The notes below the pieces were generated by a model. The model worked only from the letters and a program-made list of their open reading frames with translations, was not told where the DNA came from and did no database searches. This document shows positions 1 to 64,000 of a stretch of 64,000 nucleotides of DNA, one piece after another. Made by a program: the position numbers and the translations under genes. Source of the DNA: Clostridiales bacterium (GTDB taxonomy: Bacteria; Bacillota; Clostridia; Saccharofermentanales; DTU023); NCBI GenBank assembly GCA_004556455.1, contig SFGY01000005.1, positions 72,712-136,711 on the forward strand, in the 5' to 3' direction. How positions within the stretch are numbered: position 1 is the stretch's first letter; each line of letters starts with the position of its first letter.

Positions 1-59
1 GGACTGCCTGTAAAGACGGCTGAGGCTGTCTATCGTCACTTTCACCCGGAGGTCGGAAG

Positions 60-794
60 ATGAAGCTTTTCGTGATAGCGGATCTGCATCTGAGTGAGGG
101 GGACAAGGTGGATAAACCCATGTCGCGCTTTGGCCAGCGCTGGGAAAATCATGTGCAGCGCCTGAGAGAAGCCTGGGAAGCTCAAGTTAGCCGTGAAGAT
201 ACCGTGCTTATTCCCGGCGATATCTCCTGGGCCATGCATCTGCGTGACGCAGAAGCAGATCTGCGTCTCATTGACAGTCTGCCCGGAGAAAAAATTCTGA
301 TGCGTGGCAATCATGATTACTGGTGGGGGACGCTCAGCCGTCTCCGCCGCTTTGCCGAGGAGAAAGGACTATCCAGTCTGCGCTTTTTACAGAACACAGC
401 CGAAGCTGTCGGTGAAAACATGGTTGTCGCTGGCACGCGTTTGTGGCTCTGGCCTGACGATTCCCGCTTTGCAGAGGCCGATAATAAAATTTTAGACCAT
501 GAAAAAGAGCGGCTTGAACGCTCTCTGGAGGCGGCGTTACCCTGGCAAAAAGAGGGCCGGGAACTGCTGCTCATCACGCACTACCCGCCTTTTGGCAAAA
601 ACCTGGGAGCTTCCGACTTTACGGCCTTAATACGTGATTCCGGGGCAAAGCAGGCGTTTTTCGGGCACATTCATCAAAGTGACAGTCCGTATAATTTCCG
701 ACGAAAGGAAATCGACGGGGTCTCTTACAGTCTGGTTTCGGCGGACTGCCTGAATTTCCAACCTCTGGAAGTCCGGCCGCTCATGGAAAAATAA
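60..794 (+). CDS. metallophosphoesterase (calcineurin-like phosphoesterase family)
   Basis: 244-aa ORF with ADLHL near the N-terminus, GDISW and GNHDYW motifs characteristic of the family. Confidence 0.8.
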   Translation: MKLFVIADLHLSEGDKVDKPMSRFGQRWENHVQRLREAWEAQVSREDTVLIPGDISWAMHLRDAEADLRLIDSLPGEKILMRGNHDYWWGTLSRLRRFAEEKGLSSLRFLQNTAEAVGENMVVAGTRLWLWPDDSRFAEADNKILDHEKERLERSLEAALPWQKEGRELLLITHYPPFGKNLGASDFTALIRDSGAKQAFFGHIHQSDSPYNFRRKEIDGVSYSLVSADCLNFQPLEVRPLMEK

Positions 795-819
795 AATTAT
801 CAATAAGGAGATCAAGATT

Positions 820-1707
820 ATGCCAAAAAGTATGACGGCTTACGGAAGAGCCCACGCGAGTGTGGATGAGCTCAGCATGGACATGGAGCTACGTTCCGTA
901 AACTCCCGCTATTTTGAATTTAATCTGCGTGCGCCCGGGCTTTTGCAAGCTTATGAAAACAGCTGGAAAAACCTGATTAAGGAGCACATTTCCCGCGGTA
1001 AGCTGGAACTGCGCGTCAGCTACTTTAATTCCGCCGGAGGAGATGCGCAGTTGCTACTTAATGAAAGCAAAGCCCGGGCATATGGCGAGGCTTACGATCG
1101 TTTGGCGGAACTGCTGCACGAAGAGGCTGGAGGAAAACTGGCGTTTGTAGCTTCAAAGGGAGAGGTTTTCAGTATTTCGGAAGAATTTGCCGATGCAGAA
1201 AAAGTTCAGGAACTCGCGATCAGGACCCTCAGCCTCGCTCTTGAAGATTTTGATGCCATGCGCCGCAGAGAAGGCGAAAATCTTAGCCGGGATCTTCTCA
1301 GAGGCTTAGATCAGCTTGAAGAAAAAGTGAAAGCCCTCAGCGAAAAGGCGCCTATGGTGCCGGAAATTTATCGCCGCAAACTCCTGGCCAGGGTAGAGGA
1401 GCTGCTCGGCGAGCAACGTGAGGAATATTATAATGGACAGCGCGTGGCAGCCGAGATTGCGATTTTTGCGGATAAAGCGGATGTCCGTGAGGAATTGACC
1501 CGGCTGAAAAGCCATCTGGATCAGTTCCGCTTTATCCTCAGTCAGGATAAGCCGGCAGGGAAGAAACTCGACTTTCTCATTCAGGAAATGAATCGAGAGT
1601 GCAATACGACAGGCTCAAAATGCAATGACCTTGAAATGACGCGTCTCGTGGTGGAAGCCAAGACCCTGGTTGAACAATTGCGCGAGCAGATACAAAACCT
1701 CGAATGA
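820..1707 (+). CDS. yicC: YicC/YloC family stress-induced endoribonuclease
   Basis: 295-aa ORF, N-terminal MTAYGRA... and C-terminal KKLDFLIQEMNRECNT motif typical of YicC; conserved position upstream of remA-gmk-rpoZ. Confidence 0.85.
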   Translation: MPKSMTAYGRAHASVDELSMDMELRSVNSRYFEFNLRAPGLLQAYENSWKNLIKEHISRGKLELRVSYFNSAGGDAQLLLNESKARAYGEAYDRLAELLHEEAGGKLAFVASKGEVFSISEEFADAEKVQELAIRTLSLALEDFDAMRRREGENLSRDLLRGLDQLEEKVKALSEKAPMVPEIYRRKLLARVEELLGEQREEYYNGQRVAAEIAIFADKADVREELTRLKSHLDQFRFILSQDKPAGKKLDFLIQEMNRECNTTGSKCNDLEMTRLVVEAKTLVEQLREQIQNLE

Positions 1708-1957
1708 GGCAATTCTGTGCAATTGTAAGCCCTTCATCCCTTTCTCACAGTGGAACATTTCATCTTGTCGAATTTTCGACAAAATGCTGGTCAGAAACCC
1801 GGCATTTTGTTATTCTTAGGAAGCGGGAAAGGGCGACATTTATAAAAAACGTGAGCTTTCCTGAGATTTTGCGAGAATTTCTATTTTTAGAAAAAGCTGG
1901 AGCTTCTGCTTTTCATTTTTGAAGAGTAAAGAGCTCCGGGAATGACAGGCGGTTTTA

Positions 1958-2236
1958 TTGAAATTAAGTGAGACGAGCTTTTTCTCTACAGGCTTTGGCA
2001 GTTTTGCTTCTGCTGTTCGCCTGGTCGCTGTGGTCGCACCCGATGCGGCTCCTGTTCGCCGTCTCATTCAGGAGGCGCGGGATCGCGGCGCCCTCATTGA
2101 TGCCACTGCCGGGCGCAAAACACGTTCGGTTTTGCTGATGGATTCTGATCACGTGCTGCTTTCCGCCCTCAGTCCGGAGCTTCTTATGAAAAACATGAGC
2201 GATCTTCCTGAGGCTGCAGCGGAGGTAAAAGCATGA
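1958..2236 (+). CDS. remA: RemA/DUF370 family regulator
   Basis: 92-aa ORF (TTG start) with ...APVRRLIQEARDRGALIDATAGRKTRSVLLMDSDHVLLSAL..., closely resembling B. subtilis RemA; conserved synteny yicC-remA-gmk. Confidence 0.75.
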   Translation: MKLSETSFFSTGFGSFASAVRLVAVVAPDAAPVRRLIQEARDRGALIDATAGRKTRSVLLMDSDHVLLSALSPELLMKNMSDLPEAAAEVKA

Positions 2237-2886
2237 GTTCGAATCCGCGCCAGAAAGAAGGAGTTCTGCTCTGTATCTCCGGCCCATCAGGAGTGGGCAA
2301 GGGCAGTTCGATCACACGCCTGAAGGAGCTTGACCCCGATCTGTGGGTATCCGTTTCGATGACGACACGTGCCCCTCGCGCGGGAGAGCAGGAGGGACTT
2401 TCCTATTTTTTTTGCAGCCAGGATGAATTTCGGAAAAAAATAGATGAGGGCGAAATTCTCGAACACGATGAATTTTGTGGACAGTTTTATGGAACCCCCA
2501 AGGGCCCCATCCTGGAAAAGATCAGAGAGGGAAGAGACGTCGCTCTCGATATTACGGTAGCGGGCAGTCTGGCAATTATGAGACAGATCCCGGCAGCCGT
2601 TTCCGTGTTTCTCCTGCCACCGGATATGACGACTCTGCGTGACCGCCTTCAGGGCCGGGCCACGGAAAATCAGGAGCAGCTGCTGAAGCGACTGGAAAAG
2701 GCCAGAGCAGAAATCCGACTGGCTCCGCGCTTCCACTATGTCCTGGTGAACAAAGACTTAAGCAAAACGGCTGCAACTCTGGCCGCGATCATGGCGGCGG
2801 AACGCTGCCGCAGTGACAGAGAAAAGCTGAGAATAGATCAATTACTGGAAGAGGGAGACCGCTTCCTGGATGATTTGAGGAGGTAA
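2233..2886 (+). CDS. gmk: guanylate kinase
   Basis: P-loop GPSGVGKG, TTR...E motif, 217 aa; ATGA overlap with remA. Confidence 0.9.
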   Translation: MSSNPRQKEGVLLCISGPSGVGKGSSITRLKELDPDLWVSVSMTTRAPRAGEQEGLSYFFCSQDEFRKKIDEGEILEHDEFCGQFYGTPKGPILEKIREGRDVALDITVAGSLAIMRQIPAAVSVFLLPPDMTTLRDRLQGRATENQEQLLKRLEKARAEIRLAPRFHYVLVNKDLSKTAATLAAIMAAERCRSDREKLRIDQLLEEGDRFLDDLRR

Positions 2887-2892
2887 GATACC

Positions 2893-3438
2893 ATGTTGGT
2901 TGATCCACCGATTGAAGAATTATTGCCCTACGTGGATAATCGCTATGTTCTGGCCATGATTACGGCAAAACGTGCTCGCCAGCTCATTGATGGGGCACAG
3001 CCCATGACCGAAGAAAGCGAGGACCTGACGAATGTTGTCACGCAGTCGGCTAAAGAACTGACGAAGCACACGCTGAAAATTCTCATCGGCAAACATGAGG
3101 TTACCGTCCCGCTGCGTCCGGAAGTGGAAGCCGCCAGGCTTGAGGCGGAGATCCTGGCCAAACAGAAGCGCGAGGAAGCTCTTCTGGAAGAAAATAAGCG
3201 TCAGGATAACAGCAACAATTCTGTCCGCGAACAGTTGGAGCGCGAAGCGGCTATGGCTGATGCGAGCAGTCAGGATTCCGCCCGCGAATTTACAGAGCAG
3301 CTGATTCGTCTGATTGGTCGCCACAGTGAGGAATCTGAGGCCCTGGCTGAGGCAGAAGCGACTGGAAACGCAGCGCCTGAGGAAGAGCCGGAGCTTGAAG
3401 CTCTCGATTCTGCAGCTGATGAGAAAATGGAGATCTGA
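2893..3438 (+). CDS. rpoZ: DNA-directed RNA polymerase subunit omega with long acidic C-terminal extension
   Basis: N-terminal [16 protein letters not shown] omega signature; position after gmk; 181 aa, about twice the usual length. Confidence 0.8.
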
Positions 3439-3439
3439 G

Positions 3440-4828
3440 ATGAATCCTGCTGATTTCACAATGGATACGCTGGTGGCTCTGGCGACAAATCGCGGCTTTG
3501 TCTACCCTGGTTCCGAAATCTATGGGGGCCTGGCCAATTCCTGGGACTACGGTCCTTATGGAGCTGAGCTTAAGCGCCGTATTAAGGATGCCTGGTGGCG
3601 TTTCTTTGTCACGGAAAACGAACACACGGTGGGACTGGACAGCGGGATTCTTATGAATCCTGAAGTCTGGCGAGCCTCTGGCCATGTGGGCGGCTTTTCC
3701 GACCCCCTGATTGACTGCCGTGATTGCCACAGCCGTTTTCGTGCCGACAATCTTATTGAAAATTTTTACCGTGCTAAGGAAGAGACGATTCAGGTAGAGG
3801 GTCTTTCTAACGATGAACTCCTGACCATCATACGTCGGGACGGCATTCCCTGCCCGAACTGCGGATCTCATGATTTTACGGACATCCGGCAGTTCAATCT
3901 GATGTTTAAAACCTTCCAGGGCGTGACCGAAGGTTCGCAGGCGGAAATCTATCTGCGGCCTGAGACGGCACAGGGCATTTTCGTCAACTTCCGCAATGTG
4001 CAGCGGACATCCCGCCGCAAACTGCCTTTCGGTATTTGTCAGATTGGCAAATCTTTCCGTAATGAAATCACCCCGGGGAATTTTATTTTCCGTACCAGAG
4101 AATTTGAGCAGATGGAACTGGAATTTTTCTGCAAACCAGGGACGGATCTCGAGTGGTTCCAATACTGGCGCAGCTTTATCCATGACTTTCTCCTGCGCCT
4201 GGGCCTTCCGGAAGAAAAGCTGCGTCTGAGAGACCATGATAAAAAGGAGCTCTCCTTTTATTCGAAAGCCACGACCGACTTTGAGTTCGCCTTCCCCTTT
4301 GGCTGGGGCGAGCTCTGGGGCCTGGCCGATCGTACAGATTATGATCTGCACCAGCACATGGACATCAGCAAACAGGATCTGCGCTACTTTGATCCGGAAA
4401 GCAATGAAAAGTATCTGCCCTACGTGGTGGAGCCTTCTGTCGGGGTCGAACGCCTCTTCCTTGCACTGCTCTGTGCGGCATACGATGAACAGCAGCTGGA
4501 AAAAGAAACCCGCACGGTTCTGCATTTTCATCCTGCTATGGCTCCGGTGCAAATCGCTCTCCTGCCTCTCTCTGCTAAACTGAGTGAAAAGGCTCTCGAG
4601 CTCATGCCCCGCCTGCGCAAGTCAGGCACGGTTGAGTTTGATGACCGTCAGTCCATCGGCAAGCGCTATCGCCGCCAGGACGAGATCGGTACGCCTTACT
4701 GCGTCACTTACGATTTTGACAGCGTTGAAGATCAGCAGGTGACCATTCGCGAACGTGACAGTATGGAACAAATCCGCCTTCCCATCAGTGAGCTTGAGGC
4801 TTACTTTGACGGGAAATTTGAGCTTTGA
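3440..4828 (+). CDS. glyQS: glycine--tRNA ligase (class II, alpha2 type)
   Basis: [24 protein letters not shown] start region and class II motifs. The ATG at 3440 lies 1 nt after the rpoZ stop, so the track ORF start at 3314 is taken as upstream read-through. Confidence 0.9.
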
Positions 4829-5038
4829 TGCGTGGGGTTCTCAACGCGACCTCTTTGAGCAGACAAAGCAAGTGACTTCCGTCCGGTTGCTGCAAAGGCA
4901 ACGCGACAGGCAGGCAGGGGTCTTCGGCTGACACGGATATGAGCCGAAACAAGGGTTTCCCGAAGGCTGCAACAGGTCAACACTGTGATGCTTCTGGAAT
5001 ATAAGCAGAAATAGGATAAATTGAAATGGAGGAATTTT

Positions 5039-7702
5039 ATGACGAAGTTTGTATACATGTTTAAGGAAGGCAATGCTACGATGCGCAACCTCCTTGGAGG
5101 TAAAGGCGCCAATCTCTGTGAGATGATGAATATCGGCCTGCCGGTGCCGCATGGCTTTACCATTTCCACGGAAGCCTGCACGGCGTACTACAAGGATGGC
5201 CGCGAGATCAGCCCGGAGATCAATGAGCAGATCTTTGCAGCCCTGAAAAAAATGGAACAGGAGACGGGCAAGGTCTTCGGTGACAAGCACAATCCGCTGC
5301 TGGTCTCCGTACGTTCCGGAGCACGTGCTTCCATGCCGGGTATGATGGACACGATTCTCAACCTCGGTCTGAATGACGAAGTGGTCGAAGGTCTTATCGA
5401 GCTTTCCGGCAACCCGCGTTTTGCGTATGACAGTTATCGCCGCTTTATCACGATGTTCGCTGACGTCGTCATGGGCATCGACAAGAATAATTTTGAGACC
5501 ATTCTCGACGATCTGAAAAAGCAGAAGGGTGTTGAACTGGACACCGATCTCGATGCCGATGACATGAAGGAAATGGCCAAACGCAGCCTGGCCCGCTACG
5601 CTGAACTGAAAGGCGAAGCTTTCCCGCAGGAGCCTAAAGAACAGCTGATTGAAGCGGTTAAAGCCGTTTTCCGCAGCTGGATGAATGACCGTGCCATTTA
5701 CTATCGCCATATGAACAACATTCCCTCAGATTGGGGCACGGCCGTCAACGTTCAGGAAATGGTTTACGGCAACATGGGCGAAGATTCCGGCACCGGCGTG
5801 GCGTTCTCCCGTAACCCGGCCACCGGCGAACCCGGCATTTACGGTGAGTATCTCATGAATGCTCAGGGCGAAGACGTCGTTGCAGGTATCCGTACTCCCT
5901 TCCACATCGATCATATGAAAGAGCAGATGCCCGAGGTCTACAAGCAGTTTGTGGATGTCATCAACACGCTTGAAAAACACTATGGCGATATGCAGGACAT
6001 TGAGTTCACCATCGAAAAAGGCAAACTCTTCATGCTGCAGTGCCGCAATGGTAAGCGCACGGCTCAGGCTGCGCTGCGCGTTGCCGTGGATATGGTCAAT
6101 GAAGGTCTGGTTGACAAGAAAAAGGCCCTTCTGCAGATTGATCCCAACAGCCTGGATGCCTTGCTCCATCCGATGTTTGACCAAAAGGCTCTGAAAGCCG
6201 CGAAGAAGATTGCCAAAGGCCTGCCGGCTTCTCCGGGTGCTGCAGCCGGCCAGATCGTCTTCACCGCAGAGGACGCCAAAGCGGCCAAAGAGGCTGGTAA
6301 GAAGGTCATTCTGGTCCGCCTCGAAACCTCTCCCGAAGATATTGTGGGCATGAACGTTTCCGAGGGTATCCTCACCGTACGCGGCGGTATGACTTCACAT
6401 GCGGCCGTGGTCGCCCGCGGTATGGGCAAATGCTGTGTCTCCGGCTGTGCTGAAGCTTCTGTCAACGAGAAAGCCAAGACCTGCACCATTGGCGGCAAGG
6501 TCTACCATGAATTTGACGAAATGTCTCTCGACGGGTCTACCGGCCAGGTTTATGAAGGTCTGGTCCCGACCGTCCCCGCAGAGATTTCCGGCAATTTCGA
6601 AACGATCATGAACTGGTCTGATGAGATTCGCCAGATGAGCGTCCGCACCAACGCCGACACCCCCAAGGATGCCAAAAAGGCCCGTGAACTCGGCGCCGGC
6701 GGTATTGGTCTTACCCGTACCGAACACATGTTCTTTGAAGCGGACCGCATCTTCCAATTCCGCCGCATGATCCTGGCGAAGACAGAAGAAGAACGCCGCG
6801 ATGCGCTGGCTAAGATCGAACCGATCCAGCAGGGCGACTTCGAAGGAATTTTCCAGGCCATGGACGGCTTCCCGGTGACCATTCGTCTCCTGGATCCGCC
6901 TCTCCATGAATTCCTGCCTCATACCGAGCCTGAAATGAAAGAACTTGCGGATTCCATGGGCATTAAACTTGCGGATGTACAGCAGGTGGTTAAGGATCTG
7001 CACGAGCTCAACCCGATGCTCGGCCTGCGTGGCTGCCGTCTTTCCATCGTCTATCCGGAAATCGCCGAAATGCAGACTGCGGCCATCATCAAAGCCGCCC
7101 TTAAGGTCCAGAAAGATGGCGTCAAGGTCTTCCCTGAGATTATGGTACCGCTGATCAGCTGCGCCAAAGAGCTGGCTTTTGTTCGCAATGTCATCTGTAA
7201 GGTGGCGGACGAGCTTATCGCCAAATCGGGTCAGAGCCTGAAATACCATGTTGGTACGATGATCGAAATCCCGCGTGCAGCTCTGACCGCCAAAGAGGTG
7301 GTTCAGCAGGCTGACTTCTTCAGCTTCGGCACCAATGACCTCACCCAGATGGGTTACGGCCTCTCCCGTGACGACGCCGGTAAGATTCTTGAGACCTACT
7401 ACGAAAAGGGCATCTTCGAAAATGACCCGACCGCTATCCTCGACCAGGTGGGTGTTGGCCGCCTCATGGAAATCTGTGCCAAAGAATCCCGTGAAGTGAA
7501 ACCCGAAGTCCATCTCGGCATCTGCGGTGAGCATGGTGGTCAGCCCGATTCCATCGCATTCTGCCACAGCCTCAACTTCGACTATGTCTCCTGCTCGCCT
7601 TTCCGTGTGCCGATCGCCAGACTGGCAGCGGCTCAGTCCGAGATCCGGAATCCCCGCGAATATCGCAGCACCGATCTGAAGCAGTATTTCGACAAGAAAT
7701 AA
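5039..7702 (+). CDS. ppdK: pyruvate, phosphate dikinase
   Basis: MTKFVYMFKEG...LLGGKGANLCEM start, catalytic GGMTSHAAVVARG motif and PEP-utilising C-terminal domain; GGAGG lies 6 nt before the ATG at 5039. Confidence 0.92.
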   Translation: MTKFVYMFKEGNATMRNLLGGKGANLCEMMNIGLPVPHGFTISTEACTAYYKDGREISPEINEQIFAALKKMEQETGKVFGDKHNPLLVSVRSGARASMPGMMDTILNLGLNDEVVEGLIELSGNPRFAYDSYRRFITMFADVVMGIDKNNFETILDDLKKQKGVELDTDLDADDMKEMAKRSLARYAELKGEAFPQEPKEQLIEAVKAVFRSWMNDRAIYYRHMNNIPSDWGTAVNVQEMVYGNMGEDSGTGVAFSRNPATGEPGIYGEYLMNAQGEDVVAGIRTPFHIDHMKEQMPEVYKQFVDVINTLEKHYGDMQDIEFTIEKGKLFMLQCRNGKRTAQAALRVAVDMVNEGLVDKKKALLQIDPNSLDALLHPMFDQKALKAAKKIAKGLPASPGAAAGQIVFTAEDAKAAKEAGKKVILVRLETSPEDIVGMNVSEGILTVRGGMTSHAAVVARGMGKCCVSGCAEASVNEKAKTCTIGGKVYHEFDEMSLDGSTGQVYEGLVPTVPAEISGNFETIMNWSDEIRQMSVRTNADTPKDAKKARELGAGGIGLTRTEHMFFEADRIFQFRRMILAKTEEERRDALAKIEPIQQGDFEGIFQAMDGFPVTIRLLDPPLHEFLPHTEPEMKELADSMGIKLADVQQVVKDLHELNPMLGLRGCRLSIVYPEIAEMQTAAIIKAALKVQKDGVKVFPEIMVPLISCAKELAFVRNVICKVADELIAKSGQSLKYHVGTMIEIPRAALTAKEVVQQADFFSFGTNDLTQMGYGLSRDDAGKILETYYEKGIFENDPTAILDQVGVGRLMEICAKESREVKPEVHLGICGEHGGQPDSIAFCHSLNFDYVSCSPFRVPIARLAAAQSEIRNPREYRSTDLKQYFDKK

Positions 7703-7831
7703 GCAGAACTTTTAAGACACCGGGGAAAGCCCATCAGCTGTGATTTGTGGCTCCGGGTGCATCGGCTATGAACAGCAGCTCCGTGCCATCGGCTATGAAC
7801 TGCGTCTCATAAAAAGTTTAAGCACATAAAA

Positions 7832-7868
7832 CGGAGCGGTCTCTTTTAGAGATCGCTCCGTTTTTTCA
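7832..7868 (+). terminator. Rho-independent terminator after ppdK
   Basis: 13-bp stem acggagcggtctc/gagatcgctccgt (1 mismatch), 5-nt loop, T6 tail. Confidence 0.8.
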
Positions 7869-7996
7869 TTTCAGCTGTCTGGGAAAGCAGGGAGAAGGCT
7901 TGGAAAAGCATGACGAAGAAAGGTGATCAGCCCACGATAGAAAAATTAACATGCCACACTGACCAGCAGACGCTGGCTAAAGTCTGAGCTGCTGGC

Positions 7997-8938
7997 TTAG
8001 ACGCTCGTCTGAGGGGTCTCCTGCAGGTTCAGATCTTCCTGGGAGTGGGTCAGAACAAAGTTCCAGAAAGCCTCTGCGAGAGCTGTTGGAGCCTCTTTAC
8101 GATCGCGCAGCATAAAAAACTTTCGGGAAAGCGGCCGATCTTCAAGCTCAAATTGCAGGATAGTGCCGCGCCGCACATCTTCTTCCACGAGCAGATTGGA
8201 AATAATGGAAACGCCCATCCCCCTCCGCACGGAGGCGATAATGGCGCGGGAAAGCTCCATACGGGCTCGCACGCGCATGGAAAGGACATCGACATTGAGT
8301 TCTTCAAGGTATTCTTCAATACGTTTCAGAGTACCGGACCCTTCTTCGCGGAGGATAAGCGGTTCGGACAGGAGTTGACTCCCTGGCACGCCATCCTGTT
8401 TAAGCCTGCGAAAGCGCTCGCTGTTTTCGGTGATCAGAACCAGACGATCTTCGGCAACGGCCACAGATTCGAGACTGGAGCGGTGGATCGTTTGTCCCAC
8501 AAAAGCCAGTTGAATTTCATTATCCAGAAGTTTTTGCAGGGTACGCGTAGAATCTCCGGCAAGAAGACGGCAGCAGCAATCAGGATTCTCTTTGCTGAAA
8601 GCAGTCAGCCAGGCGGGAATAAGGGCGTGTGATGGCACGGTCGAAGCACCGATTAAAAGCTCGCGGTCTTCATTAAATTCCATCTCAGATTCCAATTTTT
8701 TACAGCGTGCAAGAATATCCTTGGCATAACGGTAAACACCACGGCCGGAACTGGTCAGGCGGACATTTTTCTTAGCCTCTCGTCGAAAGAGACGAACACC
8801 AAGTGCATTTTCAAGTTCTCTGATATGCCCGGAAATGGTCGATTGCGCAAGATAGAGGCGCTTACCCGCTTCTGTAAAACTACCCGTCTCAACTACGGCA
8901 ACCAGAACTTCAAGCTGCCTCAAACTCATTTCTGCCAT
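7997..8938 (-). CDS. LysR family transcriptional regulator
   Basis: N-terminal HTH (LRQLEVLVAVVETGSFTEAGKRLYLAQSTISGHIRELE) plus LysR substrate-binding domain, 313 aa. Confidence 0.9.
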   Translation of the reverse strand: MAEMSLRQLEVLVAVVETGSFTEAGKRLYLAQSTISGHIRELENALGVRLFRREAKKNVRLTSSGRGVYRYAKDILARCKKLESEMEFNEDRELLIGASTVPSHALIPAWLTAFSKENPDCCCRLLAGDSTRTLQKLLDNEIQLAFVGQTIHRSSLESVAVAEDRLVLITENSERFRRLKQDGVPGSQLLSEPLILREEGSGTLKRIEEYLEELNVDVLSMRVRARMELSRAIIASVRRGMGVSIISNLLVEEDVRRGTILQFELEDRPLSRKFFMLRDRKEAPTALAEAFWNFVLTHSQEDLNLQETPQTSV

Positions 8939-9173
8939 ACGTGCTGCCTCAACCTATGCTCCTGGTGTAAACTATCGAAATTACCTATAATAAATAAGCA
9001 GCACTACAATCTCTTGATGATTTAAATCAGCTGATTCAGCGACAAGATGAAGTCTATTCAGACCACATTTATTCTGCATTATTTATCACTCGAAACGATT
9101 TTAACTCTTTCCCAATAATTTTCAAGCGGGTTTAAGACGACCAGGATCTGAATCAAGCTTAAAAAGTCCTTCA

Positions 9174-9211
9174 TTATCGGCGCTGGAATGCTATGAATGG
9201 TTTAGCCAGAA
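9174..9211 (-). other. displaced original 3' end of the VanZ-like gene (attL side)
   Basis: The minus strand reads ...LAKPFI-AFQRR-TAA. The first 6 codons are identical in DNA to the current 3' end of the VanZ-like ORF at 16652-16670. Confidence 0.7.
9193..9211. repeat. attL core (19-bp direct repeat ATGAATGGTTTAGCCAGAA)
   Basis: Exact 19/19 copy of 16652-16670. Confidence 0.8.
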
Positions 9212-9310
9212 CAATATGACCATTTTTAGACATTTAACAGCTTGATTTTATCGGCCTTGTGAGTACCGGCACAGGCTGATTTTGACCTGTTTTTCATAGC
9301 TTTGCGATTT

Positions 9311-9330
9311 TTTGTTACCTTTTTGTTACC
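9311..9330. repeat. tandem arm-type repeat TTTGTTACC x2 (11-bp spacing), left end of island
   Basis: tttgttacctttttgttac, with 19/19 identity to 16589-16607; overlaps the integrase stop codon. Confidence 0.7.
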
Positions 9331-10378
9331 CCAGCCCGTTCAATTTGTTCATGACCTCTTGCTCTTCAGTTGGGTAAAAATGTGAGTATGTATCAAGCGT
9401 CATTGACACCTTCGCGTGACCTAACCGCTTGCTAATCAATACAATGTTAACGCCCTCTTGAATCAACAGGGAAGCATGCGAATGTCTGAGGCCGTGAACA
9501 TGAATGCGCTTTACCCCGGAGGCCCGACAGCCTTCAGCTATTCCCTTTTCAATGAAGCGTTTTTCCCATAAGAACACGGGCGCTTGCGGGGAGGTGTCGA
9601 AACAGTGGGCTTTATATTCCTGTAGAAGCTCGATCATGTGCCGGGGAAGCATAATGCGGCGCCTTTCGCCTGTTTTGGTAGGTGTGACAACGGCCCGACC
9701 CTTTAGGCGCTGGTATGACCGGTCAATCGTCACAGTGCCTTCTTTGAAGTCGAGCTTTTCCCACGTGAGCGCCAATAGCTCGCCTTTGCGCATACCTGAC
9801 CAGTACAGCAGCGCTATAGCCGTTTTTGCCTTGATGTCTGAAACCTCAGCAATAACCTTTGTGTACTCTTTCAGCGTCCAAAAACGCATATGTTTTTTCT
9901 CTTCATTTGCTGAGCGTGGAGGCCCGGCGAGTGAGCACGGATTGGCTTTCAGACCGTAGAGTTTAACCGCGTGATTGAAAATAGATGATAGCGTTTCCTG
10001 GAGCGCTTTCATGTATGTATTGCTGAGCCCTTGCTGAATTAAACCATTCTGCCAAGCTACAACCCTTTTAGCGTCGATATCTTTCAAGTTCATGTCGCCA
10101 AAGAAAGGGATTAAATGTTTTTTAATTCTGAAGTCTTTGGTCTGAATGGTATGTTACCGAAGTTGCGGGTCTACGTCTTTTTTGTAGAGCTTAACAAAAT
10201 CGCTAAATGTCATATCCGGCTGAAAAGCCGCGTTCGCTAGCTGGTCATGCTCGTAGGCCTCAGCCTCCCGCTTCAGGAGAAAGCCTGACTTCTTAATCTG
10301 CTTTGACTTTCCTGAAGCGTCCTTCATGCGGTAAATGCAGAACCATTTTCCCGTTTTTTCATTCTTGTAGACGGTCAT
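9326..10378 (-). pseudogene. int: tyrosine recombinase/integrase interrupted by a single in-frame TAA (10154-10156)
   Basis: Track ORFs 10154..10417 (arm-binding N-terminus MTVYKNEKTGKWFCIYR...) and 9326..10093 (catalytic domain with HGLRHSHASLL and LGHAKVSMTLDTYSH) are in the same frame. Reading through the stop gives ...DPQLR*HTIQTKDFRIKKHLIPFFGDMNLKDI..., a normal integrase core-binding region. Confidence 0.8.
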
Positions 10379-10940
10379 GGATGGTTTCATCCTCGGCTTG
10401 AGCCTTAGCCTTATCAATGTCTATTCCTTCTTTGAAACGGTGTGGGTTCGCCTGCACTAGCGCATATAGTTTAAATTTGAAATACTCTGCTATGAACTTT
10501 GATATTTCTTCCATTTCCTTAAAAGTAATGAGGTATGCTCCATTAACTGGAATATACCCATCTTCAAAATAGACAGCGCAATCTATATTTTTCTCTCCAG
10601 TGTCATTTAATGAATACATGGGGGCGTAGTGCAAACGTTCGTCCATATAGACTAAATTCTCAAAAAACTCATTGTTTATGTCGTATTTGTAAAATTCTTT
10701 AATATCGTCCCCTGTTTTTAAATCTTCTGTCAACGAATCAAGCGGGACATCCAAAGCCTGGGAAATTTTTGTCAATGTCTCAATACTCGGGGCACGATAT
10801 CCGCGCTCGTAGTTAGACAGAGCAGAAGGCTGAATTCCTATCTTCTCGGCCAAACATTTTTGGGATATGCCCTTTTTTTCTCTAGCATATACGATGCTAA
10901 AACCAAGACTGTCATAAAAGTTATTTATTTTATTGGCCAT
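10359..10940 (-). CDS. XRE-family HTH repressor with unknown C-terminal domain (cI/Stl-like position)
   Basis: MANKINN... start with GGAG RBS; HTH KKGISQKCLAEKIGIQPSALSNYERG; same strand as int and divergent from the cro-like gene. Confidence 0.7.
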   Translation of the reverse strand: MANKINNFYDSLGFSIVYAREKKGISQKCLAEKIGIQPSALSNYERGYRAPSIETLTKISQALDVPLDSLTEDLKTGDDIKEFYKYDINNEFFENLVYMDERLHYAPMYSLNDTGEKNIDCAVYFEDGYIPVNGAYLITFKEMEEISKFIAEYFKFKLYALVQANPHRFKEGIDIDKAKAQAEDETIHDRLQE

Positions 10941-10962
10941 GTCGTCATCTCCTTCTACAAAC

Positions 10963-11052
10963 AAAATACACAATGCGTGATGTATTTTCAAGTAAAAGCT
11001 TGACACATCACGAATCATGAATTACTATCAGAGAAAATACACGAAACGTGAT
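10963..11052. promoter_or_regulatory. divergent promoter/operator switch region
   Basis: Plus strand: TTGACA (11000-11005), 17-nt spacer, TACTAT (11023-11028). Minus strand: TTGAAA (10986-10991), 17-nt spacer, TATTTT (10963-10968). The 8-bp inverted repeat CGTGATGT (10976-10983) / ACATCACG (11005-11012) places one copy in each spacer. A third half-site CGTGAT lies at 11047-11052. Confidence 0.6.
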
Positions 11053-11076
11053 CGAGAAGGAGGCGAAAATCACAGA

Positions 11077-11274
11077 ATGAAACTTAACACTCTTGAAATT
11101 GACTTAGCTAGAGCCAAATTAGGCGTAAGTCAGACCGAACTAGCCGAAGCTGCAGGAATTAGCAGGGTATGGTTGGGAATTTTGTTAAAGCGTGGCGAGG
11201 CTTCCGCTGACATAGTAGTTAAATTGGCCGCTGCACTAGGTGTTTCTCCTGGAGAAATAATTAACGAAGGCTAA
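11077..11274 (+). CDS. XRE-family HTH protein (Cro-like position)
   Basis: 65-aa product MKLNTLEIDLARAKLGVSQTELAEAAGIS... The start is uncertain; the track ORF starts at 11017 without an RBS. Confidence 0.6.
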   Translation: MKLNTLEIDLARAKLGVSQTELAEAAGISRVWLGILLKRGEASADIVVKLAAALGVSPGEIINEG

Positions 11275-11314
11275 CCATGGCCGAATTACTAGGTATGAAG
11301 GAGGAACCCTAACC

Positions 11315-11530
11315 ATGAAGCAATACCCTGCAACCGTTGACGAACTGAAGCGAATGAAAGAGCTTGAACGCGCCTATCACGTTCAAATTACTAAAGACGA
11401 ACATTTCAACTATTACGCAGTCATTAGCAAGCTATCCAGCGGAGACGCTTCAGTCACCTTGTTGGACGACTTAGACCAGGTTGAAGACTGGCTATATAAC
11501 GACTGGGTATTAAATGACGAGGATTTTTAA
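11315..11530 (+). CDS. hypothetical protein (71 aa)
   Basis: GGAGG RBS about 9 nt upstream; no recognisable motif. Confidence 0.5.
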   Translation: MKQYPATVDELKRMKELERAYHVQITKDEHFNYYAVISKLSSGDASVTLLDDLDQVEDWLYNDWVLNDEDF

Positions 11531-11532
11531 CC

Positions 11533-11730
11533 ATGGCTGAATTACTAGGTGTGAATGAAGTTGTAAATATCGTAGGAACCGGCCCTGATGCAGCCTATAA
11601 GATCATACGCGAGTTAAACTCAGAACTCAAAGAACGGGGCTTTCTCGTTGTTCGCGGGCGTATTGCTGAAAACTACCTTCGGGAGCGGCTGAACCTTGAA
11701 AGGGGCAAAGAATGCCTGACCGACAAATAA
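11533..11730 (+). CDS. small HTH DNA-binding protein, excisionase-like
   Basis: 65 aa, MAELLGVNEVVNIVGTGPDAAYKIIRELN...; size and position (between switch and replication gene) fit Xis/HTH_17-type proteins. Confidence 0.5.
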   Translation: MAELLGVNEVVNIVGTGPDAAYKIIRELNSELKERGFLVVRGRIAENYLRERLNLERGKECLTDK

Positions 11731-13832
11731 CAATCAGCACAGCTAAAAGCGTTGAGACTAAGAAATGGAATGTCTCGACTATTACGGCTTCGCAATTTAT
11801 TAAAGAGCTTAACTGGTTTCGGGAAATTCACTACACCCCGGAAGACTTCGCGAAGCTAACAGCCGAACAGCGCAGGGATTTAAAGAACGGCTCTTGCTAC
11901 GTTTTCGGAGCCCTGGATGATACAGGAAAGCGGCAGAAAGGCCATATTCTAACCCGCGAGGGGCTGACCTATGACTTAGACAATATTAACCGCGAAACGC
12001 TTAATGAGGTGCTTTTCTGTCTCAGTGAGAGCGGTTATAACTACGCTGTTCATAGCACCGCAAGCTATGACGGAAAGAACGCAAAAGTTCGCGTGATTAT
12101 TCCTTTCTCACGAGCGATCAGCCCGGAGGAATACAAGGCGAAAGCGAAAGCAGCAGCGCCCTTGTTTGCTATTCCTGTTGATGATGATGTGAGTTCTTTT
12201 GAGGATACGCGCGCTCTATATCGCCCAACTAACCTGAAAGGCGTAGAACCTCTGTATTACGCCCGGACAGATGGCGAGTTCTTAGACCCTGACACGCTGG
12301 AAGCGCCGGAAATGCCCCTAGAACGCGTCACACCTGCTGAGCCTCAAGTTATGCCAAAGAACGAGGAGCGGGCGCAGATTGACGACCTGACGGCCATGGA
12401 GGCGGTACGCAAACAGGTTCACTATGACTGGAAGAACTTGCAGGACAGAGAAAACTATTTAGCGGCGCTTATGGTGATAGTCTCTGCCGTTCAGCACGGA
12501 GAGATCACGAGAGAAGCGGGCGAGGCTTGCGCGGTGCTACTGGCGGGAGATCGTAAGGACTGGAAAGAACCGAATCGTAAACAATTCTTTAAAGAACTTG
12601 AGAACACAACGACAAGAACACAATACACGTTTTGGCAGAAGTTCGGAGGGGGAAGGCAAAGCCCGGATGGGGATTCATCAGAGGCTAACAAAACCGACTT
12701 GGTCTGCCTGGCCGATATAGAGCCGAAAGACGTTTTTTGGCTATGGAAAGGATACATTCCCCGCGGCATGCTATTCGGAATCCAGGGCGACCCTGGCAGT
12801 GGCAAAACATACAGCACACTTTCGATATGCGCAGGAATAACCCGCGGGGAGCTGCCTCCTGACTTGTTTGGCCCTGTAAAGATACCCCCTGAAAACATTC
12901 TCTACGTAAACGGCGAAGATTCACTAGAACATACCATAGTGCCCCGACTTATCAAATTGAGGGCAGATATGACCCGCTGCTTTACCTTAGACGAAAGAGA
13001 AAAGGCGCTAGACTTTTCACAGTTAGATCGAATAAAACGAGCTGTAGAAAAAGCGCGCCCCGCCCTTGTCATTTTTGACCCCATTCAAGCGTTTCTTGGC
13101 GCGTCTGTTGATATGCACAAGGCAAACGAGGTCAGACCGGTTATGGCTGCCCTCTCTCGCCTTGCTGATGAATTCAGCTTCGCTTGCGGGCTTGTTGGTC
13201 ATATGAATAAATACGGGGGCGGTAAGGCCATTTATAGAGGGCTTGGCTCGATTGATCAGCTGGCAAATTATCGTACTGCCTTTTTAATCGGTAATGACCG
13301 CAGAGCTTCAGATCAGAAACTTATGATTCAGATTAAAAACAATCTCGATCGTCCAGCGCCCCCTCAGATATTCCGCATTGAAAACGACAAAACTATTTCA
13401 TGGCTTGGCCCCGACCCTGAAGCCAAAGAGGCCGACATATTGCAAGAAGCAGCCGAAAAAGAAGGCACGGCACTTAATAAGGCAATTACCTGGCTAAGAG
13501 GCTTATTAGAAGAAAAACCCGTTTGGTCTAACGAACTTGACGAGGAGGCCGGAAAAAACGAGATCAGCAGAAAAACATATGAAAGAGCGCGTGCTACCTT
13601 GCGCGGAAGTTGGGAAATTGACACATACAGAGCGCCAGTGATTAATCGCTGGTACTGGGCTAAAAGAGGGAAAAAAGTCCATTTCGGAACTGAAGATGAA
13701 GGAAAATGCTCAATCGAATATGAAGATGATGAAGCCGTCAAAGTTGGCGAACTTGGCGAACATTGGCGAACTTGGCGAACTTTGGCGAACTTTGGCGAAG
13801 TTGGCGAAGTTGGCGAACTTGGCGAACATTGA
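11712..13832 (+). CDS. fused AEP-type primase-polymerase / AAA_25 (RepA/DnaB-like) helicase replication protein
   Basis: N-terminal LTYDLD (DxD) and AVHST motifs typical of archaeo-eukaryotic primases. Central Walker A GDPGSGKT, Walker B LVIFDP and GHMNK. The last ~30 aa are encoded by the iteron array. Confidence 0.75.
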   Translation: MPDRQITISTAKSVETKKWNVSTITASQFIKELNWFREIHYTPEDFAKLTAEQRRDLKNGSCYVFGALDDTGKRQKGHILTREGLTYDLDNINRETLNEVLFCLSESGYNYAVHSTASYDGKNAKVRVIIPFSRAISPEEYKAKAKAAAPLFAIPVDDDVSSFEDTRALYRPTNLKGVEPLYYARTDGEFLDPDTLEAPEMPLERVTPAEPQVMPKNEERAQIDDLTAMEAVRKQVHYDWKNLQDRENYLAALMVIVSAVQHGEITREAGEACAVLLAGDRKDWKEPNRKQFFKELENTTTRTQYTFWQKFGGGRQSPDGDSSEANKTDLVCLADIEPKDVFWLWKGYIPRGMLFGIQGDPGSGKTYSTLSICAGITRGELPPDLFGPVKIPPENILYVNGEDSLEHTIVPRLIKLRADMTRCFTLDEREKALDFSQLDRIKRAVEKARPALVIFDPIQAFLGASVDMHKANEVRPVMAALSRLADEFSFACGLVGHMNKYGGGKAIYRGLGSIDQLANYRTAFLIGNDRRASDQKLMIQIKNNLDRPAPPQIFRIENDKTISWLGPDPEAKEADILQEAAEKEGTALNKAITWLRGLLEEKPVWSNELDEEAGKNEISRKTYERARATLRGSWEIDTYRAPVINRWYWAKRGKKVHFGTEDEGKCSIEYEDDEAVKVGELGEHWRTWRTLANFGEVGEVGELGEH

Positions 13833-13891
13833 CGAACTTGGCGAACTTTGGCGAACTTTGGCGAAGTTGGCGAAGTTGGCGAACTTGACGA
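13744..13891 (+). repeat. iteron array (putative island replication origin)
   Basis: 16 direct copies of TTGGCGAA (14 exact, 2 TTGACGA) spaced 9-10 bp apart, with a 66-bp higher-order period. Confidence 0.8.
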
Positions 13892-14035
13892 GCCCTAGCA
13901 CACATGGCGGGGTAGGTAGTAGTAGGCAAGACAGTTTACCCGGCACACCCTAAAAAAAGCGCAAAAGGTGAAATGTAGTTCACATAATAATAAAAAATGT
14001 GCAATTAGCTTCAGGGTACTACTACCCCGTCAATG

Positions 14036-14052
14036 TTCGCCAAGCTGGCGAA
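14036..14052. repeat. inverted iteron pair TTCGCCAA-g-CTGGCGAA
   Basis: Imperfect palindrome built from the iteron word, located beyond an A+T-rich stretch (about 13955-14010). Confidence 0.6.
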
Positions 14053-14277
14053 GTTCCCCTGAACTGGTCACGCAATAAACCGGAAGTAGATAATAGTTGC
14101 TCAAGCGCGCCCGGTGCTGATTGCAAAGGAGGTTTCACGAAAGCATTTAAGAGTATCAAAACCAAAAACGCGAAGCAGAAATAACCGTCCCTACCCTGAG
14201 AAAGCACACAGGACAAACAAGAAACACAAAACACAAAGGCACACAACATCAAAGAACATGAAGGAGGATTGAAAAAC

Positions 14278-14583
14278 GTGAAACATCAAAGCACAAAAAA
14301 AGGGGCTTGCCCTCTTACCACAGACCAGCAGCCCCACGACTTAAAAGCCGTTAATGACAGTATGAACCATGAAGGCGGGGAATTTCAACTGATACTAAGC
14401 TACAAAGATGGGATAGCTTATGCCTCAGACGGTTATGACACAACTGAGCTATTGCCCGGAACCTTTCAAATGATTGTTGACGCTGTAGCAATAGCTGGCA
14501 AGCTGAAACAGGAAGGCAACTTCAACAGCATAGAAGAATACCTGACCGAAATAAGGAAAAGGCGGGAGAAAGCAGAAGAATAA
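14278..14583 (+). CDS. hypothetical protein (101 aa)
   Basis: GTG start about 10 nt after AAGGAGGA; followed by a terminator-like hairpin; no recognisable motif. Confidence 0.5.
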   Translation: MKHQSTKKGACPLTTDQQPHDLKAVNDSMNHEGGEFQLILSYKDGIAYASDGYDTTELLPGTFQMIVDAVAIAGKLKQEGNFNSIEEYLTEIRKRREKAEE

Positions 14584-14659
14584 ACACTTGACCGCCCTGA
14601 AAGCTATTGCCAGGGCCCGCCAGGTGTAAAGAGGTACAACAGAACAAAAGCCGGAGCAA

Positions 14660-14687
14660 GGGGTCTGCATATCGCAGCCCCCTTTTT
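14660..14687 (+). terminator. Rho-independent terminator
   Basis: Stem ggggtctgc/gcagcccc (one bulge), 5-nt loop, then cTTTTT. Confidence 0.7.
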
Positions 14688-15318
14688 AATGGCAGAAGGC
14701 TATCACAAGAAACCCCGCAAAAATTTCCTCACGCGCGCGCGAGATATTGCCGCTGTCGCTAACCCCTATCCGACAGCCACCCCCTAAAGATTTTTGCATT
14801 TTTTTACCCCCCTGCCCTTAGCCGTATCACTTAAAGCCAGGTTAAAGCCGTGTATTCTGTGTGTTTCTCTTTCCTCACGAAAACCCCGCGCTCCTCACGG
14901 CCAACGGGAAAACATGAACCACGTTTCCCGCATGATTGTTTCATCGCTCAGATGATTAGCAAGAGGGCAAAACTAGAGAATGGCAACGGCTAATAGCCAG
15001 TAAACAAGGAGCTAGTAATCACACTCAAGGCCGCTTGAAGCTAGCGATTTCTACCCCCTCTTACCCTCAGAAAGAAAAGATTTTCGCATAAGAAACCGCT
15101 AATAATAGTTGGAAATATTTCACTTTTAGCAGCTTTTTGCTGAGAGAAGAACACGATTAAAGCACGATCAGGAACAACAAACAAGAGCGGGCACCCTTTC
15201 ATGTGTTTTTATGTGCAGTGACGGCGAAAGGCGCGCCCATGCTGGTAGGGAGGAGGTAGCCCACGCCTTTAGTAAAGGCAAAGCAAGGGCTGAAGCTGTC
15301 AAAATTTCTTTGACAAGT

Positions 15319-15345
15319 GCCGGTTACTGAAAACGGCTTTTTTTA
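15319..15345 (+). terminator. terminator-like hairpin inside the ORF-free tract
   Basis: Stem gccggtt/aacggc (one bulge), 6-nt loop, T8 run. Confidence 0.6.
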
Positions 15346-15538
15346 TGGCGAAGGTCGACCGCGGCCAGTCCCGACAAAATATATAATTTCCTCTCGCTCC
15401 TATAGAAACCCTCAGCACGCAAGCGATGAAAAGCTAAGCGCCCCGCTTTATATTGCTATTAGCCGCTTGTGGTGTTAGAATCTTTTTAAGAACATAAGAT
15501 ATCTTGAAGTATATGTATAATATTCAAATAAATATCTA

Positions 15539-15575
15539 ACTTCGACAAACTGGTATTTTGCGAAGTTCGTTTTTT
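15539..15575 (+). terminator. terminator-like hairpin inside the ORF-free tract
   Basis: 7-bp stem aacttcg/cgaagtt, 15-nt loop, followed by cgTTTTTT. Confidence 0.4.
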
Positions 15576-15759
15576 GCATAATATACAGGGCTTGAAATGC
15601 CCTATTATCAGGGCTTACAAAACTGCAAAAACTAAGACAAACTACAAACAAAAAACACGAAGTCTATAAAAAGCGTTAGAACGCATTTGAGAATGAATAA
15701 TATACATCGGGATATTTTATCAATCGTTAAAAGTGTTTCTATTGTGGAGGTACGGTGCT

Positions 15760-15996
15760 ATGATCAGTTATAAACCTTTAGCCCACACACTCATTGACAA
15801 GGGGATAAACAGGGCAGAGCTTGGGCGGCGGTGTGGCTTTTCCCCTTCTACGCTCGCGAGACTTGGCAAGGACAGAAGCGTAAACCTAACTGTTATTGAG
15901 CGGCTATGCTTAGAGCTTGGCTGCCAGGTGCAAGACGTTGTAGAAATACTTCCCGACCCGGAAGGGATAACAGAGCCGCCAGGTGCTGAGCTTTGA
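15760..15996 (+). CDS. XRE-family HTH protein (78 aa)
   Basis: MISYKPLAHTLIDKGINRAELGRRCGFSPSTLARLGKD...; GGAGG RBS before the ATG at 15760. Confidence 0.7.
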   Translation: MISYKPLAHTLIDKGINRAELGRRCGFSPSTLARLGKDRSVNLTVIERLCLELGCQVQDVVEILPDPEGITEPPGAEL

Positions 15997-16058
15997 TAGC
16001 TGGTCAAGGAAATATAGCGGCCAAGCGTTAAGCAATTTGTTCACAGGAGGCTGCAATC

Positions 16059-16586
16059 ATGGAAACCTCAGAAGCCGTTAGCTCTGAACCTGTACGCCAT
16101 ATCACAGACGAAGAATACAGGCGCATAGCTGAGGCTTGTTTTATTCCTCTAGCTGACGAACAAGCCAACGTCAACGACAAACGGGAAGCACTGGCGCGAC
16201 GGCGGCAGAAGATCAGCAGCGCGCAAAGCTCCTGTTACTTCGGAGGTGGGCACGCTGACCGACACAGCCCGCAGGATAAAGAAGCGGCTATAGCTGAGTT
16301 AGTCGACCTTGAGCGGGAATTTGATTTTTTTGAAACTCTAGTTATTTTTTGGGGGCTGGAATATGAAAACTGGCTTTTCAGCTTCATATCTTCCGGGCTT
16401 CTCTCTCGTGATGAGTACGCCTGCATTATTTCCCGCCATACAAGAGGGCTAAAAGGTGAAGCAGCATTAAAGGCCGCTGAAACGAGCTGGCCAACCTTCA
16501 AACGCAAACTAAAAAGCGGGCTTGTAAAGCTAGGAAAACACCTTCAAAAAACAGGCGAAAAACCGCCTGAAAAATTTTTTGCCTGA
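16059..16586 (+). CDS. hypothetical protein; C-terminus resembles a sigma-70 region-4 / phage late-activator-type HTH
   Basis: 175 aa; AGGAGG RBS; C-terminal LSRDEYACIISRHTRGLKGEAALKAAETSWPTFKRKLKSGLVKL looks like an r4 HTH. The assignment is tentative. Confidence 0.4.
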   Translation: METSEAVSSEPVRHITDEEYRRIAEACFIPLADEQANVNDKREALARRRQKISSAQSSCYFGGGHADRHSPQDKEAAIAELVDLEREFDFFETLVIFWGLEYENWLFSFISSGLLSRDEYACIISRHTRGLKGEAALKAAETSWPTFKRKLKSGLVKLGKHLQKTGEKPPEKFFA

Positions 16587-16588
16587 AA

Positions 16589-16607
16589 TTTGTTACCTTT
16601 TTGTTAC
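16589..16607. repeat. tandem arm-type repeat, right end of island
   Basis: tttgttacctttttgttac, identical to 9311-9329. Confidence 0.7.
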
Positions 16608-16641
16608 TCCAAAAATCAAAAATCCATGAAAATACGGCATT

Positions 16642-17142
16642 TCAAAGTCTAATGAATGGTTTAGCCAGAATCAGACCCAGGATGAGCCCCAGGGTGTTGA
16701 GCAGAATATCGTCGATATCCCAGACGCCGATGCCCGTCAGTAATTGTAAAAATTCGATCAGGAGGATACAAAAAAGACCGGAAAAGAAGAGCCTGAAATG
16801 ACCTTTATTTCTCAGGAGCAGACGACCCAGAAAACCATAGGGAAGAAAAATAAGGAGATTGCCGAGGAGATTCAAAAGCGCCAGGTGGAAATGTGGGCCA
16901 CCCGGTTCCAAGAGCTGCGAGAAGAGACGAATGCTGTGTAAAGGTTTCAGGTTAAAGGCTTCGCCCACCTGAGGGTCCAGAAGGGTCAGATAAGGTGACA
17001 GTTGCTGAGGCTGCATAAAGGGGAGCGTTTTAAAAAGTAAAAGTGAGAAAACGCAGCAAAGGTAGAGCAAAAAGCACAGCCAACCCACGATGCTCAGCCA
17101 GGTCAAAGAAGAATGTAAACGTTTATGGCTCATAAGCTGCAT
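16642..17142 (-). CDS. VanZ-like family membrane protein (3' end supplied by the island)
   Basis: Multi-TM 166-aa ORF with LGNLLIFLPYGFLG and WDIDDILLNTLG motifs typical of VanZ-like proteins. Confidence 0.8.
   Translation of the reverse strand: MQLMSHKRLHSSLTWLSIVGWLCFLLYLCCVFSLLLFKTLPFMQPQQLSPYLTLLDPQVGEAFNLKPLHSIRLFSQLLEPGGPHFHLALLNLLGNLLIFLPYGFLGRLLLRNKGHFRLFFSGLFCILLIEFLQLLTGIGVWDIDDILLNTLGLILGLILAKPFIRL
16652..16670. repeat. attR core (19-bp direct repeat)
   Basis: Exact copy of 9193-9211; encodes the LAKPFI codons of the VanZ-like ORF. Confidence 0.8.
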
Positions 17143-17237
17143 TATAGCATGAGCTTGTTTAGCTCTCCGGCCTTCTCTATAATTTAAATGATGAGCGTAG
17201 ATGTATCAACTCTAACGCTTAAGCTCGGAGGCAGACG

Positions 17238-18416
17238 ATGGATCCAGTGACAGATTTTATCAGCCGCATTCTCACGGCAATTGTGTATGGAGTTGTTGAA
17301 GGGGTCAGTGAATGGCTCCCCATTAGTTCGACCGGGCATCTCATTTTGCTTGAGGCGATCTTGCCTCTGCGCATGTCAGCGGCCTTTGGTTCGGCTTTCC
17401 GTATTGTGATTCAGCTGGGAGCCGTCATGGCTGTGCCGCTGCTCTACTGGTCGGTCATCTGGCCTTTCGGCAAGCCCCGACAGCCCCAGATTCATGCCCT
17501 GGGAAATCGCCCGCCTGTCCGTCCGCAACAGAGGCCTCAAGCTGGTCTTAACGACGCAGGTCTGAATTATGGCCAGCCGCATTCTCGAAAGCCGGAGAGA
17601 GCGCAAAGCCCTGTCAGAGCTTCTGTCCCGCAGAGAGCAGTTCGCCCTGCTGCACCGCAGAACCTGCGCCCCGACCTGCAGCAGGAGAAGAGAAGAACTG
17701 AGAGGCCAGCTTACCGATATCAGCCGCTGAATGGTCCTAAGCCAGATGCAAACGCTTTTCCACCGCGGCAGATGAGCGCTTCCTCTCGGCAGACGCAGAC
17801 CGTGAAAGGCCAGCGAAGTTTTTCGTTTCTGCGCCCGGACGTCCTCATGCTCTGGGCTAAACTGCTGCTCGCCTGCGTTCCGGCAGCCATAGTAGGTCTT
17901 TTTTTTGACGATCTCATCGAAAAACATTTTTATAACCCCCTGCCTGTCACGCTTGCCTTAATCATCGTTGGCCTTCTCTTTATCATTGTGGAGCAGTCGC
18001 TGAAAGGCAAACATCCCCGTATCCTGACACTAAACGAAATGAGCTGGTCACTGGCTCTGATCATCGGCCTGTTTCAAGTGCTGGCAGCAGTCTTCCCCGG
18101 GGTGTCTCGTTCCGGCGCCACCATACTGGGAGCTTTGATTTTCGGTGTGAGCCGTAAAGTGGCCTCTGAATTTACTTTCCTGCTTGCTCTTCCGGTCATG
18201 CTCGGAGCGAGCCTCTTAAAATTACTTCGGCTCAATTATCAGCCCCAGGCCATTGAGACCGTGATTTTGCTTGTGGCCTGCCTCAGTGCTTTTATTGTTT
18301 CCATTCTGACGATGCGTTTTCTCATCAGCTACGTGCAAAAGCATGATTTCAAAGCCTTTGCTTACTATCGCATTGCTCTGGGGGTTCTGGTGCTTGTTCT
18401 CTTCACCTTCATGTGA
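17238..18416 (+). CDS. uppP: undecaprenyl-diphosphate phosphatase with ~120-aa low-complexity insertion
   Basis: EWLPISSTGHL and PGVSRSGATI signature motifs of BacA/UppP; 392 aa. Confidence 0.88.
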   Translation: MDPVTDFISRILTAIVYGVVEGVSEWLPISSTGHLILLEAILPLRMSAAFGSAFRIVIQLGAVMAVPLLYWSVIWPFGKPRQPQIHALGNRPPVRPQQRPQAGLNDAGLNYGQPHSRKPERAQSPVRASVPQRAVRPAAPQNLRPDLQQEKRRTERPAYRYQPLNGPKPDANAFPPRQMSASSRQTQTVKGQRSFSFLRPDVLMLWAKLLLACVPAAIVGLFFDDLIEKHFYNPLPVTLALIIVGLLFIIVEQSLKGKHPRILTLNEMSWSLALIIGLFQVLAAVFPGVSRSGATILGALIFGVSRKVASEFTFLLALPVMLGASLLKLLRLNYQPQAIETVILLVACLSAFIVSILTMRFLISYVQKHDFKAFAYYRIALGVLVLVLFTFM

Positions 18417-18593
18417 ATTAAAGCACGGTGCGTGCCCAGGGGAGTGTGAAAACACTCGTGTCCTTCACATTCATATGAATTAAAACCAGCGAGATGAGTC
18501 TTTTCAGGCTGATCAAGGCTCTGTAGCAGCAGCCTGGAGGTCTCTGCCAGGAAAGGTCCAGCTATTTTACACCCAACGAAAGGTTAGGGAAAA

Positions 18594-18941
18594 ATGATGA
18601 CAGACAATAAAATGATGAATGACAAGGCAACAAAGAAAGAAAAGCAAATCGCAAGAATCAGGGAGATGGAAACGAAGGCCAATCTGCTTGCAGCGGGCGC
18701 CGCAGAATTTCAGGCGGTCCTGGATAAGTTTGCGGAAGTGGAACCTGCCTACAGGGAACTGAGCCAATATTATGGCGGCAGTGAGTGGTGGGAGGACAAG
18801 ACCTTTTCGGAAGCCAAAGATTTCCCGGAGGATTTGAGCTGTGGCGTTCTTTCGGAGGATGGCCTCTATAATATTCTGGGAGACTTGCACAGCCTGGCCA
18901 TTCAGATGCTGGAACTGAGCTGCGATATTCTCAAAAATTAA
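18594..18941 (+). CDS. DUF4298-like hypothetical protein
   Basis: 115-aa ORF, ...ELSQYYGGSEWWEDK... motif; coiled-coil-like. Confidence 0.5.
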   Translation: MMTDNKMMNDKATKKEKQIARIREMETKANLLAAGAAEFQAVLDKFAEVEPAYRELSQYYGGSEWWEDKTFSEAKDFPEDLSCGVLSEDGLYNILGDLHSLAIQMLELSCDILKN

Positions 18942-19056
18942 TGGCAAAACATGTCTTGACATCATAACTCATTTGAGAAAAAGCAAGACGTATTCTGCTA
19001 AACTAAAATGAAATTGGCCCGATTTCTGTGGCGAAGAAGCAGTGAGGAGCATAGAC

Positions 19057-19704
19057 ATGTCAGAGTGTGCATTTTTTCTTGAGTTAGATTCCCTGCCGGT
19101 AATCGTGACTGGCGGTGGCGAAAAAGCTCTTAACAAGGCAGGCATATTAGCAGAAGCCGGTGCGGAAGTGAGCTGTTGGAGCCGCGACTTTATTCCTGGA
19201 TTTGCCGATTTACAGAAACTTTATCCGGATAAACTAGGCTTTGTTCGTGGGGAACTGACGCCGGAGCTTTTGCTTCATTTGATCCATGGACCCGCGCGAC
19301 CTTTTTGTCTTGTTGCAGCGAGTGAAGATCCTGAGGCCGATCTTGCTCTGTCGCAAATTTGCCGCGAGGAAAAAATCCCCTGCATACGCGAAGGCCGAGA
19401 TACAGATTCTTCTCTGGCCCGACTCATAGATCGCGGAGAACTTTCTTTTGCAGTTGCTGCAAAACACCTGCCAGAGCTCGAAGAACTCTGGCACAGCCGA
19501 CTGGAACGAGAGCTGCCTCAGGAATGGCTTCAAGGGAGCGCCGAGCTGCTGGCCTACGCAGAGAGTCCGGAAGTGCAGAAACTACACCCGGATTTTCGCG
19601 AACGTGAGCTGCACGATATCTCTGCGGCCATGTTGGACTGCAACGGCCGTTTTGAGGCGGCCCTGGCCAAATATGAGGCCCAGAAGAAGCGGGCTTTCTT
19701 TTAA
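19057..19704 (+). CDS. precorrin-2 dehydrogenase / sirohydrochlorin ferrochelatase-like (SirC/CysG N-domain family)
   Basis: NAD-binding VIVTGGGEKALNKAGILAEAGAEV at the N-terminus; GAGGAG RBS 7 nt before the ATG at 19057; heads the cob cluster. Confidence 0.65.
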   Translation: MSECAFFLELDSLPVIVTGGGEKALNKAGILAEAGAEVSCWSRDFIPGFADLQKLYPDKLGFVRGELTPELLLHLIHGPARPFCLVAASEDPEADLALSQICREEKIPCIREGRDTDSSLARLIDRGELSFAVAAKHLPELEELWHSRLERELPQEWLQGSAELLAYAESPEVQKLHPDFRERELHDISAAMLDCNGRFEAALAKYEAQKKRAFF

Positions 19705-19707
19705 GCC

Positions 19708-20955
19708 ATGATGGGCAGTCATCCTATGCATGATAATAAGATAAGTGAAAACTTGCCGCCTGAAAAGCTTGGTGAAAAGCTTGGTGAAAAGACGGGATTA
19801 AAAGAGCAGATCCTTGATGCCCTCAGAGGCTTTGAGTTTTCTGCCGAAGAGTGCAGCACCTGGCTGGCTGAGTTAAAGCAGACCGCCCTGCTGCCTGATA
19901 AAGCAGCAGCTGCTGCTTGCCGGGCACAGTGGCAAGCTCTCTGCAAACCGCTCTATTCCCTGGGTCGTCTGGAAGAACTGATCTGCCGCCTGGCCGGGGC
20001 GAGCGGACAGAAGATCCCGGAGATCAGCCCACGTGCCGCCTATATTTTTGTGGCGGACAACGGCATTGTCGAAGAAGGGGTCAGCCAGACCGGACAGGAA
20101 GTGACCGCCCAGGTCTTGCGCAATATCAATGAGCGCAAGTGTACGGTAAAGCTCTGGAGTGAACGTTATGGCCTTGATCTCATTCCCGTAGATCTGGGCG
20201 CCCGTTATTATCGTGGAGAGGAAGAACCCGGCGCAGCTGAGGTTTTCGTGCATAAAATCATGCCCGAAGGAACGCATAGCTTTCTGCGGCAGGATGCGAT
20301 GAGCCGGGAGCAGGCTCTCGAGGCTCTCGCCGTGGGCCGTGAATGTGCCTGGGCAGCGGCAGGCGCAGGGGTCAGACTGCTGGTCGGCGGCGAGATGGGC
20401 ATAGGTAATACCAGTAGCTCGACGGCGCTGATCTCAGCCCTGCTGGGCTGCCCTCCTGAAGAAATCTGCGGCCGGGGTTCCGGACTTTCAGATGAGGCCT
20501 TTCGTCACAAAAGTAAAGTACTTGGCCAGGCTCTTGCGTCCCGGAAGCTGGGGCCTGCAGATCCTCTGGGCGCTTTAGCGGCCGTTGGGGGGCTCGACAT
20601 TGCCGCCCTCTGTGGCCTCTACCTTGGTGCCGCAGAGGCTCGCGTTCCGGTTCTGCTCGATGGTCTTATCTCCTACGCTGCAGCTCTCTGCGCGTTTTAT
20701 CTTGTGCCCGCGAGCCAGGCCTTCCTGATCCCCACCCATGTGGCGAGAGAAAAAGGCGCGGCAGCAGTGGCCAAAGCCTTAAATCTCAAAGCCGTTCTGG
20801 ACCTTGATATCGCTTTGGGAGAAGGCTCCGGGGCCATCCTCCTGATCCCGCTCCTGGAAGCTGCACTGCAGGATTTGAACGAACTTCCACGCTTTGCTGA
20901 GGGGCATGTTGAGGCCTATGAAGATTTTGCTGCCAAAAGCTCAGAGCAAAACTAA
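19708..20955 (+). CDS. cobT: nicotinate-nucleotide--dimethylbenzimidazole phosphoribosyltransferase
   Basis: GEMGIGNTSSSTAL motif, 415 aa with an N-terminal extension containing an EKLG repeat. Confidence 0.88.
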   Translation: MMGSHPMHDNKISENLPPEKLGEKLGEKTGLKEQILDALRGFEFSAEECSTWLAELKQTALLPDKAAAAACRAQWQALCKPLYSLGRLEELICRLAGASGQKIPEISPRAAYIFVADNGIVEEGVSQTGQEVTAQVLRNINERKCTVKLWSERYGLDLIPVDLGARYYRGEEEPGAAEVFVHKIMPEGTHSFLRQDAMSREQALEALAVGRECAWAAAGAGVRLLVGGEMGIGNTSSSTALISALLGCPPEEICGRGSGLSDEAFRHKSKVLGQALASRKLGPADPLGALAAVGGLDIAALCGLYLGAAEARVPVLLDGLISYAAALCAFYLVPASQAFLIPTHVAREKGAAAVAKALNLKAVLDLDIALGEGSGAILLIPLLEAALQDLNELPRFAEGHVEAYEDFAAKSSEQN

Positions 20956-21580
20956 GGATTTTCTCTGCTGTGAAAACTGGACTGTTCCCCTGGAAAGTCA
21001 GCGCTTTCTTTTGCTTGTTGGCGGGAGCAAAAGCGGCAAATCAGCCCTTGCAGAAGACTGGTCGCAGGAGGCGGCTGAACGCTTCTCGGCGCCCCTCATT
21101 TATCTCGCCACGATGGAGGCGGGAAATGATCCCGAAAATCTGGAGCGTATCGCCCGACACCGTCGGCAGCGTGCAGGCAAAGGCTTCAGAGATGTGGAAA
21201 AAGCTCGTGACCTTTTAGAGCTGGGATCTGAAATTCCCCTGGGAGCAGTCATTCTCCTTGAATGTCTGGGAAATCTGGCGGCTAATGAACTTTTCCGGGA
21301 AAACCTCCAGGAGGCGACTGAGCTTTCGGTAGAAAAACTCAAGCTTAAAATACTCAGTGATTTGGACGGCCTCATGCAAAGGTGCCGCCTGCTCATTCTG
21401 GTGAGTAACGATGTATCCTCGGATATTCTGGATTATGACGCAGGAACGAAGTTATGGATCCGGCTCATGGGCGCCCTGCACGCGGCTTTGGCCGAACGCA
21501 GGGATGGACTTTGTTGTGAGGTTACAGCCGGATTTCCGCTGCTTATCTCACCACTGCAGGGGATTAAAGAGGAAGTATAA
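20918..21580 (+). CDS. cobU: adenosylcobinamide kinase / adenosylcobinamide-phosphate guanylyltransferase
   Basis: P-loop LLVGGSKSGKSALAE and CobU-type body. The start codon is uncertain (the ORF is open from 20894 and overlaps the cobT end). Confidence 0.75.
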   Translation: MKILLPKAQSKTKDFLCCENWTVPLESQRFLLLVGGSKSGKSALAEDWSQEAAERFSAPLIYLATMEAGNDPENLERIARHRRQRAGKGFRDVEKARDLLELGSEIPLGAVILLECLGNLAANELFRENLQEATELSVEKLKLKILSDLDGLMQRCRLLILVSNDVSSDILDYDAGTKLWIRLMGALHAALAERRDGLCCEVTAGFPLLISPLQGIKEEV

Positions 21581-22429
21581 GTGATGGTGCACAGTAAAAA
21601 AGATCAAAATCAAAAGGTGTTGCCAGGCCTTTTCGGCAGGACGCTTAAGGAGCTGAGAAACTCTGTCTTGTCAGCTTTCTCCTTTTACAGTCGTATCCCT
21701 GTGCCACAAAACTTTGGCAGGGAAACGCCCCCTCATGTCCTCCTGGCCTTTCCCCTGGTGGGCTTTGTCATCGGCCTCATCCTTGGCCTGCTGCTCATGA
21801 TCCTGAGTTTTTCTCACAAGCCTTTTTTGCTCGCCGCTCTTTTCCTTCTTGGCGAGTTTATGCTCACTGGTGGTATCCATCTTGATGGCTTTGCCGATGC
21901 GGCGGATGCGATCTATTCACGCCGTGGACGCGAAGAAGAACTGCGTATCATGAAAGACCCTCATGCCGGACCTATGGCGATTATTTCTGTGATTTTGCTC
22001 TTGCTTTGTGAATTTGCGGCTTTAGCAGAAATTCTGAAACATAGCTTGCCTCTCTTTCCGGGATCCTCTGGCTGGAGACTGGCCCTTGTCCTGGCAAGTT
22101 TTCTGGCAGCAGGACGCTGTGCTTCAGGCTATCTTTCTTTGTCCCTTCCCTATGCCCGTTCCTCTGGAATGCTGGGTCTGGTCAAAAACCCCGGAGATGA
22201 ACGAAAAAAAATCATTCTGCTTCTGCAAGGACTTTTTTTTGCCTTAGTGGCCAGTCTTGTCGCTTCCATTCCGGGTCTCATTGCTGTCGGCGCAATACTT
22301 CCTCTCGCCTTTCTCTCGGCGACTTATTTCAGACGTCATTACGGGGGGATCACCGGTGATCTTGCGGGTTTTTTTCTCTGTGTGGCAGAAGCAGTAGAAT
22401 TAAGCCTTTACGCCCTTTTCTTAGCATGA
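21581..22429 (+). CDS. cobS: adenosylcobinamide-GDP ribazoletransferase (cobalamin synthase)
   Basis: Polytopic membrane ORF with HLDGFADAADA and GGITGD motifs. Confidence 0.88.
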   Translation: MMVHSKKDQNQKVLPGLFGRTLKELRNSVLSAFSFYSRIPVPQNFGRETPPHVLLAFPLVGFVIGLILGLLLMILSFSHKPFLLAALFLLGEFMLTGGIHLDGFADAADAIYSRRGREEELRIMKDPHAGPMAIISVILLLLCEFAALAEILKHSLPLFPGSSGWRLALVLASFLAAGRCASGYLSLSLPYARSSGMLGLVKNPGDERKKIILLLQGLFFALVASLVASIPGLIAVGAILPLAFLSATYFRRHYGGITGDLAGFFLCVAEAVELSLYALFLA

Positions 22430-22443
22430 GGAGAAGATAAAAG

Positions 22444-23685
22444 ATGATCTTTCTGATTTTTGGAGGCTCAGCTTCAGGCAAAAAAGAATATGCCGAAAAA
22501 TGTTTGAGCGCAGCTCTTTCAGAGGCTAAAGCTGCGGCATGTAAAAGCCCTGAATCCGAAAGTGATCAGCCATTTTGCCTGGTCGAAGGGCTGGAACAGT
22601 GGCTTGACGTGCAGCCGTGTGCAGATGACTGTGTCGTTCTGCAGCAGCTGGCAGAAAAAGTCGAAGACGCAGAAAAACGTGCGGGAAGTCGACCTCTCGT
22701 CCTCCTCTTTGAAGAACGAGGCTGCGGCATAGTTCCTCTGGATAAAGAGCTGCGAGCCCTGCGTGAACGCAACGGCAAAGCGCTGCAGTGGCTTGCGCAA
22801 AGAGCCGAACGAGTGGACAGAGTTTTTGCGGGTCAGGGTCTTTGCCTGAAAGGCGCTGAGGTCCCGCTTTTCGCAGAAACTGACGGAGCATCACAGACTG
22901 CAACGGCTCTTGTGTCGACAATAGAAAGCTCTTCCAGCGGGATCTCCGATGCTGCCCAAGACTCACTTTCAGCAGCCTCCGACGAATGCAGACGCTTTAT
23001 TCTGAAGATCTACCGCCACGGCGCAAGCGAGCCCAATCTTCGCAGAGAATATCTGGGCCGCCGTGATTGTCCGCTTGCTCCCCAGGGCAGGGAAGCTCTG
23101 CTCCGTCGGCGCGAAAAGGAGCGTAAGAACCTGCCTCTGACGCTGTTATTTTCTTCACCGGCGAAGCGCTGTCAGGAAACTGCGGCCATTTATTTCCCGG
23201 AATTTTCTCCCCTTCTTATCCCAGAGTTCTGGGAACGTGACTTTGGCCGCCTTGAAGGCAAAACCTGGGAAGAGATGAAAGACGATACTGACTATCGCAG
23301 CTGGATCGCCAGCTCGGGTCAGAGTTCACCCTTAGACATGGAGCCTGCGGAGGCCTTTGCGGCACGTGTCTCTGCAGGCTTTGAAAAAGTTCTTAGCTGC
23401 GTTGATTTGACTTTGTCTGCAAATCAGGCGCAGGGACTTAGCAGCTCAGACCCGGCACGTTTTGCGGTCGTTATGCATGGGGGAAGCATCATGGAACTTC
23501 TTCGTCAGCTGGCTGAGCGTTTTCCGGAACTTGTAGATACGCAGCTGGAGGGGGGCGCACCCTGCCAGGATAGCCCAGCCTATTATCACTTTATGCTCAA
23601 GGAAGGGGAATCCCTCACCTTGCTTGGCGAGCTGAGTTTCGGACACCTTATTTCCTGTCGCCTGTTGGAAGGGAAGGGTGAATAA
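22444..23685 (+). CDS. cobC: fusion of a CobU-like P-loop domain with a histidine-phosphatase (alpha-ribazole phosphatase CobC-like) domain
   Basis: N-terminus IFGGSASGKKEYAE plus GCGIVPLD (CobU-like). C-terminal half IYRHGASEPN...H GGS (RHG histidine phosphatase motif). Confidence 0.7.
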   Translation: MIFLIFGGSASGKKEYAEKCLSAALSEAKAAACKSPESESDQPFCLVEGLEQWLDVQPCADDCVVLQQLAEKVEDAEKRAGSRPLVLLFEERGCGIVPLDKELRALRERNGKALQWLAQRAERVDRVFAGQGLCLKGAEVPLFAETDGASQTATALVSTIESSSSGISDAAQDSLSAASDECRRFILKIYRHGASEPNLRREYLGRRDCPLAPQGREALLRRREKERKNLPLTLLFSSPAKRCQETAAIYFPEFSPLLIPEFWERDFGRLEGKTWEEMKDDTDYRSWIASSGQSSPLDMEPAEAFAARVSAGFEKVLSCVDLTLSANQAQGLSSSDPARFAVVMHGGSIMELLRQLAERFPELVDTQLEGGAPCQDSPAYYHFMLKEGESLTLLGELSFGHLISCRLLEGKGE

Positions 23686-23688
23686 AGC

Positions 23689-24687
23689 ATGAACTTCGGG
23701 CTTTCTCTTTCTCAGATGTCCGCCATGACCCTGCCCGTCACGATCCTGCTCGCTTTTGGGCTGGACCTTTTACTGGGGGATCCTCAGGGCTGGCCTCATA
23801 TCGTGCGCTTGATCGGCAAAATCATTGCCGTGCTCGAGCGCCTTTTGAATCGACCTCTTCTTTCTGAACGCCAGCGCCTGGCCAGGGGTATTCTCATGGG
23901 ACTTGCGCTGCCGGCAGGTCTGACCCTCTTCCTCACGGCTTTTCTCTGGCTGCTCTTTCGCCTTAGTCTGCCTCTCTGGTTTTTTGCCCGTCTGCTCCTC
24001 TGCTGGCAACTCCTGGCCTTGAAAGATCTGGCGGATGAAGCCGGAGCGGTTGCCTTCAAGCTGCGTCATCAGGGCCTTGATGCCGCCCGGCAAAGCCTCT
24101 CCCGCATTGTCGGACGGGATACGGCTGAATTAAGTGAGGAGGAAGTCTGTAAAGCAGCGGTGGAGACGGTCGCTGAAAATTTTGCCGATGGGGTGATGGC
24201 TCCGCTCTTTTTTCTCTGCCTCTTTGATCTGCCCGGCATGTTCTTTCTTAAATGTGTGAATACCCTCGACTCCATGATCGGCTATAAAAATGCTCGTTAC
24301 AAAGATTTCGGCAAAGCTTCAGCCAAATGTGACGACATCCTCAACTTCCTGCCCTCGCGTCTGGCGGCGCTGTTTTTATTGCTCGCCTGCCCGTTTATGA
24401 GACTCGACACCAAGTCAGCCTGGAAGATTTTCAAGAGGGATCGCATGAAGCACGCCTCCCCTAATTCAGGGCAGACGGAAGCTGTCGTCGCAGGCGCTCT
24501 CGGACTTCAGCTGGGCGGCAGTCATAAGTATTTTGGCCAAGTGGTGTTTAAGCCCACGATCGGAGATCCTCGCCGTCATGCCGAAGCCGATGATATAGAC
24601 CATAGCATTCGTTTGCTTTATCTGGCGGGGTTCATGGCTCTTCTCTTTGCCGTGGGCGTAGCCTGGGTGAAATGGCTTAGACTTTAA
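23689..24687 (+). CDS. cbiB: adenosylcobinamide-phosphate synthase
   Basis: CbiB/CobD membrane protein; HASPNSG motif. Confidence 0.88.
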   Translation: MNFGLSLSQMSAMTLPVTILLAFGLDLLLGDPQGWPHIVRLIGKIIAVLERLLNRPLLSERQRLARGILMGLALPAGLTLFLTAFLWLLFRLSLPLWFFARLLLCWQLLALKDLADEAGAVAFKLRHQGLDAARQSLSRIVGRDTAELSEEEVCKAAVETVAENFADGVMAPLFFLCLFDLPGMFFLKCVNTLDSMIGYKNARYKDFGKASAKCDDILNFLPSRLAALFLLLACPFMRLDTKSAWKIFKRDRMKHASPNSGQTEAVVAGALGLQLGGSHKYFGQVVFKPTIGDPRRHAEADDIDHSIRLLYLAGFMALLFAVGVAWVKWLRL

Positions 24688-24833
24688 AGCAGCCGCAGCA
24701 AGAGCTGTCTTGTATTAATCCGAAGGTTAAAGCAAATGACCGTACGGTAAAAACCGAAAATATGGTACGGTAAAAGCCTGCAAGGTCAGAAAAGTCTGAA
24801 CGCTGCTGTAATCGGCGGAAAGGGGAGAGAAAA

Positions 24834-26111
24834 GTGCACGAAAAACCTCGTGATATGTTTAAACCGGCGAATGAACTTCACCCTGGGACGAATCTCAACA
24901 GACTTAACGAACTGCACCGCTCCCTGAAAACGATGCCTCATGGGGCCGATAAAGTTAAAGTTGCGGCTTTACTCCAGCTTCCTCCTGAAGCTATCCTTGA
25001 TTTTTCTTCCAACATCAATCCGCTGGCGCAAAACTGGGGCATAACAGCTGCGGCACTTGACGCGATGAAGCAACTCTCTGCCTACCCGGAACCCGAACCG
25101 AGACGCTTTTTAGCACGTTTGTCGGAAAAAGAAATAATTCCGCAAGAACAGCTGATTGCGGGCAATGGCGGCGCAGATTTGATTTTCAGAACGGCCTGCG
25201 CCTTGCGCTTTTCAGAGGAATTTAAAGGACGACAGGACGTCCTGATAGCGGAACCGTGTTTTGGAGAATATCGCGCGGCATTCAGCGCTGCAGGCTTCCA
25301 TATTCTCTCTCATCGTCTGCTGGTGGAAGAGCAGTTTGACGTCAACGAGCGTATTCTTCCGGCCATAAGTGATCAGCTCAGAGCGGTGATCCTCTGCCAC
25401 CCCAATAACCCCACAGGACGCAGCATACGACCTGAAATCCTGAGCCAAATTGCTGAACGTTGCAGAGAGAAGGGAGTGGCTCTTTTGCTGGATCTCTGTT
25501 TTCTGGATTTTCTGCCTGAAAAACTTAAGGCCACGAAAATTGCCCTGGCTCCCTTTTTAGAACAAAGGTCAGACTTTCCGACGAAAAAGACTGATTCAGG
25601 AACTAAGGGGCGTGGGCCTTCGGGAGGCCATACGCCAGCGAAGCATCTCAGCTTTGTAAGTTTTCATTCTCTGACGAAACTCTTTGCTATTCCTGCCCTT
25701 CGTATCGGTTGGCTTTATTGTTCCGACGGTAATTTATGCAAAAACATCAAAGCTTTGACGCCCCCATGGCAAGTTTCTGCACCTGCTGCCGCGGCGGCGG
25801 AGGCTGCCATGAAAGTCCCGGCTGCGACCATCCGGGCCTGCCTGGAAGAACTTGATGAAAATAAAAGCGAACTGGCGGAAGAGTTGCGTAAGTTTGGGGC
25901 TAAAGAGATTCAGGGAGAAGCCAATTATCTGTTCTTTCAGCACCCCGAAAACCTGCTGCAGGCCAGGCTCCTGCTCGGCAAGAGAGCCATTTTGATACGC
26001 TCCTGTGCCAATTACGAGGGCTTGGGTGAAGGCTGGTTTCGCATTGCAGTGAAATCAGCAGAAGAAAATGCAGCATTCATCGAGCAAATCCACGAACTAG
26101 ACATCAATTAA
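24834..26111 (+). CDS. cobD: threonine-phosphate decarboxylase (class I/II aminotransferase fold)
   Basis: HGAD...DFSSNINPL start, PNNPTG, and the PLP lysine region SLTKLFAIPALRIG; position in the cob cluster; GTG start after GGGGAGAG. Confidence 0.75.
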   Translation: MHEKPRDMFKPANELHPGTNLNRLNELHRSLKTMPHGADKVKVAALLQLPPEAILDFSSNINPLAQNWGITAAALDAMKQLSAYPEPEPRRFLARLSEKEIIPQEQLIAGNGGADLIFRTACALRFSEEFKGRQDVLIAEPCFGEYRAAFSAAGFHILSHRLLVEEQFDVNERILPAISDQLRAVILCHPNNPTGRSIRPEILSQIAERCREKGVALLLDLCFLDFLPEKLKATKIALAPFLEQRSDFPTKKTDSGTKGRGPSGGHTPAKHLSFVSFHSLTKLFAIPALRIGWLYCSDGNLCKNIKALTPPWQVSAPAAAAAEAAMKVPAATIRACLEELDENKSELAEELRKFGAKEIQGEANYLFFQHPENLLQARLLLGKRAILIRSCANYEGLGEGWFRIAVKSAEENAAFIEQIHELDIN

Positions 26112-28172
26112 ACGAAAAAAAACGGCTGCCAGCGGCGGAAGGTCCAGGACGAGCTCGCTCTGTTCATGAAATACCAGTTCTTTCGGTATCGCCGGAAGGG
26201 GCTGGTGCAAGGCCTTGAGACTCTCGTGATCGACGGCTGCCCCACCCACTTGCTGATCCAGTTTTTCCAGCAAGTGCTGGCGCTGCTTCAGGTAATTTTC
26301 ATGTTCACGCTCAAGTTCCCTGAGTGTTGCCCGGCAGCGGTCCTCGCGCTCCTGGCTTTGTCTTTTCATTTCCTTCTGACTGAGGGGATTGGTGGCGAAA
26401 ATTTTGCCCTGACTTGTCTCACCCCAGTAGCCGGAACCGCCAAAACGAACGTCATCACTGTTCAGCAGCAGCTCGTAGCGGCCATATTGGGGCACGCGCA
26501 GAACATAGCCGGGAAGCACGGCCGGGGTCATGTTGAAGAGGGCGAGGATGGTTTCATCCTGACCTTTGCGGACAAAGGCAAAAACGCTGTTTTCGGCGTC
26601 ATCAGCCTGCATCCATTCAAAGCCCTCCCAGGTCAGTGGCTTCTCCCAGAAGGCCCCATGCTTGAGGTAGAGATGGTTGAGCTCGCGGCTGTAATTTTGC
26701 AGAGCACGGTGCTGTTCAAGATCGAGCATAAACCACTCCAGCTGCTCACAGAAACGCCATTCAATAAACTGGCCGAACTCATTGCCCATAAAATTCAGCT
26801 TGGCGCCGGGGTGGGCGATCTGCCAGGCAAAGAGAACCCTGAGACTGGCGCACTGCCGCCAGATATCTCCCGGCTGACGGCCGATCAGAGAGAGCTTGCC
26901 ATGGACAACCTCATCGTGGGAATAGGGTAGGATATGGCGCTCGGCAAAGGCATAGGTCATGGAGAAGGTCATCTTATTGTGCACGTATTTACGCGCGTAG
27001 TAATCATTTTTGAAATACTCCAGCGTGTCGTGCATCCAGCCCATATTCCATTTGTGCGTGAAGCCAAGACCGCCCTCTTCCACAGATTTGGTGATGTAAG
27101 GGAAGGCCGTAGATTCCTCCGCCATGATGAAACAGCAGGGAAACTCATCGGCGAGCATCTTATTTAGGACGCGCAGAAAATCAATGGCATCGAGATTTTC
27201 GTTACTGCCATAGCGGTTCTTAATGGCCTCGTGGTGGCCATAATCCAGATAGAGCATGGAACTCACCGCATCCACACGCAAACCATCCAGATGCATCTCC
27301 CGCAGCCAGAAACAAGCGCTGGAAATCAGGAATGAACGCACTTCCGCCTTGGCAAAATCGAAGACCATCGTGCCCCATTCTTCCTGTTCGGCCAATCGGC
27401 TGTCCGCATATTCGTAGGTGGCGCTGCCGTCAAAGCGAAAGAGCCCAAACTCATCTTTGGGGAAATGTGCCGGAACCCAATCCAGAAAAACTTTAATACC
27501 TGCAGCGTGCAGGGTGTTGACCAAAAACTTAAAATCGAGTGGCGTGCCATAGCGCGAAGTCGGCGCAAAATAACCGGTCACCTGATATCCCCAGGAATCG
27601 TCGAGGGGATATTCCATAATGCCCATAAGTTCTACGGCGTTGTAGCCGAGGTCGAGGCAGTAATCCACAAGCTGAGGTGCAATATCTCTGTAATTGTAGC
27701 AATTGCCATCGTCGTAACGACGCCATGAGCCGAGGTGAACTTCGTAGATATTGAGTGGCTGAGGCTCCCGGGCATCTTTCCGTGCGCTGAGATAAGCTTC
27801 ATCCGTCCAGGCAAAGGGATTTTCATCGTAGACAATAGAAGAAGTGCCGGGTCTGTTTTCCTGGTGCAGGGAGAAAGGATCGGCTTTCCAGACACCTTTC
27901 CCGTCCTTTCCCACGACAAAATATTTGTAGCGGCTCCATGATGGCACGGCGCTGAGGGTCGTTTCCCAAATTCCTGTCTCGCCCAGTCGCAGCATCGGCT
28001 GAGCATTCACCGACCAGCCATTAAAATCACCGGCTAAACTGACCTTATGAGCATGTGGAGCCCATACGCGAAAGACTCTGGCGTCCTGCTCATCCAACTC
28101 AGTGCGATGCATCCCAAGAAACTTATAAGCTTCATAATTCTGACCAATATTAAAGAGATAGGCAGGATCCAT
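26097..28172 (-). CDS. glgB: 1,4-alpha-glucan branching enzyme
   Basis: GH13 motifs (DWVPAHF, GLRVDAV, AEESTAF, SHDEVVHGK); 691 aa with a coiled-coil insertion before the C-terminal LPPLAAV strand. Confidence 0.92.
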   Translation of the reverse strand: MDPAYLFNIGQNYEAYKFLGMHRTELDEQDARVFRVWAPHAHKVSLAGDFNGWSVNAQPMLRLGETGIWETTLSAVPSWSRYKYFVVGKDGKGVWKADPFSLHQENRPGTSSIVYDENPFAWTDEAYLSARKDAREPQPLNIYEVHLGSWRRYDDGNCYNYRDIAPQLVDYCLDLGYNAVELMGIMEYPLDDSWGYQVTGYFAPTSRYGTPLDFKFLVNTLHAAGIKVFLDWVPAHFPKDEFGLFRFDGSATYEYADSRLAEQEEWGTMVFDFAKAEVRSFLISSACFWLREMHLDGLRVDAVSSMLYLDYGHHEAIKNRYGSNENLDAIDFLRVLNKMLADEFPCCFIMAEESTAFPYITKSVEEGGLGFTHKWNMGWMHDTLEYFKNDYYARKYVHNKMTFSMTYAFAERHILPYSHDEVVHGKLSLIGRQPGDIWRQCASLRVLFAWQIAHPGAKLNFMGNEFGQFIEWRFCEQLEWFMLDLEQHRALQNYSRELNHLYLKHGAFWEKPLTWEGFEWMQADDAENSVFAFVRKGQDETILALFNMTPAVLPGYVLRVPQYGRYELLLNSDDVRFGGSGYWGETSQGKIFATNPLSQKEMKRQSQEREDRCRATLRELEREHENYLKQRQHLLEKLDQQVGGAAVDHESLKALHQPLPAIPKELVFHEQSELVLDLPPLAAVFFRLIDV

Positions 28173-28352
28173 AATACTTTCCTCCTGTCTGAATTATACG
28201 TTATGGGCCCTGTGAATCTCAAATGAAGATTTTTCTGAGATTTGAAAAAGGCGGCGGCCGGACTTAAAATGAAATGAACTTTTAAATTTATGGCCTGAAG
28301 GATGAAACAAGCTGTTTTCAAGCTTGATGGCCGTTTCTGGAAAGGAAAAACC

Positions 28353-29858
28353 ATGCCCTGCACAACTATTCTTGTTGGAAAAAAAGCTTCCTGTGATGGC
28401 TCAACTCTGGTCGCCCGTAACGAAGACTCCGGCGCCGGCGCTTACAGCCCCAAGAAGTTTATCGTCGTTAAGGCTGAAGACCAGCCCAAAACTTACCGTT
28501 CGGTTCTCTCTCATGTCAGCGTTGAGCTGCCGGAGAATCCTCAACGCATCACCCTGATGCCCAATGCCATCGATGACGAAGGTCTATGGGGCGCCTGCGG
28601 TTTTAATGAAGCGCGCGTTTTTATGACGGCCACGGAAACCATCACATCCAATGAACGGGTTCTTGCCGCAGATCCGCTCGTCGTTTATAAGAAGTCCGAG
28701 GGCAAAGAGGGCGAGAAAAATTTTGTGCCCGAACAAATTGGTGGCATCGGCGAAGAAGACCTGGTCAGCCTGGTTCTGCCCTTTATCCAAAGCGCCCGCG
28801 AAGGCGTTCTCCGCCTGGGTCGGCTGCTGGAGCAATACGGGACTTACGAAATGAACGGCATCGCTTTCCAGGATCAGGATAATATCTGGTGGATGGAAAC
28901 CGTCGGAGGGCACCACTGGATGGCCCGTCGTCTGCCAGATGACTGCTATGCGGTCATTCCTAATCAGCTGGGTCTGGATGCTTTCGATCTGGACGATGCT
29001 TTTGGCGCCAAAGAAAACTTTCTTTGCTCCGATGATTTGCGTGAATTTATTGAGAAATATCACCTCGATCTCTCCCTCGACGGCAGATTTAATCCCCGCG
29101 ACGCTTTTGGCTCACACAGTGATTCCGATCACATTTACAATACCCCCCGTGCCTGGATCCTCCAGCGCTATTTCAACCCCAATGAAAATATCTGGGATGG
29201 TGAGGATGCGGACTATCGTCCTGATTCTGACGATATTCCCTGGTGCCGCGTCCCTGAGCGCAAAATTACTGTAGAGGACTGTAAGATTGCGATGTCCAAT
29301 CACTTCCAGGGGACACCTTATGACCCCTATGGCAAGCATGGTGATCCGCTGAAACGCAACGCCTTCCGCTCCATTGCCGTTAATCGCACGAATTTCCTTG
29401 GCCTGGGTCAGATTCGTCCCTATCAGCCGGAGGCCATCAGCTGCCTGGAATGGCTGGCCGTGGGCTGCAACGTGTTCAATGCCATGATTCCTTTTTACGC
29501 GAACGTCAATACAACCCCTGCATACCTCTCTCAGGTCGGCCCGGAAGTTACGACGGAAAGCCTTTACTGGAACAGCCGCCTGATTGCGGCTCTCGCTGAT
29601 GCCCATTACAGTGATTGCAGTAACCTTGTTGAGCGCTATCAGAATCGTCTGCAGTCTCGCTGCCTTGAGTTGATCCACAAATTCGACCGGCAGTTTGTGG
29701 AGGAAAAGATCAGCGCTGCGGATGCTCCGGCTTTCTGTGAGAAGGCCAATGAGGAAATTGCAGCAGAGGCCAGGAAAGAGACCGCTCACCTTCTCGATAA
29801 GGTTCTGCACGCTGCCAGCAATAAGATGATTAACGGCTTTAGCCGCTCGGACGCCTGA
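28353..29858 (+). CDS. C69 family dipeptidase
   Basis: MPCTTILVGKKASCDGS N-terminus (catalytic Cys directly after the Met-Pro); about 500 aa. Confidence 0.8.
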   Translation: MPCTTILVGKKASCDGSTLVARNEDSGAGAYSPKKFIVVKAEDQPKTYRSVLSHVSVELPENPQRITLMPNAIDDEGLWGACGFNEARVFMTATETITSNERVLAADPLVVYKKSEGKEGEKNFVPEQIGGIGEEDLVSLVLPFIQSAREGVLRLGRLLEQYGTYEMNGIAFQDQDNIWWMETVGGHHWMARRLPDDCYAVIPNQLGLDAFDLDDAFGAKENFLCSDDLREFIEKYHLDLSLDGRFNPRDAFGSHSDSDHIYNTPRAWILQRYFNPNENIWDGEDADYRPDSDDIPWCRVPERKITVEDCKIAMSNHFQGTPYDPYGKHGDPLKRNAFRSIAVNRTNFLGLGQIRPYQPEAISCLEWLAVGCNVFNAMIPFYANVNTTPAYLSQVGPEVTTESLYWNSRLIAALADAHYSDCSNLVERYQNRLQSRCLELIHKFDRQFVEEKISAADAPAFCEKANEEIAAEARKETAHLLDKVLHAASNKMINGFSRSDA

Positions 29859-30244
29859 GGCGATTATTAGAACAAAAAGCAGCCTGCTCCGGCATTGGTC
29901 TGGACGAAAGCGACAAGGCTCTCCAGGAGATTCAGCTTGTTTCTCAGGGGAAACAGCTTTTCCATCTTCCCATGCCGGAGTAGTATTTTCTAAAGACAAA
30001 ACTTATTGCAACAATTTTTTCTTTCTTGGATCAAAGTCAATATAAGCCGATGTAGGCCAAATGTTACCCTTTTTGCCTTGAAACAAAGCCGGTCGCAAGT
30101 TACGATAGAAATGAAAGTGGTTCAAAAGTACTGATGCCGACAAAATAGCCGCATCGCTTCATAGCCACGAAGAGAGTAAGTAACATATCGAGCTTCCTGA
30201 CCTGTTCTTATCCGTTCAGCTCAGGATAGAAAAAGGAGAACAAA

Positions 30245-30622
30245 ATGGAAAAAGTAAAATTTTATCTTTGCAAAGAATGTGGTAATCTCGTCGTCCTTCT
30301 GCATGAAGGCGGTGGTCAGCTGGTTTGCTGCGGCCAGAACATGACTGAGCTCAAAGCCGGTACAACCGACGCAGCCAAAGAAAAACACGTCCCTGCCATC
30401 AAACGCGAAGGCAATCACATCGAAGTGCAGGTCGGCAGCGTTCTGCATCCGATGGAAGAAGATCACTTCATCACCAATATCATCGCTGTTCAGGGCGAAA
30501 AATTCCAGAATAAGAGCCTCAAGCCCGGTGACGAGCCCAAAGCCTGCTTTGACATTGCAGATGGCCCCGTGACGGTCTACGAATACTGCAACAAGCACGG
30601 TCTCTGGAAAGCCGAAGCCTGA
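30245..30622 (+). CDS. dfx: desulfoferrodoxin (2Fe superoxide reductase)
   Basis: N-terminal CKECGN...CCG desulforedoxin-like centre, EKHVP and C-terminal SOR domain (YCNKHGLW). Confidence 0.85.
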   Translation: MEKVKFYLCKECGNLVVLLHEGGGQLVCCGQNMTELKAGTTDAAKEKHVPAIKREGNHIEVQVGSVLHPMEEDHFITNIIAVQGEKFQNKSLKPGDEPKACFDIADGPVTVYEYCNKHGLWKAEA

Positions 30623-30793
30623 TCGCCCGCAGTGTGCGATCAGCCTCTGTGCGGAAGCCGCTTCCTCAGCCCAGTTCGAATTCAAAGCAGGGCTCTTTCT
30701 AAGCAAAGCTCTGCGCGCAGGAGGGGAAAGTTTTTAGCCCGGGAAAGATCAATAAAAAACTTCCGCTAAAAAGAAGCCCCTGAAGAAAATTAT

Positions 30794-30822
30794 TTGACAG
30801 ATGCGCCGACATTTTTTATAAT
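30794..30822 (+). promoter_or_regulatory. sigma-A type promoter of tRNA-Ser
   Basis: TTGACA (30794-30799), 17-nt spacer, TATAAT (30817-30822), about 40 nt upstream of the tRNA 5' end. Confidence 0.8.
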
Positions 30823-30862
30823 GACTTGGCTTTGCAGAATGTTGTAAAGCAATTTGGCGCCT

Positions 30863-30953
30863 GGAGAGTTGGCCGAGCGGCTGAAGGCGCACGATTGGAA
30901 ATCGTGTTAACGTTAATAGCGTTACGTGGGTTCAAATCCCATGCTCTCCGCCA
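30863..30953 (+). tRNA. tRNA-Ser (anticodon GGA)
   Basis: GGAGAGTTGGCCGAGCGG... 5' end, anticodon stem-loop cacga-TTGGAAA-tcgtg, long variable arm, GGTTCAAATCC T-loop, encoded CCA. Confidence 0.9.
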
Positions 30954-30973
30954 CAGCATTTTTTAAGAAATGC

Positions 30974-31007
30974 AAAACCCCTGAAACGTAATGTTTTCAG
31001 GGGTTTT
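30974..31007 (+). terminator. Rho-independent terminator after tRNA-Ser
   Basis: Stem aaaacccctgaaa/tttcaggggtttt with T-tail. Confidence 0.85.
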
Positions 31008-31153
31008 CATTTTCATGCAAATGTTTAACATTTGGGTTATAACGCTAAATTTGGGTTACTTTTTGGGTTATTGATTTTCTAATCATAGCATTCTGAAAGC
31101 TGCGGTAACGGCTTTTAGAATATAAGAAACCTATCCTGTGAAGCTATGGCTCC

Positions 31154-32083
31154 TCACGGAGCTGATGGGGAAGAGGCCATGCGCGCAGAATCCTCCACAA
31201 TTTTTTCAAGAAGCGCCATGTCAAACTGCTTTTCCATTTCGTCGGCAAGGCGTTCATAAACGAGCTCACGCTCCTCGCGGCTGGTCACAGGCGAGCCGCC
31301 ATGTTCGGCGGCTGAGAGGCTGTCTTCATCATCAATGCGTAAATCGAGCATGGGTAGCACGCCGAGCACAGGTTTGTGGCATAGCTCCTCAAGCTGCCGG
31401 AGACCTGGTTCGAGGAGCCTTATGTCGCCGCGAAACTTGTTGATGATAAGGGCACGAATGAGTTCGTTTTCTTCTGCTTCAATAAGGCCAAGAGTGCCGT
31501 AGAGTGAGGCGAAAACACCGCCGCGGTCGATGTCGCCGATGAGCAGCGCCGGCATATTTAAGCGTTTAGCCAGACCCAGGTTGACGAAATCGTCGCTTTT
31601 GAGGTTAATTTCAGCGGGGCTGCCCGCGCCTTCGACGAGAACAAGGTCGGCTTGTCGGGCCAGTGAGTCAAAGGCCGCGAGTATTCCCGGCCAGTATTTC
31701 TTTTTTTCACGATAGTAATCGACTGCACGCAGCACGCCCTCTTTTCGCCCCAGAAAGAAGACCTCAGAGCCCTGATCACTGAGCGGTTTCAGCAGCAGAG
31801 GATTCATCTCGGCCAGGGGTTCAGCCTTGCAGGCTTCAGCCTGCATGACCTGCGCCTTGCTGATTTCGCGCCCGTCCGGGAAAACATAACTGTTGGAGGA
31901 CATATTCTGTGACTTAAAAGGCAGAACCTTCAGGCCGCGGCGCGTGAAGAGGCGAGCTAAACCGGCGGTGAGCAAGCTCTTCCCCACCGAAGAGGAGGTC
32001 CCCAGCAGCATCAGGCGGCGACACTGCAAAGCAGCGGCCTTCGTGGAGGGTAAGTTCAACTCATGGAGACTTTTTTCATTCAT
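31154..32083 (-). CDS. cbiP: cobyric acid synthase (CbiP/CobQ) N-terminal ATPase domain only; glutamine amidotransferase domain absent
   Basis: GTSSSVGKS P-loop, PFKSQNMSSNSY, VEGAGSPAEINL, DIDRGGVFASLYGT, INKFRGD. The ORF ends after about 309 aa with an unrelated ~45-aa tail where the GATase-3 domain normally begins. Confidence 0.75.
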   Translation of the reverse strand: MNEKSLHELNLPSTKAAALQCRRLMLLGTSSSVGKSLLTAGLARLFTRRGLKVLPFKSQNMSSNSYVFPDGREISKAQVMQAEACKAEPLAEMNPLLLKPLSDQGSEVFFLGRKEGVLRAVDYYREKKKYWPGILAAFDSLARQADLVLVEGAGSPAEINLKSDDFVNLGLAKRLNMPALLIGDIDRGGVFASLYGTLGLIEAEENELIRALIINKFRGDIRLLEPGLRQLEELCHKPVLGVLPMLDLRIDDEDSLSAAEHGGSPVTSREERELVYERLADEMEKQFDMALLEKIVEDSARMASSPSAP

Positions 32084-32384
32084 TTGTATGTCTTCCTTTT
32101 ATTTTATCCTTGTCGAGTACGAGGGTGCTCGCCGACATTTTTTGTTCAGGCTGTAAGCCAATTCAATTGGCAGGATCATCCACTTGAGTACTGCGTTAAT
32201 TTTATCTCAGTTCACGCGAGATGCGAAAGGCTTTATGAAAGCCCCGAAATTTCGCGTTGTTTTGAATTACACGGTGGTTTTGAATTTTGCGCCTGTCCTG
32301 GATAAAGGCATCTCTTGAATATCACGCCTGTTTTGATATAGTAGAAGCAGTAGAAGTTCACTTCTGCAAAATCATACAATTCGA

Positions 32385-32480
32385 AAGACAGAGTAGGAAG
32401 ACTTGCGTCAAGTGCAGTGGGATGGGAAGTTGCCCGCTGACGAAAGAGACGGTGGACCCTGTGAAACCGTAAACTCTGCG
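32385..32480 (+). promoter_or_regulatory. THF (tetrahydrofolate) riboswitch aptamer
   Basis: ACAGAGUAG-N8-GCGUCAAGUG-CAGUGGG-AUGGGAAGUUG-CCCGCUG-ACGAA... matches the conserved 5' half of the folT-motif/THF-I aptamer as I recall it. It sits upstream of a folate-family ECF S component. Confidence 0.7.
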
Positions 32481-32557
32481 GTGAGTCTCCCGCGTCCGCT
32501 GCCGCTTAAGCTGCTTATCACTCCTTTTGTGGCAACTGTCATGAAAGGAGCTTTTTT

Positions 32558-33130
32558 ATGATTAAGCGTACCCGTATGCTGACCACAAGCGCTTTGCTTG
32601 CGGCTCTGGTCGTCATTCTCGGCCAGTTTTCCCTGAGAATTGGCAACAGTTTTAAATTTACCCTTGACGAGATTCCCATCTATATCGGCGCCCTTCTCCT
32701 GGGTCCGGTCTGCGGTACTGCCGTCGGGGGCATTGGCACCCTTATTTCCCAGCTTCTGGCGTATGGGCTCAGTCCGACCACCCCCATGTGGATGTTGCCG
32801 AACATCAGCACGGGTCTATTGGCAGGAATCTATGCCAAAAAACAAAATTACAGGCTGAGCAAGAGGCAGGCCATCTTCATTTTGCTTTTCTGCAATCTCG
32901 TGAGTACGACACTGAATACGCTCTTTATTTATATCGACGCGCATATTTATGGCTACTACACTCCTGCCCTGATTCTGGGTATGTTGATCCCGCGCTATCT
33001 TCTTTCCAGTACTAAGGGTGTTGTCTATGCCCTGGTTCTCCCTCCGCTTGTTGAGAGACTGCGTAGTGCACTTAAAATGGATAGCAACTGGGTTTCAGCC
33101 AGGAAAGCCAAGACGAATGATCTGACATAA
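32558..33130 (+). CDS. folT: ECF transporter S component, folate family
   Basis: 190-aa six-TM protein, LAALVVILGQFS...IPIYIGALLLGPVCG... typical of FolT-type S components; preceded by the THF riboswitch. Confidence 0.75.
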   Translation: MIKRTRMLTTSALLAALVVILGQFSLRIGNSFKFTLDEIPIYIGALLLGPVCGTAVGGIGTLISQLLAYGLSPTTPMWMLPNISTGLLAGIYAKKQNYRLSKRQAIFILLFCNLVSTTLNTLFIYIDAHIYGYYTPALILGMLIPRYLLSSTKGVVYALVLPPLVERLRSALKMDSNWVSARKAKTNDLT

Positions 33131-33256
33131 TTGCAAGTTTTCGGATCATCTGGCTTGGCTGCGGATTTTGTACGAACGAGAGTTTCCCTGCTTTAGAAAG
33201 GCCTGAAACCAGGCCCATCCAGGAAAATGAATGCCTATCCTCGGCGTGACTTCCCC

Positions 33257-34036
33257 TTATGCACCGAGATAGGCTTTTCTGACCAGAGGATCGTTCATCA
33301 ATTCTTTAGCTGAACCCTCCAGAGCAATACTTCCCGTTTCCAGTATATAGGCCCGATCCGAAATGGAGAGGGCCTTTTTGGCGTTCTGCTCGACAAGTAA
33401 AATGGTCACGCCATCTTCTTTTAAGCTCTGAATCAGCTCGAAAATCATCGATACAAAAAGAGGGGAGAGGCCCATAGAAGGCTCATCCAGGAGCAGGAGA
33501 TCCGGGTGTGACATCAGCGCCCGCCCCACGGCAAGAAGCTGCTGTTCGCCGCCGGAAAGGGTACCTGCACGCTGCAGTTTGCGCTCCCGCAGGATGGGAA
33601 ATCTGTCATAGTAAGCTTTGCGTCGTGCTTTCAGGACTTCAGGTCCGTCCTTTACAGCGAAAGCGCCAAGCTTGATGTTGGACGAAACGGAGAGGTCGGC
33701 AAAAATACGCCTCCCCTCGGGAACCTGAGCGAGTCCGCTTCTCACGATTTTTTCAGGGTTTTTGCCACAGATATTATTACCCTTGAAAAGAATCTGGCCG
33801 GATTTAGCTTTCAACAAACCGGAAATGCATTGCATTGTCGTCGTCTTGCCGGCTCCATTGGCGCCGATGATGGAGACGATTTCCCCTTGTTTGACATGAA
33901 AACTCACATCTTTGATGGCGTGAATATGGCCATAATAAACATTCAGTTTTTGCACCTCGAGAAAGGCCATTTCACGAGTTTCTGGCGAAGCGTTGCCGGC
34001 ATTTGGCCGCCAATATTTCTGACATTGAAAAGACAT
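33257..34036 (-). CDS. livF: branched-chain amino acid ABC transporter ATP-binding protein (LivF type)
   Basis: Walker A GANGAGKTT, signature LSGGEQQ, Walker B LLLLDEPS. The ATG at 34036 was chosen because AAGGAGAG lies 4 nt upstream. Confidence 0.85.
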   Translation of the reverse strand: MSFQCQKYWRPNAGNASPETREMAFLEVQKLNVYYGHIHAIKDVSFHVKQGEIVSIIGANGAGKTTTMQCISGLLKAKSGQILFKGNNICGKNPEKIVRSGLAQVPEGRRIFADLSVSSNIKLGAFAVKDGPEVLKARRKAYYDRFPILRERKLQRAGTLSGGEQQLLAVGRALMSHPDLLLLDEPSMGLSPLFVSMIFELIQSLKEDGVTILLVEQNAKKALSISDRAYILETGSIALEGSAKELMNDPLVRKAYLGA

Positions 34037-34106
34037 TCTGCTCTCCTTTGAGCTTAGGGTTCTTGCAAGCGCTCTGACAAGCGGTGAATCAATCTGGACA
34101 GCTGGT

Positions 34107-36068
34107 TTATTTGCTTTCGAGCATCTTCGATCGGATAAAATCAGGTGCTGCCATCGCCTCATCCTGATCGTCTTCTTTCCCCAGATAGGCTTCGATGACT
34201 TCTGGTCGCCTGACCACTTCCAGAGGGGCCCCCTCCGCGATCAACTGACCGTGATCCAGAACAAGCAGGCGTTCACAGATGCCAAGGACCAGCTTCATGT
34301 CGTGCTCAATAAGCAGAACGGTGAGACCGAAGCGATCGCGGATCAGCCGTATGGTCTTCATGAGATCTTCCGTCTCGATCGGATTCATGCCGGCAGCCGG
34401 TTCATCCAGGAGAAGGACTTTGGGTCGTGTGGCCAGAGCGCGCACAATTTCCAGCTTGCGCTGTTCACCATAGGGGAGTGAAGCGGCACGATGGGAAGCG
34501 ACGTGATCGAGATCAAGGATCTTGAGCAGCTCCAGCGCGCTTTTTTCCACCTCGGCTTCTTCCTTCCAGAAAAGAGGAAGGCGCAGGACGCCCTGAATTT
34601 TGCCGTAGCTCATCTTGTCGTTCATGGCGACCTGAACATTTTGCAGCACGGTAAGGTACTTAAAGAGACGAATATTCTGAAAGGTTCGGGCAATGCCCAT
34701 ATGCACGAGCTCATCTGGCTTTTCGTGGGTGATGACACGATCCTGAAACCGGTATTCGCCGGAGCTTTGGCGATACTGACCGGTAAGAATATTGAAAACC
34801 GTTGTTTTGCCTGCACCATTGGGGCCAATCAGGCCGACCAGTTCGCCTTCCATAAGCCTCAGAGAAAAGTCCTGCAAAGCGTGGAGACCGGCAAAGTGGA
34901 TGGACAGGTGCTGGGTTTTCAGGAGGGGGGCGGCAGAGTTTTTGCCGGAGACGACAGCCGCATGATCAGAAACAGGTGAAGCTGTCTCTGAGAAGGCGGA
35001 TTCTGAGCTCAGGCTACCGGGTTCCTCATCCTGCAAAGGACTTTGGGCCGGGACAGTTACTTCCGCTACCGTGTCTTCTTCCTTACCTTGCGGCTTCTTA
35101 CGCTCCGGAAAGAGCCAGGTGAGGATTTTCGAGATCTGAAACTCTTCGCGGCCCAGAAGGCCAGAAGGGCGGTAGAGCATGACGATGATGAGGGCCAGGG
35201 AATAAAGGATCATACGGTATTCATGAATGGCTCGCAGGAATTCCGGAAGGATGGTCAGGGCGATGGCCGAAAGAATCGAGCCCGTGAAGCTGCCCATACC
35301 ACCGAGGACGACCATGACGAGAATATCAATGGAGGCTGTGGTGCCAAACTGTCGTGCCGAGAGCAAGCCCATGTATTGGGCATAGACCGCGCCTGCGATC
35401 CCGGCGAACATGGCGGAATAGGCAAAAGCGAAGATCTTGCTGCGGCTTAAATTAACCCCCGAGGCTTCGGCGGCGATTTCATCTTCACGAATGGCCAGAA
35501 TCAGACGACCGTGGCGGCTGGTCATCATACTGTACATAAGCAGGACTGAGATGACGCAGATCAGATAAATCAGCGGCATGTTTTTCTGTGTGGGAATCCC
35601 CGACAAACCCTGAGCACCACCGGTAAAGTCAAAATACTCAATGAACACGCGCACGATTTCGCCAAAAGCCAGCGTGATGATGGCCAGATAATCACCTTTA
35701 AGACGGAGACTGGGGATACCGACAAGAAAACCCAGAATGAGTGCAGCGAGACTGCCGAGAAGAAGGGCGCAGAGATAGGCGGGTAAACCCTGCATTAGGC
35801 CACTTTTCAGAAAAAGACCTGCGCTGTAGGCTCCAACCGACATAAATCCGGCATGACCAAGGCTGATCTGGCCGAGAATCCCGACCGTGATATTGAGCGA
35901 TGCAGCCAGGATGATGTTGATCATAATCATGATGAGAATGCCGCTGTAATAGCGATTCAGGAGGCCCTGAGTGCTGAGACCCAGGATGAGCAGATAGCCT
36001 CCAAAAAGCAGCAGGAAAGTTGCCGCGTAATCTCTTTTTTTATTCCCTGGCAGTGTAAAAGTTCTCAT
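34107..36068 (-). CDS. fused LivM-type permease and LivG-type ATPase
   Basis: N-terminal ~330 aa is a polytopic permease. After an S/P/E-rich linker comes an ABC ATPase (GPNGAGKTT, LPYGEQRKLE, LLLLDEPAAG) in one 653-aa ORF. Confidence 0.85.
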   Translation of the reverse strand: MRTFTLPGNKKRDYAATFLLLFGGYLLILGLSTQGLLNRYYSGILIMIMINIILAASLNITVGILGQISLGHAGFMSVGAYSAGLFLKSGLMQGLPAYLCALLLGSLAALILGFLVGIPSLRLKGDYLAIITLAFGEIVRVFIEYFDFTGGAQGLSGIPTQKNMPLIYLICVISVLLMYSMMTSRHGRLILAIREDEIAAEASGVNLSRSKIFAFAYSAMFAGIAGAVYAQYMGLLSARQFGTTASIDILVMVVLGGMGSFTGSILSAIALTILPEFLRAIHEYRMILYSLALIIVMLYRPSGLLGREEFQISKILTWLFPERKKPQGKEEDTVAEVTVPAQSPLQDEEPGSLSSESAFSETASPVSDHAAVVSGKNSAAPLLKTQHLSIHFAGLHALQDFSLRLMEGELVGLIGPNGAGKTTVFNILTGQYRQSSGEYRFQDRVITHEKPDELVHMGIARTFQNIRLFKYLTVLQNVQVAMNDKMSYGKIQGVLRLPLFWKEEAEVEKSALELLKILDLDHVASHRAASLPYGEQRKLEIVRALATRPKVLLLDEPAAGMNPIETEDLMKTIRLIRDRFGLTVLLIEHDMKLVLGICERLLVLDHGQLIAEGAPLEVVRRPEVIEAYLGKEDDQDEAMAAPDFIRSKMLESK

Positions 36069-36071
36069 GTC

Positions 36072-36956
36072 TCAGACCTTCTCTCTCATTTCTTTACCGA
36101 AAAGGCCGCTCGGCTTGACCAGCAGAACGATGATAAGCACGGCAAAAACGAAGGCATCGCTCAGCGCCGTTGAAACGTAGGCTTTGCTCAAAGCTTCAAT
36201 GATGCCAAGAATCAGTCCGCCGACCACAGCGCCGGGGACATTGCCGATGCCGCCGACCACAGCAGCAATGAAAGCCTTGATGCCCAGCATCATGCCCATG
36301 GTGGGATTGATCTGTGGAAAAACCGCGAGGTAGAAAATGGCGCCTAGAGCAGCAAGAGCACTGCCGATGGCGAAGGTCAGACTGATGGCGTGATCCACAT
36401 TGATGCCGATCATGCTGGCGGCGCCGTAATCTTCGCTGGTGGCCAGCATCGCCGTACCCCATTTGCTGCCGCGAAGAAAGAGCTGCAGCAGCAAGGTCAG
36501 AATCAGCGTGACAATGACAGTAATCAGCATGGGTAGGGAGAGCTTTAAGTCTCCGACTTGCACTGCCTCGCCCTCAAAAACACGTGGAAAGGGCTTTGCG
36601 CCGGTACCAATAAATTTAGCCACGAGGTTTTCGATAAGTAAAGAAACCCCGATAGCCGTGATCAGATTGGCAATGCGTGGTGAATTGCGCAGGGGTCGAT
36701 AAGCTATTTTTTCGATGAGGACACCGGCAAGCCCGCAGACGACCATAGCCACCAGGCCGGAAGCCCAAACCGGGAGACCTCTGGCATTGAGCAGAGGAAG
36801 CACGGAGAGTGCAGTGTAGGCGCCGATCATGAGGATATCCCCATGGGCAAAATTGATCAGTTTGGCAATGCCGTAGACCATCGTGTAGCCCAAAGCAATC
36901 AAGCCGTAAATACTGCCGATCTGAATGCCGTTGAGCAGCTGATAAATAAAATTCAT
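36072..36956 (-). CDS. livH: branched-chain amino acid ABC transporter permease (LivH type)
   Basis: 294-aa polytopic ORF, NFAHGD motif. Confidence 0.88.
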   Translation of the reverse strand: MNFIYQLLNGIQIGSIYGLIALGYTMVYGIAKLINFAHGDILMIGAYTALSVLPLLNARGLPVWASGLVAMVVCGLAGVLIEKIAYRPLRNSPRIANLITAIGVSLLIENLVAKFIGTGAKPFPRVFEGEAVQVGDLKLSLPMLITVIVTLILTLLLQLFLRGSKWGTAMLATSEDYGAASMIGINVDHAISLTFAIGSALAALGAIFYLAVFPQINPTMGMMLGIKAFIAAVVGGIGNVPGAVVGGLILGIIEALSKAYVSTALSDAFVFAVLIIVLLVKPSGLFGKEMREKV

Positions 36957-37130
36957 TTCCCTGACCTTTTTCTTAGACCTTTGTCTTTGGCCTTTTCTTC
37001 TTGCATGAAACTTTACCCGGAAGATTCAAGTCGCCTCTATGGCAAGGATCAGGCTCCCGGAAGCAGCTCCGGGAAGCCTGCGGCATCTCGCCGCAGGCCC
37101 CGCAAAACTGGCGGACGGATCTGGGACCGT

Positions 37131-38390
37131 CTATTTTTCCGCCTTGACCACTAGATCCAGAACGTAAGCGCCGTCGACAATTTTAATCATTGAAACATCT
37201 TTGATGGGGTTGTTATTTTCGTCGAAGGTTAACTGTCCGGTAATGCCCTCGAAGTTCAACTGTTTTAATTCTTTGCAGATGGTTTCACGATCGACTTGTC
37301 CTGCTTTTTCGATAGCGGCTTTGAACATGTAAATTCCGTCGTAGGCCAGAGCTGAAAAAGCTGTAGGATCGTCCCCCCAGGCTTCACGGTAGGTCTTGAT
37401 AAAGTTCTGAATTTTTTCGGAGTCGGCATCCATCGCATAATGGTTTGCATAAACCACATTATTCAGAACATCCTGAGAGCTTTTTTCAATCTGCTTGAGC
37501 ACGCCATCCCAGCCGTCTGGGCCAAGCACCAGGCAATCCAGTCCGATTTCCCGTGCCTGACTGACGATCAGGGCATCCGTCTCATAGTAGTCCGGAACGA
37601 GCAGGACATCCGGCGATGCAGAAGCAATATTGGTGAGCTGTACGCGGAAATCCTTATCAGCGCTGCCATAAGCTTCCTCGGCGACAATTTCAACACCCTG
37701 AGCTTTGGCCTCAGTCTTAAAGGCCTCAACAATGCCGCTCGAATATTCTGAAGAGCTGTTTTTCAGCAGAGCAGCTTTTTTCTTCCCACATTGGCTGGCA
37801 TAGCGAGCCAGAACCGTTCCCTGATAAGGATCGGTATAGCAGACACGGAAGACATAGTCCCGGCCCTCAGTGATGGAGATTTGTGTGCCTGAGGGAGTCA
37901 GCATCGGGACTTTATCTTCATTGGCCAGAGGCGCTATCGCGAGACAGGGAGCCGAGGTTATGGCGCCGAGAATACCGCAGACGCCATCTTCGACGAGCCG
38001 GTTGTAGGCGTTGATGGCTTCCGTGTTATTGTGCTTATCATCCAGCAACACAAATTCGACGGGACGACCCAGGATACCACCGGCTTTATTGATTTCTTCA
38101 ACGGCCATTTTCGCCCCATTCGTGGCTGATACGCCGTAGACAGCAACTTCGCCTGTTAAGGGTCCCATAGAACCAATTTTAATGCTTTCCCCCGCAGCTT
38201 CGGTGGCTGTGCTCTTGCCGCCCTCTGTTGCAGGCGCAGGGGACGAAGCTTCTTTTTGCTCCGGAGCAGCGCTGTTTTCCGTCTTTTCTGCTGAGGCAGA
38301 TGAGGGGCTTGGTGTGGCCGGGCTCGAACAGGCGCTCAGTAAAAAGGCGCTGACGAGGAACAAGGTACATAGTAAAGTGAGTTTTTTCAT
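37131..38390 (-). CDS. ABC transporter substrate-binding lipoprotein (LivJ/K, Leu/Ile/Val-binding family)
   Basis: MKKLTLLCTLFLVSAFLLSAC lipobox signal, GGGAGGA RBS, type I periplasmic binding fold (IKIGSMGPLTGEVAVYG). Confidence 0.85.
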   Translation of the reverse strand: MKKLTLLCTLFLVSAFLLSACSSPATPSPSSASAEKTENSAAPEQKEASSPAPATEGGKSTATEAAGESIKIGSMGPLTGEVAVYGVSATNGAKMAVEEINKAGGILGRPVEFVLLDDKHNNTEAINAYNRLVEDGVCGILGAITSAPCLAIAPLANEDKVPMLTPSGTQISITEGRDYVFRVCYTDPYQGTVLARYASQCGKKKAALLKNSSSEYSSGIVEAFKTEAKAQGVEIVAEEAYGSADKDFRVQLTNIASASPDVLLVPDYYETDALIVSQAREIGLDCLVLGPDGWDGVLKQIEKSSQDVLNNVVYANHYAMDADSEKIQNFIKTYREAWGDDPTAFSALAYDGIYMFKAAIEKAGQVDRETICKELKQLNFEGITGQLTFDENNNPIKDVSMIKIVDGAYVLDLVVKAEK

Positions 38391-38477
38391 CGTTTCCTCC
38401 CTGAGGACAGAAGAGAAGTTCTTTGACAAAGCGCTGAATCCGTCAGGATAGAGACTTTGCAGCAAACATTTCAGGTA

Positions 38478-38560
38478 AATAAAAAGAGATCGTGCGAAGC
38501 CCTCTTTATTCCCTGAGTACAGGAAATAAGGTCGCAGAAGGCATTCCACGATCTCTTCAA
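38478..38560 (-). terminator. leader terminator/attenuator upstream of the liv operon
   Basis: On the minus strand, agagatcgtg (38547-38556) pairs with cacgatctct (38485-38494), followed by TTTTTATTT. An inner imperfect hairpin is also present. It lies between the putative promoter and the start codon. Confidence 0.55.
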
Positions 38561-38670
38561 TTGTGCATCAAATAAGTCGTTCAGCGATTTGTCTGAGTTT
38601 TACCCTCAACATCTCGGCTAAGTCTCCTCTTCATCCCATAAAAAGATTGGACCCATTATAAAAAGCAGAA

Positions 38671-38685
38671 AATTTTCAAACAATT
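38671..38685. promoter_or_regulatory. CodY-box-like sequence in the liv promoter region
   Basis: AATTTTCAAACAATT matches the AATTTTCWGAAAATT consensus at 13 of 15 positions; overlaps the candidate -35 (TTGAAA) upstream of TATAAT. Confidence 0.4.
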
Positions 38686-38772
38686 CACAAAGTGGCTAAG
38701 TTCTCAGGGATATTACGCGCTTTTATAGCAAATTTAGATAAAAAACTAAGAAACGCGCAAAAATATACAAAG

Positions 38773-40083
38773 TTATGCATTCGGGTGCTTATTGAAGACC
38801 TGTGGCCAGAGGCGGGGCAGGATGAGCTGAGCCAGGAGACCCAGCACGACGACAGGAAGAATCCAGGCAAAGTTCTTGAAGCTTTCCGGGAATAAATTTT
38901 CCAGCGGTGCCATGAGACTGATATGGCCATCAATACCATTTAAGATCATCTCTGCGGTGGGGAAGAGTGCGCCAAGCGAGCAGCCCATATGCAGGGCCTT
39001 GTGATCGAGGCTTTTATAAAAGAAATTGAGGACAATGAGCACAATGGCTAAGGGATAGATTCCTGCAAGAATCGGTGCGGCTATGGAGACAATTTTGTCT
39101 ACCCCGGAGATGGAAAAATAATAACTGAAGGCGGTGGAGGCCAGAATTGCCCAGCGCATCTTGATGCGTCCGTGCGAGAGCGTTTCAAAAAATTCGCCCA
39201 CAGTGGAGCTCAGCCCTATGGCTGTCGTGAGACAGGCTAAAACCATGGCGAGGCACATGAAGACGCTGCCCAGCCTGCCCAGCAAACCTTCGGCAATGAA
39301 GATCAGGCGATCCACATAGGTAAAATCGTGAATTTCTTTGAGAGAAGAGGTCGTTGCACCAATGTAGAGCAAGCCGGAATAGAGAGCGGCAATCCCTATC
39401 GAGGCGATAATCCCGGCTTTAATGGTGCAGCTCACAAGCTCATCATGATCGTGAATCCCTTTGTTGACAAAAGAAGCGACAACGATAGAAGTAAAGCACA
39501 TGGCGCCGATCGCGTCCATCGTTTGATATCCTTTTTCAAAGGACGTGGAAAAGACGGCTTCCATACCGGTTGGAATCATTTCACCAAGTGGAGTGATGAG
39601 GCCTTTAATGATAATAATCGAGAGAACAATGATGAGGCCAGGGGTAAGAAAATTGCCAATCAGATCCACAACGCGGGATGGCCTGAACACAAAAAAGAGC
39701 ACAATACTGAAAAAGATCGCAGAGGAAAGCCAGGCCGGAAAAGCGGGAATGAGGCTGCCTTTGAGAAACTCATAGGTGGTTGCGGCCGTTCTGGGAATGG
39801 CGAGGCCCGGCCCTATGGCCAGCATCGCTAAAACAGAAAAAAGGCTGATGGGCACTTTGCCAAGGTGATGTCCAAGATCCATGATATTTCCACCGGCCCG
39901 GGTTGTCGCGACGACTCCCATGAACACGAGGCCGATGCCGGTGCTCAAAAACCCTAAAGTTGCCGGCAGATATGCGCTGCCTGCTTCAGCCCCCAGCTGC
40001 GGAGGAAAGATCAGATTTCCAGCGCCGACAAACATTGCGAACAGGGCAAGCCCAGATACAATAATGATCTTTCTCTTACTCAT
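38773..40083 (-). CDS. brnQ: branched-chain amino acid transport system II carrier
   Basis: 436-aa 12-TM ORF, N-terminal GLALFAMFVGAGNLIFPP motif of the LIVCS family. Confidence 0.9.
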   Translation of the reverse strand: MSKRKIIIVSGLALFAMFVGAGNLIFPPQLGAEAGSAYLPATLGFLSTGIGLVFMGVVATTRAGGNIMDLGHHLGKVPISLFSVLAMLAIGPGLAIPRTAATTYEFLKGSLIPAFPAWLSSAIFFSIVLFFVFRPSRVVDLIGNFLTPGLIIVLSIIIIKGLITPLGEMIPTGMEAVFSTSFEKGYQTMDAIGAMCFTSIVVASFVNKGIHDHDELVSCTIKAGIIASIGIAALYSGLLYIGATTSSLKEIHDFTYVDRLIFIAEGLLGRLGSVFMCLAMVLACLTTAIGLSSTVGEFFETLSHGRIKMRWAILASTAFSYYFSISGVDKIVSIAAPILAGIYPLAIVLIVLNFFYKSLDHKALHMGCSLGALFPTAEMILNGIDGHISLMAPLENLFPESFKNFAWILPVVVLGLLAQLILPRLWPQVFNKHPNA

Positions 40084-40569
40084 AAAGCCTCAGATTCTCA
40101 TAGATTATTGAAGGTCGTCTTTAAGAAAAAACGACGATTAAGAACAAGAGTAGTGTAGCATTTTTTAAATAAATTAGACAAGAAAGTTGTGTCAAATTAT
40201 CAAAACATAGTGCAAATAGATAAATAAAGTTATTTTTGTATCCTTATACAGACCAATGTCTGAGGATACAGATAAATGGTTCTTTATTATGCATTTTTTA
40301 CAAAGCGGCTTACCATCCTGACATAGCGACCTCATGTTGAATCTTAAACGGCTTTGTCTTAGATAGCGTCCTTTCATGAAACAAATTTGCTCTTTTCTCA
40401 TGCTTTTCTAATCTTTATGCCCTTATCTTCTCATCTTCGGTTTATATACTTAAAGCAGATCAGAGCTCAATGCCTGAAAATTGTAAAATAAGTGTCGAGA
40501 TGGCTTGAGTACTCAAAAGATGAAAGATCTGATCAAATATTAAAAGTCTTATGATAAAGGAGAAGTCTT

Positions 40570-41085
40570 ATGGATCATTTTGAAATGGTTGAAAAACTGC
40601 GTCAGGTCGCTAATGTGTCTTATGAAGAAGCCAAAGATGCGCTGGAAAAGTCGAACTGGGATCTGCTCGACGCGATGGTTTCCCTGGAAAAAGACGGAAA
40701 AATCAAGAAAGATGCCGGTTATCAGGAAGAATTTAAGACAAAGACCGAGGAAGAAAGCAAAAATGAAGAAAAAGAGGCGAGAACGGCCCGCCAGAAAGAA
40801 GCAGTCAACGGCTTTTTCCAGGGCATAGGCCGCTTCATTCAGGCCGGAAATGAAATCTTCCTGGATATTCGCTACAAAGGAGAGCCGTTTGTTTCTTTAC
40901 CTCTCACCGTGCTCGTTCTTCTGGCTATACTCATCAGTCCGATCCTCCCGATGATTTTGATTGCAGCCCTCATCTCACTTTTCTTTAATGTAAGGTATAC
41001 TTTAACGGACCGCCGCAGAGAAGCAGACAAACACAAGAGTGCCAATGAAATCTTCAAGGGGAAAGAAGACCATAAAGAGGACTAA
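40570..41085 (+). CDS. UBA/EF-Ts-N-like domain protein with C-terminal membrane segment (DUF4342-like)
   Basis: N-terminal VSYEEAKDALEKSNWDLLDAMVSLEK resembles the UBA/TS-N fold, followed by a K/E-rich linker and a hydrophobic C-terminal region. Confidence 0.5.
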   Translation: MDHFEMVEKLRQVANVSYEEAKDALEKSNWDLLDAMVSLEKDGKIKKDAGYQEEFKTKTEEESKNEEKEARTARQKEAVNGFFQGIGRFIQAGNEIFLDIRYKGEPFVSLPLTVLVLLAILISPILPMILIAALISLFFNVRYTLTDRRREADKHKSANEIFKGKEDHKED

Positions 41086-41202
41086 AATTCAAGATTAAGC
41101 TGAACTCTTTCTTTCTCAGAGGTTTATGTGATGACGAAAAAGTACAAGTCCCGGAAGGCTTCCTTCTGGGACTTTGGGTTACTGAAAGGGTGTGCATGTG
41201 CG

Positions 41203-41952
41203 ATGAAGCAAGCCAGCAGCAATGAAACAGCCAAAGCACGTATTCTGATCGTAGAAGATGAAGAGAAAATTGCGCGATTTGTCGAACTTGAACTTCTACA
41301 CGAGGGATATCTGGTCGAGAAGGCCTTTGATGGAAGAAATGGATTGGACCTGGCCTTAAACGGTCACTTTGATTTACTCCTTCTGGATGTCCTACTCCCC
41401 GGACTGAATGGCTTTGAACTCCTGCGTCGGCTGCGCAAAACTTCTTCTCTTCCGGTGATTATGCTGACGGCCAAAGACGGGGTCATGGATACGGTTGCAG
41501 GACTTGATATGGGGGCAGATGACTATATGACGAAGCCATTTTCCATAGAGGAGCTGCTGGCCAGAATTCGTCTTGTCCTGCGTAAGAGTCAAAAAAATTC
41601 GGATAAGGAAGAACTCAACTATGGGCCGCTGCATATGGATCTTGCCCGGCATCGCGTCAGCTTCCAGCTTAACTCGGAGTCAGCGCAGAGCGACGCTGAG
41701 CAGGATATTGAACTCAGCAGCCGCGAGTTCGACCTGCTCCGTGTGTTTATGGAAAATGCAGAACTGTTGCTGACCCGTGACCAGCTTTTGGAAAAAGTAT
41801 GGGACACAGATTTTATGGGTGAGAGCAATGTGGTCGATGTCTATGTGCGCTATCTGCGGCAGAAAATCGACCAGGTTTTTTCTGTTAAACTGATTCACAC
41901 GGTCAGAGGGCTCGGCTATACCCTCAGGTTAGAAAATCAACACGATGGCTGA
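41203..41952 (+). CDS. OmpR-family response regulator
   Basis: Receiver domain (ILIVEDEE..., LLLLDVLLPGLNG, MLTAKD) plus winged-helix output (VRGLGYTL). Confidence 0.9.
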   Translation: MKQASSNETAKARILIVEDEEKIARFVELELLHEGYLVEKAFDGRNGLDLALNGHFDLLLLDVLLPGLNGFELLRRLRKTSSLPVIMLTAKDGVMDTVAGLDMGADDYMTKPFSIEELLARIRLVLRKSQKNSDKEELNYGPLHMDLARHRVSFQLNSESAQSDAEQDIELSSREFDLLRVFMENAELLLTRDQLLEKVWDTDFMGESNVVDVYVRYLRQKIDQVFSVKLIHTVRGLGYTLRLENQHDG

Positions 41953-43504
41953 GAAAAAGCATTCCGGAAAAAGAAAAATCAATTACCCTGTCACGACTCT
42001 CTCCTTCAAGCTCGGTCTGCAGCTTTTCCTGCGTCTCTTTTTTTCTTTTCTGCTCATGGACCTGCTTCTCGTTTCCCTTATTTTCTATCATTGGGTGGAT
42101 CAGCAGGAAAAAGCTGCTTTTGGCGAGTCCTGGAATATGGCCTGGAAAAGATATCCGGTTTTCTTAAGCGAGAAGGAGGAAGACCGCTTGAAATCGCCCA
42201 CTGTCCGTGAGCATGGCTCTTTATATTCAGAGCATGCACAGGCAAAAATGTCGCCTCTTCAGGTGGCTCTCCCAGATCAACAGTGGCACAGCATATCTTT
42301 CTACGAAAAAATGCGCTATCTTGGCTGGCAGGTTGATCAGGGTGAAGGAAAAATATCCACTTTTGCAGCAGGACATTTTGCCTATTCGCTGGCGACAGGA
42401 GCGACAGCGGTACTCATCTGCGAAATGCTTTTGCTGGGATGGCAGTACCGGAGGGTTCGCAGGAAAATAGAGAAAATCCTGCTCGTCCCCCTGAAAAAAA
42501 TGGCTGAAGAGGCCGAACGCCTCAGCACATCATTGAAGTCTGAGGAAGTCCAGGAGGAAGTTTATCACAATGTCGAATCGGCCATTGTTTCGGCAGAAGC
42601 TTTGAATCCCGATAATGCGGAAACTCGCATCGATATGGGGGATCCCAATTTAAGCGGTATTGAAGATGCGATCAATACTTTACTTTCGCGTGCTCAGGAG
42701 GGAACAAAACAACAGATCCGCTTTGTCTCTGACGCCTCGCATGAACTGCGGACGCCCATTTCTGTCATTCAGGGTTACGCCGAGATGCTGGAGCGCTGGG
42801 GGAGTACGGATGAAGCAGTTCTCAGGGAAAGCATAGAGGCCATCCTTGCGGAGTCCAGGCAGATGCAGATCCTGGTTGAACAACTTCTTTTCCTTGCCCG
42901 CGGAGATGCTGGCCGCAATCCCATTCATATGGAAGTGCTTGATCTTGCAGCTCTGATTAAAGAAACGTGTGATGAATATACCATGATTGATCAGGAGCAT
43001 CACTGGTTCTGTGGCTTCGATAATGATGTCTCTGATGATGTAGAAGAGGGTATCAATGACTTTGAAAAACCTGGAGAAAATGAAGCTGAGTCGGTTCAAA
43101 TCACCTCACTCTGGGTTCAGGCTGACCGCCAGATGCTGAAACAGGTTTTGCGAATTCTTTCGGACAATGCCAGGCGTTATTCCCCTGAGGGAAGTACGAT
43201 TCATCTGCAGGCCTATCGAACTCAGGCTGGGGAACCGGCCTTTTATGTTCAGGATGAAGGTTGCGGCATGAGTCCGGAGGAGCTGCCGCATATTTTTGAC
43301 CGTTTCTATCGCAGCGATCCGGCCCGCCAGCGTGAAGGCGGGGGGAGCGGCCTCGGTCTGGCCATAGCCAAATGGATTGTCGATCAGCATCGAGCGCATT
43401 TCAGTGTCCTCTCCAGAGCGGGTCTGGGCAGCCGCATGAGCGTCATTTTCCCCAGGGAGAGCGCCGAAGTGCAACGGCAAAGACGGAAATTGACGCTGAA
43501 CTGA
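41945..43504 (+). CDS. sensor histidine kinase
   Basis: Two TM segments, H-box FVSDASHELRTPIS, N/G boxes (DEGCGM, GGSGLGLAI); overlaps the RR gene. Confidence 0.9.
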   Translation: MAEKKHSGKRKINYPVTTLSFKLGLQLFLRLFFSFLLMDLLLVSLIFYHWVDQQEKAAFGESWNMAWKRYPVFLSEKEEDRLKSPTVREHGSLYSEHAQAKMSPLQVALPDQQWHSISFYEKMRYLGWQVDQGEGKISTFAAGHFAYSLATGATAVLICEMLLLGWQYRRVRRKIEKILLVPLKKMAEEAERLSTSLKSEEVQEEVYHNVESAIVSAEALNPDNAETRIDMGDPNLSGIEDAINTLLSRAQEGTKQQIRFVSDASHELRTPISVIQGYAEMLERWGSTDEAVLRESIEAILAESRQMQILVEQLLFLARGDAGRNPIHMEVLDLAALIKETCDEYTMIDQEHHWFCGFDNDVSDDVEEGINDFEKPGENEAESVQITSLWVQADRQMLKQVLRILSDNARRYSPEGSTIHLQAYRTQAGEPAFYVQDEGCGMSPEELPHIFDRFYRSDPARQREGGGSGLGLAIAKWIVDQHRAHFSVLSRAGLGSRMSVIFPRESAEVQRQRRKLTLN

Positions 43505-43620
43505 ATGGCAGAACTTGATAAGGAAAGTGGGACATCCGCTTGATTGACCTTCCTCTGAAAAATTGAGTAAGATAATCCGAAAAAGATTAATTTTCGCTTG
43601 AAAGGGCAATAAATAGAAGC

Positions 43621-45009
43621 ATGTTAAGACATCCTGATTACGATAAAGAGAAGTCGCTGCAGCCTCGTGAAGTACCCAGGTCGTCCGGCTCCCTGGCAAA
43701 GCAGTCAGCAGGAAGCCCCCAAAGTCGCAGACCAGTGAAGAAAAGACGGCGTCCCTCTTACTGGGGGATTCTGCTATTCTTGCTCATTGGCCTGAGCCTT
43801 CTGGCAGGATTATTTTTGTTTCGAGATCGCCTGCCGGGAATAAAATTCCTGGGGAAGAAATTTTTATCATATCTGAAAGCTCCTTTTGAGCAATCAGACA
43901 GAACAGAGATGGATGGGTCCAGACGAGGTTTAAACCTCTCAGAACAGTCTCCTGCGGAAAAGGATGAGCCTTTGGATGACGCGAGCTCAGGGCAGCAAGC
44001 GGCTTCACAAAAAAGCGGGGGAGCGGGTTTATCTGGAGATTTTGAGCCAAAGACGGAATCCGAGCCCTGGATGCTGGACCAGCTTTCAGCCGCCAGCCTG
44101 ATGGGCAGGGACAAGCTTCTCACTCCGCCTGCCAAAGAGATGAGCGGGGCCGAGAGAAAAAAACAGAGCGCCCTGCAAAAGACTCTGCTCAATACAGATT
44201 TTGATACAGCCTCGGTGCTAAGCGAGGCCTATCTTCTCATGGATTATCAGACGGGATTGCCTCTCGCAGAAAAAAATGCCGATGAGCCCCTGGCTCCGGC
44301 TTCCCTGACGAAAGTCATGACAGCCTTGCTGCTACTGGAGCAGTATCCGGTAGAGCAGGATGTTGATCTAAGCACTATGACGGTGAGTATTGAGGCGGAA
44401 GATCTGGAAGGCCTTGTTGAGGCAAATGCAAGTGTGGCGGGTCTCGAAATCGGCGATCAGTTGAGTGTTTACAATCTGGTCGAGGCGATCCTCCTGCCTT
44501 CGGGAGCAGAGGCCTGTGCCGCCGCTGCCCGGGTCATGAGCGGCAGTCAGGAGGCTTTTGTGGCTGCCATGAACCAGCGTGCCCGGGAACTGAGCCTTAA
44601 CGATACCCAGTTTAAAAATCCAACTGGTCTTCCCGAGGAGGGTCATGTATCGACGGCCCGGGACATGGCGCGACTTTTCTGGCAGGCCTGCCAGGACAAA
44701 CGCTTCCTGTCCATCGCCGGCAAAAGCTCTAGCCTCATTGATCGCAGCTCCGCAGGACGTCAGCCTCTTATCCTGAGCAGCACCTACATGCACAAATTCG
44801 ACGAAAACCCTGCGTTTATGGATCGTGTTCTGGCTGGAAAGTCTGGCTTTACCGGAGATGAACAATGTCAGACGACCCTCTTTCTCAAAGATTGGCGTCC
44901 TTATATTCTCGTCACGCTGGGCTGCCCAACGGTCGACCCGCAGTCCAGCCAGGCCGTTCAGGATCAGGTCAGCCTCATCAATAGCCTGATTAAAGATTTC
45001 AGAAAATAG
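43621..45009 (+). CDS. D-alanyl-D-alanine carboxypeptidase (S11 serine peptidase) with N-terminal membrane anchor and long linker
   Basis: SLTKVMT (SxxK), KSGFTG (KTG-like) motifs; one TM near the N-terminus. Confidence 0.8.
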   Translation: MLRHPDYDKEKSLQPREVPRSSGSLAKQSAGSPQSRRPVKKRRRPSYWGILLFLLIGLSLLAGLFLFRDRLPGIKFLGKKFLSYLKAPFEQSDRTEMDGSRRGLNLSEQSPAEKDEPLDDASSGQQAASQKSGGAGLSGDFEPKTESEPWMLDQLSAASLMGRDKLLTPPAKEMSGAERKKQSALQKTLLNTDFDTASVLSEAYLLMDYQTGLPLAEKNADEPLAPASLTKVMTALLLLEQYPVEQDVDLSTMTVSIEAEDLEGLVEANASVAGLEIGDQLSVYNLVEAILLPSGAEACAAAARVMSGSQEAFVAAMNQRARELSLNDTQFKNPTGLPEEGHVSTARDMARLFWQACQDKRFLSIAGKSSSLIDRSSAGRQPLILSSTYMHKFDENPAFMDRVLAGKSGFTGDEQCQTTLFLKDWRPYILVTLGCPTVDPQSSQAVQDQVSLINSLIKDFRK

Positions 45010-45030
45010 ATTTTATATAAACATAAAAAA

Positions 45031-45075
45031 CCGCTCAACGTGCAGGAACTGGAGCAAGTTCGTCGCGTTGAGCGG
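45031..45075. terminator. bidirectional terminator between the carboxypeptidase gene and leuS
   Basis: aaaaaaCCGCTCAACG ... CGTTGAGCGGttt 10-bp stem with A/T tracts on both sides; the loop is long (25 nt). Confidence 0.55.
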
Positions 45076-45124
45076 TTTCATTATTGCGGAGAACAGGCGA
45101 GCTGAGCAGCGGTTTTTCTGCAGC

Positions 45125-47620
45125 TTAGCCCTTGACGACAAAGTTCATCAGGCGGCCTGGTACGGGAATTTCTTTGATAATGCTGCGGCCTCCGAGCCAG
45201 CCTTCAAAACGTGGATCAGCTTTGACCAGAGCGGCCATATCTTCACGCCGGACATCTGAAGGCAGCATCATGCGATCGACAATTTTGCCGTTAAACTGAA
45301 CGGCAATTTCAACCTCAGCCTTTTTAAGATACTTTTCATCAGCCAGGGGCCAGGCCTGGCGGAAGAGGGAAGTCGTATTGCCCCATTTTTCGGCCTGTTC
45401 TTCACAGAAATGAGGGGCGAAGGGGGCCAGAAGGAGAATCAGCGTATGCGCCGCACGGTTTAAAAGTTCCGGCTTAGCAGACTTTAATGCGCGATACACG
45501 CTAATTGCATTCATCAGTTCCATCATGCGGGCAATCGACGTGTTAAATTGAAATTTTTCCGCGTCTTCGGTAACGCCCTTGATGCTTCGGTTAAGCCAGT
45601 AGAGGAGCTCTCGATCCTCACTCGTGAGTGTGGCCTCGTCAAAGCCCTGATCGGCCTTTTTCAACCAGCCCTCGCTGATCCCTTCATCGACGAGTTCTTC
45701 TACTCTCGCAGCAAATTTAGCCACAGCCCGAATGCCGTCGTCATTCCATGGGCCTCCTTCGGTGTAGGCAAAGCCAAAAGCCAGATAGAGGCGGAAAATG
45801 TCGCTGCCGTATTTTTCAACGTAGGGATCCGGAGAAATGGTATTGCCTCTGGACTTCGACATGCGGTTGCCGTCAGGTCCAAGGATAACCCCCTGGTGGA
45901 TCAGGCGGCGGAAAGGTTCGTCAAAGTGAATCAGCCCCATATCTCTCAGCGCCTTGGTAATAAAGCGGGCGTACAAAAGGTGCATGGCAGCGTGTTCCGG
46001 TCCGCCGACGTAGACATCGACAGGGCAGAGGGCGTCAACTTTATCCGTGTCAAAGATGGCCTGATCGTTGCGATTGTCCACATAGCGGAACTGGTACCAG
46101 GAGGAATCCACAAAGGTATCCAGGGTATCCGGGTCGCGCAGAGCATCCCCACCGCATTTCGGGCACTTGCAGTGCATGAAGCCTTCATGCTTTTTCAAAG
46201 GGGAGTCGCCGTGCGGGGCAAATTCCACATCATAGGGGAGCAGCACCGGGAGCTCCTCTTCGGGCACCGGGACCTCACCGCAGTGTTCACAGTAAACAAT
46301 GGGGATGGGTGTGCCCCAGTAGCGTTGACGGGAGACCAGCCAATCGCGCAGACGGTAATTTATTTTATGATTGGCCTTGCCCTCTTTGGCCAGATCGGCA
46401 ACGATGGCGTGCCGTGCTTCTGCCGAAGCCAAACCATCGTATTTTCCACTGTTCAACAAAATGCCATCGTCACAGAAGGGCAGCTCGGGCTGCGATCCAT
46501 CAGCGGGCCCGATCACTCTCCTGATCGGGAGGCTGTATTTCTGCGCAAAGGCGAAATCACGATCATCGTGGGCAGGAACAGCCATAACCACACCGGTACC
46601 ATAGCTTCCGATGACATAGTCGGCGGCCCAGATGGGGACGCGTTCGCCGCTGATGGGGTGAATGGCAAAAGAACCGGTAAAGACACCCGTTTTCTCACGC
46701 GTCGTGGACATGCGGTCAATTTCATTGAGATGACGCGTTTTTTCCTGATAAGCAAGGATATTTTCACGTTCAGCTTCGCTGGTAAGCTGTTCGCAAAGCG
46801 GGCTGTCCGGAGCGACAACCACATAGCTGACACCAAGAAAAGTATCGGCACGGGTTGTAAATACCCGCAACTCCAAAGCTTTTCCATCTTCTCCAAGGAG
46901 CAGTTCACCGTCTTTTTCTGCGTGGAAGCAAAGCTCATCTCCTTCTGAACGGCCAATCCAGTTTATCTGAACTTTTTTGGTGCGCTCAGGCCAATCCAGA
47001 GCATCCAGGCCGTCGATCAGCTCCTGTGCGTAATCGGTAATTTTAAAGAACCACTGCGTAAGATTCTTTTTGCTGACCAGGCTGTGGCAGCGCTCACAGC
47101 TGCCATCGGCCATGACCTGCTCGTTCGCAAGGACCGTCTGACAATGGGGACACCAGTTCACCGGCGCATTTTTACGATAGGCCAGGCCTTTTTTGTAAAG
47201 CTGGAGGAAAAGCCACTGATTCCAGCGGTAATATTCGGGGGTGCAGGTGGCGATTTCGTGATCCCAGTTAAACATGCCCCCCATGGCCTTAAGCTGCTTT
47301 TCCATCGTGACCACGTTTTCCATCGTTGAATCTTTTGGATGAATGCCTGTCTTGATGGCATAATTTTCAGCTGGAAGGCCGAAAGCATCAAAACCCATGG
47401 GCTGGAAAACTTCGTAGCCCTGCATTTTTTTCATGCGGGCGTAACTGTCGGTCAGACTGTAGTTATACCAATGGCCGACGTGAAGCTTTGCAGCGGATGG
47501 ATAGGAAAACATTTCGAGCACATAGAGTTTATCTTTCATGCGCTCCGGGTCAAAGGCGGCAAGCTTTTCTTCCTGCCAGCGCTGCTGCCATTTTGCATCG
47601 GTTTTGCCTGAGTATTTCAT
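45125..47620 (-). CDS. leuS: leucine--tRNA ligase
   Basis: HVGHWYNY (HIGH) and KMSKSRGN (KMSKS) motifs; [16 protein letters not shown] start chosen (ATG 47620). Confidence 0.92.
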
Positions 47621-47832
47621 AAAATTCACCTCGAAATTCTCGGAGATATATTCGCATGTTTTAGAGTATAGCAGAATCAGGAAGGTGAGCGACATAAAGT
47701 CAGCGGAAATCCTCTGCTGGTGTCAGCAGGATGGAAAAACATAAGAACGGGTGTTGGAGCAGGAGTTTATGCAGGAGTTGGGGAAAAACTGCTGGTTTTA
47801 GCCTAAGTTCGATACTTAACTCTGATGCAGGC

Positions 47833-48681
47833 CTAAAATAATTTTGCGCGAAGATAGAGGATAAGCAGGATATGCAGGGGGTAATAGAAGTAGAAAAAGC
47901 TTCGTTGCAGCACGGAAGGCTTTTTTCCCTTTTCTTTTATCGAAAAAATCAGGGGCAGAGCAAAAAGCGAAAAACCCTGGGTCGCTGACCAGTAAAAGAC
48001 GTCGTTGGGGAGTAAATGATAATCGTGAAGAACGATAGAACCGCAGACAAAAAGGATATTCAGGAAGGCAAAGCTAATCATGGCCGTGGAAGCCACCTGA
48101 CCTTCTGGCTCGTTCAAAGCGAGATGAAAAAGCAAAATGGTGAGAAGGCCGTAGACATCGTAGTCAAGCTCAAAGTAAATGGCTGCGGCAAAGCTGAGAA
48201 TGAAAAAGAACAAGCCCAGGCTTATAGCCAAAACCGGATTGAGGCTGAAACCGGGGTTAAAGCGGAAATGCCAGGGATCCGGAATACCGTTACCTTCCTG
48301 GATGGGCTGCATCCTGATGAGCAGGTCGCGGCGACCCCTGAAAATCATTTCCCAGGATGTCAGCAGCACGAGACCCAGCGAGAGAGTGAAAAGAACATTG
48401 GGGTGCGGTTCGATAAACTGCCGTTCCATCACGGGATTGAAGAGCAATTGGCTGACCACTGCGAGAGCAAAGAGACGTAAGGCATATTTGAAAAGATTGT
48501 GAGTTCGGCGAAAACCCAGAGCAAGTTCCCAGGCAAAGATAGGAAAGGCGAGGCGGCCAATAACACGTAAAATCAAATAAAGTTTTGGATCCATGTACAG
48601 GCCCCAATATGCGCCGATGTGATCCAGAGTCATAAATAAAATAGCCAGCAATTTCAGCATGCTTTGGATACCTCCGGCCAA
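47833..48681 (-). CDS. TraX family membrane protein
   Basis: LKLLAILFMTLDHIG N-terminus and polytopic profile typical of TraX-like proteins. Confidence 0.65.
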   Translation of the reverse strand: MAGGIQSMLKLLAILFMTLDHIGAYWGLYMDPKLYLILRVIGRLAFPIFAWELALGFRRTHNLFKYALRLFALAVVSQLLFNPVMERQFIEPHPNVLFTLSLGLVLLTSWEMIFRGRRDLLIRMQPIQEGNGIPDPWHFRFNPGFSLNPVLAISLGLFFFILSFAAAIYFELDYDVYGLLTILLFHLALNEPEGQVASTAMISFAFLNILFVCGSIVLHDYHLLPNDVFYWSATQGFSLFALPLIFSIKEKGKKPSVLQRSFFYFYYPLHILLILYLRAKLF

Positions 48682-48843
48682 GGGGAAGCCCGTATCATCA
48701 GCCCTTTGAGCTATTGTGAGATGGCTTTTCCAAGCGACTTTACCTTGCGCTCCTCAATGGCCTATTGTATCATGATAAGGCTATATGACCAAAGTGGCGG
48801 CGCGATTTACGACCGCCTTCTATATATATGAATTGAGGGTTCC

Positions 48844-49854
48844 ATGGGATTGGGAATGAATATCGGGATCGATCTTGGTACTGCCTCGGTCCTGATTTAT
48901 GTCCACGGAAAGGGTGTCGTTTTGCACGAACCCTCTGTGGTCGCAGTCCATTCACGAACAGGAAAAGTGCTGGCGGTCGGTGAAAAAGCTGCCTTGATGC
49001 TTGGCCGCACACCAAATCAGGTCGAAGCGATTCGTCCGCTTAAAGATGGAGTTATTTCGGATTTTAAAGTGACCGAGGTCATGCTGAAGGCCTTTATCAG
49101 CCGTGTTTGTACCGGCTTTCTGGCGCGTTATTTCAAGCCTACCATCGTGGTTTGCGTTCCCAGCGTGATCACGGGAGTAGAACAGAAAGCCGTTGAAGAC
49201 GCGTGCCGTCATGCAGGCGCGAAAGAAGTTTACCTCATTCGTGAACCGATAGCGGCTGCCATTGGCGCCGGTATCGATATTACTCAGGCTTCCGGCTCCA
49301 TGATTCTGGATATTGGCGGCGGGACGACCGATATTGCGGTGATCTCCCTCTGTGAGGCTGTGGTGGACAGCTCGCTGCGCGTGGCCGGAGATAAATTTGA
49401 CGAGGCCATCATTAAATATATTCGCCGTAAACACAACGTATTAATTGGAGATCCTACCGCAGAGGATTTAAAGAAAAATATCGGCTGCGCCTATCCGCGT
49501 GAAGAAGAACTGTCCATGGAAGTGCGCGGCCGCAATCTGATTACAGGCATGCCGGCAACCTTGAATATTACCTCTACGGAAATGCTTGAGGCTTTGGAAG
49601 AGCCGGTCAGCCAGGTTTTTGAAGCGGTTCACTCGGTCCTCGAAAGAACGCCCCCGGAACTGATGGCGGACATATCTCAACGCGGCATTTTGATGACGGG
49701 CGGTGGAGCGCTGCTCTATGGTTTAGACCGCATGCTTTCCACGAAAGTCGGAGTTGAAGTCATCATTGCTGAGGATCCTATTTCCTGCGTGGCGATTGGC
49801 ACAGGGCTAGCCCTCAACATCATGGATAAATTTAACACGCTTGACACAGTATGA
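48844..49854 (+). CDS. mreB: rod shape-determining protein MreB/Mbl
   Basis: IGIDLGTAS, DIGGGTTDIAV, LTGGGALL actin-fold motifs. Confidence 0.9.
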   Translation: MGLGMNIGIDLGTASVLIYVHGKGVVLHEPSVVAVHSRTGKVLAVGEKAALMLGRTPNQVEAIRPLKDGVISDFKVTEVMLKAFISRVCTGFLARYFKPTIVVCVPSVITGVEQKAVEDACRHAGAKEVYLIREPIAAAIGAGIDITQASGSMILDIGGGTTDIAVISLCEAVVDSSLRVAGDKFDEAIIKYIRRKHNVLIGDPTAEDLKKNIGCAYPREEELSMEVRGRNLITGMPATLNITSTEMLEALEEPVSQVFEAVHSVLERTPPELMADISQRGILMTGGGALLYGLDRMLSTKVGVEVIIAEDPISCVAIGTGLALNIMDKFNTLDTV

Positions 49855-50103
49855 TGTGAGCTACAGTAGGTGAGTTCGTGCGAATGGCGCACCGGGCGGA
49901 CTTATTCAGTGTCCTGCGAGACGCGCAGCAGAGTCCCTTCGAGCGAGTTCGCGATCACGACCGCAGCAAAGTGAGCTCCTGCATCGCAGTGTACGAGCCA
50001 CAGGTACCACGCTGAAGAGAGAGCGTGTCTGAGACGAGAAGGGGCTGCTGCGGAGCAAGTGAGCGGAAACCTCTCGCCCGTCCGGGCTTAGCTGCTGCTT
50101 TAA

Positions 50104-50766
50104 TTAGGAGATCAGTTTTTCTAAGGCACCGCGGTCAAGGACGGTCACGTAACGTCGGCTGACCTTAATCAGCCCTTCCTTTTTGAGCTTATTTAACTCA
50201 AGACTGAGTGTGGAGCGGTTGGTTTGCAGAATATCGGCAAAGACCTCCTGAGTTCCTGGCATTCTGAAGATGCCGTCTGTTCCGGTTGAACTCAAAAACC
50301 AGAAAGCCAGACGCTGTGCGACCTTAGGATATGTTGTGGTGCGGATCACTTTCTTGTTGTAATTGCAGTATTTTGAAACAAAAATGAGGACGTTTTCCAT
50401 AAACGATGCGTCCTCTTTGATGATGCTCTGCAGATTCCTGCTGGGAAGAAGAAGAACCTCAGCGTCTTCGTGGCAGGTAATGGTATAGGGCAAATAATGA
50501 ACTTCACTGTAAACCAGATAAAAAGGAAAAGCATCATACGCATTATAGTATGAGGAAACAATTTCTCCACCATTAATCGTAAATTCGCTTGTCTTGAGAC
50601 AGCCGCTGATGATGACGTAAATGCTGCGAAGTTCGTCACCGAAAGCGGCAACGACTTCTCCGGCCTTATAATGCCTGCGTACGATCGGCAGCTTCTCCAG
50701 AGCAAGGATTGAAGCTCTGGAAATGCCTTGGAAAAGCTTTAATTTAGATAAATCCATATAAAGCAT
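50104..50766 (-). CDS. Crp/Fnr family transcriptional regulator
   Basis: cNMP-binding-like N-domain and C-terminal HTH (TQEVFADILQTNRSTLSLELNKLKKEGLI). Confidence 0.8.
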   Translation of the reverse strand: MLYMDLSKLKLFQGISRASILALEKLPIVRRHYKAGEVVAAFGDELRSIYVIISGCLKTSEFTINGGEIVSSYYNAYDAFPFYLVYSEVHYLPYTITCHEDAEVLLLPSRNLQSIIKEDASFMENVLIFVSKYCNYNKKVIRTTTYPKVAQRLAFWFLSSTGTDGIFRMPGTQEVFADILQTNRSTLSLELNKLKKEGLIKVSRRYVTVLDRGALEKLIS

Positions 50767-51201
50767 AATCTAGTTTCTATCCCCGTTGTCGAGCAGCTTT
50801 CTATTTTTCCTGTTGAACCGCTTTTTTCCCGTGTCGTTGAGTATTTTTTATCCATGCTTTGTATAGCGATCTATTAATAGAGTTGAGCAGCGATAGATTT
50901 CTGAAAAGCAAGGGTTAAAAAGGGAAAAAGAGCTTCTCCAATTCTTTTAATCTTCTCAAATTCTTTTAATATCGATATAGACGATGATATTCATTGTATG
51001 AAAGAAGTCTTTTACAGATTTAGTTAGAATTCTAACGTTTTTCAAAACAATATTACCATAAAATTTAGCAAAATAAACAAAAATAATGATGACATAACGT
51101 GCCGCGATGCTGTGCATGAAGAGAAAGGAGGATGGATTTTTACTTTTAGCAAAGGCAGCGGTGAAAAAGGTCCAAAAGAGGATGGAGGAGGGAGAAAGGT
51201 C

Positions 51202-51570
51202 GTGAATGAACCCCTGGTCGTCAGCAATAATCCCCAAATTGACAAAGTGGATATTTATGTAGAAGGAGGTTTTCTTGATGTTTTGATTCGCTGCAGGGAC
51301 TTGGTCTATTTGGGGCACCGACTTTTAGTTCATCCCCTCTTTGCCAGCATCCGCATGATTTACAGTCCGCTGCGAACCCTGATGCTTTCCCGTGAGACAT
51401 TCAGTCATAAAGAAAACCAGGATTCGGAGATCCTTATTGCTGACGCTATTGAAAAGTATCAGCGGACTATGGGTCAGAGAAAAGAAGACCGGATCCATTT
51501 TGATGATTACGCCAAAGTGGATAAAAGCCTGCATGAACAGGCCATACGAGAACTTGGCTGTTCAGTTTAA
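51202..51570 (+). CDS. grdX: GrdX-like protein
   Basis: GTG start after GGAGGAGGGAG. PLVVSNNP...DVLIRCRDLVYLGHRLLVHPL matches the GrdX pattern (ITNNP...RDLVH.GH.LL.HPL), and the gene is positioned directly before the grdE-like gene. Confidence 0.7.
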   Translation: MNEPLVVSNNPQIDKVDIYVEGGFLDVLIRCRDLVYLGHRLLVHPLFASIRMIYSPLRTLMLSRETFSHKENQDSEILIADAIEKYQRTMGQRKEDRIHFDDYAKVDKSLHEQAIRELGCSV

Positions 51571-51594
51571 TGCAAGATACGAGGAGGTAAGAAC

Positions 51595-52881
51595 GTGAAG
51601 TTAACATTCAGAGATATTCTCATCAAGGATATCCAGATGGGCGAAACCATGGAGGTCAGGGATCATATCCTTTTCATTGATCGGAAAGCGCTTCGCGAGC
51701 ATTTACTGAAGGATGAACGGATCACTGACGTTAAAGTGGATATTGCCCGCCCGGGTGAAAAGACCCGCATCATTCCGGTCAAAGATGTCATTGAACCACG
51801 CTTTAAAGAAGAGGGAGGCGGCAACGGCTTTCCCGGTGTTACACAGAAGTCTGTTCCCTTAGGGAATGGTATTGTCAGGCGGCTGCGCAATACGACTGTG
51901 GTGACGGTTGGAGATCTTGTTGGCTTCCAGGAAGGGGTCATTGATATGTGGGGAAAAGGTGCGGATTATACACCTTTTTCAAAAACTCTCAATCTTGTTA
52001 TCGACATAAGCGTCAAAAAAGATCTTAATCCACATGAGCATGAAGAGACGGTGCGCCTTGCAGGTCTGAAAGCCGCTGAGCTTATCGGTCTTGCCGCTAA
52101 AAATGCAGACGTGGATGAATGTCACGAAATGGAAATCGGCAGTATCCGCGAAGAAGCAGAAAAATATCCTGATCTTCCCAGAATTGCCTATATTGAGATG
52201 TTAATCAGCCAGGGGCTTCTACATGACGGCTATATTTATGGTGTGAAGTCATCTCAGATTCTGCCAACCCTTCTGCATCCCTTTGAGGAGCTGGATAACG
52301 CTGTGATCAGCGGAAACTGTGTCGCGGCCTGCGATAAAATCACCACCTATCAGCACCAGAACAACAGTGCAATTCTCGATCTCCTGGCTCAGCATGGCAA
52401 GACCATTAACTTTGTCGGAGTCATCGTGACGCCAGAACTCACCACTTTGGACGGCAAATTTAAAACCTGCGATTTTACCGCCAAACTGGCCAAACACCTT
52501 GGCTGCGACGGGGTGATCATTTCCGAGGAAGGATATGGCAATCCGGACTCCGATCTTGTGATGATCTGCTCACGTTGTGAAAAGGCGGGGATTAAATCGG
52601 TTTTAATTACCGATGAATGCTCCGGCTGGGATGGCATGAGTCAGCCCCTTACAGATACAGCAGCCGAGGCGCAGGCTGTGATTAGTACCGGCAATGTCAG
52701 CTATGTTTTGGAGCTTCAGCCTGCAGACAAAGTCATAGGCAATATTGAAGCGGTCAAAACCCTGGCGGGTGGATGGGACGGCTGCCTTGAAGCAGATGGC
52801 AGCATGAAGGTTGAGTTAAATGCTGTTATTGGCGCCTGCAGTGAAATCGGTTACCACAATGTCTCAGTTGCCCTCTACTAA
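51595..52881 (+). CDS. grdE: glycine/sarcosine/betaine reductase component B alpha/beta proprotein (GrdE/GrdG/GrdI family)
   Basis: 428-aa ORF, GAGGAGG RBS, GTG start; contains the Asn-Cys autoprocessing context VISGNCVAACDK typical of pyruvoyl-forming GrdE proproteins. Confidence 0.8.
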   Translation: MKLTFRDILIKDIQMGETMEVRDHILFIDRKALREHLLKDERITDVKVDIARPGEKTRIIPVKDVIEPRFKEEGGGNGFPGVTQKSVPLGNGIVRRLRNTTVVTVGDLVGFQEGVIDMWGKGADYTPFSKTLNLVIDISVKKDLNPHEHEETVRLAGLKAAELIGLAAKNADVDECHEMEIGSIREEAEKYPDLPRIAYIEMLISQGLLHDGYIYGVKSSQILPTLLHPFEELDNAVISGNCVAACDKITTYQHQNNSAILDLLAQHGKTINFVGVIVTPELTTLDGKFKTCDFTAKLAKHLGCDGVIISEEGYGNPDSDLVMICSRCEKAGIKSVLITDECSGWDGMSQPLTDTAAEAQAVISTGNVSYVLELQPADKVIGNIEAVKTLAGGWDGCLEADGSMKVELNAVIGACSEIGYHNVSVALY

Positions 52882-52905
52882 AAGGAAAAGGGGAGTGAAG
52901 AAAGA

Positions 52906-54204
52906 ATGAAAAAAATACTTTATTACGTTAATCAGTTTTTCGGACAGGTGGGTGGAGAAGAGAAAGCAGATATCGCCCCAACTTTCGTGAAGGAAAGCAT
53001 CGGGCCTGCACTTGGTTTTGCTCAGGCTGTCAAAGGCCAGGCTGAAGTCTGCGGAACCATGATCTGCGGTGATAACTTCTTCAATGAGCATCAGGAGGAA
53101 GCCCTGGAGTTTCTGAAGAAAATTGTGACTGAAGAAAAACCGGATCTGGTGGTTGCGGGCCCTGCTTTTAATGCCGGGCGTTATGGGATGGCCTGTGCCG
53201 GTGTTGTGGATTTCTGCCTGAAACATGAAATTCCTGTGCTGACGGGAATGTATAAAGAAAACCCCGGGGTAGATCAGATTGCCGGCAAGGCGCTCATCGT
53301 TGAGACGGCTAATTCTGCCGCAGGTATGCGCAAAGCTTTGCCTGTCCTGAGTAAGCTTGCCCTCAAAATGCTTTCAGGAGAAGAGATCGGAAAGCCTCAG
53401 GATGAAGGCTATCTTCCCCGCGGTAAGCGGGAAACCGTGATCGTACCCGAACGCGGCTCTCTGCGGGCTGTGGAGATGCTGATCAAACGTCTGAATGGGG
53501 AAGCTTTTGAGACGGAATTACCGATGCCTGTATTTGACAATGTTTCACCGGCAGAAGCCATCAAGGATCTGTCAAAGGCATGCATTGCCCTTGTGACCTC
53601 TGGAGGTATCGTTCCGCTGGGGAATCCCAGGCATTTACAAAGTGCTTCAGCCCAGATGTGGACAAAAGAGGATGTCAGCTCACTGAAACAGTTAACAGGT
53701 TCGTATATGACCGTTCATGGCGGCTACGACCCGGTCTATGCCAATGCTATGCCTGATCGAGTGGCTCCACTCGATATTCTGCGTGAATTTGAAGAAGAAG
53801 GCTATATTGGCCATGTTTACCCTTACTTTTATGCCACAACAGGAACCGGAACATCCGTAGCCAATGCCCGACGCTTTGGTCAGGAAATTGGCGCAGAACT
53901 TAAGGAGGCAGGAGTAGACGGTGTGCTGCTCACTTCAACCTGAGGAACTTGCACGCGTTGCGGTGCAACGATGGTTAAAGAAATTGAACGTTATGGTATA
54001 CCGATTGTCCACATGGCGACGATTACGACGATCTCTAAATCTGTAGGAGCTAACCGCATTGTCCCAACTACGGCGATCCCGTATCCGGTTGGCGATGCAA
54101 GTCTTGAGGCCGGGGCGGAACACTCATTGCGCAAAAATATGGTGAAAAGAGCGCTTGATGGTCTCGCTACAGCAATCAGTGAAGCAACAGAATTTGAAAA
54201 ATAA
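52906..54204 (+). CDS. grdB: selenoprotein B of a glycine/sarcosine/betaine-type reductase (GrdB/GrdF/GrdH family), UGA-Sec at 53941-53943
   Basis: Track ORFs 52906..53943 and 53971..54204 are in the same frame. Reading TGA as U gives ...GVLLTST-U-GTCTRCGATMVKEIER..., the conserved U-x-x-C-x-x-C redox motif of GrdB-family proteins. Confidence 0.85.
53949..53968 (+). promoter_or_regulatory. SECIS-like hairpin
   Basis: ttgcac-gcgttgcg-gtgcaa (6-bp stem, 8-nt loop) starting 5 nt after the UGA. Confidence 0.6.
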
Positions 54205-54224
54205 AGGATGTTGAGGAGATTATT

Positions 54225-55571
54225 ATGAGTCATCAAAGCCAATGGACCTCACGTTTCGGTTATATTATGACCGCCGCAGGATTTTCGATCGGCCTTGGCA
54301 ATATCTGGCGCTTTCCTTATCTCACGGGTACGGAAGGCGGCGGAGCCTTCGTTATCATTTATGTGTTGATGGCGCTTCTGATCGGTATCCCGCTATTTAT
54401 TATGGAAACCGGCCTTGGCCGGAAAACAAAGCTCTCGCCTGTTGAGGGTATGAGAAAATTAAATGGACGCGGAAATATCTGGAACTCCCTTGCCTGGCTT
54501 GGAGTTGCGGCAGCTTTCTTTATTCTTACCTATTACATACAGATCATGGGATGGATCGTGAGCTATTTCATCCGCATGGCCGGTGGTTTAATGAAGGGTC
54601 AGAACTACGAGGAAACGAAAGCAGCGTTTGACAGTTTTCGCGGGAATTGGCCCGCCTTGCTGATCTTTACCCTGATCTGCATGGCGATCGTGGCTGTTAT
54701 TTCAGCCGCTGGACTGGAAAAGGGAGTTGAGAAAACCTGTAAGGTGATCATGCCCCTGCTTTTCATTATGCTGGTCATGCTGGCCATACGTTCTTTAACC
54801 ATGCCAAATGCTTTCGAAGGCGCGAAATGGTATCTGACCCCTGATTTCAGCAGGGTCACGGGAAAAACGTTTCTCAATGCTCTGGGACAGATTTTCTTCT
54901 CCATTGGCATTGCCAGTGGGGGTGCTCTGGTCTATGGCTCTTATCTGGATGATAAGTCGGATATGATCACGGATTGTTCTCTGGTGGTCATCCTCGATAC
55001 AGGAGCCGCTTTGCTGGCCGGCCTTGTGATTTTTCCTGCCATAATCTCCATGGGTCTTGAACCAGGTTCTGGTCCGGGTCTGCTCTTCGTCAGCATGAGC
55101 CGGATTTTCTCGGATATGCCTTTCGGTCAGTTCTTCGGCGCGGTTTTCTTCCTACTGGTCTTTTTCGCGGCTCTCTCCAGTGCACTGGGTTACCTTGAAC
55201 CGGTGGCGACGACGGTTCGTGACAATTTTAAGATCAGCCGTCCCGCTGCCGTCTGGTCTTCTCTGATCGCGGCTATTCTGGTAGGTTTACCTGCGATTCT
55301 GTCTGAGGGACCTTTGAAAAATGTCAGGATTTTGGGCATGAATCTTTTCGATGCCGATGACTTTTTCTCCGGAAATGTCCTTATGCCCCTCGGGGCCATC
55401 GTCCTCATTTTTTACGTGATCTTCAAATGGAAATATGAAGGTCTGAGAGATGATGTCAACAAAGGCGCCAGAAACATCAAAGTAGCTCCTTATTGGAAGA
55501 TTTTGATTTATGGCTTAATTCCCATTGCGCTGGTCATTATCTTTGTCACGGGCATCATAAGCGTATTCTGA
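54225..55571 (+). CDS. sodium:neurotransmitter symporter (NSS/SNF) family transporter
   Basis: GLGNIWRFPYL signature, about 12 TM, 448 aa. Confidence 0.9.
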   Translation: MSHQSQWTSRFGYIMTAAGFSIGLGNIWRFPYLTGTEGGGAFVIIYVLMALLIGIPLFIMETGLGRKTKLSPVEGMRKLNGRGNIWNSLAWLGVAAAFFILTYYIQIMGWIVSYFIRMAGGLMKGQNYEETKAAFDSFRGNWPALLIFTLICMAIVAVISAAGLEKGVEKTCKVIMPLLFIMLVMLAIRSLTMPNAFEGAKWYLTPDFSRVTGKTFLNALGQIFFSIGIASGGALVYGSYLDDKSDMITDCSLVVILDTGAALLAGLVIFPAIISMGLEPGSGPGLLFVSMSRIFSDMPFGQFFGAVFFLLVFFAALSSALGYLEPVATTVRDNFKISRPAAVWSSLIAAILVGLPAILSEGPLKNVRILGMNLFDADDFFSGNVLMPLGAIVLIFYVIFKWKYEGLRDDVNKGARNIKVAPYWKILIYGLIPIALVIIFVTGIISVF

Positions 55572-55590
55572 CGCTTGTGACGGCAAGCCC

Positions 55591-55619
55591 TTGATTTCTT
55601 TATTATGACTTGCTATTAT
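55591..55619 (+). promoter_or_regulatory. candidate promoter of rpsT
   Basis: TTGATT, 17-nt spacer, TATTAT. Confidence 0.5.
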
Positions 55620-55671
55620 TCTTAGGCGCCTTTTTTTGAGGCTGCAAATCATGCGCAGGAGGTGAAAGCAA

Positions 55672-55935
55672 ATGCCCAATATTAAGTCGGCGATTAAACG
55701 TGTTGCATCTAATGATCGCAAGGCGGAGTTCAATAAAAACAAAAAAAGTGAATTGAAGACTGTGCTCAAAAAAGCCCAGGTCGCTTTGGACGCCTCTGCG
55801 GATGATATGGCTGAGAGCGTTAAACTGGCCAGTCAAAAACTGGACAAAGCGGTTTCCCGCGGTCTCATCCATAAGAATCGTGCATCACGTAAAAAGTCCC
55901 AGCTTGTTCGTCATCTGAATGAGAAAAAAGCCTGA
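55672..55935 (+). CDS. rpsT: 30S ribosomal protein S20
   Basis: MPNIKSAIKRV... start, 87 aa, basic. Confidence 0.92.
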   Translation: MPNIKSAIKRVASNDRKAEFNKNKKSELKTVLKKAQVALDASADDMAESVKLASQKLDKAVSRGLIHKNRASRKKSQLVRHLNEKKA

Positions 55936-55962
55936 GGCTTTTGTCCTGAGATGTTCAATTAT

Positions 55963-55985
55963 AAAGCGGCTTCGGCCGCTTTTTT
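55963..55985 (+). terminator. Rho-independent terminator after rpsT
   Basis: gcggc-ttcg-gccgc hairpin followed by T6. Confidence 0.8.
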
Positions 55986-56188
55986 CATGGCAGTTTCAAA
56001 CCGCTGTGTTTATGGGGCATCAGACTAAAGCCTTCGGCTCCTTCTATAGCCAGGCGCAGGCTGCAGGACACAGAATTCAGAACACGCATTGCTAAAGGCG
56101 AGAAGGCTCCGAAGGTTCCCGTAGACCGGTCTTGCCTTTCGGATGCGACAGAAGTGCACGACATCGCTCTATGACCAGAGGAGTATAT

Positions 56189-57196
56189 ATGAAACGGGCC
56201 TTTTTCTTTTCAGATTCACAGCGGCCAAGCTTCAATCTTGCCCTGGAAGAAGTGTTTTTCCGCAACTTGCCAGAACTGGGGCTGGATGGGCTGATTTATT
56301 TTTATGTCAACCAGCCTTCGCTTATTATCGGGCGCAGCCAAAATGCCTTTCGCGAAATCGACTGGCTGGGGGCGGAGCAGTGGGGGATTCCCATTTTGCG
56401 GAGACTAAGTGGGGGCGGCGCGGTTTACCACGACCTGAACAACCTCAATTTCAGCTTTATTGTGAAGCGTCAGGAAAACCTGATTATAAATTTTCAAGCC
56501 TTTCTTGAACCGGTTATCGCCTATTTACAAAGTCTTCATATTGCGGCCGAATTGAGTGGCCCCAGCGATTTGCGTGTCGACGGCAAAAAAATATCCGGTA
56601 ATGCCCAGGCTCTTGACAAAGAAGTGATTCTTGAGCACGGCACTCTGCTTTTTGACAGCGAATTAACTGTACTCGGCACAATGTTGCATCACAGACAAGA
56701 TGGACTGATCTCCCGCTCTGTGGAGTCCAATCAGGCAGACGTCGCTAATCTGTCGGATTATCTGGAAGCGCCCATGAGCTTTGAGGCTTTTGCCCAGGGC
56801 CTCAGCGATTTTTTACAGAGCGAGCAGGAGAGTCTTCCTCTCACCAGACATGAAACCCTGCTCGAAAAAGCTGCCGAACTGGAGAAAAGTCGTTATCTCA
56901 CGCGAGCCTGGAATATGGAGCGCTGCGCTAAATTTTCTCTCAAACGTCAATGGCGGGGCTGGGACTTTTCTCTGCTCGTCGAGCGCGGAAGCATCAGCGA
57001 AATGACTTGCGTTAAGACGGGGGACTTGCCCAATGGTTCCTTAAATCAGCTCAGTGCTTCTGAGGCGGCGACCATCTGTCAGAGTCTTCAATCTGTACAG
57101 CTGTACGGCCCTGATCTTCGTGCAGCTTTGCCGTTTTTAGAGGCAGCTGCTGCCGATTCTTTGCTCGCAAGCCTTTTTCGCCCAAGGCCCCTGTAA
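56189..57196 (+). CDS. lipoate--protein ligase family protein (LplA paralogue 1)
   Basis: NLALEEVFF..., RRLSGGGAVYHDLNNLNFSF and KISGNAQ motifs of the BPL_LplA_LipB fold plus a C-terminal accessory domain. Confidence 0.8.
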   Translation: MKRAFFFSDSQRPSFNLALEEVFFRNLPELGLDGLIYFYVNQPSLIIGRSQNAFREIDWLGAEQWGIPILRRLSGGGAVYHDLNNLNFSFIVKRQENLIINFQAFLEPVIAYLQSLHIAAELSGPSDLRVDGKKISGNAQALDKEVILEHGTLLFDSELTVLGTMLHHRQDGLISRSVESNQADVANLSDYLEAPMSFEAFAQGLSDFLQSEQESLPLTRHETLLEKAAELEKSRYLTRAWNMERCAKFSLKRQWRGWDFSLLVERGSISEMTCVKTGDLPNGSLNQLSASEAATICQSLQSVQLYGPDLRAALPFLEAAAADSLLASLFRPRPL

Positions 57197-57382
57197 GCTT
57201 GCTGGCCAGTGCAAGCGGCTTGCCTCAGCAGACCTTCTTCGACTAAAATAATTTTGCTGTCGACTTCTTGATGCAGAGTCAAAGCTTCGTAGATCGGCGG
57301 CAAATCGTCAATTGCTCATAATAGCTAAGAGCAGTGGCTGCTTCTGTAGCAGCGGTTTTATAAGAAGCCGGGAGGAGTTAGG

Positions 57383-57625
57383 ATGATTAAAGAAATTTGT
57401 GTTCCTAAACTTGGAGCAAAAATGGAGCAAGCTGTTCTCGTCAGCTGGAATAAAGGAGTCGGCGACTGCGTCGAAGAAGGCGAAGCCCTGTTCGAGGTGG
57501 AAACGGATAAGGTCGTGAGTGAAATTGAAGCGGAAGCCAGCGGCAGACTGAGTAAGATACTGGTTCAGGAAGGCGAGGAAGTCCTCCCTGGTCGGGTCGT
57601 AGCCGAGATAGAAGTGGCTGACTGA
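57383..57625 (+). CDS. free-standing lipoyl/biotinyl attachment domain protein (80 aa)
   Basis: VETDKVVSEIEA lipoyl-lysine motif in a single hybrid-barrel-sized ORF; GGAGG RBS. Confidence 0.75.
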   Translation: MIKEICVPKLGAKMEQAVLVSWNKGVGDCVEEGEALFEVETDKVVSEIEAEASGRLSKILVQEGEEVLPGRVVAEIEVAD

Positions 57626-57706
57626 GTCAATTTCGCAGCGTCAGCTCTCGAAAAGCAAAGTGATCAGCCAGTGCCTTTGATTAGTCCTGGTCCGTTAATT
57701 GGTGAA

Positions 57707-58708
57707 ATGAGTAAAGATAATATTCAAAACAACATTCAGAGCGAAAGTCAGAAAGACAGGCCGGGAGAAGATAAAATTTTTCCCACAAAAGCGACGTTCA
57801 AGCGGAAGCCTGCCTGGCTGCGGGTGAACCTCAATCCTGAGAAAACGCGTGATGTCGTCGAACTGATGGACAGACTCAATCTCCATACGGTCTGTCGTGA
57901 GGCCCGCTGCCCAAATATGGGGGAGTGCTATGAGCGCCACACCGCGACCTTCATGATTCTTGGAGCGCATTGTACACGGAATTGCCGTTTCTGTGATGTA
58001 TCCCACGGCAAACCGGAAGCTGTTGATGAGAAAGAGCCGCAGCACCTGGCTGAGGCCGCCAAAGCTCTGGGCCTCTGGCATGTGGTGGTCACTTCTGTCG
58101 ATCGAGATGATCTGCCCGATGGCGGCGCTGCACAGTTTGCCAGGGTGATCCGTGCTTTACACAGCACTCTTCCAGAGGCTTCTGTCGAGGTGCTTATCCC
58201 TGATTTTCGTGGCAGTGAAGAGGCTTTAATGACGGTCCTTGAGGCCGGACCTCAGGTCTTGAACCATAATGTTGAGACGGTAAAAGAACTCTATTCAAGA
58301 GTTCAGCCCTCGGCCAACTACGAGGTGACACTGCAGCTTCTGCGCCGGGCCCGCGACTATGCGGAAGCCCAGAAGGCAGCTCATCCTGAGACCGAAAGAA
58401 TGGTGATTAAAACCGGCATGATGCTCGGACTGGGCGAGACCGACGAAGAGATTAAAGTTCTTTTCCAGGATCTCGTTGCTGCCGGGACAGATGTTTTGAC
58501 CCTTGGCCAGTATCTGCGCCCCTCAGAAGAACAGTTGCCGGTTGAGCGCTATGTCAGCCCGGAAGACTTTGCACGTTATCGGGAGATGGCTCTGGAAGCC
58601 GGCTTTGCTTATGTCGCGGCAAGTCCCCTTGTGCGCAGCTCCTATCATGCGGAAGAAGCGCTGGAAGCGGTGCGCGCCCGTGAAGGGAAGAAGGGTCCTG
58701 AAGCATGA
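57707..58708 (+). CDS. lipA: lipoyl synthase
   Basis: CREARCPNMGEC and radical-SAM CTRNCRFC motifs. The start is uncertain (the ORF is open from 57671). Confidence 0.9.
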   Translation: MSKDNIQNNIQSESQKDRPGEDKIFPTKATFKRKPAWLRVNLNPEKTRDVVELMDRLNLHTVCREARCPNMGECYERHTATFMILGAHCTRNCRFCDVSHGKPEAVDEKEPQHLAEAAKALGLWHVVVTSVDRDDLPDGGAAQFARVIRALHSTLPEASVEVLIPDFRGSEEALMTVLEAGPQVLNHNVETVKELYSRVQPSANYEVTLQLLRRARDYAEAQKAAHPETERMVIKTGMMLGLGETDEEIKVLFQDLVAAGTDVLTLGQYLRPSEEQLPVERYVSPEDFARYREMALEAGFAYVAASPLVRSSYHAEEALEAVRAREGKKGPEA

Positions 58709-59724
58709 GTATTCCTATTATTTATGTGCCCAATCACTCGCTCGATGTCTACTATAACTTTGGTGTTGAGTCGCTCTTTGTGCAGCAAAAGAAATGGCGG
58801 GACAAGCGGGTCTTTCTTCTTTGGAGGACAGAGCCTGCCTTGATGCTGGGCCGTTATCAGGATGCTTTGAGCGAAATCAATACGGCCTATGCAAAGGAAA
58901 AGAAAATTCATATCGTCAGGCGCATGTCCGGAGGGGGGACCATTTATACGGATCCCGGAAGCTTCCAATATAGTTTTATTCAAACCCAGGATGGCAGCGA
59001 AATTGAATTTGCCCAATTTATCGAACCTGTGATTAAAGCTCTGCGTGAACTGGGCATTCCCGCCGAATTTAATGGACGCAACGACCTTGTCGTGGCCGGA
59101 AAAAAGTTCTCCGGCTGTGCTCAGTATAAACAGGAGGGCTTTGTCGTCCATCACGGATCGATATTGTTTGATACCAATATCGAACAGATGGTGGCTAGTA
59201 CGACGGTGCAGGATTACAAACTCATCAGCAAGGGCATCCGATCCGTGCGCGAACGTGTCGTCAATCTGCGCGACTGCCTTCCTCCAGAGCATAAAAATAT
59301 GAGCACTGAGGCCTTTGGCGACACTCTGGCCGCCTATCTTGCGAGTGGGGGAAAGACGTCAGAACAAGTGAAAATTTATCAACTCAGTTCTGCAGATCAG
59401 GCCGAAGCCCGACGTCTGGGAGAAAGCGAATATCACAGTGCGGAAGCCATCTGGGGGAAAAACCCCGAATTTTCTCTGGAACTCAGCGGCCACTTTCCCG
59501 GCGGACATGTCAAACTCCTGCTCTCCGTGATCCACGGAAAAATCAGTCGGGCCGACTTGCAAGGCGATTTTTTCGCAGCTCTCAAAGACGGCGAACTGCA
59601 GGAGACGCTTCAAGGGGTCGACTTCAAGCGCGAAGCCGTCCTAACGGCCCTGGAGCAAGCCTCCTTCGGCGACAAAATTTACCACCTCAGCCCACAGGAA
59701 CTGGCTTCACTTATTCCCATCTGA
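58705..59724 (+). CDS. lipoate--protein ligase (LplA paralogue 2)
   Basis: RRMSGGGTIYTDPGSFQYSF, KFSGCAQ motifs plus C-terminal domain; ATGA overlap with lipA. Confidence 0.85.
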   Translation: MSIPIIYVPNHSLDVYYNFGVESLFVQQKKWRDKRVFLLWRTEPALMLGRYQDALSEINTAYAKEKKIHIVRRMSGGGTIYTDPGSFQYSFIQTQDGSEIEFAQFIEPVIKALRELGIPAEFNGRNDLVVAGKKFSGCAQYKQEGFVVHHGSILFDTNIEQMVASTTVQDYKLISKGIRSVRERVVNLRDCLPPEHKNMSTEAFGDTLAAYLASGGKTSEQVKIYQLSSADQAEARRLGESEYHSAEAIWGKNPEFSLELSGHFPGGHVKLLLSVIHGKISRADLQGDFFAALKDGELQETLQGVDFKREAVLTALEQASFGDKIYHLSPQELASLIPI

Positions 59725-59763
59725 GCAGGCTCATCAAAATTTCAGGTGAGAGCTCGCCTGTTC

Positions 59764-59792
59764 TTGCCAAAACGATCTTTTTTCGCTAAACT
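59764..59792 (+). promoter_or_regulatory. candidate promoter of tRNA-Thr
   Basis: TTGCCA, 17-nt spacer, TAAACT, about 10 nt before the tRNA 5' end. Confidence 0.5.
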
Positions 59793-59801
59793 ATTTTAGC
59801 T

Positions 59802-59878
59802 TGCCTGCTTAGCTCAGTTGGTAGAGCAGCTGATTTGTAATCAGCAGGTCGGGGGTTCAAGTCCGTCAGCAGGCTCCA
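59802..59878 (+). tRNA. tRNA-Thr (anticodon UGU)
   Basis: GCCTGCTTAGCTCAGTTGGTAGAGCA 5' half, anticodon loop TTTGTAA, GGTTCAAGTCC T-arm, encoded CCA. Confidence 0.9.
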
Positions 59879-59882
59879 AGTT

Positions 59883-59916
59883 AAAAGCCCCGTAGCTCAA
59901 GGGTTACGGGGCTTTT
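59883..59916 (+). terminator. Rho-independent terminator after tRNA-Thr
   Basis: aaaagccccgta ... tacggggctttt hairpin with T-tail. Confidence 0.85.
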
Positions 59917-60178
59917 CATTTTATACGAACTCAGCATAAATTTGTTTTTGGGTGCATGTTTGGGTGCAATTTTTTTCAAACGCTTTTAATTCTCATAAAA
60001 TCTACGGCTTCTTCAAGCATTTTCGGGGTCCCGTCGACAGAAAGAGGCAAGATAAGCTTATGAAGAAGGTCATAAAATAAAGTAAATCGTCAAACTGTCG
60101 TTTGTCCTGTTCCGGGGGAATAAGCTATAATTATTCCAAGCTTATGACCGCTCACGCGGTTCCACAGTAAGAAAGGTT

Positions 60179-60604
60179 GTGCACGCTATGATTAATGCTA
60201 TCGTTGGACATAAGGGTTCCGGCAAAACAGCCAGAATTGTCAAGGAGATTACTGATGCCGCAAGTCGCTCAGACAGTAATATTGTCTGCATCGAAAATGG
60301 CAAACGCTTTGATAGCATCGTCCCCTATACGGTGCGTCTGATCGACATCCAGGAATATCCTGTCAGCGGCTTTGATGAACTCTTCGCTTTTATCGCCGGG
60401 ATGAATGCCAAGGATTACGACATTTCTCATATCTATATCGATAGCATTTATAAGGTGGCCAAAGAAGAAAACCCGGAGGCTCTGGCGCCTTTCATGGGCA
60501 GACTGAATGGACTGGCCGAAAAAGCGCATGTGAACATCACGCTGACCATTAGTGAAGAACCTGACAAACTTAGCGACGAGGTTCGATCTTATATCAAGTA
60601 TTAA
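60179..60604 (+). CDS. small stand-alone P-loop NTPase-like protein (hypothetical)
   Basis: Walker A GHKGSGKT and Walker-B-like HIYIDS in a 141-aa ORF. Confidence 0.5.
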   Translation: MHAMINAIVGHKGSGKTARIVKEITDAASRSDSNIVCIENGKRFDSIVPYTVRLIDIQEYPVSGFDELFAFIAGMNAKDYDISHIYIDSIYKVAKEENPEALAPFMGRLNGLAEKAHVNITLTISEEPDKLSDEVRSYIKY

Positions 60605-60642
60605 GTCATTTTCAGCGTTTGATTCATAGGAGGTGAAATAAG

Positions 60643-61047
60643 ATGTTAAAGGAATTTAAAGAATTTGCCATGCGTGGCAATGTCATTGACATGGCTGTCG
60701 GTCTTGTCATGGGTGCAGCCTTCAAAGCTATCGTAGATTCTCTTGTAGAGAATATCATCACACCGCTCATTGGTCTTGCCACGGCGGGGATTGATTTTTC
60801 TGATTTGAAAATCGTCCTGAAAAATGCCGTTATTGAAGGTGGAGAGGTGGTGCAGCCGGAGGTCGCTCTCAGTTACGGCTCGGTGATCGACACGATCATC
60901 AAGTTTATCATGATTTCATTTTGCATTTTCCTCATGGTCAAGGCGATCAACAAGATGCACAGAGCGCCTGAGGCTGTGGAAGAAGCTCCCGCTAAATCCG
61001 AAGAGGTTCTCTTGCTTGAAGAAATTCGTGATGCTCTGAAGAAGTAG
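60643..61047 (+). CDS. mscL: large-conductance mechanosensitive channel
   Basis: MLKEFKEFAMRGNVIDMAVG... start, two TM, 134 aa. Confidence 0.92.
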   Translation: MLKEFKEFAMRGNVIDMAVGLVMGAAFKAIVDSLVENIITPLIGLATAGIDFSDLKIVLKNAVIEGGEVVQPEVALSYGSVIDTIIKFIMISFCIFLMVKAINKMHRAPEAVEEAPAKSEEVLLLEEIRDALKK

Positions 61048-61235
61048 CCTGGTCGTATGACATGATTGAGGGGCAGCAATCCTCTTGAAAGCCGAGAGCG
61101 GAACTGCTATACTGAAAAAGCTATCGCTAGATTTGATCTTCGAGAGCGGGGAAACCCGCTCTTCTTTTTTGGAAAAAGTTTTGCCGGGAACAGGCGAAGA
61201 ATAGGCCAAAAACAGCTGAAAGGTTAGAGCCAGGA

Positions 61236-61703
61236 TTGAGCAAACGCAACGAATATGAAGAAAAACTCCTGAAAAGTCTTGAAAACAGCGTTCGGGAGGA
61301 GGGAGCAGAACTTCTCGATCTGCGACTCCTGCGTGAAAGCGGGAATATGATCCTGCGCCTGATTATTGATAAACGTGGTGGCGTTGGCCTTGATGATTGT
61401 GAACGTGTCAGCCATAAGGTTGATCCGCAGATCGATGCCGTGGGTGAGAGCCGTCATGATTTTCTGGAAGTCAGCTCTCCGGGGCTGGAACGTCCGCTGA
61501 CAGAACTGCGCGACTTCCTCCTTCATTTGGATGAGTGGGTCGATATCAGTTTTTATACGAAGCGGCAGGGCAGCAAAATCCTGCACGCCCTTCTCCTGGA
61601 GGCAAATGAAACGGCTCTCAAGGTGAAGACGGAGTCGGGTGAAGAGCTTTCACTGAAAAGAGAGGAACTTGCCCAGGTCAAAAGAAGCCTTGAAATCCAG
61701 TAG
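61236..61703 (+). CDS. rimP: ribosome maturation factor RimP
   Basis: 155-aa ORF (TTG start) with the RimP pattern (LRLIIDK..G..LDDCE.VS, LEVSSPGLERPL), upstream of nusA. Confidence 0.8.
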   Translation: MSKRNEYEEKLLKSLENSVREEGAELLDLRLLRESGNMILRLIIDKRGGVGLDDCERVSHKVDPQIDAVGESRHDFLEVSSPGLERPLTELRDFLLHLDEWVDISFYTKRQGSKILHALLLEANETALKVKTESGEELSLKREELAQVKRSLEIQ

Positions 61704-61814
61704 ATTGAACTGTGGATTTTCTGATCAATAAGCTGTGTGCGTTGCAACACCAAAAGGGGAGCGCTCAGCGCAACCTGTGACAGGCCAAAGGGCCAAAGGA
61801 GTGGAAAAATCGGG

Positions 61815-63020
61815 ATGAACGTCGAATTTATTGAAGCCATCAAACTGCTTGAAAAAGAGCGGGGAATTGATTCCGAGGTGCTCTTCAGTGCTATCGAAGA
61901 AGCCCTTGTCTCAGCCTATAAACGAGAAGTGCCGAGTGCCAGGAATAACGAAAATATAAGTGGCGTGGTCGATCGTGAAACCGGCGAAATGTGGGTCGAA
62001 GTGATGAAGGAAATTGTCGAGGAAGTGGAAGATCCCGATTCTCAGATCGCCCTCGAAGAAGCTGTGGCCTATAATCCGGATTTTGAACCTGGTGACTACA
62101 TTGCCATGGTGGTGAATAAAGACCAATTTGGTCGTCTGGCCGCACAGACCGCCAAAAGTGTGATCAATCAGCGCCTTAGCGAGGCGGAGAGTGAGCGCAT
62201 TCACAATGAATTTTCCAGTCGTGTGGGCCAGTTGGCCTATGGCGTGGTGCAGCGTCGGGATCGCCGCGAAGTGATTGTCGATATTGGCCGTGCCGAAGCA
62301 GTACTTCTGCGCAACGAGCAGTCCCGGCTGGACAGCTATGAGTTTAATCAGCGCATGCGCTTTTATATCCTGAAAGTGGATGAACGCCGCAGTCACCCGG
62401 TTATCTACGTCTCCCGAAGTCATCCCAATCTGGTGCGTCGGCTTTTTGAGCAGGAAGTTCCGGAAATTGGCAGCGGTATCGTGGAGATCGTGGAAGTTTC
62501 CCGCGAAGCAGGCTCGCGCAGCAAGATCGCTGTAAGTTCCAACGATCCTAATGTCGATGCCGTTGGCTCCTGCGTTGGACAGCGTGGGATTCGTGTCCAG
62601 GCCGTTATTGACGAACTGCATGGCGAAAAGATCGACATTATCGAGTGGGATCCGGATATTGTCAACTTCCTTTCGAATGCCCTCTCGCCAGCCAAAGTGG
62701 TGCGTGTGGATCTTTTTGATGAAGACAAGGCAGCCCGCGTGGTTGTGCCGGATCACCAGCTCTCCCTGGCGATTGGCCGTGAAGGCCAGAACGCCAGACT
62801 GGCGGCACGACTCACGGGTTGGAAAATAGATATTAAGAGCGAGAGTCAGTATCACGATCTGATTCAGGAACAGCTGATGCGTCGCTTTGACGCTGCAATG
62901 CTTGAGGCGGGAGCGGATGATGAATCTGCGGAGAACGCCCTGGGGACGCAGCAGGAAGAGACTGAAACAGCGACGGATGCTGCTGTGACGCAAACCGAAC
63001 CCGGATCTGATGAAGCTTAA
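61815..63020 (+). CDS. nusA: transcription termination/antitermination factor NusA
   Basis: MNVEFIEAIKLLEKERGI start, S1 and KH domains (AVGSCVGQRGIRVQAV, GREGQNARLAARLTGWKIDI), acidic tail. Confidence 0.92.
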   Translation: MNVEFIEAIKLLEKERGIDSEVLFSAIEEALVSAYKREVPSARNNENISGVVDRETGEMWVEVMKEIVEEVEDPDSQIALEEAVAYNPDFEPGDYIAMVVNKDQFGRLAAQTAKSVINQRLSEAESERIHNEFSSRVGQLAYGVVQRRDRREVIVDIGRAEAVLLRNEQSRLDSYEFNQRMRFYILKVDERRSHPVIYVSRSHPNLVRRLFEQEVPEIGSGIVEIVEVSREAGSRSKIAVSSNDPNVDAVGSCVGQRGIRVQAVIDELHGEKIDIIEWDPDIVNFLSNALSPAKVVRVDLFDEDKAARVVVPDHQLSLAIGREGQNARLAARLTGWKIDIKSESQYHDLIQEQLMRRFDAAMLEAGADDESAENALGTQQEETETATDAAVTQTEPGSDEA

Positions 63021-63058
63021 TTTTTATTTTGAGCCTTGCGCGGCTCTGTAGGAGGCTT

Positions 63059-63850
63059 GTGAAAGATCATCCGCAAGAAAATAAAAAACGGAGAACAGTG
63101 GAACGCATGTGTGTCATCTGCCGTGAACGCTTTCCCCAAAAGTCTCTGCTGCGCCTTACCGAACGGAAGGATGGCAGCTGGGCTCTGGACCTTAGCCGAA
63201 AAGCTCAGGCCAGAGGGCTTTATCTCTGTACGTCAGAAAGCTGCCTGAAACGGGTTCTAAGTGGGAAAAAACTCCCCTTTCAGCTGGCTGAAGACAGCCG
63301 GGAGCTCTTGTCAGCGATGCAGAGTGCGCGTGAGGCTCAAGCTGAAAAAGCAGCGGACGAAGGTGCTGCGAAGTCTGCAGAGCCGGACAATGAAAAGCGC
63401 AAAGCCGCGCTGGCGGTTCTCAGCATAGCTGAAGAGGACGCTAAGCTGATTCTGCTTGAGCCCAGCACAGCCGGGAATGAGGAAAAGATTCTTTCTTTAC
63501 TGGGACTGGCGGAGCGGGCTGGCGGCCTTGTTTCTGGTATGGATGCCGTACTAGCCCTGAAAACTTCCGGGAAAAACTGCCTGCTTTGTGCCGCGGCAGA
63601 TATCAGTCCGGGTAGTCTGAAACGTCTGCGCAGAGGAGACGATGTCTTCCCCTTGATTTATCTGCGCAAGACGGATAAAAATGAACTCGGCCGTCGCATA
63701 GGCCGACGTGGCACGGCCCTTTGTGCTGTCGTGGAGGAGCAATTGGCAAAAGAAATACGTTTGAAGGCCTTGAGAATCCATGAGCCTTGTGAAGATAAAA
63801 GTCAGAAAATGAACGAGCTGCGAGAACTGAGCGGAGGTCAAGTGAAATGA
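63059..63850 (+). CDS. fusion of YlxR (DUF448) and L7Ae-like YlxQ
   Basis: N-terminus RMCVICRERFPQKSLLRL...RGLYLC (YlxR). C-terminus LLGLAERAGGLVSGMDAV...LLCAAADISP (YlxQ/L7Ae-like). GTG at 63059 lies 5 nt after AGGAGG. Confidence 0.75.
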   Translation: MKDHPQENKKRRTVERMCVICRERFPQKSLLRLTERKDGSWALDLSRKAQARGLYLCTSESCLKRVLSGKKLPFQLAEDSRELLSAMQSAREAQAEKAADEGAAKSAEPDNEKRKAALAVLSIAEEDAKLILLEPSTAGNEEKILSLLGLAERAGGLVSGMDAVLALKTSGKNCLLCAAADISPGSLKRLRRGDDVFPLIYLRKTDKNELGRRIGRRGTALCAVVEEQLAKEIRLKALRIHEPCEDKSQKMNELRELSGGQVK

Positions 63851-64000
63851 TCAAAAGAGAAGAAGCAGATTCCGGTCTGAGAGCCGGCTTTATTCGTGAA
63901 GATGATGCGAAAGATCAATTAAATCAGCAGCCTCAGCCAAAGCCGCCCGTTGATAAGAAAATCGAAGCGGAAGTAAAGGCTGAGGTCGAAGCCATTGTGG
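63847..64000 (+). CDS. infB: translation initiation factor IF-2, 5' fragment (runs off the window)
   Basis: ATGA overlap with the preceding stop; open to the window end (MIKREEADSG...KAEVEAIV). The call rests mainly on conserved nusA-ylxR-ylxQ-infB order. Confidence 0.55.
   Translation, partial: MIKREEADSGLRAGFIREDDAKDQLNQQPQPKPPVDKKIEAEVKAEVEAIV

Follow-up and report, generated by a model that had tools for sequence, protein, structure and literature searches.

A PICI-like integrative island in the 3' end of a VanZ-like gene of a Clostridiales bacterium

SaPIs and other Gram-positive PICIs, in the definition of Penades and Novick (PMC6092414), are induced and packaged by phages. Some satellites manage without terS: the cos-type PICIs SaPIbov5 and EcCICFT073 and the PICMIs rely on cis-acting sites and/or on the helper's own packaging machinery (PMC6092414, PMC10803314), whereby PICMIs encode three core proteins only, for excision and replication, and do not remodel capsids (PMC10803314). 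More than 6000 "Type C PICIs" are known, which are called ambiguous, and the SatelliteFinder authors allow that such elements, with three of the five core components, may be defective PICIs or mobile elements of another kind (PMC10085698). TerS-poor islands that have been studied experimentally are the StCIs of Streptococcus thermophilus: a protein of a virulent phage induces them, natural competence moves them, and they confer phage resistance (PMC13376191). Here, we analyzed a 64-kb stretch of a Clostridiales contig (SFGY01000005.1; "the window"), which probably contains an integrative island of 7.46 kb that replicates itself and is built like a Gram-positive PICI of SatelliteFinder "Type C".

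Boundaries, insertion site and integrase

The 19-bp sequence ATGAATGGTTTAGCCAGAA is present in exactly two copies in the window, at 9193-9211 and 16652-16670, as a first-pass annotation had reported, whereas 100 shuffles gave 0 matches even with two mismatches tolerated. The insertion between the copies comprises 7,459 bp. The region is composed of the following features:

9174-9192, minus strand: original end of the VanZ-like gene (AFQRR-stop) that was displaced; same reading frame as the left core
9193-9211, unstranded: attL core, 19 bp, exact repeat, single copy in the empty site
9309-9330, unstranded: candidate arm-type integrase site of the P' arm, TTTTTGTTACC twice as a tandem repeat
9326-10417, minus strand: tyrosine integrase pseudogene, Arm-DNA-bind_4 and catalytic domain, in-frame TAA at 10154-10156
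10359-10940, minus strand: XRE-family repressor, 193 aa, Stl/Rpr analogue (PF01381, E 8e-19)
10941-11076, unstranded: divergent regulatory region with direct repeats and a promoter-like site
11077-11274, plus strand: Cro-like XRE regulator, 65 aa, Str analogue (PF01381 and PF07022)
11315-11530, plus strand: 71-aa ORF without family match, lying between the copies of a 31-bp duplication
11533-11730, plus strand: excisionase-like protein (Xis), 65 aa (NF047858 and phrog_989)
11712-13832, plus strand: fused primase-helicase (pri-rep), 706 aa (phrog_256/9765 and PF13481)
13741-14059, unstranded: replication origin, AT-rich spacer between two iteron sets
14278-14583, plus strand: 101-aa orphan ORF with a strong RBS; terminator-like hairpin downstream (~14657-14690)
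14584-15759, unstranded: conserved mosaic non-coding tract, ~1.15 kb, with modules 14720-14838, 15185-15395 and 15395-15740
15760-15996, plus strand: HTH_26 (XRE-type) regulator, 78 aa (PF13443, E 1e-13)
16059-16586, plus strand: 175-aa orphan protein, all-helical, with third-position bias
16589-16608, unstranded: candidate arm-type integrase site of the P arm, TTTGTTACCTTTTTGTTAC
16652-16670, unstranded: attR core, 19 bp, exact repeat of the attL core
16642-17142, minus strand: host VanZ-like gene, 166 aa here (PF04892 and translation)

Translation of the VanZ-like ORF confirmed that the right core encodes its last codons: the protein ends in LAKPFIRL, whereby the final two codons and the stop come from the island. 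Eight publicly available contigs of this species have the site, adjoining the LysR gene, in uninterrupted form, and there it equals, base for base, the left flank of attL, the core and the right flank of attR. The VanZ protein of these empty-site alleles has 169 aa and the C-terminus LAKPFIAFQRR, and both the earlier reading of the AFQRR tail as the displaced gene end and the proposed site-specific integration into the 3' end of VanZ are thereby borne out. Overall, the site is empty in about 11 of the 15 contigs of the species. The island was inserted by a tyrosine integrase lineage through recombination at the 19-bp core within the last codons of the VanZ-like gene, for which it supplies a substitute 3' end.

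An integrase gene is present at the left end of the island as annotated before, but in the window copy it is a nonsense pseudogene, which had been missed. The TAA separates the arm-binding from the catalytic part, so that in a Pfam search of the island PF14657 and PF00589 match two ORFs of the same reading frame. The related copy L003 has GAA at this position and an intact integrase of 350 aa, and L004, an independent assembly, carries the identical TAA; across the contigs, the integrase is split on five and 350 aa long on most others. With the GAA to TAA change, the window copy can probably not move by itself and would stay fixed at its site as long as no integrase is provided in trans. The arm-type motif has only two matches in the window, one near each island end. 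In the related islands L003, L004, L014, L017 and L024 each end has it as well, and in the attP junction of L018 the P-arm candidate lies ~45 bp ahead of the core. It might be that the integrase binds at these motifs.

Regulation, replication and the right arm

The previously proposed gene order (int, repressor, cro-like gene, 71-aa ORF, xis, primase-helicase, iterons, small ORF, tract, regulators) is correct, and the succession int / repressor / cro / xis / pri-rep / ori matches the published layout of Gram-positive PICIs (PMC6092414). The repressor consists of an N-terminal HTH_3 and an uncharacterised C-terminal domain and matches PHROG repressor and regulator families, whereby the start that yields 193 aa agrees with the gene calls in L004 and L014. 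Neither an S24 peptidase domain in the repressor nor an ImmA-type protease gene in the island was found by Pfam search. The Cro-like regulator has 65 aa in the gene call of L004, too. In the divergent region between both genes, two 24-nt direct repeats (10958-10981 and 11029-11052, 79% identical, repeat family D10) may serve as operators, and the best promoter-like site is located at 11000-11028 (TTGACA-17-TACTAT, 10/12 matches). The 71-aa ORF had no match in family and profile searches; the duplication around it is one of the xis start (11272-11302 and 11528-11558, 90% identity, repeat D5), and in the islands L011 and L015, which have no such ORF, xis directly follows cro. Xis resembles the ICEBs1 Xis family NF047858 of NCBIfam (E 4e-12, under the curated cutoff) and phrog_989 (E 5e-16). 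Among the related copies, repressor modules of 193, 161 and 182 aa are swapped beside integrases that are 94-98% identical, which indicates that the repressor/cro module is exchanged between lineages as a unit.

The N-terminus of the primase-helicase resembles phrog_256/9765 (primase/helicase), the protein contains an AAA_25 domain (PF13481, E 6e-24) with a RepA/RadA-type fold according to a PDB profile search, and its C-terminal tail is encoded by the iterons. Its length is 684, 687, 690, 693 or 706 aa in the population, and in the L017 copy the gene is split. The origin contains ~16 direct TTGGCGAAC iterons (13744-13891), the AT-rich spacer (~13950-14010) and an inverted iteron pair (14028-14059); TRF reported period 9 with 15.8 copies and period 66 with 2.3 copies, and the inverted repeats are I1, I2 and I5. 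In L014, the helicase C-terminus and the iterons both differ from those of the window, and as this comparison shows, the two are exchanged between lineages as one replication module.

The 101-aa ORF is called as a gene in L004, L014 and L053 and had no family match in profile searches; among 5.8 billion proteins it forms only two clusters of at least 93% identity, and its substitutions are too few to prove coding. The adjoining tract, annotated before as ORF-free, is indeed non-coding by its substitutions, which lack codon periodicity, but its conserved and mosaic character had been overlooked. Conservation of the tract extends to all related islands, whereby its modules are 76-92% conserved in L014, L018 and L024, with changed order or inverted, and a 78-bp deletion is common to the window and L003. 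The ORFs and stop-free segments of the tract gave no family match and no remnant of a structural, lysis or transfer gene, and the tract showed no Rfam match, covariation or unusual stability and no match to sequenced phages. In the HTH_26 gene 8/9 and 9/9 substitutions fall on third codon positions, thus the gene is under purifying selection. For the 175-aa gene the third-position counts are 33/64, 12/22 and 20/32, thus it is coding. Among 1.84 billion representatives its product retrieves no cluster except its own; it has no match in Pfam, PHROG, NCBIfam, PADLOC or PDB and an AF2 pLDDT of 51. The former label "sigma-r4-like" finds no support, since no search gave a sigma-70 region 4 signal. 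The selection on both genes indicates that the right-hand module is functional and not debris.

Related copies and the nature of the island

For this island type, empty, single-copy and tandem states of the site are documented, and it also occupies a second site in the chromosome. One related copy occupies the site of the window copy and has an intact integrase, another lies at the different chromosomal site, where identity stops exactly at the cores, and a tandem pair, 99.99% identical, has a complete attP junction. Thus, the element is mobile, and the near-identity of the pair indicates a recent insertion. The size is conserved at 7.3-7.5 kb across copies; no free circular contig was found. 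Two more distant att-bounded islands share a homologous pri-hel/int/xis module. L015 (6.98 kb) carries terS (Terminase_4 30.9 bits vs. a cutoff of 24.7; phrog_5110, E 6e-22), and in L011 (10.5 kb) there are a homologue of a minor head protein (E 8e-111) and a phage-type regulator (Sigma70_r4/DUF1492), which supports a satellite lineage. In the island itself, Pfam and PHROG searches, tract segments included, found no structural, lysis, terS, cpm or capsid-morphogenesis gene, as had been noted for the packaging/interference and structural/lysis genes, which leaves three of the five SatelliteFinder PICI core components and thus "Type C". No cos/pac site or other packaging signal was identifiable in the island and no helper phage was found; of 2.9 million viral contigs in IMG/VR, none contains the island sequence or a close relative of its pri-hel.

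These missing packaging genes and the absence from viral contigs would also fit a phage-independent integrative plasmid-like replicon or integrative mobilizable element, in which the RepA-type primase-helicase drives replication after excision and movement occurs by transformation or by conjugative mobilisation, with an oriT in the tract and a relaxase in trans. The AAA_25/RepA-type helicase has plasmid relatives, the Xis is closest to that of the conjugative element ICEBs1, and the conserved tract could house a cis-acting transfer site. Nevertheless, we consider this unlikely: relaxase, coupling protein and T4SS genes were not found in the island (Pfam, PHROG, NCBIfam), distant matches of the helicase domain are far more frequent in phage (325) than in plasmid records (26), the homologous replication module sits in islands with terS or phage head/late-regulator genes, and the PICI layout of left arm and origin is, according to its describers, unique among known bacterial replicons (PMC6092414).

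It might also be that a terS-bearing PICI ancestor lost its packaging/interference module and that the island is a vertically inherited, decaying relic, for which the terS-bearing relative L015, the nonsense integrase of the window and L004 copies, the split primase-helicase of L017 and the shared 78-bp deletion could be cited. This is rather improbable in view of the integrase that is intact in most copies, the predominance of empty sites in the species, the selection on the two right-arm genes, and a terS-less architecture that recurs with exact boundaries at two att sites and in the recent tandem pair; decay is a property of individual copies and not of the lineage. A remnant of a prophage or ICE after loss of structural or transfer genes would likewise explain the phage-type integrase, the XRE repressor/cro pair and the phage-like replication protein. 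However, no trace of structural, lysis or transfer genes was found, even in the stop-free segments of the tract, copies at independent sites have the same compact content and conserved size, and the att junctions are precise and accompanied by an attP-type junction. A compact island with exact boundaries at two att sites and in a tandem pair is not a decayed prophage lineage, and we regard this origin as highly improbable.

As a PICI-like satellite, the island would be silenced in its rightward operon by the 193-aa repressor. As this repressor system has neither an autocleavage domain nor a partner protease, de-repression probably needs a trans factor, for which a protein of the helper phage, as with SaPI Stl, is the most plausible candidate, and the island would thus be phage-dependent. 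Cro-like protein, Xis and Int would then excise it, and the primase-helicase would bind the iterons, open the AT-rich spacer and replicate the circle. Transfer in helper-phage particles would have to proceed without island-encoded terS or capsid-remodelling proteins, possibly via a cis-acting site in the conserved tract as in SaPIbov5/EcCICFT073 or PICMIs. Alternatively, amplified DNA might be freed at lysis and then taken up, as for StCIs.

Comparison with described elements

With the ICEBs1 module the island shares the Xis resemblance, Arm-DNA-bind_4 in the integrase and an XRE repressor adjoining int, but not the ImmA-type anti-repressor protease, the relaxase or the conjugation genes. Like the cos-type PICIs and PICMIs (PMC6092414, PMC10803314) it has no terS; however, the cos of the former is recognisable by identity to the helper phage, whereas the island tract matches no phage, and the latter are Vibrionaceae elements under AlpA control that are unrelated in sequence. 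StCIs are, by their description, similar 7-20 kb Type C/D PICI-like islands with 16-18-bp bounding repeats, several integration sites, and int, regulatory and replication genes in the absence of structural genes (PMC13376191).

Gram-positive PICIs differ from the present island by their terS and cpm/ppi/pti-type interference genes, whereas the island has an AAA_25/RepA-type helicase as replicase, a right arm made up of the ~1.15-kb tract, the HTH_26 regulator and two orphan proteins, and an uncultured Clostridiales/Oscillospiraceae-like anaerobe as host. Common to both are the size class, the specific att site, the lack of structural and lysis genes, int on the left side of the divergent repressor and cro genes followed by xis and pri-rep (fused here), an ori directly 3' of rep whose AT-rich spacer lies between two iteron sets, and the swapping of repressor and rep-ori specificities as modules (PMC6092414). 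The first-pass suggestion of an undescribed lineage was therefore overstated: integrase, Stl-type regulator and primase-replicase, without the forbidden components tail, holin and portal, are what SatelliteFinder lists as "Type C PICI" (PMC10085698), and the island is a fairly ordinary member of this known class.

Boundaries and chromosomal site of the island

The 19-mer ATGAATGGTTTAGCCAGAA is present in two exact copies in the 64-kb window (9193-9211 and 16652-16670), while zero copies are expected in shuffled windows, even when two mismatches are permitted, and the direct repeat proposed in the first-pass annotation thus holds. The right copy forms part of the final codons of a VanZ-like ORF (PF04892; 16642-17142 on the minus strand) that ends in ...LAKPFIRL-stop, and the left copy is followed by an in-frame AFQRR-stop (9174-9192). 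The G+C content is ~0.52-0.57 in the flanks versus 0.37-0.50 across most of the island interval.

Features of the island (window coordinates; strand where assigned)
9193-9211: attL core, exact repeat
9309-9330: doubled motif TTTTTGTTACC at the left end, candidate arm-type integrase site
9326-10093 and 10154-10417, minus: tyrosine integrase, matches to the catalytic domain and to Arm-DNA-bind_4, respectively
10359-10940, minus: XRE repressor, 193 aa
between repressor and cro, 136 bp: control region, containing two direct repeats of 24 nt as well as the island's best promoter-like site
11077-11274, plus: Cro-like XRE protein, 65 aa
between cro and xis: 71-aa ORF
11533-11730, plus: ICEBs1-Xis-like protein, 65 aa
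11712-13832, plus: fused primase-helicase, 706 aa, with N-terminal primase-type PHROGs, AAA_25 and a RepA/RadA-type fold
13744-13891: putative origin, about 16 direct iterons TTGGCGAAC
~13950-14010: putative origin, AT-rich spacer
14028-14059: putative origin, inverted iteron pair
14278-14583: 101-aa ORF
between the 101-aa ORF and the HTH_26 gene, ~1.15 kb: ORF-free stretch (the tract)
15760-15996: HTH_26 regulator, 78 aa
16059-16586: 175-aa protein
16589-16608: motif TTTGTTACCTTTTTGTTAC at the right end, candidate arm-type integrase site
16652-16670: attR core, exact repeat

Empty sites were surveyed on contigs that encode an exact copy of the flanking LysR protein. In eight of these contexts the VanZ gene (169 aa) adjoins the LysR gene, and in two an island intervenes (loci L003 and L004); when further similar contexts are counted in, roughly 11 of 15 contigs are empty and four are occupied. 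Base for base, the empty sites each consist of the attL left flank of the window, a single core and the attR right flank, and the VanZ proteins from empty sites terminate in ...LAKPFIAFQRR-stop. The first-pass annotation had taken AFQRR for the likely displaced gene end and had called for an empty allele beside LysR, and both were found. The window outside the island is housekeeping in content. The host LysR carries the label "Clostridiales bacterium", and the neighbouring undecaprenyl-diphosphatase (BacA/UppP, PF02673, 17238-18416) has 392 aa compared to 340 aa in its homologue at locus L016 and includes a ~110-residue Pro/Gln/Arg-rich insertion (...RPPVRPQQRPQAG...).

Integration, control and replication modules

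The tyrosine integrase domains expected from the first-pass annotation are present; the gene itself is a pseudogene, its reading frame being broken by an in-frame TAA at 10154-10156. The identical TAA is found in the independently assembled L004, which equals the window island less one 66-bp iteron block. L003 carries GAA (Glu) at this codon and encodes an intact integrase of 350 aa, and most members of the integrase cluster have 350 aa, with split forms of 255 aa and 74 aa on five contigs. Thus, the window island carries a recent nonsense mutation and has probably lost self-excision. The integrase is likewise intact in the related islands L014 and L018. The motif TTGTTAC-N6-GTTAC occurs only twice in 64 kb, at 9309-9330 and 16589-16608, and is present at both ends of related islands, which fits arm-type sites that the integrase would bind. 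A metagenome scan with this motif yielded the known contigs again and otherwise unrelated matches, and 11 matches in IMG/VR were dismissed as chance matches, related genes being absent nearby.

Movement can be read from the related islands. L014 is inserted between genes for a PC4-like protein and a sortase, where its integrase, 95% identical to that of the window, uses a second chromosomal site. It matches the window at 95% identity over 9215-12652 and at 93-95% over 14109-16644, so that the identity ends only a few bases away from the cores; its flanking repeat GTGGGGATYGSTATGGTTTCCAT (~7445-7468 and ~14830-14853) has only ATGGTTT in common with the window core. L018 (ERZ1673752 NODE_166, 1031-16141) is a tandem pair located at VanZ/BacA, with three cores; the two copies are 99.99% identical and repeat with a period of 7,546 bp. 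Its middle junction consists of an arm site, ~45 bp, the core, ~100 bp and a second arm site, and is a complete attP. The L018 cores vary at one to two positions (TTGAATGGTTTAGCCAGAA at attL versus ATGAATGGTTTGGCCAGAA at the other two), which could serve to map the crossover region. As for free circular forms, the 7.4-kb locus L022 has no terminal overlap, and the contigs with an exact copy of the 175-aa protein are all chromosomal and none is circular.

The domain scan detected neither an S24 domain in the repressor nor an ImmA-type protease in the island, which suggests that repression may be relieved by a factor supplied in trans and is at most indirect evidence for induction by a helper phage. 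Three unrelated repressor/cro modules, with repressors of 193, 161 and 182 aa, occur beside near-identical integrases and backbones. In L003, the backbone is 96.5-99.6% identical to the window and an unrelated XRE pair replaces repressor and cro (7722-8565); the other swapped module is located at L018 2213-3106. These differences represent immunity-module swapping as known from phages and SaPIs. The 71-aa ORF is bracketed by a 31-bp duplication of the xis stop-RBS-start region (11272-11302 and 11528-11558, 90% identity), which leaves a relic mini-ORF (MAELLGMKEEP-stop). The ORF does not occur in L011 and L015, two more distant islands with a homologous replication module, and was apparently inserted between cro and xis at a later time.

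The iterons of the putative origin start inside the 3' end of the primase-helicase gene and continue just past it. Since they make up the 3' end of the ORF, one 9-bp iteron corresponds to three codons, and gain or loss of iterons, such as the 66-bp block that the window has in excess of L004, alters the C-terminal tail of the protein. Primase-helicases of 684, 687, 690, 693 and 706 aa occur in the population. The putative origin of L014 has the identical layout with different iterons (GTTGTCAT/ATGACAAC around an AT-rich spacer), and the helicase C-terminus differs as well; since both were exchanged together, the iterons may be read by the C-terminal part of the protein. In the related island L017 (5489-7452), the primase-helicase is split into ORFs of 218 aa and 408 aa, which is a second case of decay of an individual copy.

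The right-hand module

Downstream of the origin, the window was compared with L018, L014 and L003 by codon position. Substitutions fall mostly at third codon positions in the HTH_26 gene (8/9, 9/9 and 14/24) and are enriched there in the 175-aa gene (33/64, 12/22 and 20/32), while those in the tract are without periodicity (8/8/8 and 6/5/8). Thus, the HTH_26 and 175-aa genes are real and the tract is non-coding. Pfam and PHROG searches of its stop-free segments revealed no gene remnants either, in line with the ORF-free stretch described in the first-pass annotation. The label "sigma-r4-like" given there to the 175-aa protein had to be dropped, and a role as late regulator was rejected along with it, all searches being negative: Pfam gave no match with the E cutoff relaxed to 5, BLASTP and hhalign showed no similarity to the true Sigma70_r4/DUF1492 protein of L011, and a PDB profile search gave no match. 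No relative beyond its own cluster was found among 5.8 billion clustered proteins or by exhaustive HMMER search of 1.84 billion representatives, and its AlphaFold model (pLDDT 51) is unusable for a fold search. The 101-aa ORF is an orphan as well, a search for remote homologues having yielded none.

Three modules of the tract (14720-14838, 15185-15395 and 15395-15740) are 76-92% conserved in L014, L018 and the related island L024, in other order or orientation. The tract diverges from L014 by 3.7%, not faster than the genes (3.3-4.2%), with the exception of 15091-15290 (19.5%). In addition, 78 bp that are present in L014 (13396-13461) and L018 (6806-6869) are missing from L003 and from the window at 15286. 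A "3.2-kb gene-free tract" in L024 turned out to be partly a gene-calling gap, since an uncalled HTH_26 homologue lies inside it.

No known or structured RNA was detected in the tract: Rfam had no match inside the island (E up to 1) or inside those of six related loci, RNAalifold found no compensatory changes in tract modules A and B, and folding-energy z-scores were no better than -2.2 in 18 tiles of 150 nt on both strands. A phage-derived cos or pac site was not detected either, and no helper phage was found. By blastn, 13890-16650 (tract and right-hand module) matched none of 50,697 phage records, and the exact conserved tract blocks are absent from IMG/VR. The most economical guess is that the tract acts in cis as a packaging, promoter or transfer site. 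The right-hand module stands where packaging and interference genes normally sit and is the modestly novel element of the island. That tract, HTH_26 regulator and the 101-aa and 175-aa orphans together replace a terS/capsid-remodelling module and constitute a new route of helper-phage exploitation seems unlikely to us. On such a route, helper proteins might, for example, directly recognise cis-acting sites in the tract for packaging or late promoters, or alternatively the tract might give rise to small RNAs interfering with the helper. If true, uncultured anaerobic Clostridia would harbour a minimal satellite that hijacks particles and encodes no packaging protein. The lineage would gain interest if a packaging or interference function of the tract were established.

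Class of the element and its family

All ORFs and the stop-free tract segments were scanned with Pfam and PHROG, and no phage structural or lysis genes came up. This is what a PICI would show, and it speaks against a prophage, of which capsid, portal, terminase large subunit, tail and lysis genes or their remnants are all absent. An ICE or IME is not indicated either: neither a relaxase nor coupling protein/T4SS domains were found in the island, an oriT being unrecognisable from sequence alone. With regard to an anti-phage defence island, PADLOC returned only generic HTH matches to the repressor. Among distant relatives of the helicase domain, 325 phage records stand against 26 plasmid records. 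IMG/VR contains neither the island sequence nor a close primase-helicase relative, which would argue against a satellite but is still compatible with packaging; single-sequence and profile searches found only one primase-domain relative of 27% identity. For the packaging components of the SatelliteFinder PICI model the scans were negative: there is no Terminase_* or PHROG terS match and no detectable capsid-morphogenesis or interference gene, the 101-aa and 175-aa orphans being the ORFs in the expected place. The first-pass annotation had reported both gaps, that of capsid, tail, terminase, portal and lysis ORFs and that of the terS/interference module, and they persist under profile searches. 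Overall, the island is genuine and has exact boundaries; it is an integrative and replicative element built like a PICI, and its integrase is inactivated in the window copy.

The island is a member of a small and rare family found in uncultured anaerobic Clostridia, with only three loci among 185,579 species representatives, all in Clostridia MAGs (Oscillospiraceae, Clostridiales and Fastidiosipilaceae). At the family level, a satellite is supported by L015 (6.98 kb, 21-bp tRNA-end repeats) and L011 (10.5 kb, 24-bp repeats), more distant islands that share a homologous int/XRE/cro/xis/primase-helicase left arm. L015 encodes terS (Terminase_4 above the Pfam threshold; phrog_5110, E 6e-22), and canonical terS-bearing satellites are among the more distant members. 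In L011, a homologue of a minor head protein (phrog_2494, E 8e-111) is accompanied by a regulator of the Sigma70_r4/DUF1492, phrog_36 type. The islands L011 (7790-7955), L015 (7713-7800) and L024 (14294-14367) adjoin tRNA genes, and in L015 and L011 the 3' end of the tRNA forms the flanking repeat, whereas the window lineage uses 3' ends of protein genes instead. The closest helicase-domain relatives in the phage database, at a distant 31-39% identity, are the "Bacteriophage sp." contigs MT839393.1, MT839352.1, MT838296.1 and MT836086.1 (including L051 and L052), which are unannotated human faecal contigs of 4-13 kb and could be packaged satellite-like replicons.

To our knowledge, satellites have hardly been described so far in Clostridiales/Oscillospiraceae-like anaerobes. 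The present PICI-type family from such uncultured hosts is documented to the base pair in attB, attL, attR, attP and arm-type sites, and also in its iteron origins and its swaps of immunity module and replication specificity. Within one replication-module family, it offers a natural series on minimal satellite functions, comprising a terS island, an island in which a head protein occurs with a phage-type regulator, and islands lacking terS. In practical terms the gain is modest and consists in the correct annotation of a "hypothetical" region and an integrase pseudogene.

Gram-positive PICIs have divergent regulators, namely a master repressor transcribed together with int and a rightward cro-like gene; int lies on the left, and xis, pri-rep (fused in some cases) and ori follow on the right. 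The ori comprises an AT-rich region between two iteron sets, and terS is only "sometimes" present (PMC6092414). The layout of the island agrees with this point by point. It has a specific att site (core, empty and occupied sites, attP junction) with tyrosine integrase domains at the left end, a divergent pair of a 193-aa XRE gene (minus) and a 65-aa XRE gene (plus), a rightward xis followed by primase/replication initiator and ori, and a putative origin with direct TTGGCGAAC repeats, an AT-rich region and an inverted pair. The SatelliteFinder PICI model comprises integrase, regulator, primase-replicase, capsid morphogenesis and terS (PMC10085698). With three of the five components, the island corresponds to "Type C", elements which were counted in thousands and are considered ambiguous by the SatelliteFinder authors (PMC10085698). 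The StCIs of S. thermophilus are likewise of Type C/D; a protein of a virulent phage induces them, and their transfer relies on natural competence (PMC13376191). The PICMIs demonstrate that a satellite can make do with three core proteins (PMC10803314).

Follow-up and report, generated by a model that had tools for sequence, protein, structure and literature searches.

The integrated element and its fused primase-helicase

The window (the whole stretch of 64,000 nucleotides analysed here) carries an integrated element of ~7.5 kb in the 3' end of a vanZ-like gene, and the region described below is its replication module. The candidate att sites are the two copies of a perfect 19-bp direct repeat (ATGAATGGTTTAGCCAGAA), attL at 9193–9211 (+) and attR at 16652–16670 (+), the latter in the 3'-terminal part of the vanZ-like gene (16642–17142, minus strand); the span between them is ~7.46 kb, and the integrase adjoins the left copy. 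Genes follow in the order integrase, repressor, cro, two small ORFs, rep and origin. The tyrosine integrase (9326–10378, minus strand; 350 codons), assigned by Pfam and from its translation, has an in-frame stop at codon 75 (10154–10156) and is 96.6% identical over 350 aa to the integrase of the related locus L001 (tblastn). A repressor-like gene of the HTH_3 type (10359–11018, minus strand; Pfam) diverges from the cro-rep operon, whose first gene (11017–11274, plus strand; Pfam) encodes a Cro/CI-type HTH protein, a gene order that is kept in L001–L009 and L122–L129.

This organization is reminiscent of that of SaPI/PICI islands, in which an integrase precedes divergent repressor and cro genes and rep. 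The island falls in the PICI size range (~7–18 kb), with an integrase at its end and flanking att repeats, and its divergent repressor/cro-like regulators are followed by pri-rep and an origin. Unlike SaPIs and PICIs, it yielded no terS, capsid-size, capsid or capsid-remodelling genes, and Pfam and PHROG searches of the remaining island ORFs identified an HTH protein only. We note that, among related islands, L009 carries a weak Terminase_4 match and L008 carries DUF4355 and a capsid-sized gene. An Rfam scan of the island gave one sub-threshold chance match.

The rep gene (11712–13832, plus strand, stop included) is an ORF for a fused primase-helicase-initiator of 706 aa, as judged from its translation, an AAA_25 match and PHROG primase/helicase matches at aa 1–196; 78 homologues were found. 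Sequence searches of the PDB with Rep identified the ATPase core alone, and the flanking domains were assigned by structure prediction. The core, a RecA-like (AAA_25) helicase at aa 337–501 (12720–13214, +; PF13481, E=6e-24), gave profile matches to RadA (5lkm, 7e-12) and to the RSF1010 RepA helicase (1g8y, 1.8e-4). N-terminal to it, aa 1–195 (11712–12296, +) were modelled by AF2 (pLDDT ~88) as an archaeo-eukaryotic primase (AEP) domain, in which residues D88 and D90 are invariant and for which Foldseek matched the S-2L PrimPol (6zp9_A, E=2.1e-4, prob 1.00) and RSF1010 RepB' (3h20, E=1.3e-3). On the C-terminal side, aa 583–651 (13458–13664, +) were predicted to form a winged helix (H-H-H-beta-beta, pLDDT 85–90), the proposed iteron reader; this assignment comes from an AF2 model of mean pLDDT 73, and the top of the Foldseek list consisted almost entirely of winged-helix DNA-binding domains, every match having an E value above 1e-3. 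As modelled, Rep joins an AEP primase, a RecA-like helicase core and, at its C-terminus, a winged helix in a single polypeptide.

The iteron array and the end of rep

The 3' end of rep runs into a direct array of 16 plus-strand iterons of the TTGGCGAA type at 13744–13892, 14 of them exact (within 13744–13883) and two of the TTGACGA type (TTGACGAA at 13829 and TTGACGAG at 13885). Successive copies are spaced by 9, 10, 9, 10, 10, 9, 9, 9, 10, 9, 10, 10, 9, 9 and 9 bp. Tandem Repeats Finder (TRF) reported periods of 9 (15.8 copies) and 66 (2.3 copies, 97% matches), the latter corresponding to two higher-order units (13753–13884, +) of which the first (13753–13818) and the second (13819–13884) differ by a single base, at 13832. 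Match positions and TRF thus bear out the earlier note, which had described 16 iterons, 14 exact and two TTGACGA, at 9–10 bp spacing and in two 66-bp units. Exact matches to TTGGCGAA on both strands of the 64-kb window numbered 16, versus 3.8 expected, and none of 100 shuffled windows had at least 16; no comparable repeat cluster was found elsewhere in the island.

The array comprises 89 nt inside the rep ORF and 60 nt beyond its stop. Since the same 8-mer is translated in three frames within rep, as (V/L)GE, WRT and LAN, and since the array continues past the stop and recurs inverted ~200 nt downstream, the iterons are conserved at the level of DNA and not of protein, and a coding repeat at the protein level was rejected on the same grounds. 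The Rep C-terminus reads ...VKVGELGEHWRTWRTLANFGEVGEVGELGEH*, and its last 29 codons (aa 678–706; 13743–13829, +) are iteron-encoded, in close agreement with the ~90 nt of overlap and ~30 residues that had been proposed. This tail is modelled at pLDDT ~40 and is probably disordered.

The rep stop (TGA, 13830–13832, +) lies inside the variant iteron TTGACGAA (13829–13836), as T13830-G13831-A13832. With G at 13832, the ORF would run on as ...WRTWRTLANFGEVGEVGELDEP to an in-frame TAG just past the array (13896–13898, +), which is the stop of allele L122. That the TGA owes its existence to a one-base iteron variant, as first claimed, is therefore correct: position 13832 is A, and L122, with G, reads through. 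Of 8 distinct alleles, 6 have the TAG past the array in frame; we did not accept this as a sign of selection, since the alleles are related to one another and indels of 9 or 66 bp leave the frame intact by necessity.

The behaviour of the ORF can be derived from the repeat itself. A stop is impossible when TTGNNGAA is read as xTT-GNN-GAA, and when it is read as TTG-NNG-AAx a stop arises only with NN = TA, which no copy here has; in the frame xxT-TGN-NGA, a copy yields TGA when its position 4 is A or its position 5 is T. Every 10-bp iteron step moves the reading frame by one. As a consequence of the iteron sequence, rep stays open until it meets either a TTGA-type iteron in the xxT-TGN-NGA frame or the TAG past the array. 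At the level of sequence, the overlap between ORF and array thus follows from the iterons. Indeed, most alleles of the clade end in ...E-H-stop (GAA CAT TGA), so that a stop in a TTGA-type iteron is the norm; the peculiarity of the window is a G in the first CAT-spaced iteron, which postpones the stop by one 66-bp unit.

We also considered, and rejected, the idea that the (V/L)GE tail reflects acidic C-termini conserved throughout the helicase family: the D/E fraction was 0.15 both in the last 20 aa and in the preceding 240 aa, net charge was zero or above in 71% of tails, and in most distant homologues the protein ends with the wing. Annotation of these elements calls for caution, the rep C-terminus being repeat-encoded and of variable length.

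Beyond the array, ~55 nt of ordinary composition precede an A+T-rich stretch (13949–14012), the proposed DNA unwinding element, which is conserved among alleles and contains 70% A+T, with a peak of 77.5% in the 40-mer at 13972. An A+T-rich stretch followed by an inverted pair at 14036–14052 had been noted before and both are present, the A+T enrichment being moderate against an island average of 54%. The stretch is flanked by a 10-nt inverted repeat with 100% complementary arms, GGTAGTAGTA at 13915–13924 (+) and TACTACTACC at 14017–14026 (+), separated by 92 nt; the right arm is a (TAC)n run that differs from allele to allele. The distal iterons (14027–14052) include the inverted pair TTCGCCAAgcTGGCGAA at 14036–14052, made up of an inverted TTCGCCAA at 14036–14043 and a direct TGGCGAA at 14046–14052, and CCGTCAA at 14027–14033, the reverse complement of TTGACGG, may represent a third, degenerate inverted iteron. 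On the rep strand, nothing resembling a terminator was found from rep to the next ORF.

Variation of array, tail and winged helix among relatives

Among fifteen Reps at 90% identity or above, the iteron-encoded tail, 7–29 aa long, takes ~12 different forms, and at least two iterons are in frame in all 13 full-length alleles of this 90% cluster. Array lengths among relatives range from 89 to 156 nt, as counted mostly in short-read metagenome assemblies, which can miscount tandem repeats. The closest alleles, L122 and L123, each have one 66-bp unit fewer than the window; they differ from it by 0 and 3 nucleotides, respectively, in the 2031 nt of rep that precede the array, and not at all in the 200 nt that follow it. 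In the case of L122, the differences are limited to the 66-bp indel and the G/A at 13832, and with TGG at the homologous site of its single higher-order unit it reads through the whole array. Thus, the earlier expectation that expansion or contraction of the array would change the Rep C-terminus is borne out by these alleles, in which the stop position varies at 90% identity or above. Within these sequences, the array is the fastest-changing part of the element, as 9-, 19- and 66-bp units come and go and single bases change, and elements that are nearly identical therefore end up with different Rep tails. An invariant 30-mer beside the distal pair, used as a probe of metagenome and viral collections, recovered only one contig, which was already in the set.

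The distal iterons are identical in 7 of 8 alleles and are changed, to TTCGTCAAgcTGCCGAA, in L001 only, whose array iterons also differ. The corresponding protein, P0001 (loci L001/L002), is the only one of the 13 full-length Reps at 90% identity or above that lacks TTGGCGAA and has a changed distal pair, the array iteron having become TTG(AA/CC/AC)GAA. It carries exactly four private substitutions in aa 1–677 (E611G, K621A, G632E and T638K), all four of which map to the 69-residue predicted winged helix (chance ~1e-4). A second case is that of L129, which shares the island backbone and the primase domain with the window and has a different helicase/C-terminal module; its origin occupies the same place and is entirely different (TTGTCAT and inverted ATGACAA), with the first iteron 12 nt past the stop. 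These two independent covariation signals, both read from sequence, support a connection between the array and the predicted C-terminal winged helix. The four substitutions and the accompanying iteron change constitute a candidate specificity code, which is open to direct comparison by mutagenesis and binding (TTGGCGAA versus TTGAAGAA and TTGCCGAA).

In three more distant lineages (42–49% identity), rep likewise ends within iterons of its own, which are different. Among relatives, the layout has TGGCGAA followed by inverted CGCCAA in L003, TTGGCCAA in L009, and TGAGAAA in L011, where A+T-rich DNA and inverted TTTCTCA follow. In other loci the array begins 4–20 nt past the stop, namely L091 (TTGGCGG), L108 (TTGGCAA), L112 (TTGGCCA), L114 (GATTCTAA) and L050 (TGCAAGA). 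Most of the ~95 distant homologues (at most 41% identity) had no clear array near the stop in a search for exact 7-mers only, which makes this weak negative evidence. The 3' iteron layout would accordingly not be universal for the helicase family of Rep. Close and distant relatives come mainly from metagenome-assembled genomes of Clostridia (Oscillospiraceae, Lachnospiraceae), and blastn of rep and the origin against phage genomes gave no match.

The region as a putative origin

We consider it likely that the region is a SaPI-like iteron origin located 3' in rep, the gene for a fused AEP-primase/RecA-helicase/winged-helix initiator, with the tail probably a by-product. The cognate origin would begin inside the last 89 nt of rep and would consist, in order, of 16 direct 8-bp iterons, the ~55-nt spacer, the 64-nt A+T-rich stretch and two to three iterons that include an inverted copy. 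Array iterons lie about one helical turn apart, and the A+T-rich stretch is bracketed by the 10-bp inverted repeat. By analogy with SaPI Rep, the winged helices would bind iterons on both sides, upon which the A+T-rich DNA would melt, the helicase would load itself and the primase domain would prime. Two features speak against an origin: the ~55 nt that separate the array from the A+T-rich stretch, and the very unequal iteron sets (16 versus 2–3), where those of SaPIs are roughly balanced. The tail, for its part, is probably a tolerated, disordered by-product of array slippage and not a functional module. The coupling between origin and Rep C-terminus is real in sequence, and its functional effect is probably small, given that the tail is predicted to be disordered and is hypervariable.

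An alternative to a by-product is that the overlap is functional, either through loading in cis or through a variable tail that tunes Rep, so that array length sets both the number of sites and a property of the protein. In the cis version, the winged helix would leave the ribosome while RNA polymerase still tethers the mRNA to the iteron DNA that encodes it; the ~55 residues past the winged helix (aa 652–706) would be roughly as many as it takes to clear the ribosome exit tunnel, and cis-acting initiators with an origin just downstream of their gene exist, such as RepA of plasmid R1. The overlap is kept in all four lineages with the full-length Rep architecture, down to 42–49% identity, where a neutral by-product might be lost more often, and the retention of at least two in-frame iterons in all 13 full-length alleles of the 90% cluster points the same way. 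Nevertheless, we regard a functional overlap as unlikely, since near-identical Reps have tails of 7 to 29 aa that vary in sequence and are predicted to be disordered, since the overlap is absent from L129 and wherever arrays start 4–20 nt past the stop, and since an acidic tail is not conserved in the wider family. It strikes us as quite unlikely that selection has placed the stop inside the binding sites of Rep, as a device by which Rep loads preferentially on the molecule that encodes it. Were it true, loading in cis would give a small satellite protection against relatives that compete for the initiator it makes, and array slippage would tune the number of binding sites and the tail length jointly.

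Rep could also bind an array that serves as an operator or roadblock controlling rep and the genes beyond it, as a copy-control (handcuffing) site, or in partition or packaging, with replication starting elsewhere. [quoted passage not shown] Such a role in place of an origin is improbable, in that direct iterons, an A+T-rich stretch and inverted iterons beside an initiator gene form a classical origin (PMC9371898; PMC7466680), many relatives have the layout with other iterons, and the island offers no other such cluster; moreover, regulatory and origin roles can coexist. Finally, the 66-bp duplication and the exact stop of the window could be an assembly artefact, the true allele being of the 90-nt L122 or L123 type. 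The near-identity of these two alleles to the window on both sides of the array would fit, as would the fact that an L122-type first unit followed by an L123-type array gives exactly the array of the window. We hold this to be very improbable, given that assemblers usually collapse tandem repeats and rarely expand them, that the one-base difference gives the two units distinct k-mers, and that unequal recombination between such alleles would produce exactly the structure seen; in any case, rep ends inside the array in every allele.

Relation to known replication systems

Under the preferred reading, that of a SaPI-like iteron origin, the region is a variation on known phage and satellite origins and not a new kind of system. 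In SaPIs, the 6–12 iterons of the origin follow rep directly and surround an A+T-rich centre; two or more on each side are oppositely oriented, and their reader is the C-terminal winged helix of Rep (PMC9371898). The window resembles them in the position of the origin at the 3' end of an initiator-helicase gene, which related loci share, and in its short iterons (5–8 bp) of opposite orientation on either side of an A+T-rich region (PMC9371898), at least two per side, the right set being small and including a degenerate copy. A C-terminal winged helix as iteron reader, in this case a predicted one, would be a further likeness, and the fusion of primase to helicase recalls PriRep5 of SaPI5. The resemblance to SaPI/PICI origins asserted in the earlier note therefore stands for layout (PMC9371898) and fails for protein family: SaPI Reps belong to SF3 or SF6 of AAA+, whereas the window Rep combines an AEP primase with an AAA_25 core of the RecA-like kind and is not homologous to them. 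In addition, SaPI iterons are described downstream of the ORF, whereas nine iterons and the stop codon lie inside the ORF of the window; in a literature search that did not extend to the primary papers on SaPI origins, no mention of an overlap between SaPI iterons and rep was found.

Lambdoid O genes also contain iterons and an A+T-rich region within the coding sequence of the initiator, and there, too, iteron number alters the protein, Stx phages having six iterons versus four in lambda and O proteins that are 13 aa longer (PMC7466680). The lambda origin lies mid-gene, in an inter-domain linker, with 19-bp iterons that supply no stop codon, and O is neither helicase nor primase. In the window, by contrast, the iterons overlap the very 3' end of the gene, the frame does not stay the same across the array as it does in mid-gene lambdoid iterons, and an iteron supplies the stop. 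The enzymatic domains match those of IncQ RSF1010, including RepB' primase (3h20) and RepA helicase (1g8y, 1nlf), and the RSF1010 origin is iteron-based; RepA, RepB' and RepC are separate proteins there, unlike the window fusion, and RepC reads 20-bp iterons, the reader in the window being a predicted winged helix. Satellite P4 alpha resembles the window Rep, as modelled, in that a primase, a helicase and a winged-helix origin-binding domain at the C-terminus are joined in one polypeptide, and differs from it in primase type, in its SF3 helicase, and in the location of ori and crr away from the 3' end of the gene.

A fused AEP-primase/RecA-type-helicase/winged-helix initiator with a 3' iteron origin would represent an undescribed replication module. 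It is found on small integrated elements in Clostridia from guts and digesters, hosts for which few replicons are available for genetic tools. Its relatives form a natural allele series, in which near-identical elements differ in iteron number, iteron sequence and initiator tail alone, and which is ready material for studying the evolution of iteron copy number and initiator specificity.

Iterons and the rep stop codon

The rep ORF (11712-13832) encodes a primase-helicase-initiator of 706 residues, Rep, which ends in VKVGELGEHWRTWRTLANFGEVGEVGELGEH and whose residues 678-706 are encoded by an array of short direct repeats, or iterons. TTGGCGAA occurs in 14 exact copies on the + strand (13744-13883), and the variants TTGACGAA (13829) and TTGACGAG (13885) bring the array to 16 iterons, with a spacing that alternates between 9 and 10 bp. 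Over both strands of the entire window, exact matches to TTGGCGAA number 16 versus 3.8 expected, a count that no shuffle reached. Tandem Repeats Finder returned a period of 9 (15.8 copies) and a higher-order period of 66 bp (2.3 copies, 97% matches), and the two 66-bp units differ solely at base 13832. Direct inspection of the sequence thus reproduced the copies, steps and units described in an earlier note, which had also proposed that rep enters the array and owes its stop to a one-base iteron variant. Indeed, the stop is the TGA at 13830-13832, within TTGACGAA; with a G at 13832, reading of the downstream frame indicates that the ORF would cross the remaining array to an in-frame TAG (13896-13898).

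The frame is kept by 9-bp steps and moved by one at each 10-bp step, so that one 8-mer yields (V/L)GE, WRT and LAN in turn. Since the same 8-mer is read in three frames, the repeat is conserved at the DNA, not the protein, level. No stop is possible in frame xTT-GNN-GAA; TTG-NNG-AAx yields one only when NN is TA, which is the case for none of the copies here; and in xxT-TGN-NGA an A at position 4 gives TGA. The rep ORF extends until a TTGA-type copy comes into this third frame.

Directly 3' of the array, ~55 nt of ordinary composition precede a 64-nt A+T-rich stretch (13949-14012; 70% A+T versus an island mean of 54%), which is flanked on both sides by a perfect 10-bp inverted repeat (GGTAGTAGTA / TACTACTACC). 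The distal iteron pair TTCGCCAAgcTGGCGAA follows at 14036-14052, with a degenerate inverted copy just before it; the A+T-rich stretch and the inverted pair that the earlier note placed 3' of the array are both present. We note that the right arm of the inverted repeat is a (TAC)n run (14017-14026) beside the distal iterons, which varies from ~3 to 6 copies across alleles (homologous positions in the related loci L124-L127).

Variation of the array and of the Rep tail

The comparison of array length and stop position among homologues that the earlier note proposed was performed on 15 proteins that cluster at 90% identity, window Rep included, and the stop site was found to vary. Past ...DDEAVK, the Rep tails (7-29 aa) fall into ~12 variants: VGELGEH (P0082, P0085, P0088), VGEVGEVGEH (P0081), VEEVGEVGEH (P0092), VEEVGEVGEVGEH (P0090), VEEVGELDEH (P0083), VEEVCELDEH (P0091), VEEVCELYEH (P0086), VEEVCEVGEVGELDEH (P0080), VEEVEEVEEHCRT (P0001), VDEVGEQ (P0087), VGELGEHWRTWRTLANFGEVGEVGELDEP (P0084) and VGELGEHWRTWRTLANFGEVGEVGELGEH (window). 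The majority end in E-H-stop (GAA CAT TGA), and thus a stop in a TTGA-type iteron past the first 10-bp step is the norm. In the DNA of eight alleles the array measures 89-156 nt, lengths that derive largely from short-read assemblies. The L122 array (90 nt) has 9 iterons and lacks the TGA, rep reading across all of it to the TAG; that of L123 is the same except that its third copy is TTGACGAA, and rep stops there. The window array, 66 bp longer, corresponds to an L122-type first unit plus an L123-type array. Outside the array, L122 and the window are identical across the 2031 nt of rep that precede it and the 200 nt that follow; the array thus changes far faster than any other part of the element.

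Three further lineages with full-length Rep also end rep within their own iterons: L003-L008 and L010 (49% identity; TGGCGAA, then inverted CGCCAA), L009 (45%; TTGGCCAA) and L011 (42%; TGAGAAA, then A+T-rich DNA, then inverted TTTCTCA). A distant survey covered ~110 loci with the helicase and C-terminal module, arrays being called as exact 7-mers. In several of these, arrays begin 4-20 nt past the rep stop, with inverted copies further on (L091, TTGGCGG; L108, TTGGCAA; L112, TTGGCCA; L114, GATTCTAA; L050, TGCAAGA); a clear exact-7-mer array was absent in ~95, at 41% identity or less, which is a weak negative.

The tail probably arises as a by-product of slippage and unequal recombination in the array and is tolerated, since it is disordered in prediction (pLDDT ~40 for residues 674-706), hypervariable in near-identical Reps, and only 7 aa long in some. 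These same features make it rather improbable that the overlap has a function, whether in loading Rep preferentially in cis or in letting the tail tune Rep, although its retention in four lineages diverged to 42-49% identity is the main argument against pure neutrality.

Rep domains and covariation with the array

Residues 1-195 adopt an AEP primase fold (AF2 pLDDT ~88), for which Foldseek returned the AEP domain of cyanophage S-2L PrimPol (E=2e-4, prob 1.00) and RSF1010 RepB' (E=1.3e-3). Residues 337-501 form a RecA-like AAA_25 core, with RadA and the RSF1010 RepA helicase as its closest relatives of solved structure. Three helices and a beta-hairpin are predicted for residues 583-651 (pLDDT 85-90); the winged-helix assignment rests on this predicted model, and the Foldseek list consists nearly throughout of winged-helix DNA-binding domains, none with E <1e-3.

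Two covariation signals support recognition of the array by Rep. Seven of eight alleles have the distal pair TTCGCCAAgcTGGCGAA unchanged; TTCGTCAAgcTGCCGAA is found only in L001/L002, which is also the only allele without TTGGCGAA in its array, where it has TTGAAGAA, TTGCCGAA, TTGACGAA and TTGAGGAA. Over residues 1-677, exactly four substitutions are private to its Rep, P0001, and each of them maps to the predicted winged helix, which spans 69 residues: E611G (helix 2), K621A and G632E (opposite ends of helix 3) and T638K (wing). Such a placement has a probability of ~1e-4 by chance. The second signal comes from comparing L129 (1501-3700) with the window (11712-14115): the island backbone and N-terminal primase domain (P0004, 86% identity) are the same, but the helicase/C-terminal module is different. 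In the same place, the L129 origin region has direct copies of TTGTCAT from 12 nt past the stop, an A+T-rich spacer and inverted ATGACAA, and the right junction of the exchange lies near gctgattgcaaaggagg (window ~14116). Helicase, predicted C-terminal reader domain and array/putative origin have been swapped together as one cassette.

What is observed here are the repeats, their reading-frame relation, the allele series and the covariation; the region is best read as an iteron origin that lies where a fused primase-helicase-initiator gene ends (3') and that would work in the manner of the SaPI origin. Rep would bind the iterons, the A+T-rich stretch would melt, and helicase loading and priming would take place. 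SaPI origins have 6-12 iterons directly 3' of rep, placed about an A+T-rich centre with no fewer than two on each side in opposite orientations; the winged helix at the C-terminus of Rep binds them, and the helicase is self-loading (PMC9371898). This layout is similar to that of the window, but SaPI Reps are SF3/SF6, whereas the window Rep, RecA-like with an AEP primase, is not a homologue. In lambdoid phages the origin lies within the initiator gene and iteron number alters the protein, the O protein of Stx phages gaining 13 residues with 6 iterons versus 4 (PMC7466680). New here are an overlap at the very 3' end of rep, shifts of frame inside the array and a stop codon that is itself an iteron variant, which together give a population of initiators with differing tails.

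The island and its relatives

A perfect 19-bp direct repeat (9193-9211 and 16652-16670) brackets an island of ~7.46 kb, flanked by genes for a LysR regulator and uppP. The right copy falls within a vanZ-like gene, at its 3' end, and so points to integration into the end of that gene. The gene order is tyrosine integrase, divergent HTH repressor, Cro/CI-type HTH gene, two small ORFs, rep, array and a few small ORFs. The integrase (9326-10378, - strand) is 96.6% identical to that of L001 across 350 aa; because its codon 75 (10154-10156), Glu in L001, is an in-frame stop, this island copy may no longer be able to excise, or the stop may be a sequencing error.

This organization is like that of PICIs, but the island in the window yielded no gene for packaging or interference, whereas some related islands carry Terminase_4 (L009 9778-10095, weak match) or capsid-like genes (L008 3700-5585, a faintly matching DUF4355 gene beside a 400-aa candidate capsid gene). 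Parts of this island family may be phage satellites with packaging functions.

A second repeat, of 23 bp (TTTGTTACCTTTTTGTTAC[C/T]CCA), lies just inward of each island end (9311-9333 and 16589-16611). The repressor/cro region (10380-11296) does not align to L001/L002, yet both flanks are 92-96% identical, which looks like exchange of an immunity module between otherwise similar islands. The ~1.1 kb at 14584-15732 contain no ORF >58 aa and have no Rfam match; they are 92% conserved in L001, and neither L001 nor L002 has a gene called there. Finally, one copy of a 31-nt direct repeat (90% identical) comes just past the stop of the cro-like gene and precedes the first small ORF (11272-11302), and the other marks the start of the second of the small ORFs before rep (11528-11558); the repeat spans a TAAccATG stop-start junction plus the codons MAELLG.

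Follow-up and report, generated by a model that had tools for sequence, protein, structure and literature searches.

A mosaic, conserved ORF-free tract in a small PICI-like island, with a possible cos-type packaging region in its core

The ORF-free tract at positions 14584-15759 of the window (that is, of the whole 64-kb stretch of DNA analysed here) is a mosaic of modules forming a real and conserved non-coding region, rather than one large structured RNA. Its C-run-rich core is, judging from its comparison among related islands, under purifying selection, and the best explanation that can be offered for this core, held tentatively and with somewhat less than even confidence, is that it may be the cos-type packaging region of a satellite that lacks a terminase of its own. 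The earlier note had proposed for the tract a large structured RNA, a cos or pac site, or the wreck of lost genes; among these the packaging site is the only option with positive evidence, in that the start of the core matches the spacer between the HNH and small-terminase (terS) genes of a phage, even though the match is short.

The island and its ORF-free tract

The tract lies within an island of 7,459 bp that is delimited by exact 19-bp att repeats (at 9193 and 16652), that has arm-type repeats at 9311 and 16589 and that carries at one end an integrase with Arm-binding and catalytic domains. By gene content this island is a small PICI-like phage satellite, whose induction and packaging by a helper are putative: it is integrated between direct repeats; it has an integrase, a repressor/Cro pair, an excisionase, a primase and an iteron origin; it has no structural or lysis genes; and it is well below the size of a phage genome. 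Among the island ORFs there are no terS, terL, capsid, portal, tail or lysis domains, nor is there a Terminase_4 or any other terminase, and no terS remnant was found in the tract. A nonsense codon interrupts the integrase of the window copy, which therefore may have lost its mobility; other lineages with the core have an intact integrase. Within L012 and L014 two island copies occur in direct tandem, which is consistent with multimers. The neighbouring 175-aa and 104-aa proteins have no match in Pfam, PHROGs, NCBIfam or PADLOC. The AlphaFold model of the 175-aa protein (pLDDT 51) is too poor for use; by eye only, this protein resembles sigma region 4.

The claim that the tract lacks genes is borne out. 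The longest ORF touching it on either strand has 58 aa, and those of more than 40 aa are scattered; plus-strand starts with a Shine-Dalgarno (SD)-like sequence open frames of at most 18 aa; no small ORF is conserved; and a 47-aa minus-strand ORF that does have an RBS sits in the fast-evolving spacer and is not conserved. Recoding of a stop codon (TAG or TGA) is rejected as the cause of the gap, all three stops being present in six of six frames, and a hidden protein gene is rejected because inter-lineage tblastx matches are equal across the six frames--a signature of non-coding conservation. Likewise, a 37-codon minus-strand ORF (14799 to 14686) with a G-rich SD was discarded: its ATG occurs in the window only and is ATA in all other lineages. 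The non-coding share, put earlier at 15 percent, was measured at 15.8% of the 7,459 bp between the 19-bp direct repeats.

An ORF-free region of 1.04-1.25 kb occurs in every related island found, and seven distinct lineages, at a minimum of four chromosomal sites, keep the tract. Its modules (Table 1) are permuted and inverted between island lineages, which the earlier note had not foreseen, and the word AATTTCCTC(A/T)CGC occurs at several of the module junctions. Searches with blastn of INPHARED and PLSDB revealed no phage or plasmid counterpart of the tract, and word scans (modules A, B, C and X) of GTDB genomes, JGI metagenomes and IMG/VR returned the same island contigs only. Because the tract sequences are single per island and absent elsewhere in the window, they do not constitute a repeat, a MITE or a second copy, and the tract contains no tandem array. 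Nor is it the replication origin: in each lineage the iterons are found where the primase gene ends, upstream of the tract.

Table 1. Features of the ORF-free tract and of the island upstream of it (window coordinates)
Feature	Position	Strand	Remarks
HTH_3 protein (cI/Cro-like regulator pair)	10359-11018	-	
HTH_3 protein (cI/Cro-like regulator pair)	11017-11274	+	
ICEBs1-Xis-like ORF (excisionase)	11533-11730		
AAA_25 primase-helicase	11712-13832		
9-bp iterons, replication origin	13744-13891		equivalents after primase gene in all lineages
Out-of-frame stump of truncated gene	14584-14649	+	
Intrinsic terminator T1	14660-14687	+	closes primase/104-aa operon
Core (module A + block X)	14705-15078		C-run-rich, ~375 bp
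Module A	14705-14838	unassigned	conserved, non-coding
Phage-like element CTCGCGCGCGCGTGAGG-AAATTTTT	14718-14744	-	hairpin + T-run
Block X	14839-15078		clade-specific, near-invariant; repeats TTCCTCACG / AAACCCCGC / CTCCTCACG and small hairpins
Fast-evolving spacer	15079-15185		27 and 14 variable columns per 50 nt
Conserved block (block B through post-T2 box)	15186-15395		includes T2
Block B	15186-15318		conserved start; indel site near 15272
Weak intrinsic terminator T2	15319-15345	+	4-bp GC stem + T7
Conserved box after T2, GTCGACCGCGGCCAGTCCCGAC	15346-15395	+	perfect TATAAT at 15378-15383; word AATTTCCTCTCGC
Predicted control region of downstream HTH gene	15396-15759		three 13-bp palindromes
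Best sigma-70-like promoter in tract	15453-15481	+	TTGCTA, 17 nt, TG-n-TAGAAT
Candidate operator O1, TGTATAATATTCA	15514-15526		13-bp palindrome
Hairpin + T-run between O1 and O2	15539-15575	+	
Candidate operator O2, TGCATAATATACA	15575-15587		
Candidate operator O3, TGAATAATATACA	15694-15706		

Gene stump, terminators and control region

The view of the tract as a wreck of lost genes applies to 14584-14649 only. The 104-aa ORF (14269-14583) corresponds to the N-terminal half of a 196/232-aa protein of sister islands, and, when the 232-aa protein of L015 was used in a tblastn search, 124 residues were aligned through the stop codon up to 14649; about 21% of the columns of this stump are variable among lineages. 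Past 14649, tblastx yields no protein remnant, and pseudogenes of terS, of HNH or of the lost C-terminal domain find no match; most of the tract is, moreover, too conserved to be a decaying gene wreck.

The three hairpins that had been described as terminator-like, none of which was picked up by a simple terminator scan, differ in standing. T1 clearly qualifies as an intrinsic terminator: its folding energy of -15.9 kcal/mol was reached by 0 of 200 shuffles and it has a T5 tail. An A-to-G change in L029 yields a U.G pair within T1 on the plus strand only, and in L020 another hairpin takes the place of T1. T2 also qualifies, being conserved and showing one stem pair that runs through the series G-C, G.U and A-U across lineages, but it is weak in energy: it is followed by T7 and kept in all lineages, but its -6.2 kcal/mol is no better than that of shuffles. 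Within its stem 90% of cells pair, versus 23-60% when the register is slid; the corresponding shuffle control was not significant. L020 has T2 inverted together with the HTH gene and located downstream of that gene. The third hairpin (15539-15575) is doubtful as a terminator; it is present with its T-run, but its energy is intermediate (-8.6 kcal/mol, z -1.65), L013 and L015 have an uncompensated mismatch in the stem, and L020 keeps the sequence, not the pairing. Discrete plus-strand transcripts bounded by terminators, as proposed earlier, are possible; no convincing promoter for them was found.

In the fast-evolving spacer, 30-50% of columns are variable, and lineages can be aligned with one another only loosely. 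A diversity-generating mechanism was rejected as the source of this variation: there is no reverse transcriptase, and allowing for a 1-nt shift leaves only ordinary divergence. Next comes block B, which nhmmer detects (E about 1e-24) in every lineage of two clades, that of the window and that of L013/L015; near 15272 other lineages carry an insertion of ~76 nt, and in L013/L015 the block comes directly after the 196/232-aa gene and its terminator. The box after T2 accompanies T2 in every lineage, including the inverted copy of L020, and could conceivably act as a promoter, one without a -35 hexamer.

The last third of the tract, which had been noted as A+T-rich (the final ~370 nt have a GC content of 0.35), is predicted to be the operator/promoter region of the HTH_26 gene, a role that the earlier note did not foresee. 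The sigma-70-like promoter listed in Table 1 was found by a promoter scan and is conserved in all lineages. The pattern TGNATAATATNCA occurs three times in the 64-kb window, always within 15514-15706, versus 0.62 occurrences expected; these palindromes are equal in number and spacing in all islands, and in L020 one of them lies upstream of the inverted HTH gene. O3 falls within a promoter-like site (15687-15716) and closely precedes the RBS and ATG (15760) of the HTH_26 gene.

The invariant core and its candidate function

Module A, with its C-runs, T-tracts and AAATTT box and with two hairpins, a (CG)n one and another of 5-7 bp whose loop is C-rich, occurs once per island in all lineages (nhmmer E of 1e-24 to 1e-36), including L020, the primase of which is 48% identical; in L013/L015 it is placed after block B, that is, after T2. 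Block X, on the other hand, has no homolog in other island clades, phages, plasmids or IMG/VR. Over five lineages the core has ~17 variable columns in 360 nt, and for block X the count is ~9 in 330 nt; at 14800-14999 a single column varies in 200 nt, whereas the flanks have about 4 variable columns in every 50 nt. In the flanking genes, divergence at four-fold sites is 3-26% between lineages (about 12%), so that the core is 5-10 times more conserved than these sites. The few substitutions within the core agree with the tree of its flanks, and invariance through a recent sweep was rejected on this ground.

The compositional features that had been ascribed to this part of the tract are indeed present. 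The word TTCCTCACG has exact copies at 14725 and 14871 and, at 14891 and 15388, copies that differ from it at one position (all on the plus strand), and AAACCCCGC occurs at 14710 and 14881; counted over the whole window such words are mildly above shuffles, their local clustering being the standout feature. A 7-bp hairpin lies at 14905-14930. Six runs of at least four C, and no G-run, occur within 391 nt (116 C versus 76 G), a stretch that is the most extreme of all 391-nt windows in the 64 kb; strand-asymmetric C-runs are present even in X', the non-homologous counterpart in L020. The GC skew of the tract is -0.16.

The link to phages comes from the start of module A, from which a degenerate pattern was derived and run against IMG/VR. 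Two contigs matched (L031 and L032), both representing the same phage, in which the gene order is HNH, spacer, terS (Terminase_4 / phrog_5110), and then TerL, portal, ClpP protease, HK97-type capsid and tape-measure. Within the phage-like element, 21 nt are identical to these contigs, where the element lies ~20 nt upstream of the start of the small-terminase gene, in the 118-nt spacer that follows the HNH gene. The spacer between HNH and terS is the classical cos position, and, judged by its gene order, this spacer of L031 is probably the cos region of the phage. Around the element the window matches loosely over ~45 nt, L013 at 39 of 48 positions and L020 at 21 of 22; over the whole 118-nt spacer the window is only about 50% identical. 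Since the 19 specified bases would by estimate yield about one chance match in IMG/VR, the significance of the match rests on its location and on the additional matching bases. No full-length cos-type match to the core was found in INPHARED or IMG/VR. In the complete genome of Clostridium phage phiCD6356 this pair of genes flanks the ends of the record, which opens with terS and closes with HNH; both there and in L031 C-runs directly follow the HNH stop codon. A sister island, L019, has a terS of its own that belongs to the same PHROG and is 42% identical to that of the phage; upstream of it is a C-run-rich spacer containing ATACCCCCGGTAAAA, which agrees with the phage spacer at 14 of 15 positions, together with an AAATTTT...CTACGCGCGAGG box.

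A large structured RNA, by contrast, finds no support: there is no Rfam match, no excess of folding energy and no covariation. No Rfam covariance model matches the tract at its gathering score, and at E up to 10 Rfam 15 gives five chance-level matches (eukaryotic snoRNA, miRNA and lncRNA models, and L17DE). Fold-energy z-scores range overall from -1.6 to +0.6 on both strands (core, -0.24 / -1.57; block B, 0.59 / -0.96) and are about 0 on both strands for a 663-nt stretch. RNAalifold finds no covariation in module A on either strand, the covariation terms being unfavourable, and core substitutions break predicted pairs as often as they preserve them; because the core hardly varies, such covariation tests have low power. 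A search for extended complementarity elsewhere in the window found none, nor was there any to the leaders of island genes. Strong sequence constraint without an RNA-structure signal points first to a DNA site.

If the core is such a site, the tract might work as follows. At the left lies the stump, with T1 closing the replication operon; the invariant core would be a cis-acting, cos-type DNA packaging region, recognised by terminase, with block X serving the same function as module A; 15079-15185 would be a neutral spacer; and the conserved block ending in the weak terminator would insulate the downstream region, where the HTH_26 protein, or another island repressor, would control the HTH_26 / 175-aa operon via the three palindromes. 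After induction, replication from the upstream iteron origin would generate concatemers of the 7.5-kb island, which the HNH protein, the small terminase (P27 family) and the large terminase of an HK97-like helper would cut at the core and which would then be packaged, probably as multimers. There are precedents for such steps: in HK97 the sequence recognised by TerS beside the cut is a G together with an A-tract, and cutting is stimulated by the HNH protein (PMC11331095); and SaPIbov5 has a highly conserved non-coding phage cos site in the place of its former packaging operon and is packaged by the HNH, TerS and TerL of its helper (PMC5052747).

Several observations weigh against a cos-type site. 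A working mimic should match its helper over 100-200 bp, whereas the match seen here is short and identity over the phage spacer is about 50%, and block X has no phage match at all. The matched element is terminator-like in the direction of terS (a terminator scan flags it on the minus strand, and by inspection its wobble pairs fit that strand only), and hence could be merely a terminator. Relative to the hairpin, the C-run boxes of the island run in the opposite orientation to those of the phage; module order and orientation vary between lineages, as one would not expect of a single extended site; and the broken integrase of the window copy also counts against it. One might suppose that the core is instead a gene for a non-coding RNA of ~380-650 nt with little stable structure, a possibility that we consider doubtful but take seriously. 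Such an RNA could be transcribed from the plus strand (C-rich, G-poor and with anti-Shine-Dalgarno-like boxes, from just after T1 to T2) or from the minus strand (G-run-rich, from near 15095-15110 to the hairpin and T-run at 14744-14718), and it would act by base pairing or by titration of a factor during helper infection, in the manner of the P4 CI RNA or the PLE transcript. That the near-invariance runs unbroken through ~350 nt, without patchiness, speaks for an RNA, as do the bracketing of the core by T1 and T2 with wobble-compatible changes on the plus strand, the minus-strand hairpin and T-run whose G.U pairs fit only that strand, and the retention of strand-asymmetric C-runs in X' of L020; satellites, moreover, are known for abundant non-coding RNAs from ORF-free spacers (PMC7567579). 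By eye, a minus-strand promoter-like site (TTG(T/A)AA, 18-19 nt, TTTTAT) can be discerned to the right of the core in four of five lineages, but the window is without the minus-strand -35 hexamer and a scan found no promoter on either strand; the missing Rfam family, the unremarkable z-scores of the core and the 663-nt stretch, the substitutions that break pairs as often as they keep them, and the lack of extended complementarity elsewhere in the window likewise tell against it. The more specific proposal, that the core specifies a new, family-less satellite RNA from either strand (on the minus strand, one whose terminator would derive from a phage) that is made on helper infection and hampers helper expression or packaging, seems unlikely.

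Two further explanations merit consideration. The core could be the leftover of a lost packaging module: an ancestral island would have had a terS behind a phage-derived control or terminator region, as L019 still does, and after loss of terS the flanking DNA would now serve as terminators or insulators or have no function. The boxes and terS of L019, the visible truncation of the neighbouring gene in the window clade, the shuffling of modules with a junction word that suggests illegitimate or short-homology recombination, and the broken integrase of the window copy all fit this account. Decaying DNA, however, should evolve like the spacer, whereas the core is far more conserved than even four-fold sites; there is no detectable terS or HNH remnant, and the core is kept where the integrase is intact. 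We therefore judge it quite improbable. Least probable, and indeed very unlikely, is that the entire tract serves the HTH_26 / 175-aa operon as a single long regulatory leader, subject for instance to Rho-dependent or attenuation control, with the C-rich, G-poor RNA as a Rho loading site. The composition suits such a leader, terminator-like hairpins do precede the gene, and operators and promoters occupy the last 300 nt; but L020 has T2 and the HTH_26 gene with its control region in inverted orientation relative to module A, which places module A outside the leader, module A comes after rather than before T2 in L013/L015, and near-invariance over 350 nt is unnecessary for a Rho loading site.

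Were the core indeed a cos-type region, this family of islands would rank with the smallest satellites described, consisting of a replication module and a packaging signal with no packaging or capsid gene, in an uncultured gut Clostridiales host, where satellites have hardly been studied; the motif could then be used to find helper phages (those with HNH and a P27-type TerS) and to trace phage-mediated gene flow in gut communities. Were the core to encode an RNA, it would represent a new satellite-borne regulatory RNA, and, if this is a family-less satellite RNA of the kind described above, the only anti-phage or hijacking function of the island would be RNA-based. Under either reading, a comparison among sister elements makes it possible to dissect the long ORF-free stretches that small mobile elements carry.

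Comparison with known satellites and phages

The tract resembles the ROOL, GOLLD, raiA and HEARO RNAs in size (400-650 nt), in its location on a mobile element and in its lack of ORFs; it differs from them in having no covariance-model match (E up to 10), no excess folding energy and no covariation. With the P4 CI RNA and the transcript between the inverted repeats of PLE it shares an ORF-free satellite stretch with repeated short words, and in PLE the most abundant transcript does arise from an ORF-free spacer (PMC7567579). Unlike these, the island core has no flanking inverted repeats, no structure signal and no complementarity to leaders.

Like the cos regions of HK97-like phages, the island has a motif otherwise found between HNH and a P27-family terS, with G/C runs beside A/T tracts; the site read by the HK97 TerS consists of a G plus an A-tract 15 bp from the cut (PMC11331095). 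In contrast to those regions, the core exceeds the L031 spacer about threefold in length and is for the most part unrelated to it, and its cohesive ends are putative.

SaPIbov4 and SaPIbov5 of Staphylococcus aureus share with the island an integrase, a repressor, a primase-replicase and an origin next to the replicase gene, and, like it, they have no terminase of their own (PMC5052747). Whereas the cos of SaPIbov5 is essentially identical to that of known helpers, the island has 21-48 nt resembling one metagenomic phage and no known helper. SaPIbov5 is, moreover, ~14 kb long with a capsid-size determinant (Ccm), to which the 7.5-kb island has nothing similar, and the hosts are Staphylococcus aureus in the one case and an uncultured gut Clostridiales bacterium in the other.

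The PICMIs (phage-inducible chromosomal minimalist islands), which exploit virulent phages infecting Gram-negative bacteria, encode a small-terminase-type function of their own; the island, unlike them, has no recognisable packaging protein. These elements of Vibrionaceae are, like the island, very small, with a reduced set of genes and no capsid-remodelling genes, and they are packaged as concatemers (PMC10803314).

The island and its relatives

The gene-free tract (14584-15759) lies within an integrated element of 7,459 bp, of which it thus makes up 15.8%. Its two ends carry the exact 19-bp direct repeat ATGAATGGTTTAGCCAGAA (9193-9211 on the left, 16652-16670 on the right), the latter lying in the terminal 3' part of a VanZ-like gene. 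Arm-type repeats occur at 9311 and 16589. The island comes from an uncultured Clostridiales bacterium, and its genes include none for terminase, capsid, tail or lysis functions. In its integrase an in-frame TAA at 10154-10156 (minus strand) replaces a Glu of the sister-island integrases (..DPQLR*HTIQ..), and this copy, like L001 and L003, probably cannot excise unaided. The protein encoded by the adjoining BacA (undecaprenyl-diphosphatase) gene (17238-18416) is 392 aa long, and its first ~70 residues are followed by a lengthy insert rich in proline, glutamine and arginine; the L012 version has 340 aa.

A 9-bp iteron, TTGGCGAAC, is repeated about 16 times at 13744-13891, in a stretch that includes the 3' end of the primase-helicase gene; copy number differs between strains, so that the protein varies from 684 to 706 aa, and every related island has a different array of 9-bp units in the equivalent position. 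This array is likely the replication origin; the tract was rejected for that role because the iterons sit beside the replicase gene, as in satellite origins.

Sister islands were gathered by exact-protein look-ups and through primase homologs. L001-L004 are near-identical copies. The window clade comprises five lineages (the window copy, L005, L007, L024 and L029/30), whose tracts are 89-93% identical and whose islands occupy three chromosomal sites. A second clade (L012-L015), with a different primase, includes a direct tandem of two complete copies at one chromosomal site (L012/L014; contig NODE_166, ERZ1673752), their tracts being 99.9% identical. The primases of L020, an island at a tRNA gene, and of L019 are 48% and 45% identical, respectively; L008-L011 contain numerous small ORFs and lack a tract of this kind. 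L001-L004 and all lineages of the window clade and of L012-L015 retain 1.04-1.25 kb of gene-free DNA ahead of the HTH_26 gene. Closely related islands, with integrases ~95% identical, occupy different chromosomal sites (L007 5074-12818; L024 5827-6281), namely the 3' end of VanZ, a position next to a sortase gene and another next to a sigma-70 gene; the more distant L020, at its tRNA gene (13100-13250), has the same arm-type repeat, TTTGTTACCTTTTTGTTACC.

Anatomy of the tract

Features of the island, the tract and the rest of the window (window coordinates)
Feature	Position	Strand	Description
Tyrosine integrase	9326-10093; 10154-10417	-	two ORFs, split by a nonsense codon in the window copy
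HTH_3 regulators			divergent pair
Excisionase-like ORF			resembles ICEBs1 excisionase
Primase-helicase			706 aa; AAA_25 domain
104-aa ORF	14269-14583		directly before tract
Gene stump	14584-14649		out-of-frame continuation of 104-aa ORF; similar to 196/232-aa protein of L013/L015
T1 terminator	14660-14687	+	-15.9 kcal/mol; beats 200/200 shuffles; T5 tail
Module A	14705-14838		once per island, L020 included (nhmmer E 2e-24)
Block X	14839-15078		window clade only
Spacer	15079-15185		fast-evolving
Block B	15186-15395		conserved; insertion of ~76 nt in most lineages; T2 and a conserved box at its end
T2	15319-15345	+	4-bp GC stem, -6.2 kcal/mol, then T7
Block C	15396-15759		A+T-rich control region of HTH_26 gene
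Better promoter-like site	15453-15481		TTGCTA, 17 nt, TG-n-TAGAAT; sequence scan
Hairpin	15539-15575		intermediate strength
HTH_26 protein			78 aa; after tract
175-aa protein			after tract, with HTH_26 gene
THF riboswitch	32387-32503		Rfam gathering-score match outside tract
SECIS_4 element	53944-53981		Rfam gathering-score match outside tract
Two tRNA genes	30863-30950; 59803-59875		Rfam gathering-score matches outside tract

The tract is a mosaic. The ORF before it corresponds to the N-terminal half of a protein of 196/232 aa in the sister clade (L013 7061-7651; L015 6924-7622), so that the earlier note's suggestion of wrecked genes holds for the stump; it fails further right, no trace of the missing C-terminal half being found beyond 14649. 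By eye that lost half resembles an S24/LexA-type beta domain, Pfam giving no match. Module A stands after block B, rather than before it, in L013 and L015. L020 carries the HTH_26 gene, control region and T2 as one inverted unit, while T1 and module A are oriented as in the window. The word AATTTCCTC(A/T)CGC recurs at several module junctions, which suggests that these rearrangements went through short repeats. The L020 counterpart of block X contains a 15-nt unit, ATGAAAGACACATGT, repeated 2.5 times in tandem at 11245-11282, and a strong CCCCTCCCC/GGGAGGGAGG hairpin.

Three terminator-like hairpins had been proposed, of which only T1 is strong. Its variants stay paired, one change yielding a U.G pair on the plus strand only. 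In T2 one stem pair is G-C, G.U or A-U across lineages, and pairing is 90% in register versus 23-60% when slid, a shuffle control with five sequences not being significant; the box ending block B contains a perfect TATAAT.

The several palindromes noticed earlier in the A+T-rich end are explained by a repeated 13-bp palindrome, TGNATAATATNCA, of which three copies occur (15514, 15575 and 15694), with none elsewhere in the window and 0.62 expected even allowing one mismatch. Copy number and spacing are identical across all islands, the third copy lies within a promoter-like site just before the HTH_26 ribosome-binding site, and L020 has one copy upstream of its inverted HTH_26 gene. They are most simply read as putative operators of a dimeric HTH repressor.

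As to coding capacity, the earlier note is borne out: no ORF of at least 60 aa touches the tract, and starts equipped with a ribosome-binding site open at most 18 codons, the sole exception being an ORF of 47 codons where conservation is poor. A 37-codon ORF on the minus strand (14686-14799), with a G-rich RBS-like site, occurs in the window copy only; it is not a conserved gene, since every other lineage has ATA in place of its ATG. Stop-codon recoding is ruled out, because all three stops occur in all six frames. The repeated words reported earlier were found again at their stated positions, and the reported richness in C-tracts proved the most extreme in the 64 kb, with six runs of at least four C and no G-run in 391 nt of the plus strand.

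Sequence constraint and the RNA question

At four-fold degenerate sites of three flanking genes the window differs from sister lineages by 3-26% (mean ~12%). Within 14800-14999, by comparison, three lineages show one variable column per 200 nt, versus ~4 per 50 nt in flanking coding DNA and 14-27 per 50 nt in the spacer. Among five lineages ~17 of the 360 columns of 14718-15078 vary, 8 of them clustered inside module A; the corresponding figures are ~16% for block C and ~21% for the gene stump. The invariance of the core (module A plus block X, 14705-15078) is attributed to selection rather than to a recent sweep, because its changes divide the lineages as the flanks do (the window copy and L005 versus the rest), in agreement with the 76-nt indel.

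The large structured RNA that had been envisaged is not supported, and in every test the tract differed from the known large RNAs. Rfam matched no family in the tract; folding energies of the core, of block B and of the 663 nt from T1 to T2 were no better than those of shuffles on either strand; RNAalifold, applied to the module A sequences of six lineages, gave one small hairpin with an unfavourable covariation term; core substitutions disrupt predicted pairs as often as they preserve them on either strand; and a sequence scan found no sigma-70-type promoter for the core. These same results weigh against the core being an RNA gene. An unstructured RNA is nevertheless compatible with the data, given that terminators bracket the core, that its strand-asymmetric C-runs persist in the non-homologous X counterpart of L020 and in the pre-terS spacer of L019, and that satellites are known to produce abundant transcripts from such ORF-free spacers (PMC7567579); an RNA gene is judged rather unlikely. 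That the core is a functionless or merely insulating relic is improbable, and that the tract is one long leader of the HTH_26 operon is very improbable.

Similarity to a phage terminase spacer

A degenerate pattern, AAAATTTNNNCACGCGCGCGAG, taken from the start of module A as read in L013 and L020, was searched in IMG/VR and matched two contigs carrying the same phage sequence. The match lies within a 118-nt spacer that separates the gene for an HNH endonuclease (phrog_119) from terS, a small-terminase gene (Terminase_4, phrog_5110), and is ~20 nt ahead of the ribosome-binding site of the latter. Further on come genes for large terminase, portal, ClpP-type protease, HK97-type capsid and tape measure. 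The phage is identical over 21 nt to the reverse complement of window 14718-14738, and its element agrees with L013 at 39/48 positions and with L020 at 21/22, identity over the whole spacer being only ~50%. By our estimate, a pattern of this information content would find about one chance match in such a collection. The match appears meaningful because the pattern's three unspecified positions and bases on both sides also agree with the window, because of its location in that spacer, and because of L019. In the region 11444-12095 that more distant island of the same family has its own P27-family terS (phrog_5110), 42% identical to that of the phage (tblastx E 8e-23), preceded by a 334-nt C-run-rich spacer that shares boxes with the phage spacer: ATACCCCCGGTAAAA, a 14/15 match to the phage's box after the HNH stop codon, and, nearer terS, an AAATTTT...CTACGCGCGAGG box.

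The core is tentatively regarded, at somewhat less than even confidence, as the cis-acting packaging region of a terminase-less satellite, a target that the HNH/TerS/TerL machinery of a hypothetical HK97-like helper would recognise. It would perhaps account for the tandem island pair too, as expected if multimers of the 7.5-kb unit fill a ~37-kb head (five units make 37.3 kb). A packaging site would explain the lack of coding capacity, the strong constraint without an RNA-structure signal, and the G/C runs beside A/T tracts together with the phage-spacer motif; it would also account for a sister island still with terS. Against it, the match to the phage is short, block X lacks a phage counterpart, the C-boxes are oriented unlike the phage's, and module order is permuted among lineages. 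Moreover, the matched element is terminator-like in the terS direction, its wobble pairs fitting only that strand, and it may be nothing beyond a terminator.

In HK97-like cos phages the established order is HNH, cos, terS, terL. Clostridium phage phiCD6356 has a terS of the same family; in the linear record of its complete genome HNH is the last gene and terS the first, and the spacer likewise starts with a C-run. By gene content the island is a PICI-like satellite, and it has no terS, as in cos-satellites; if the core is indeed a packaging site, the island would be a new, unusually small cos-satellite in a poorly studied host group.
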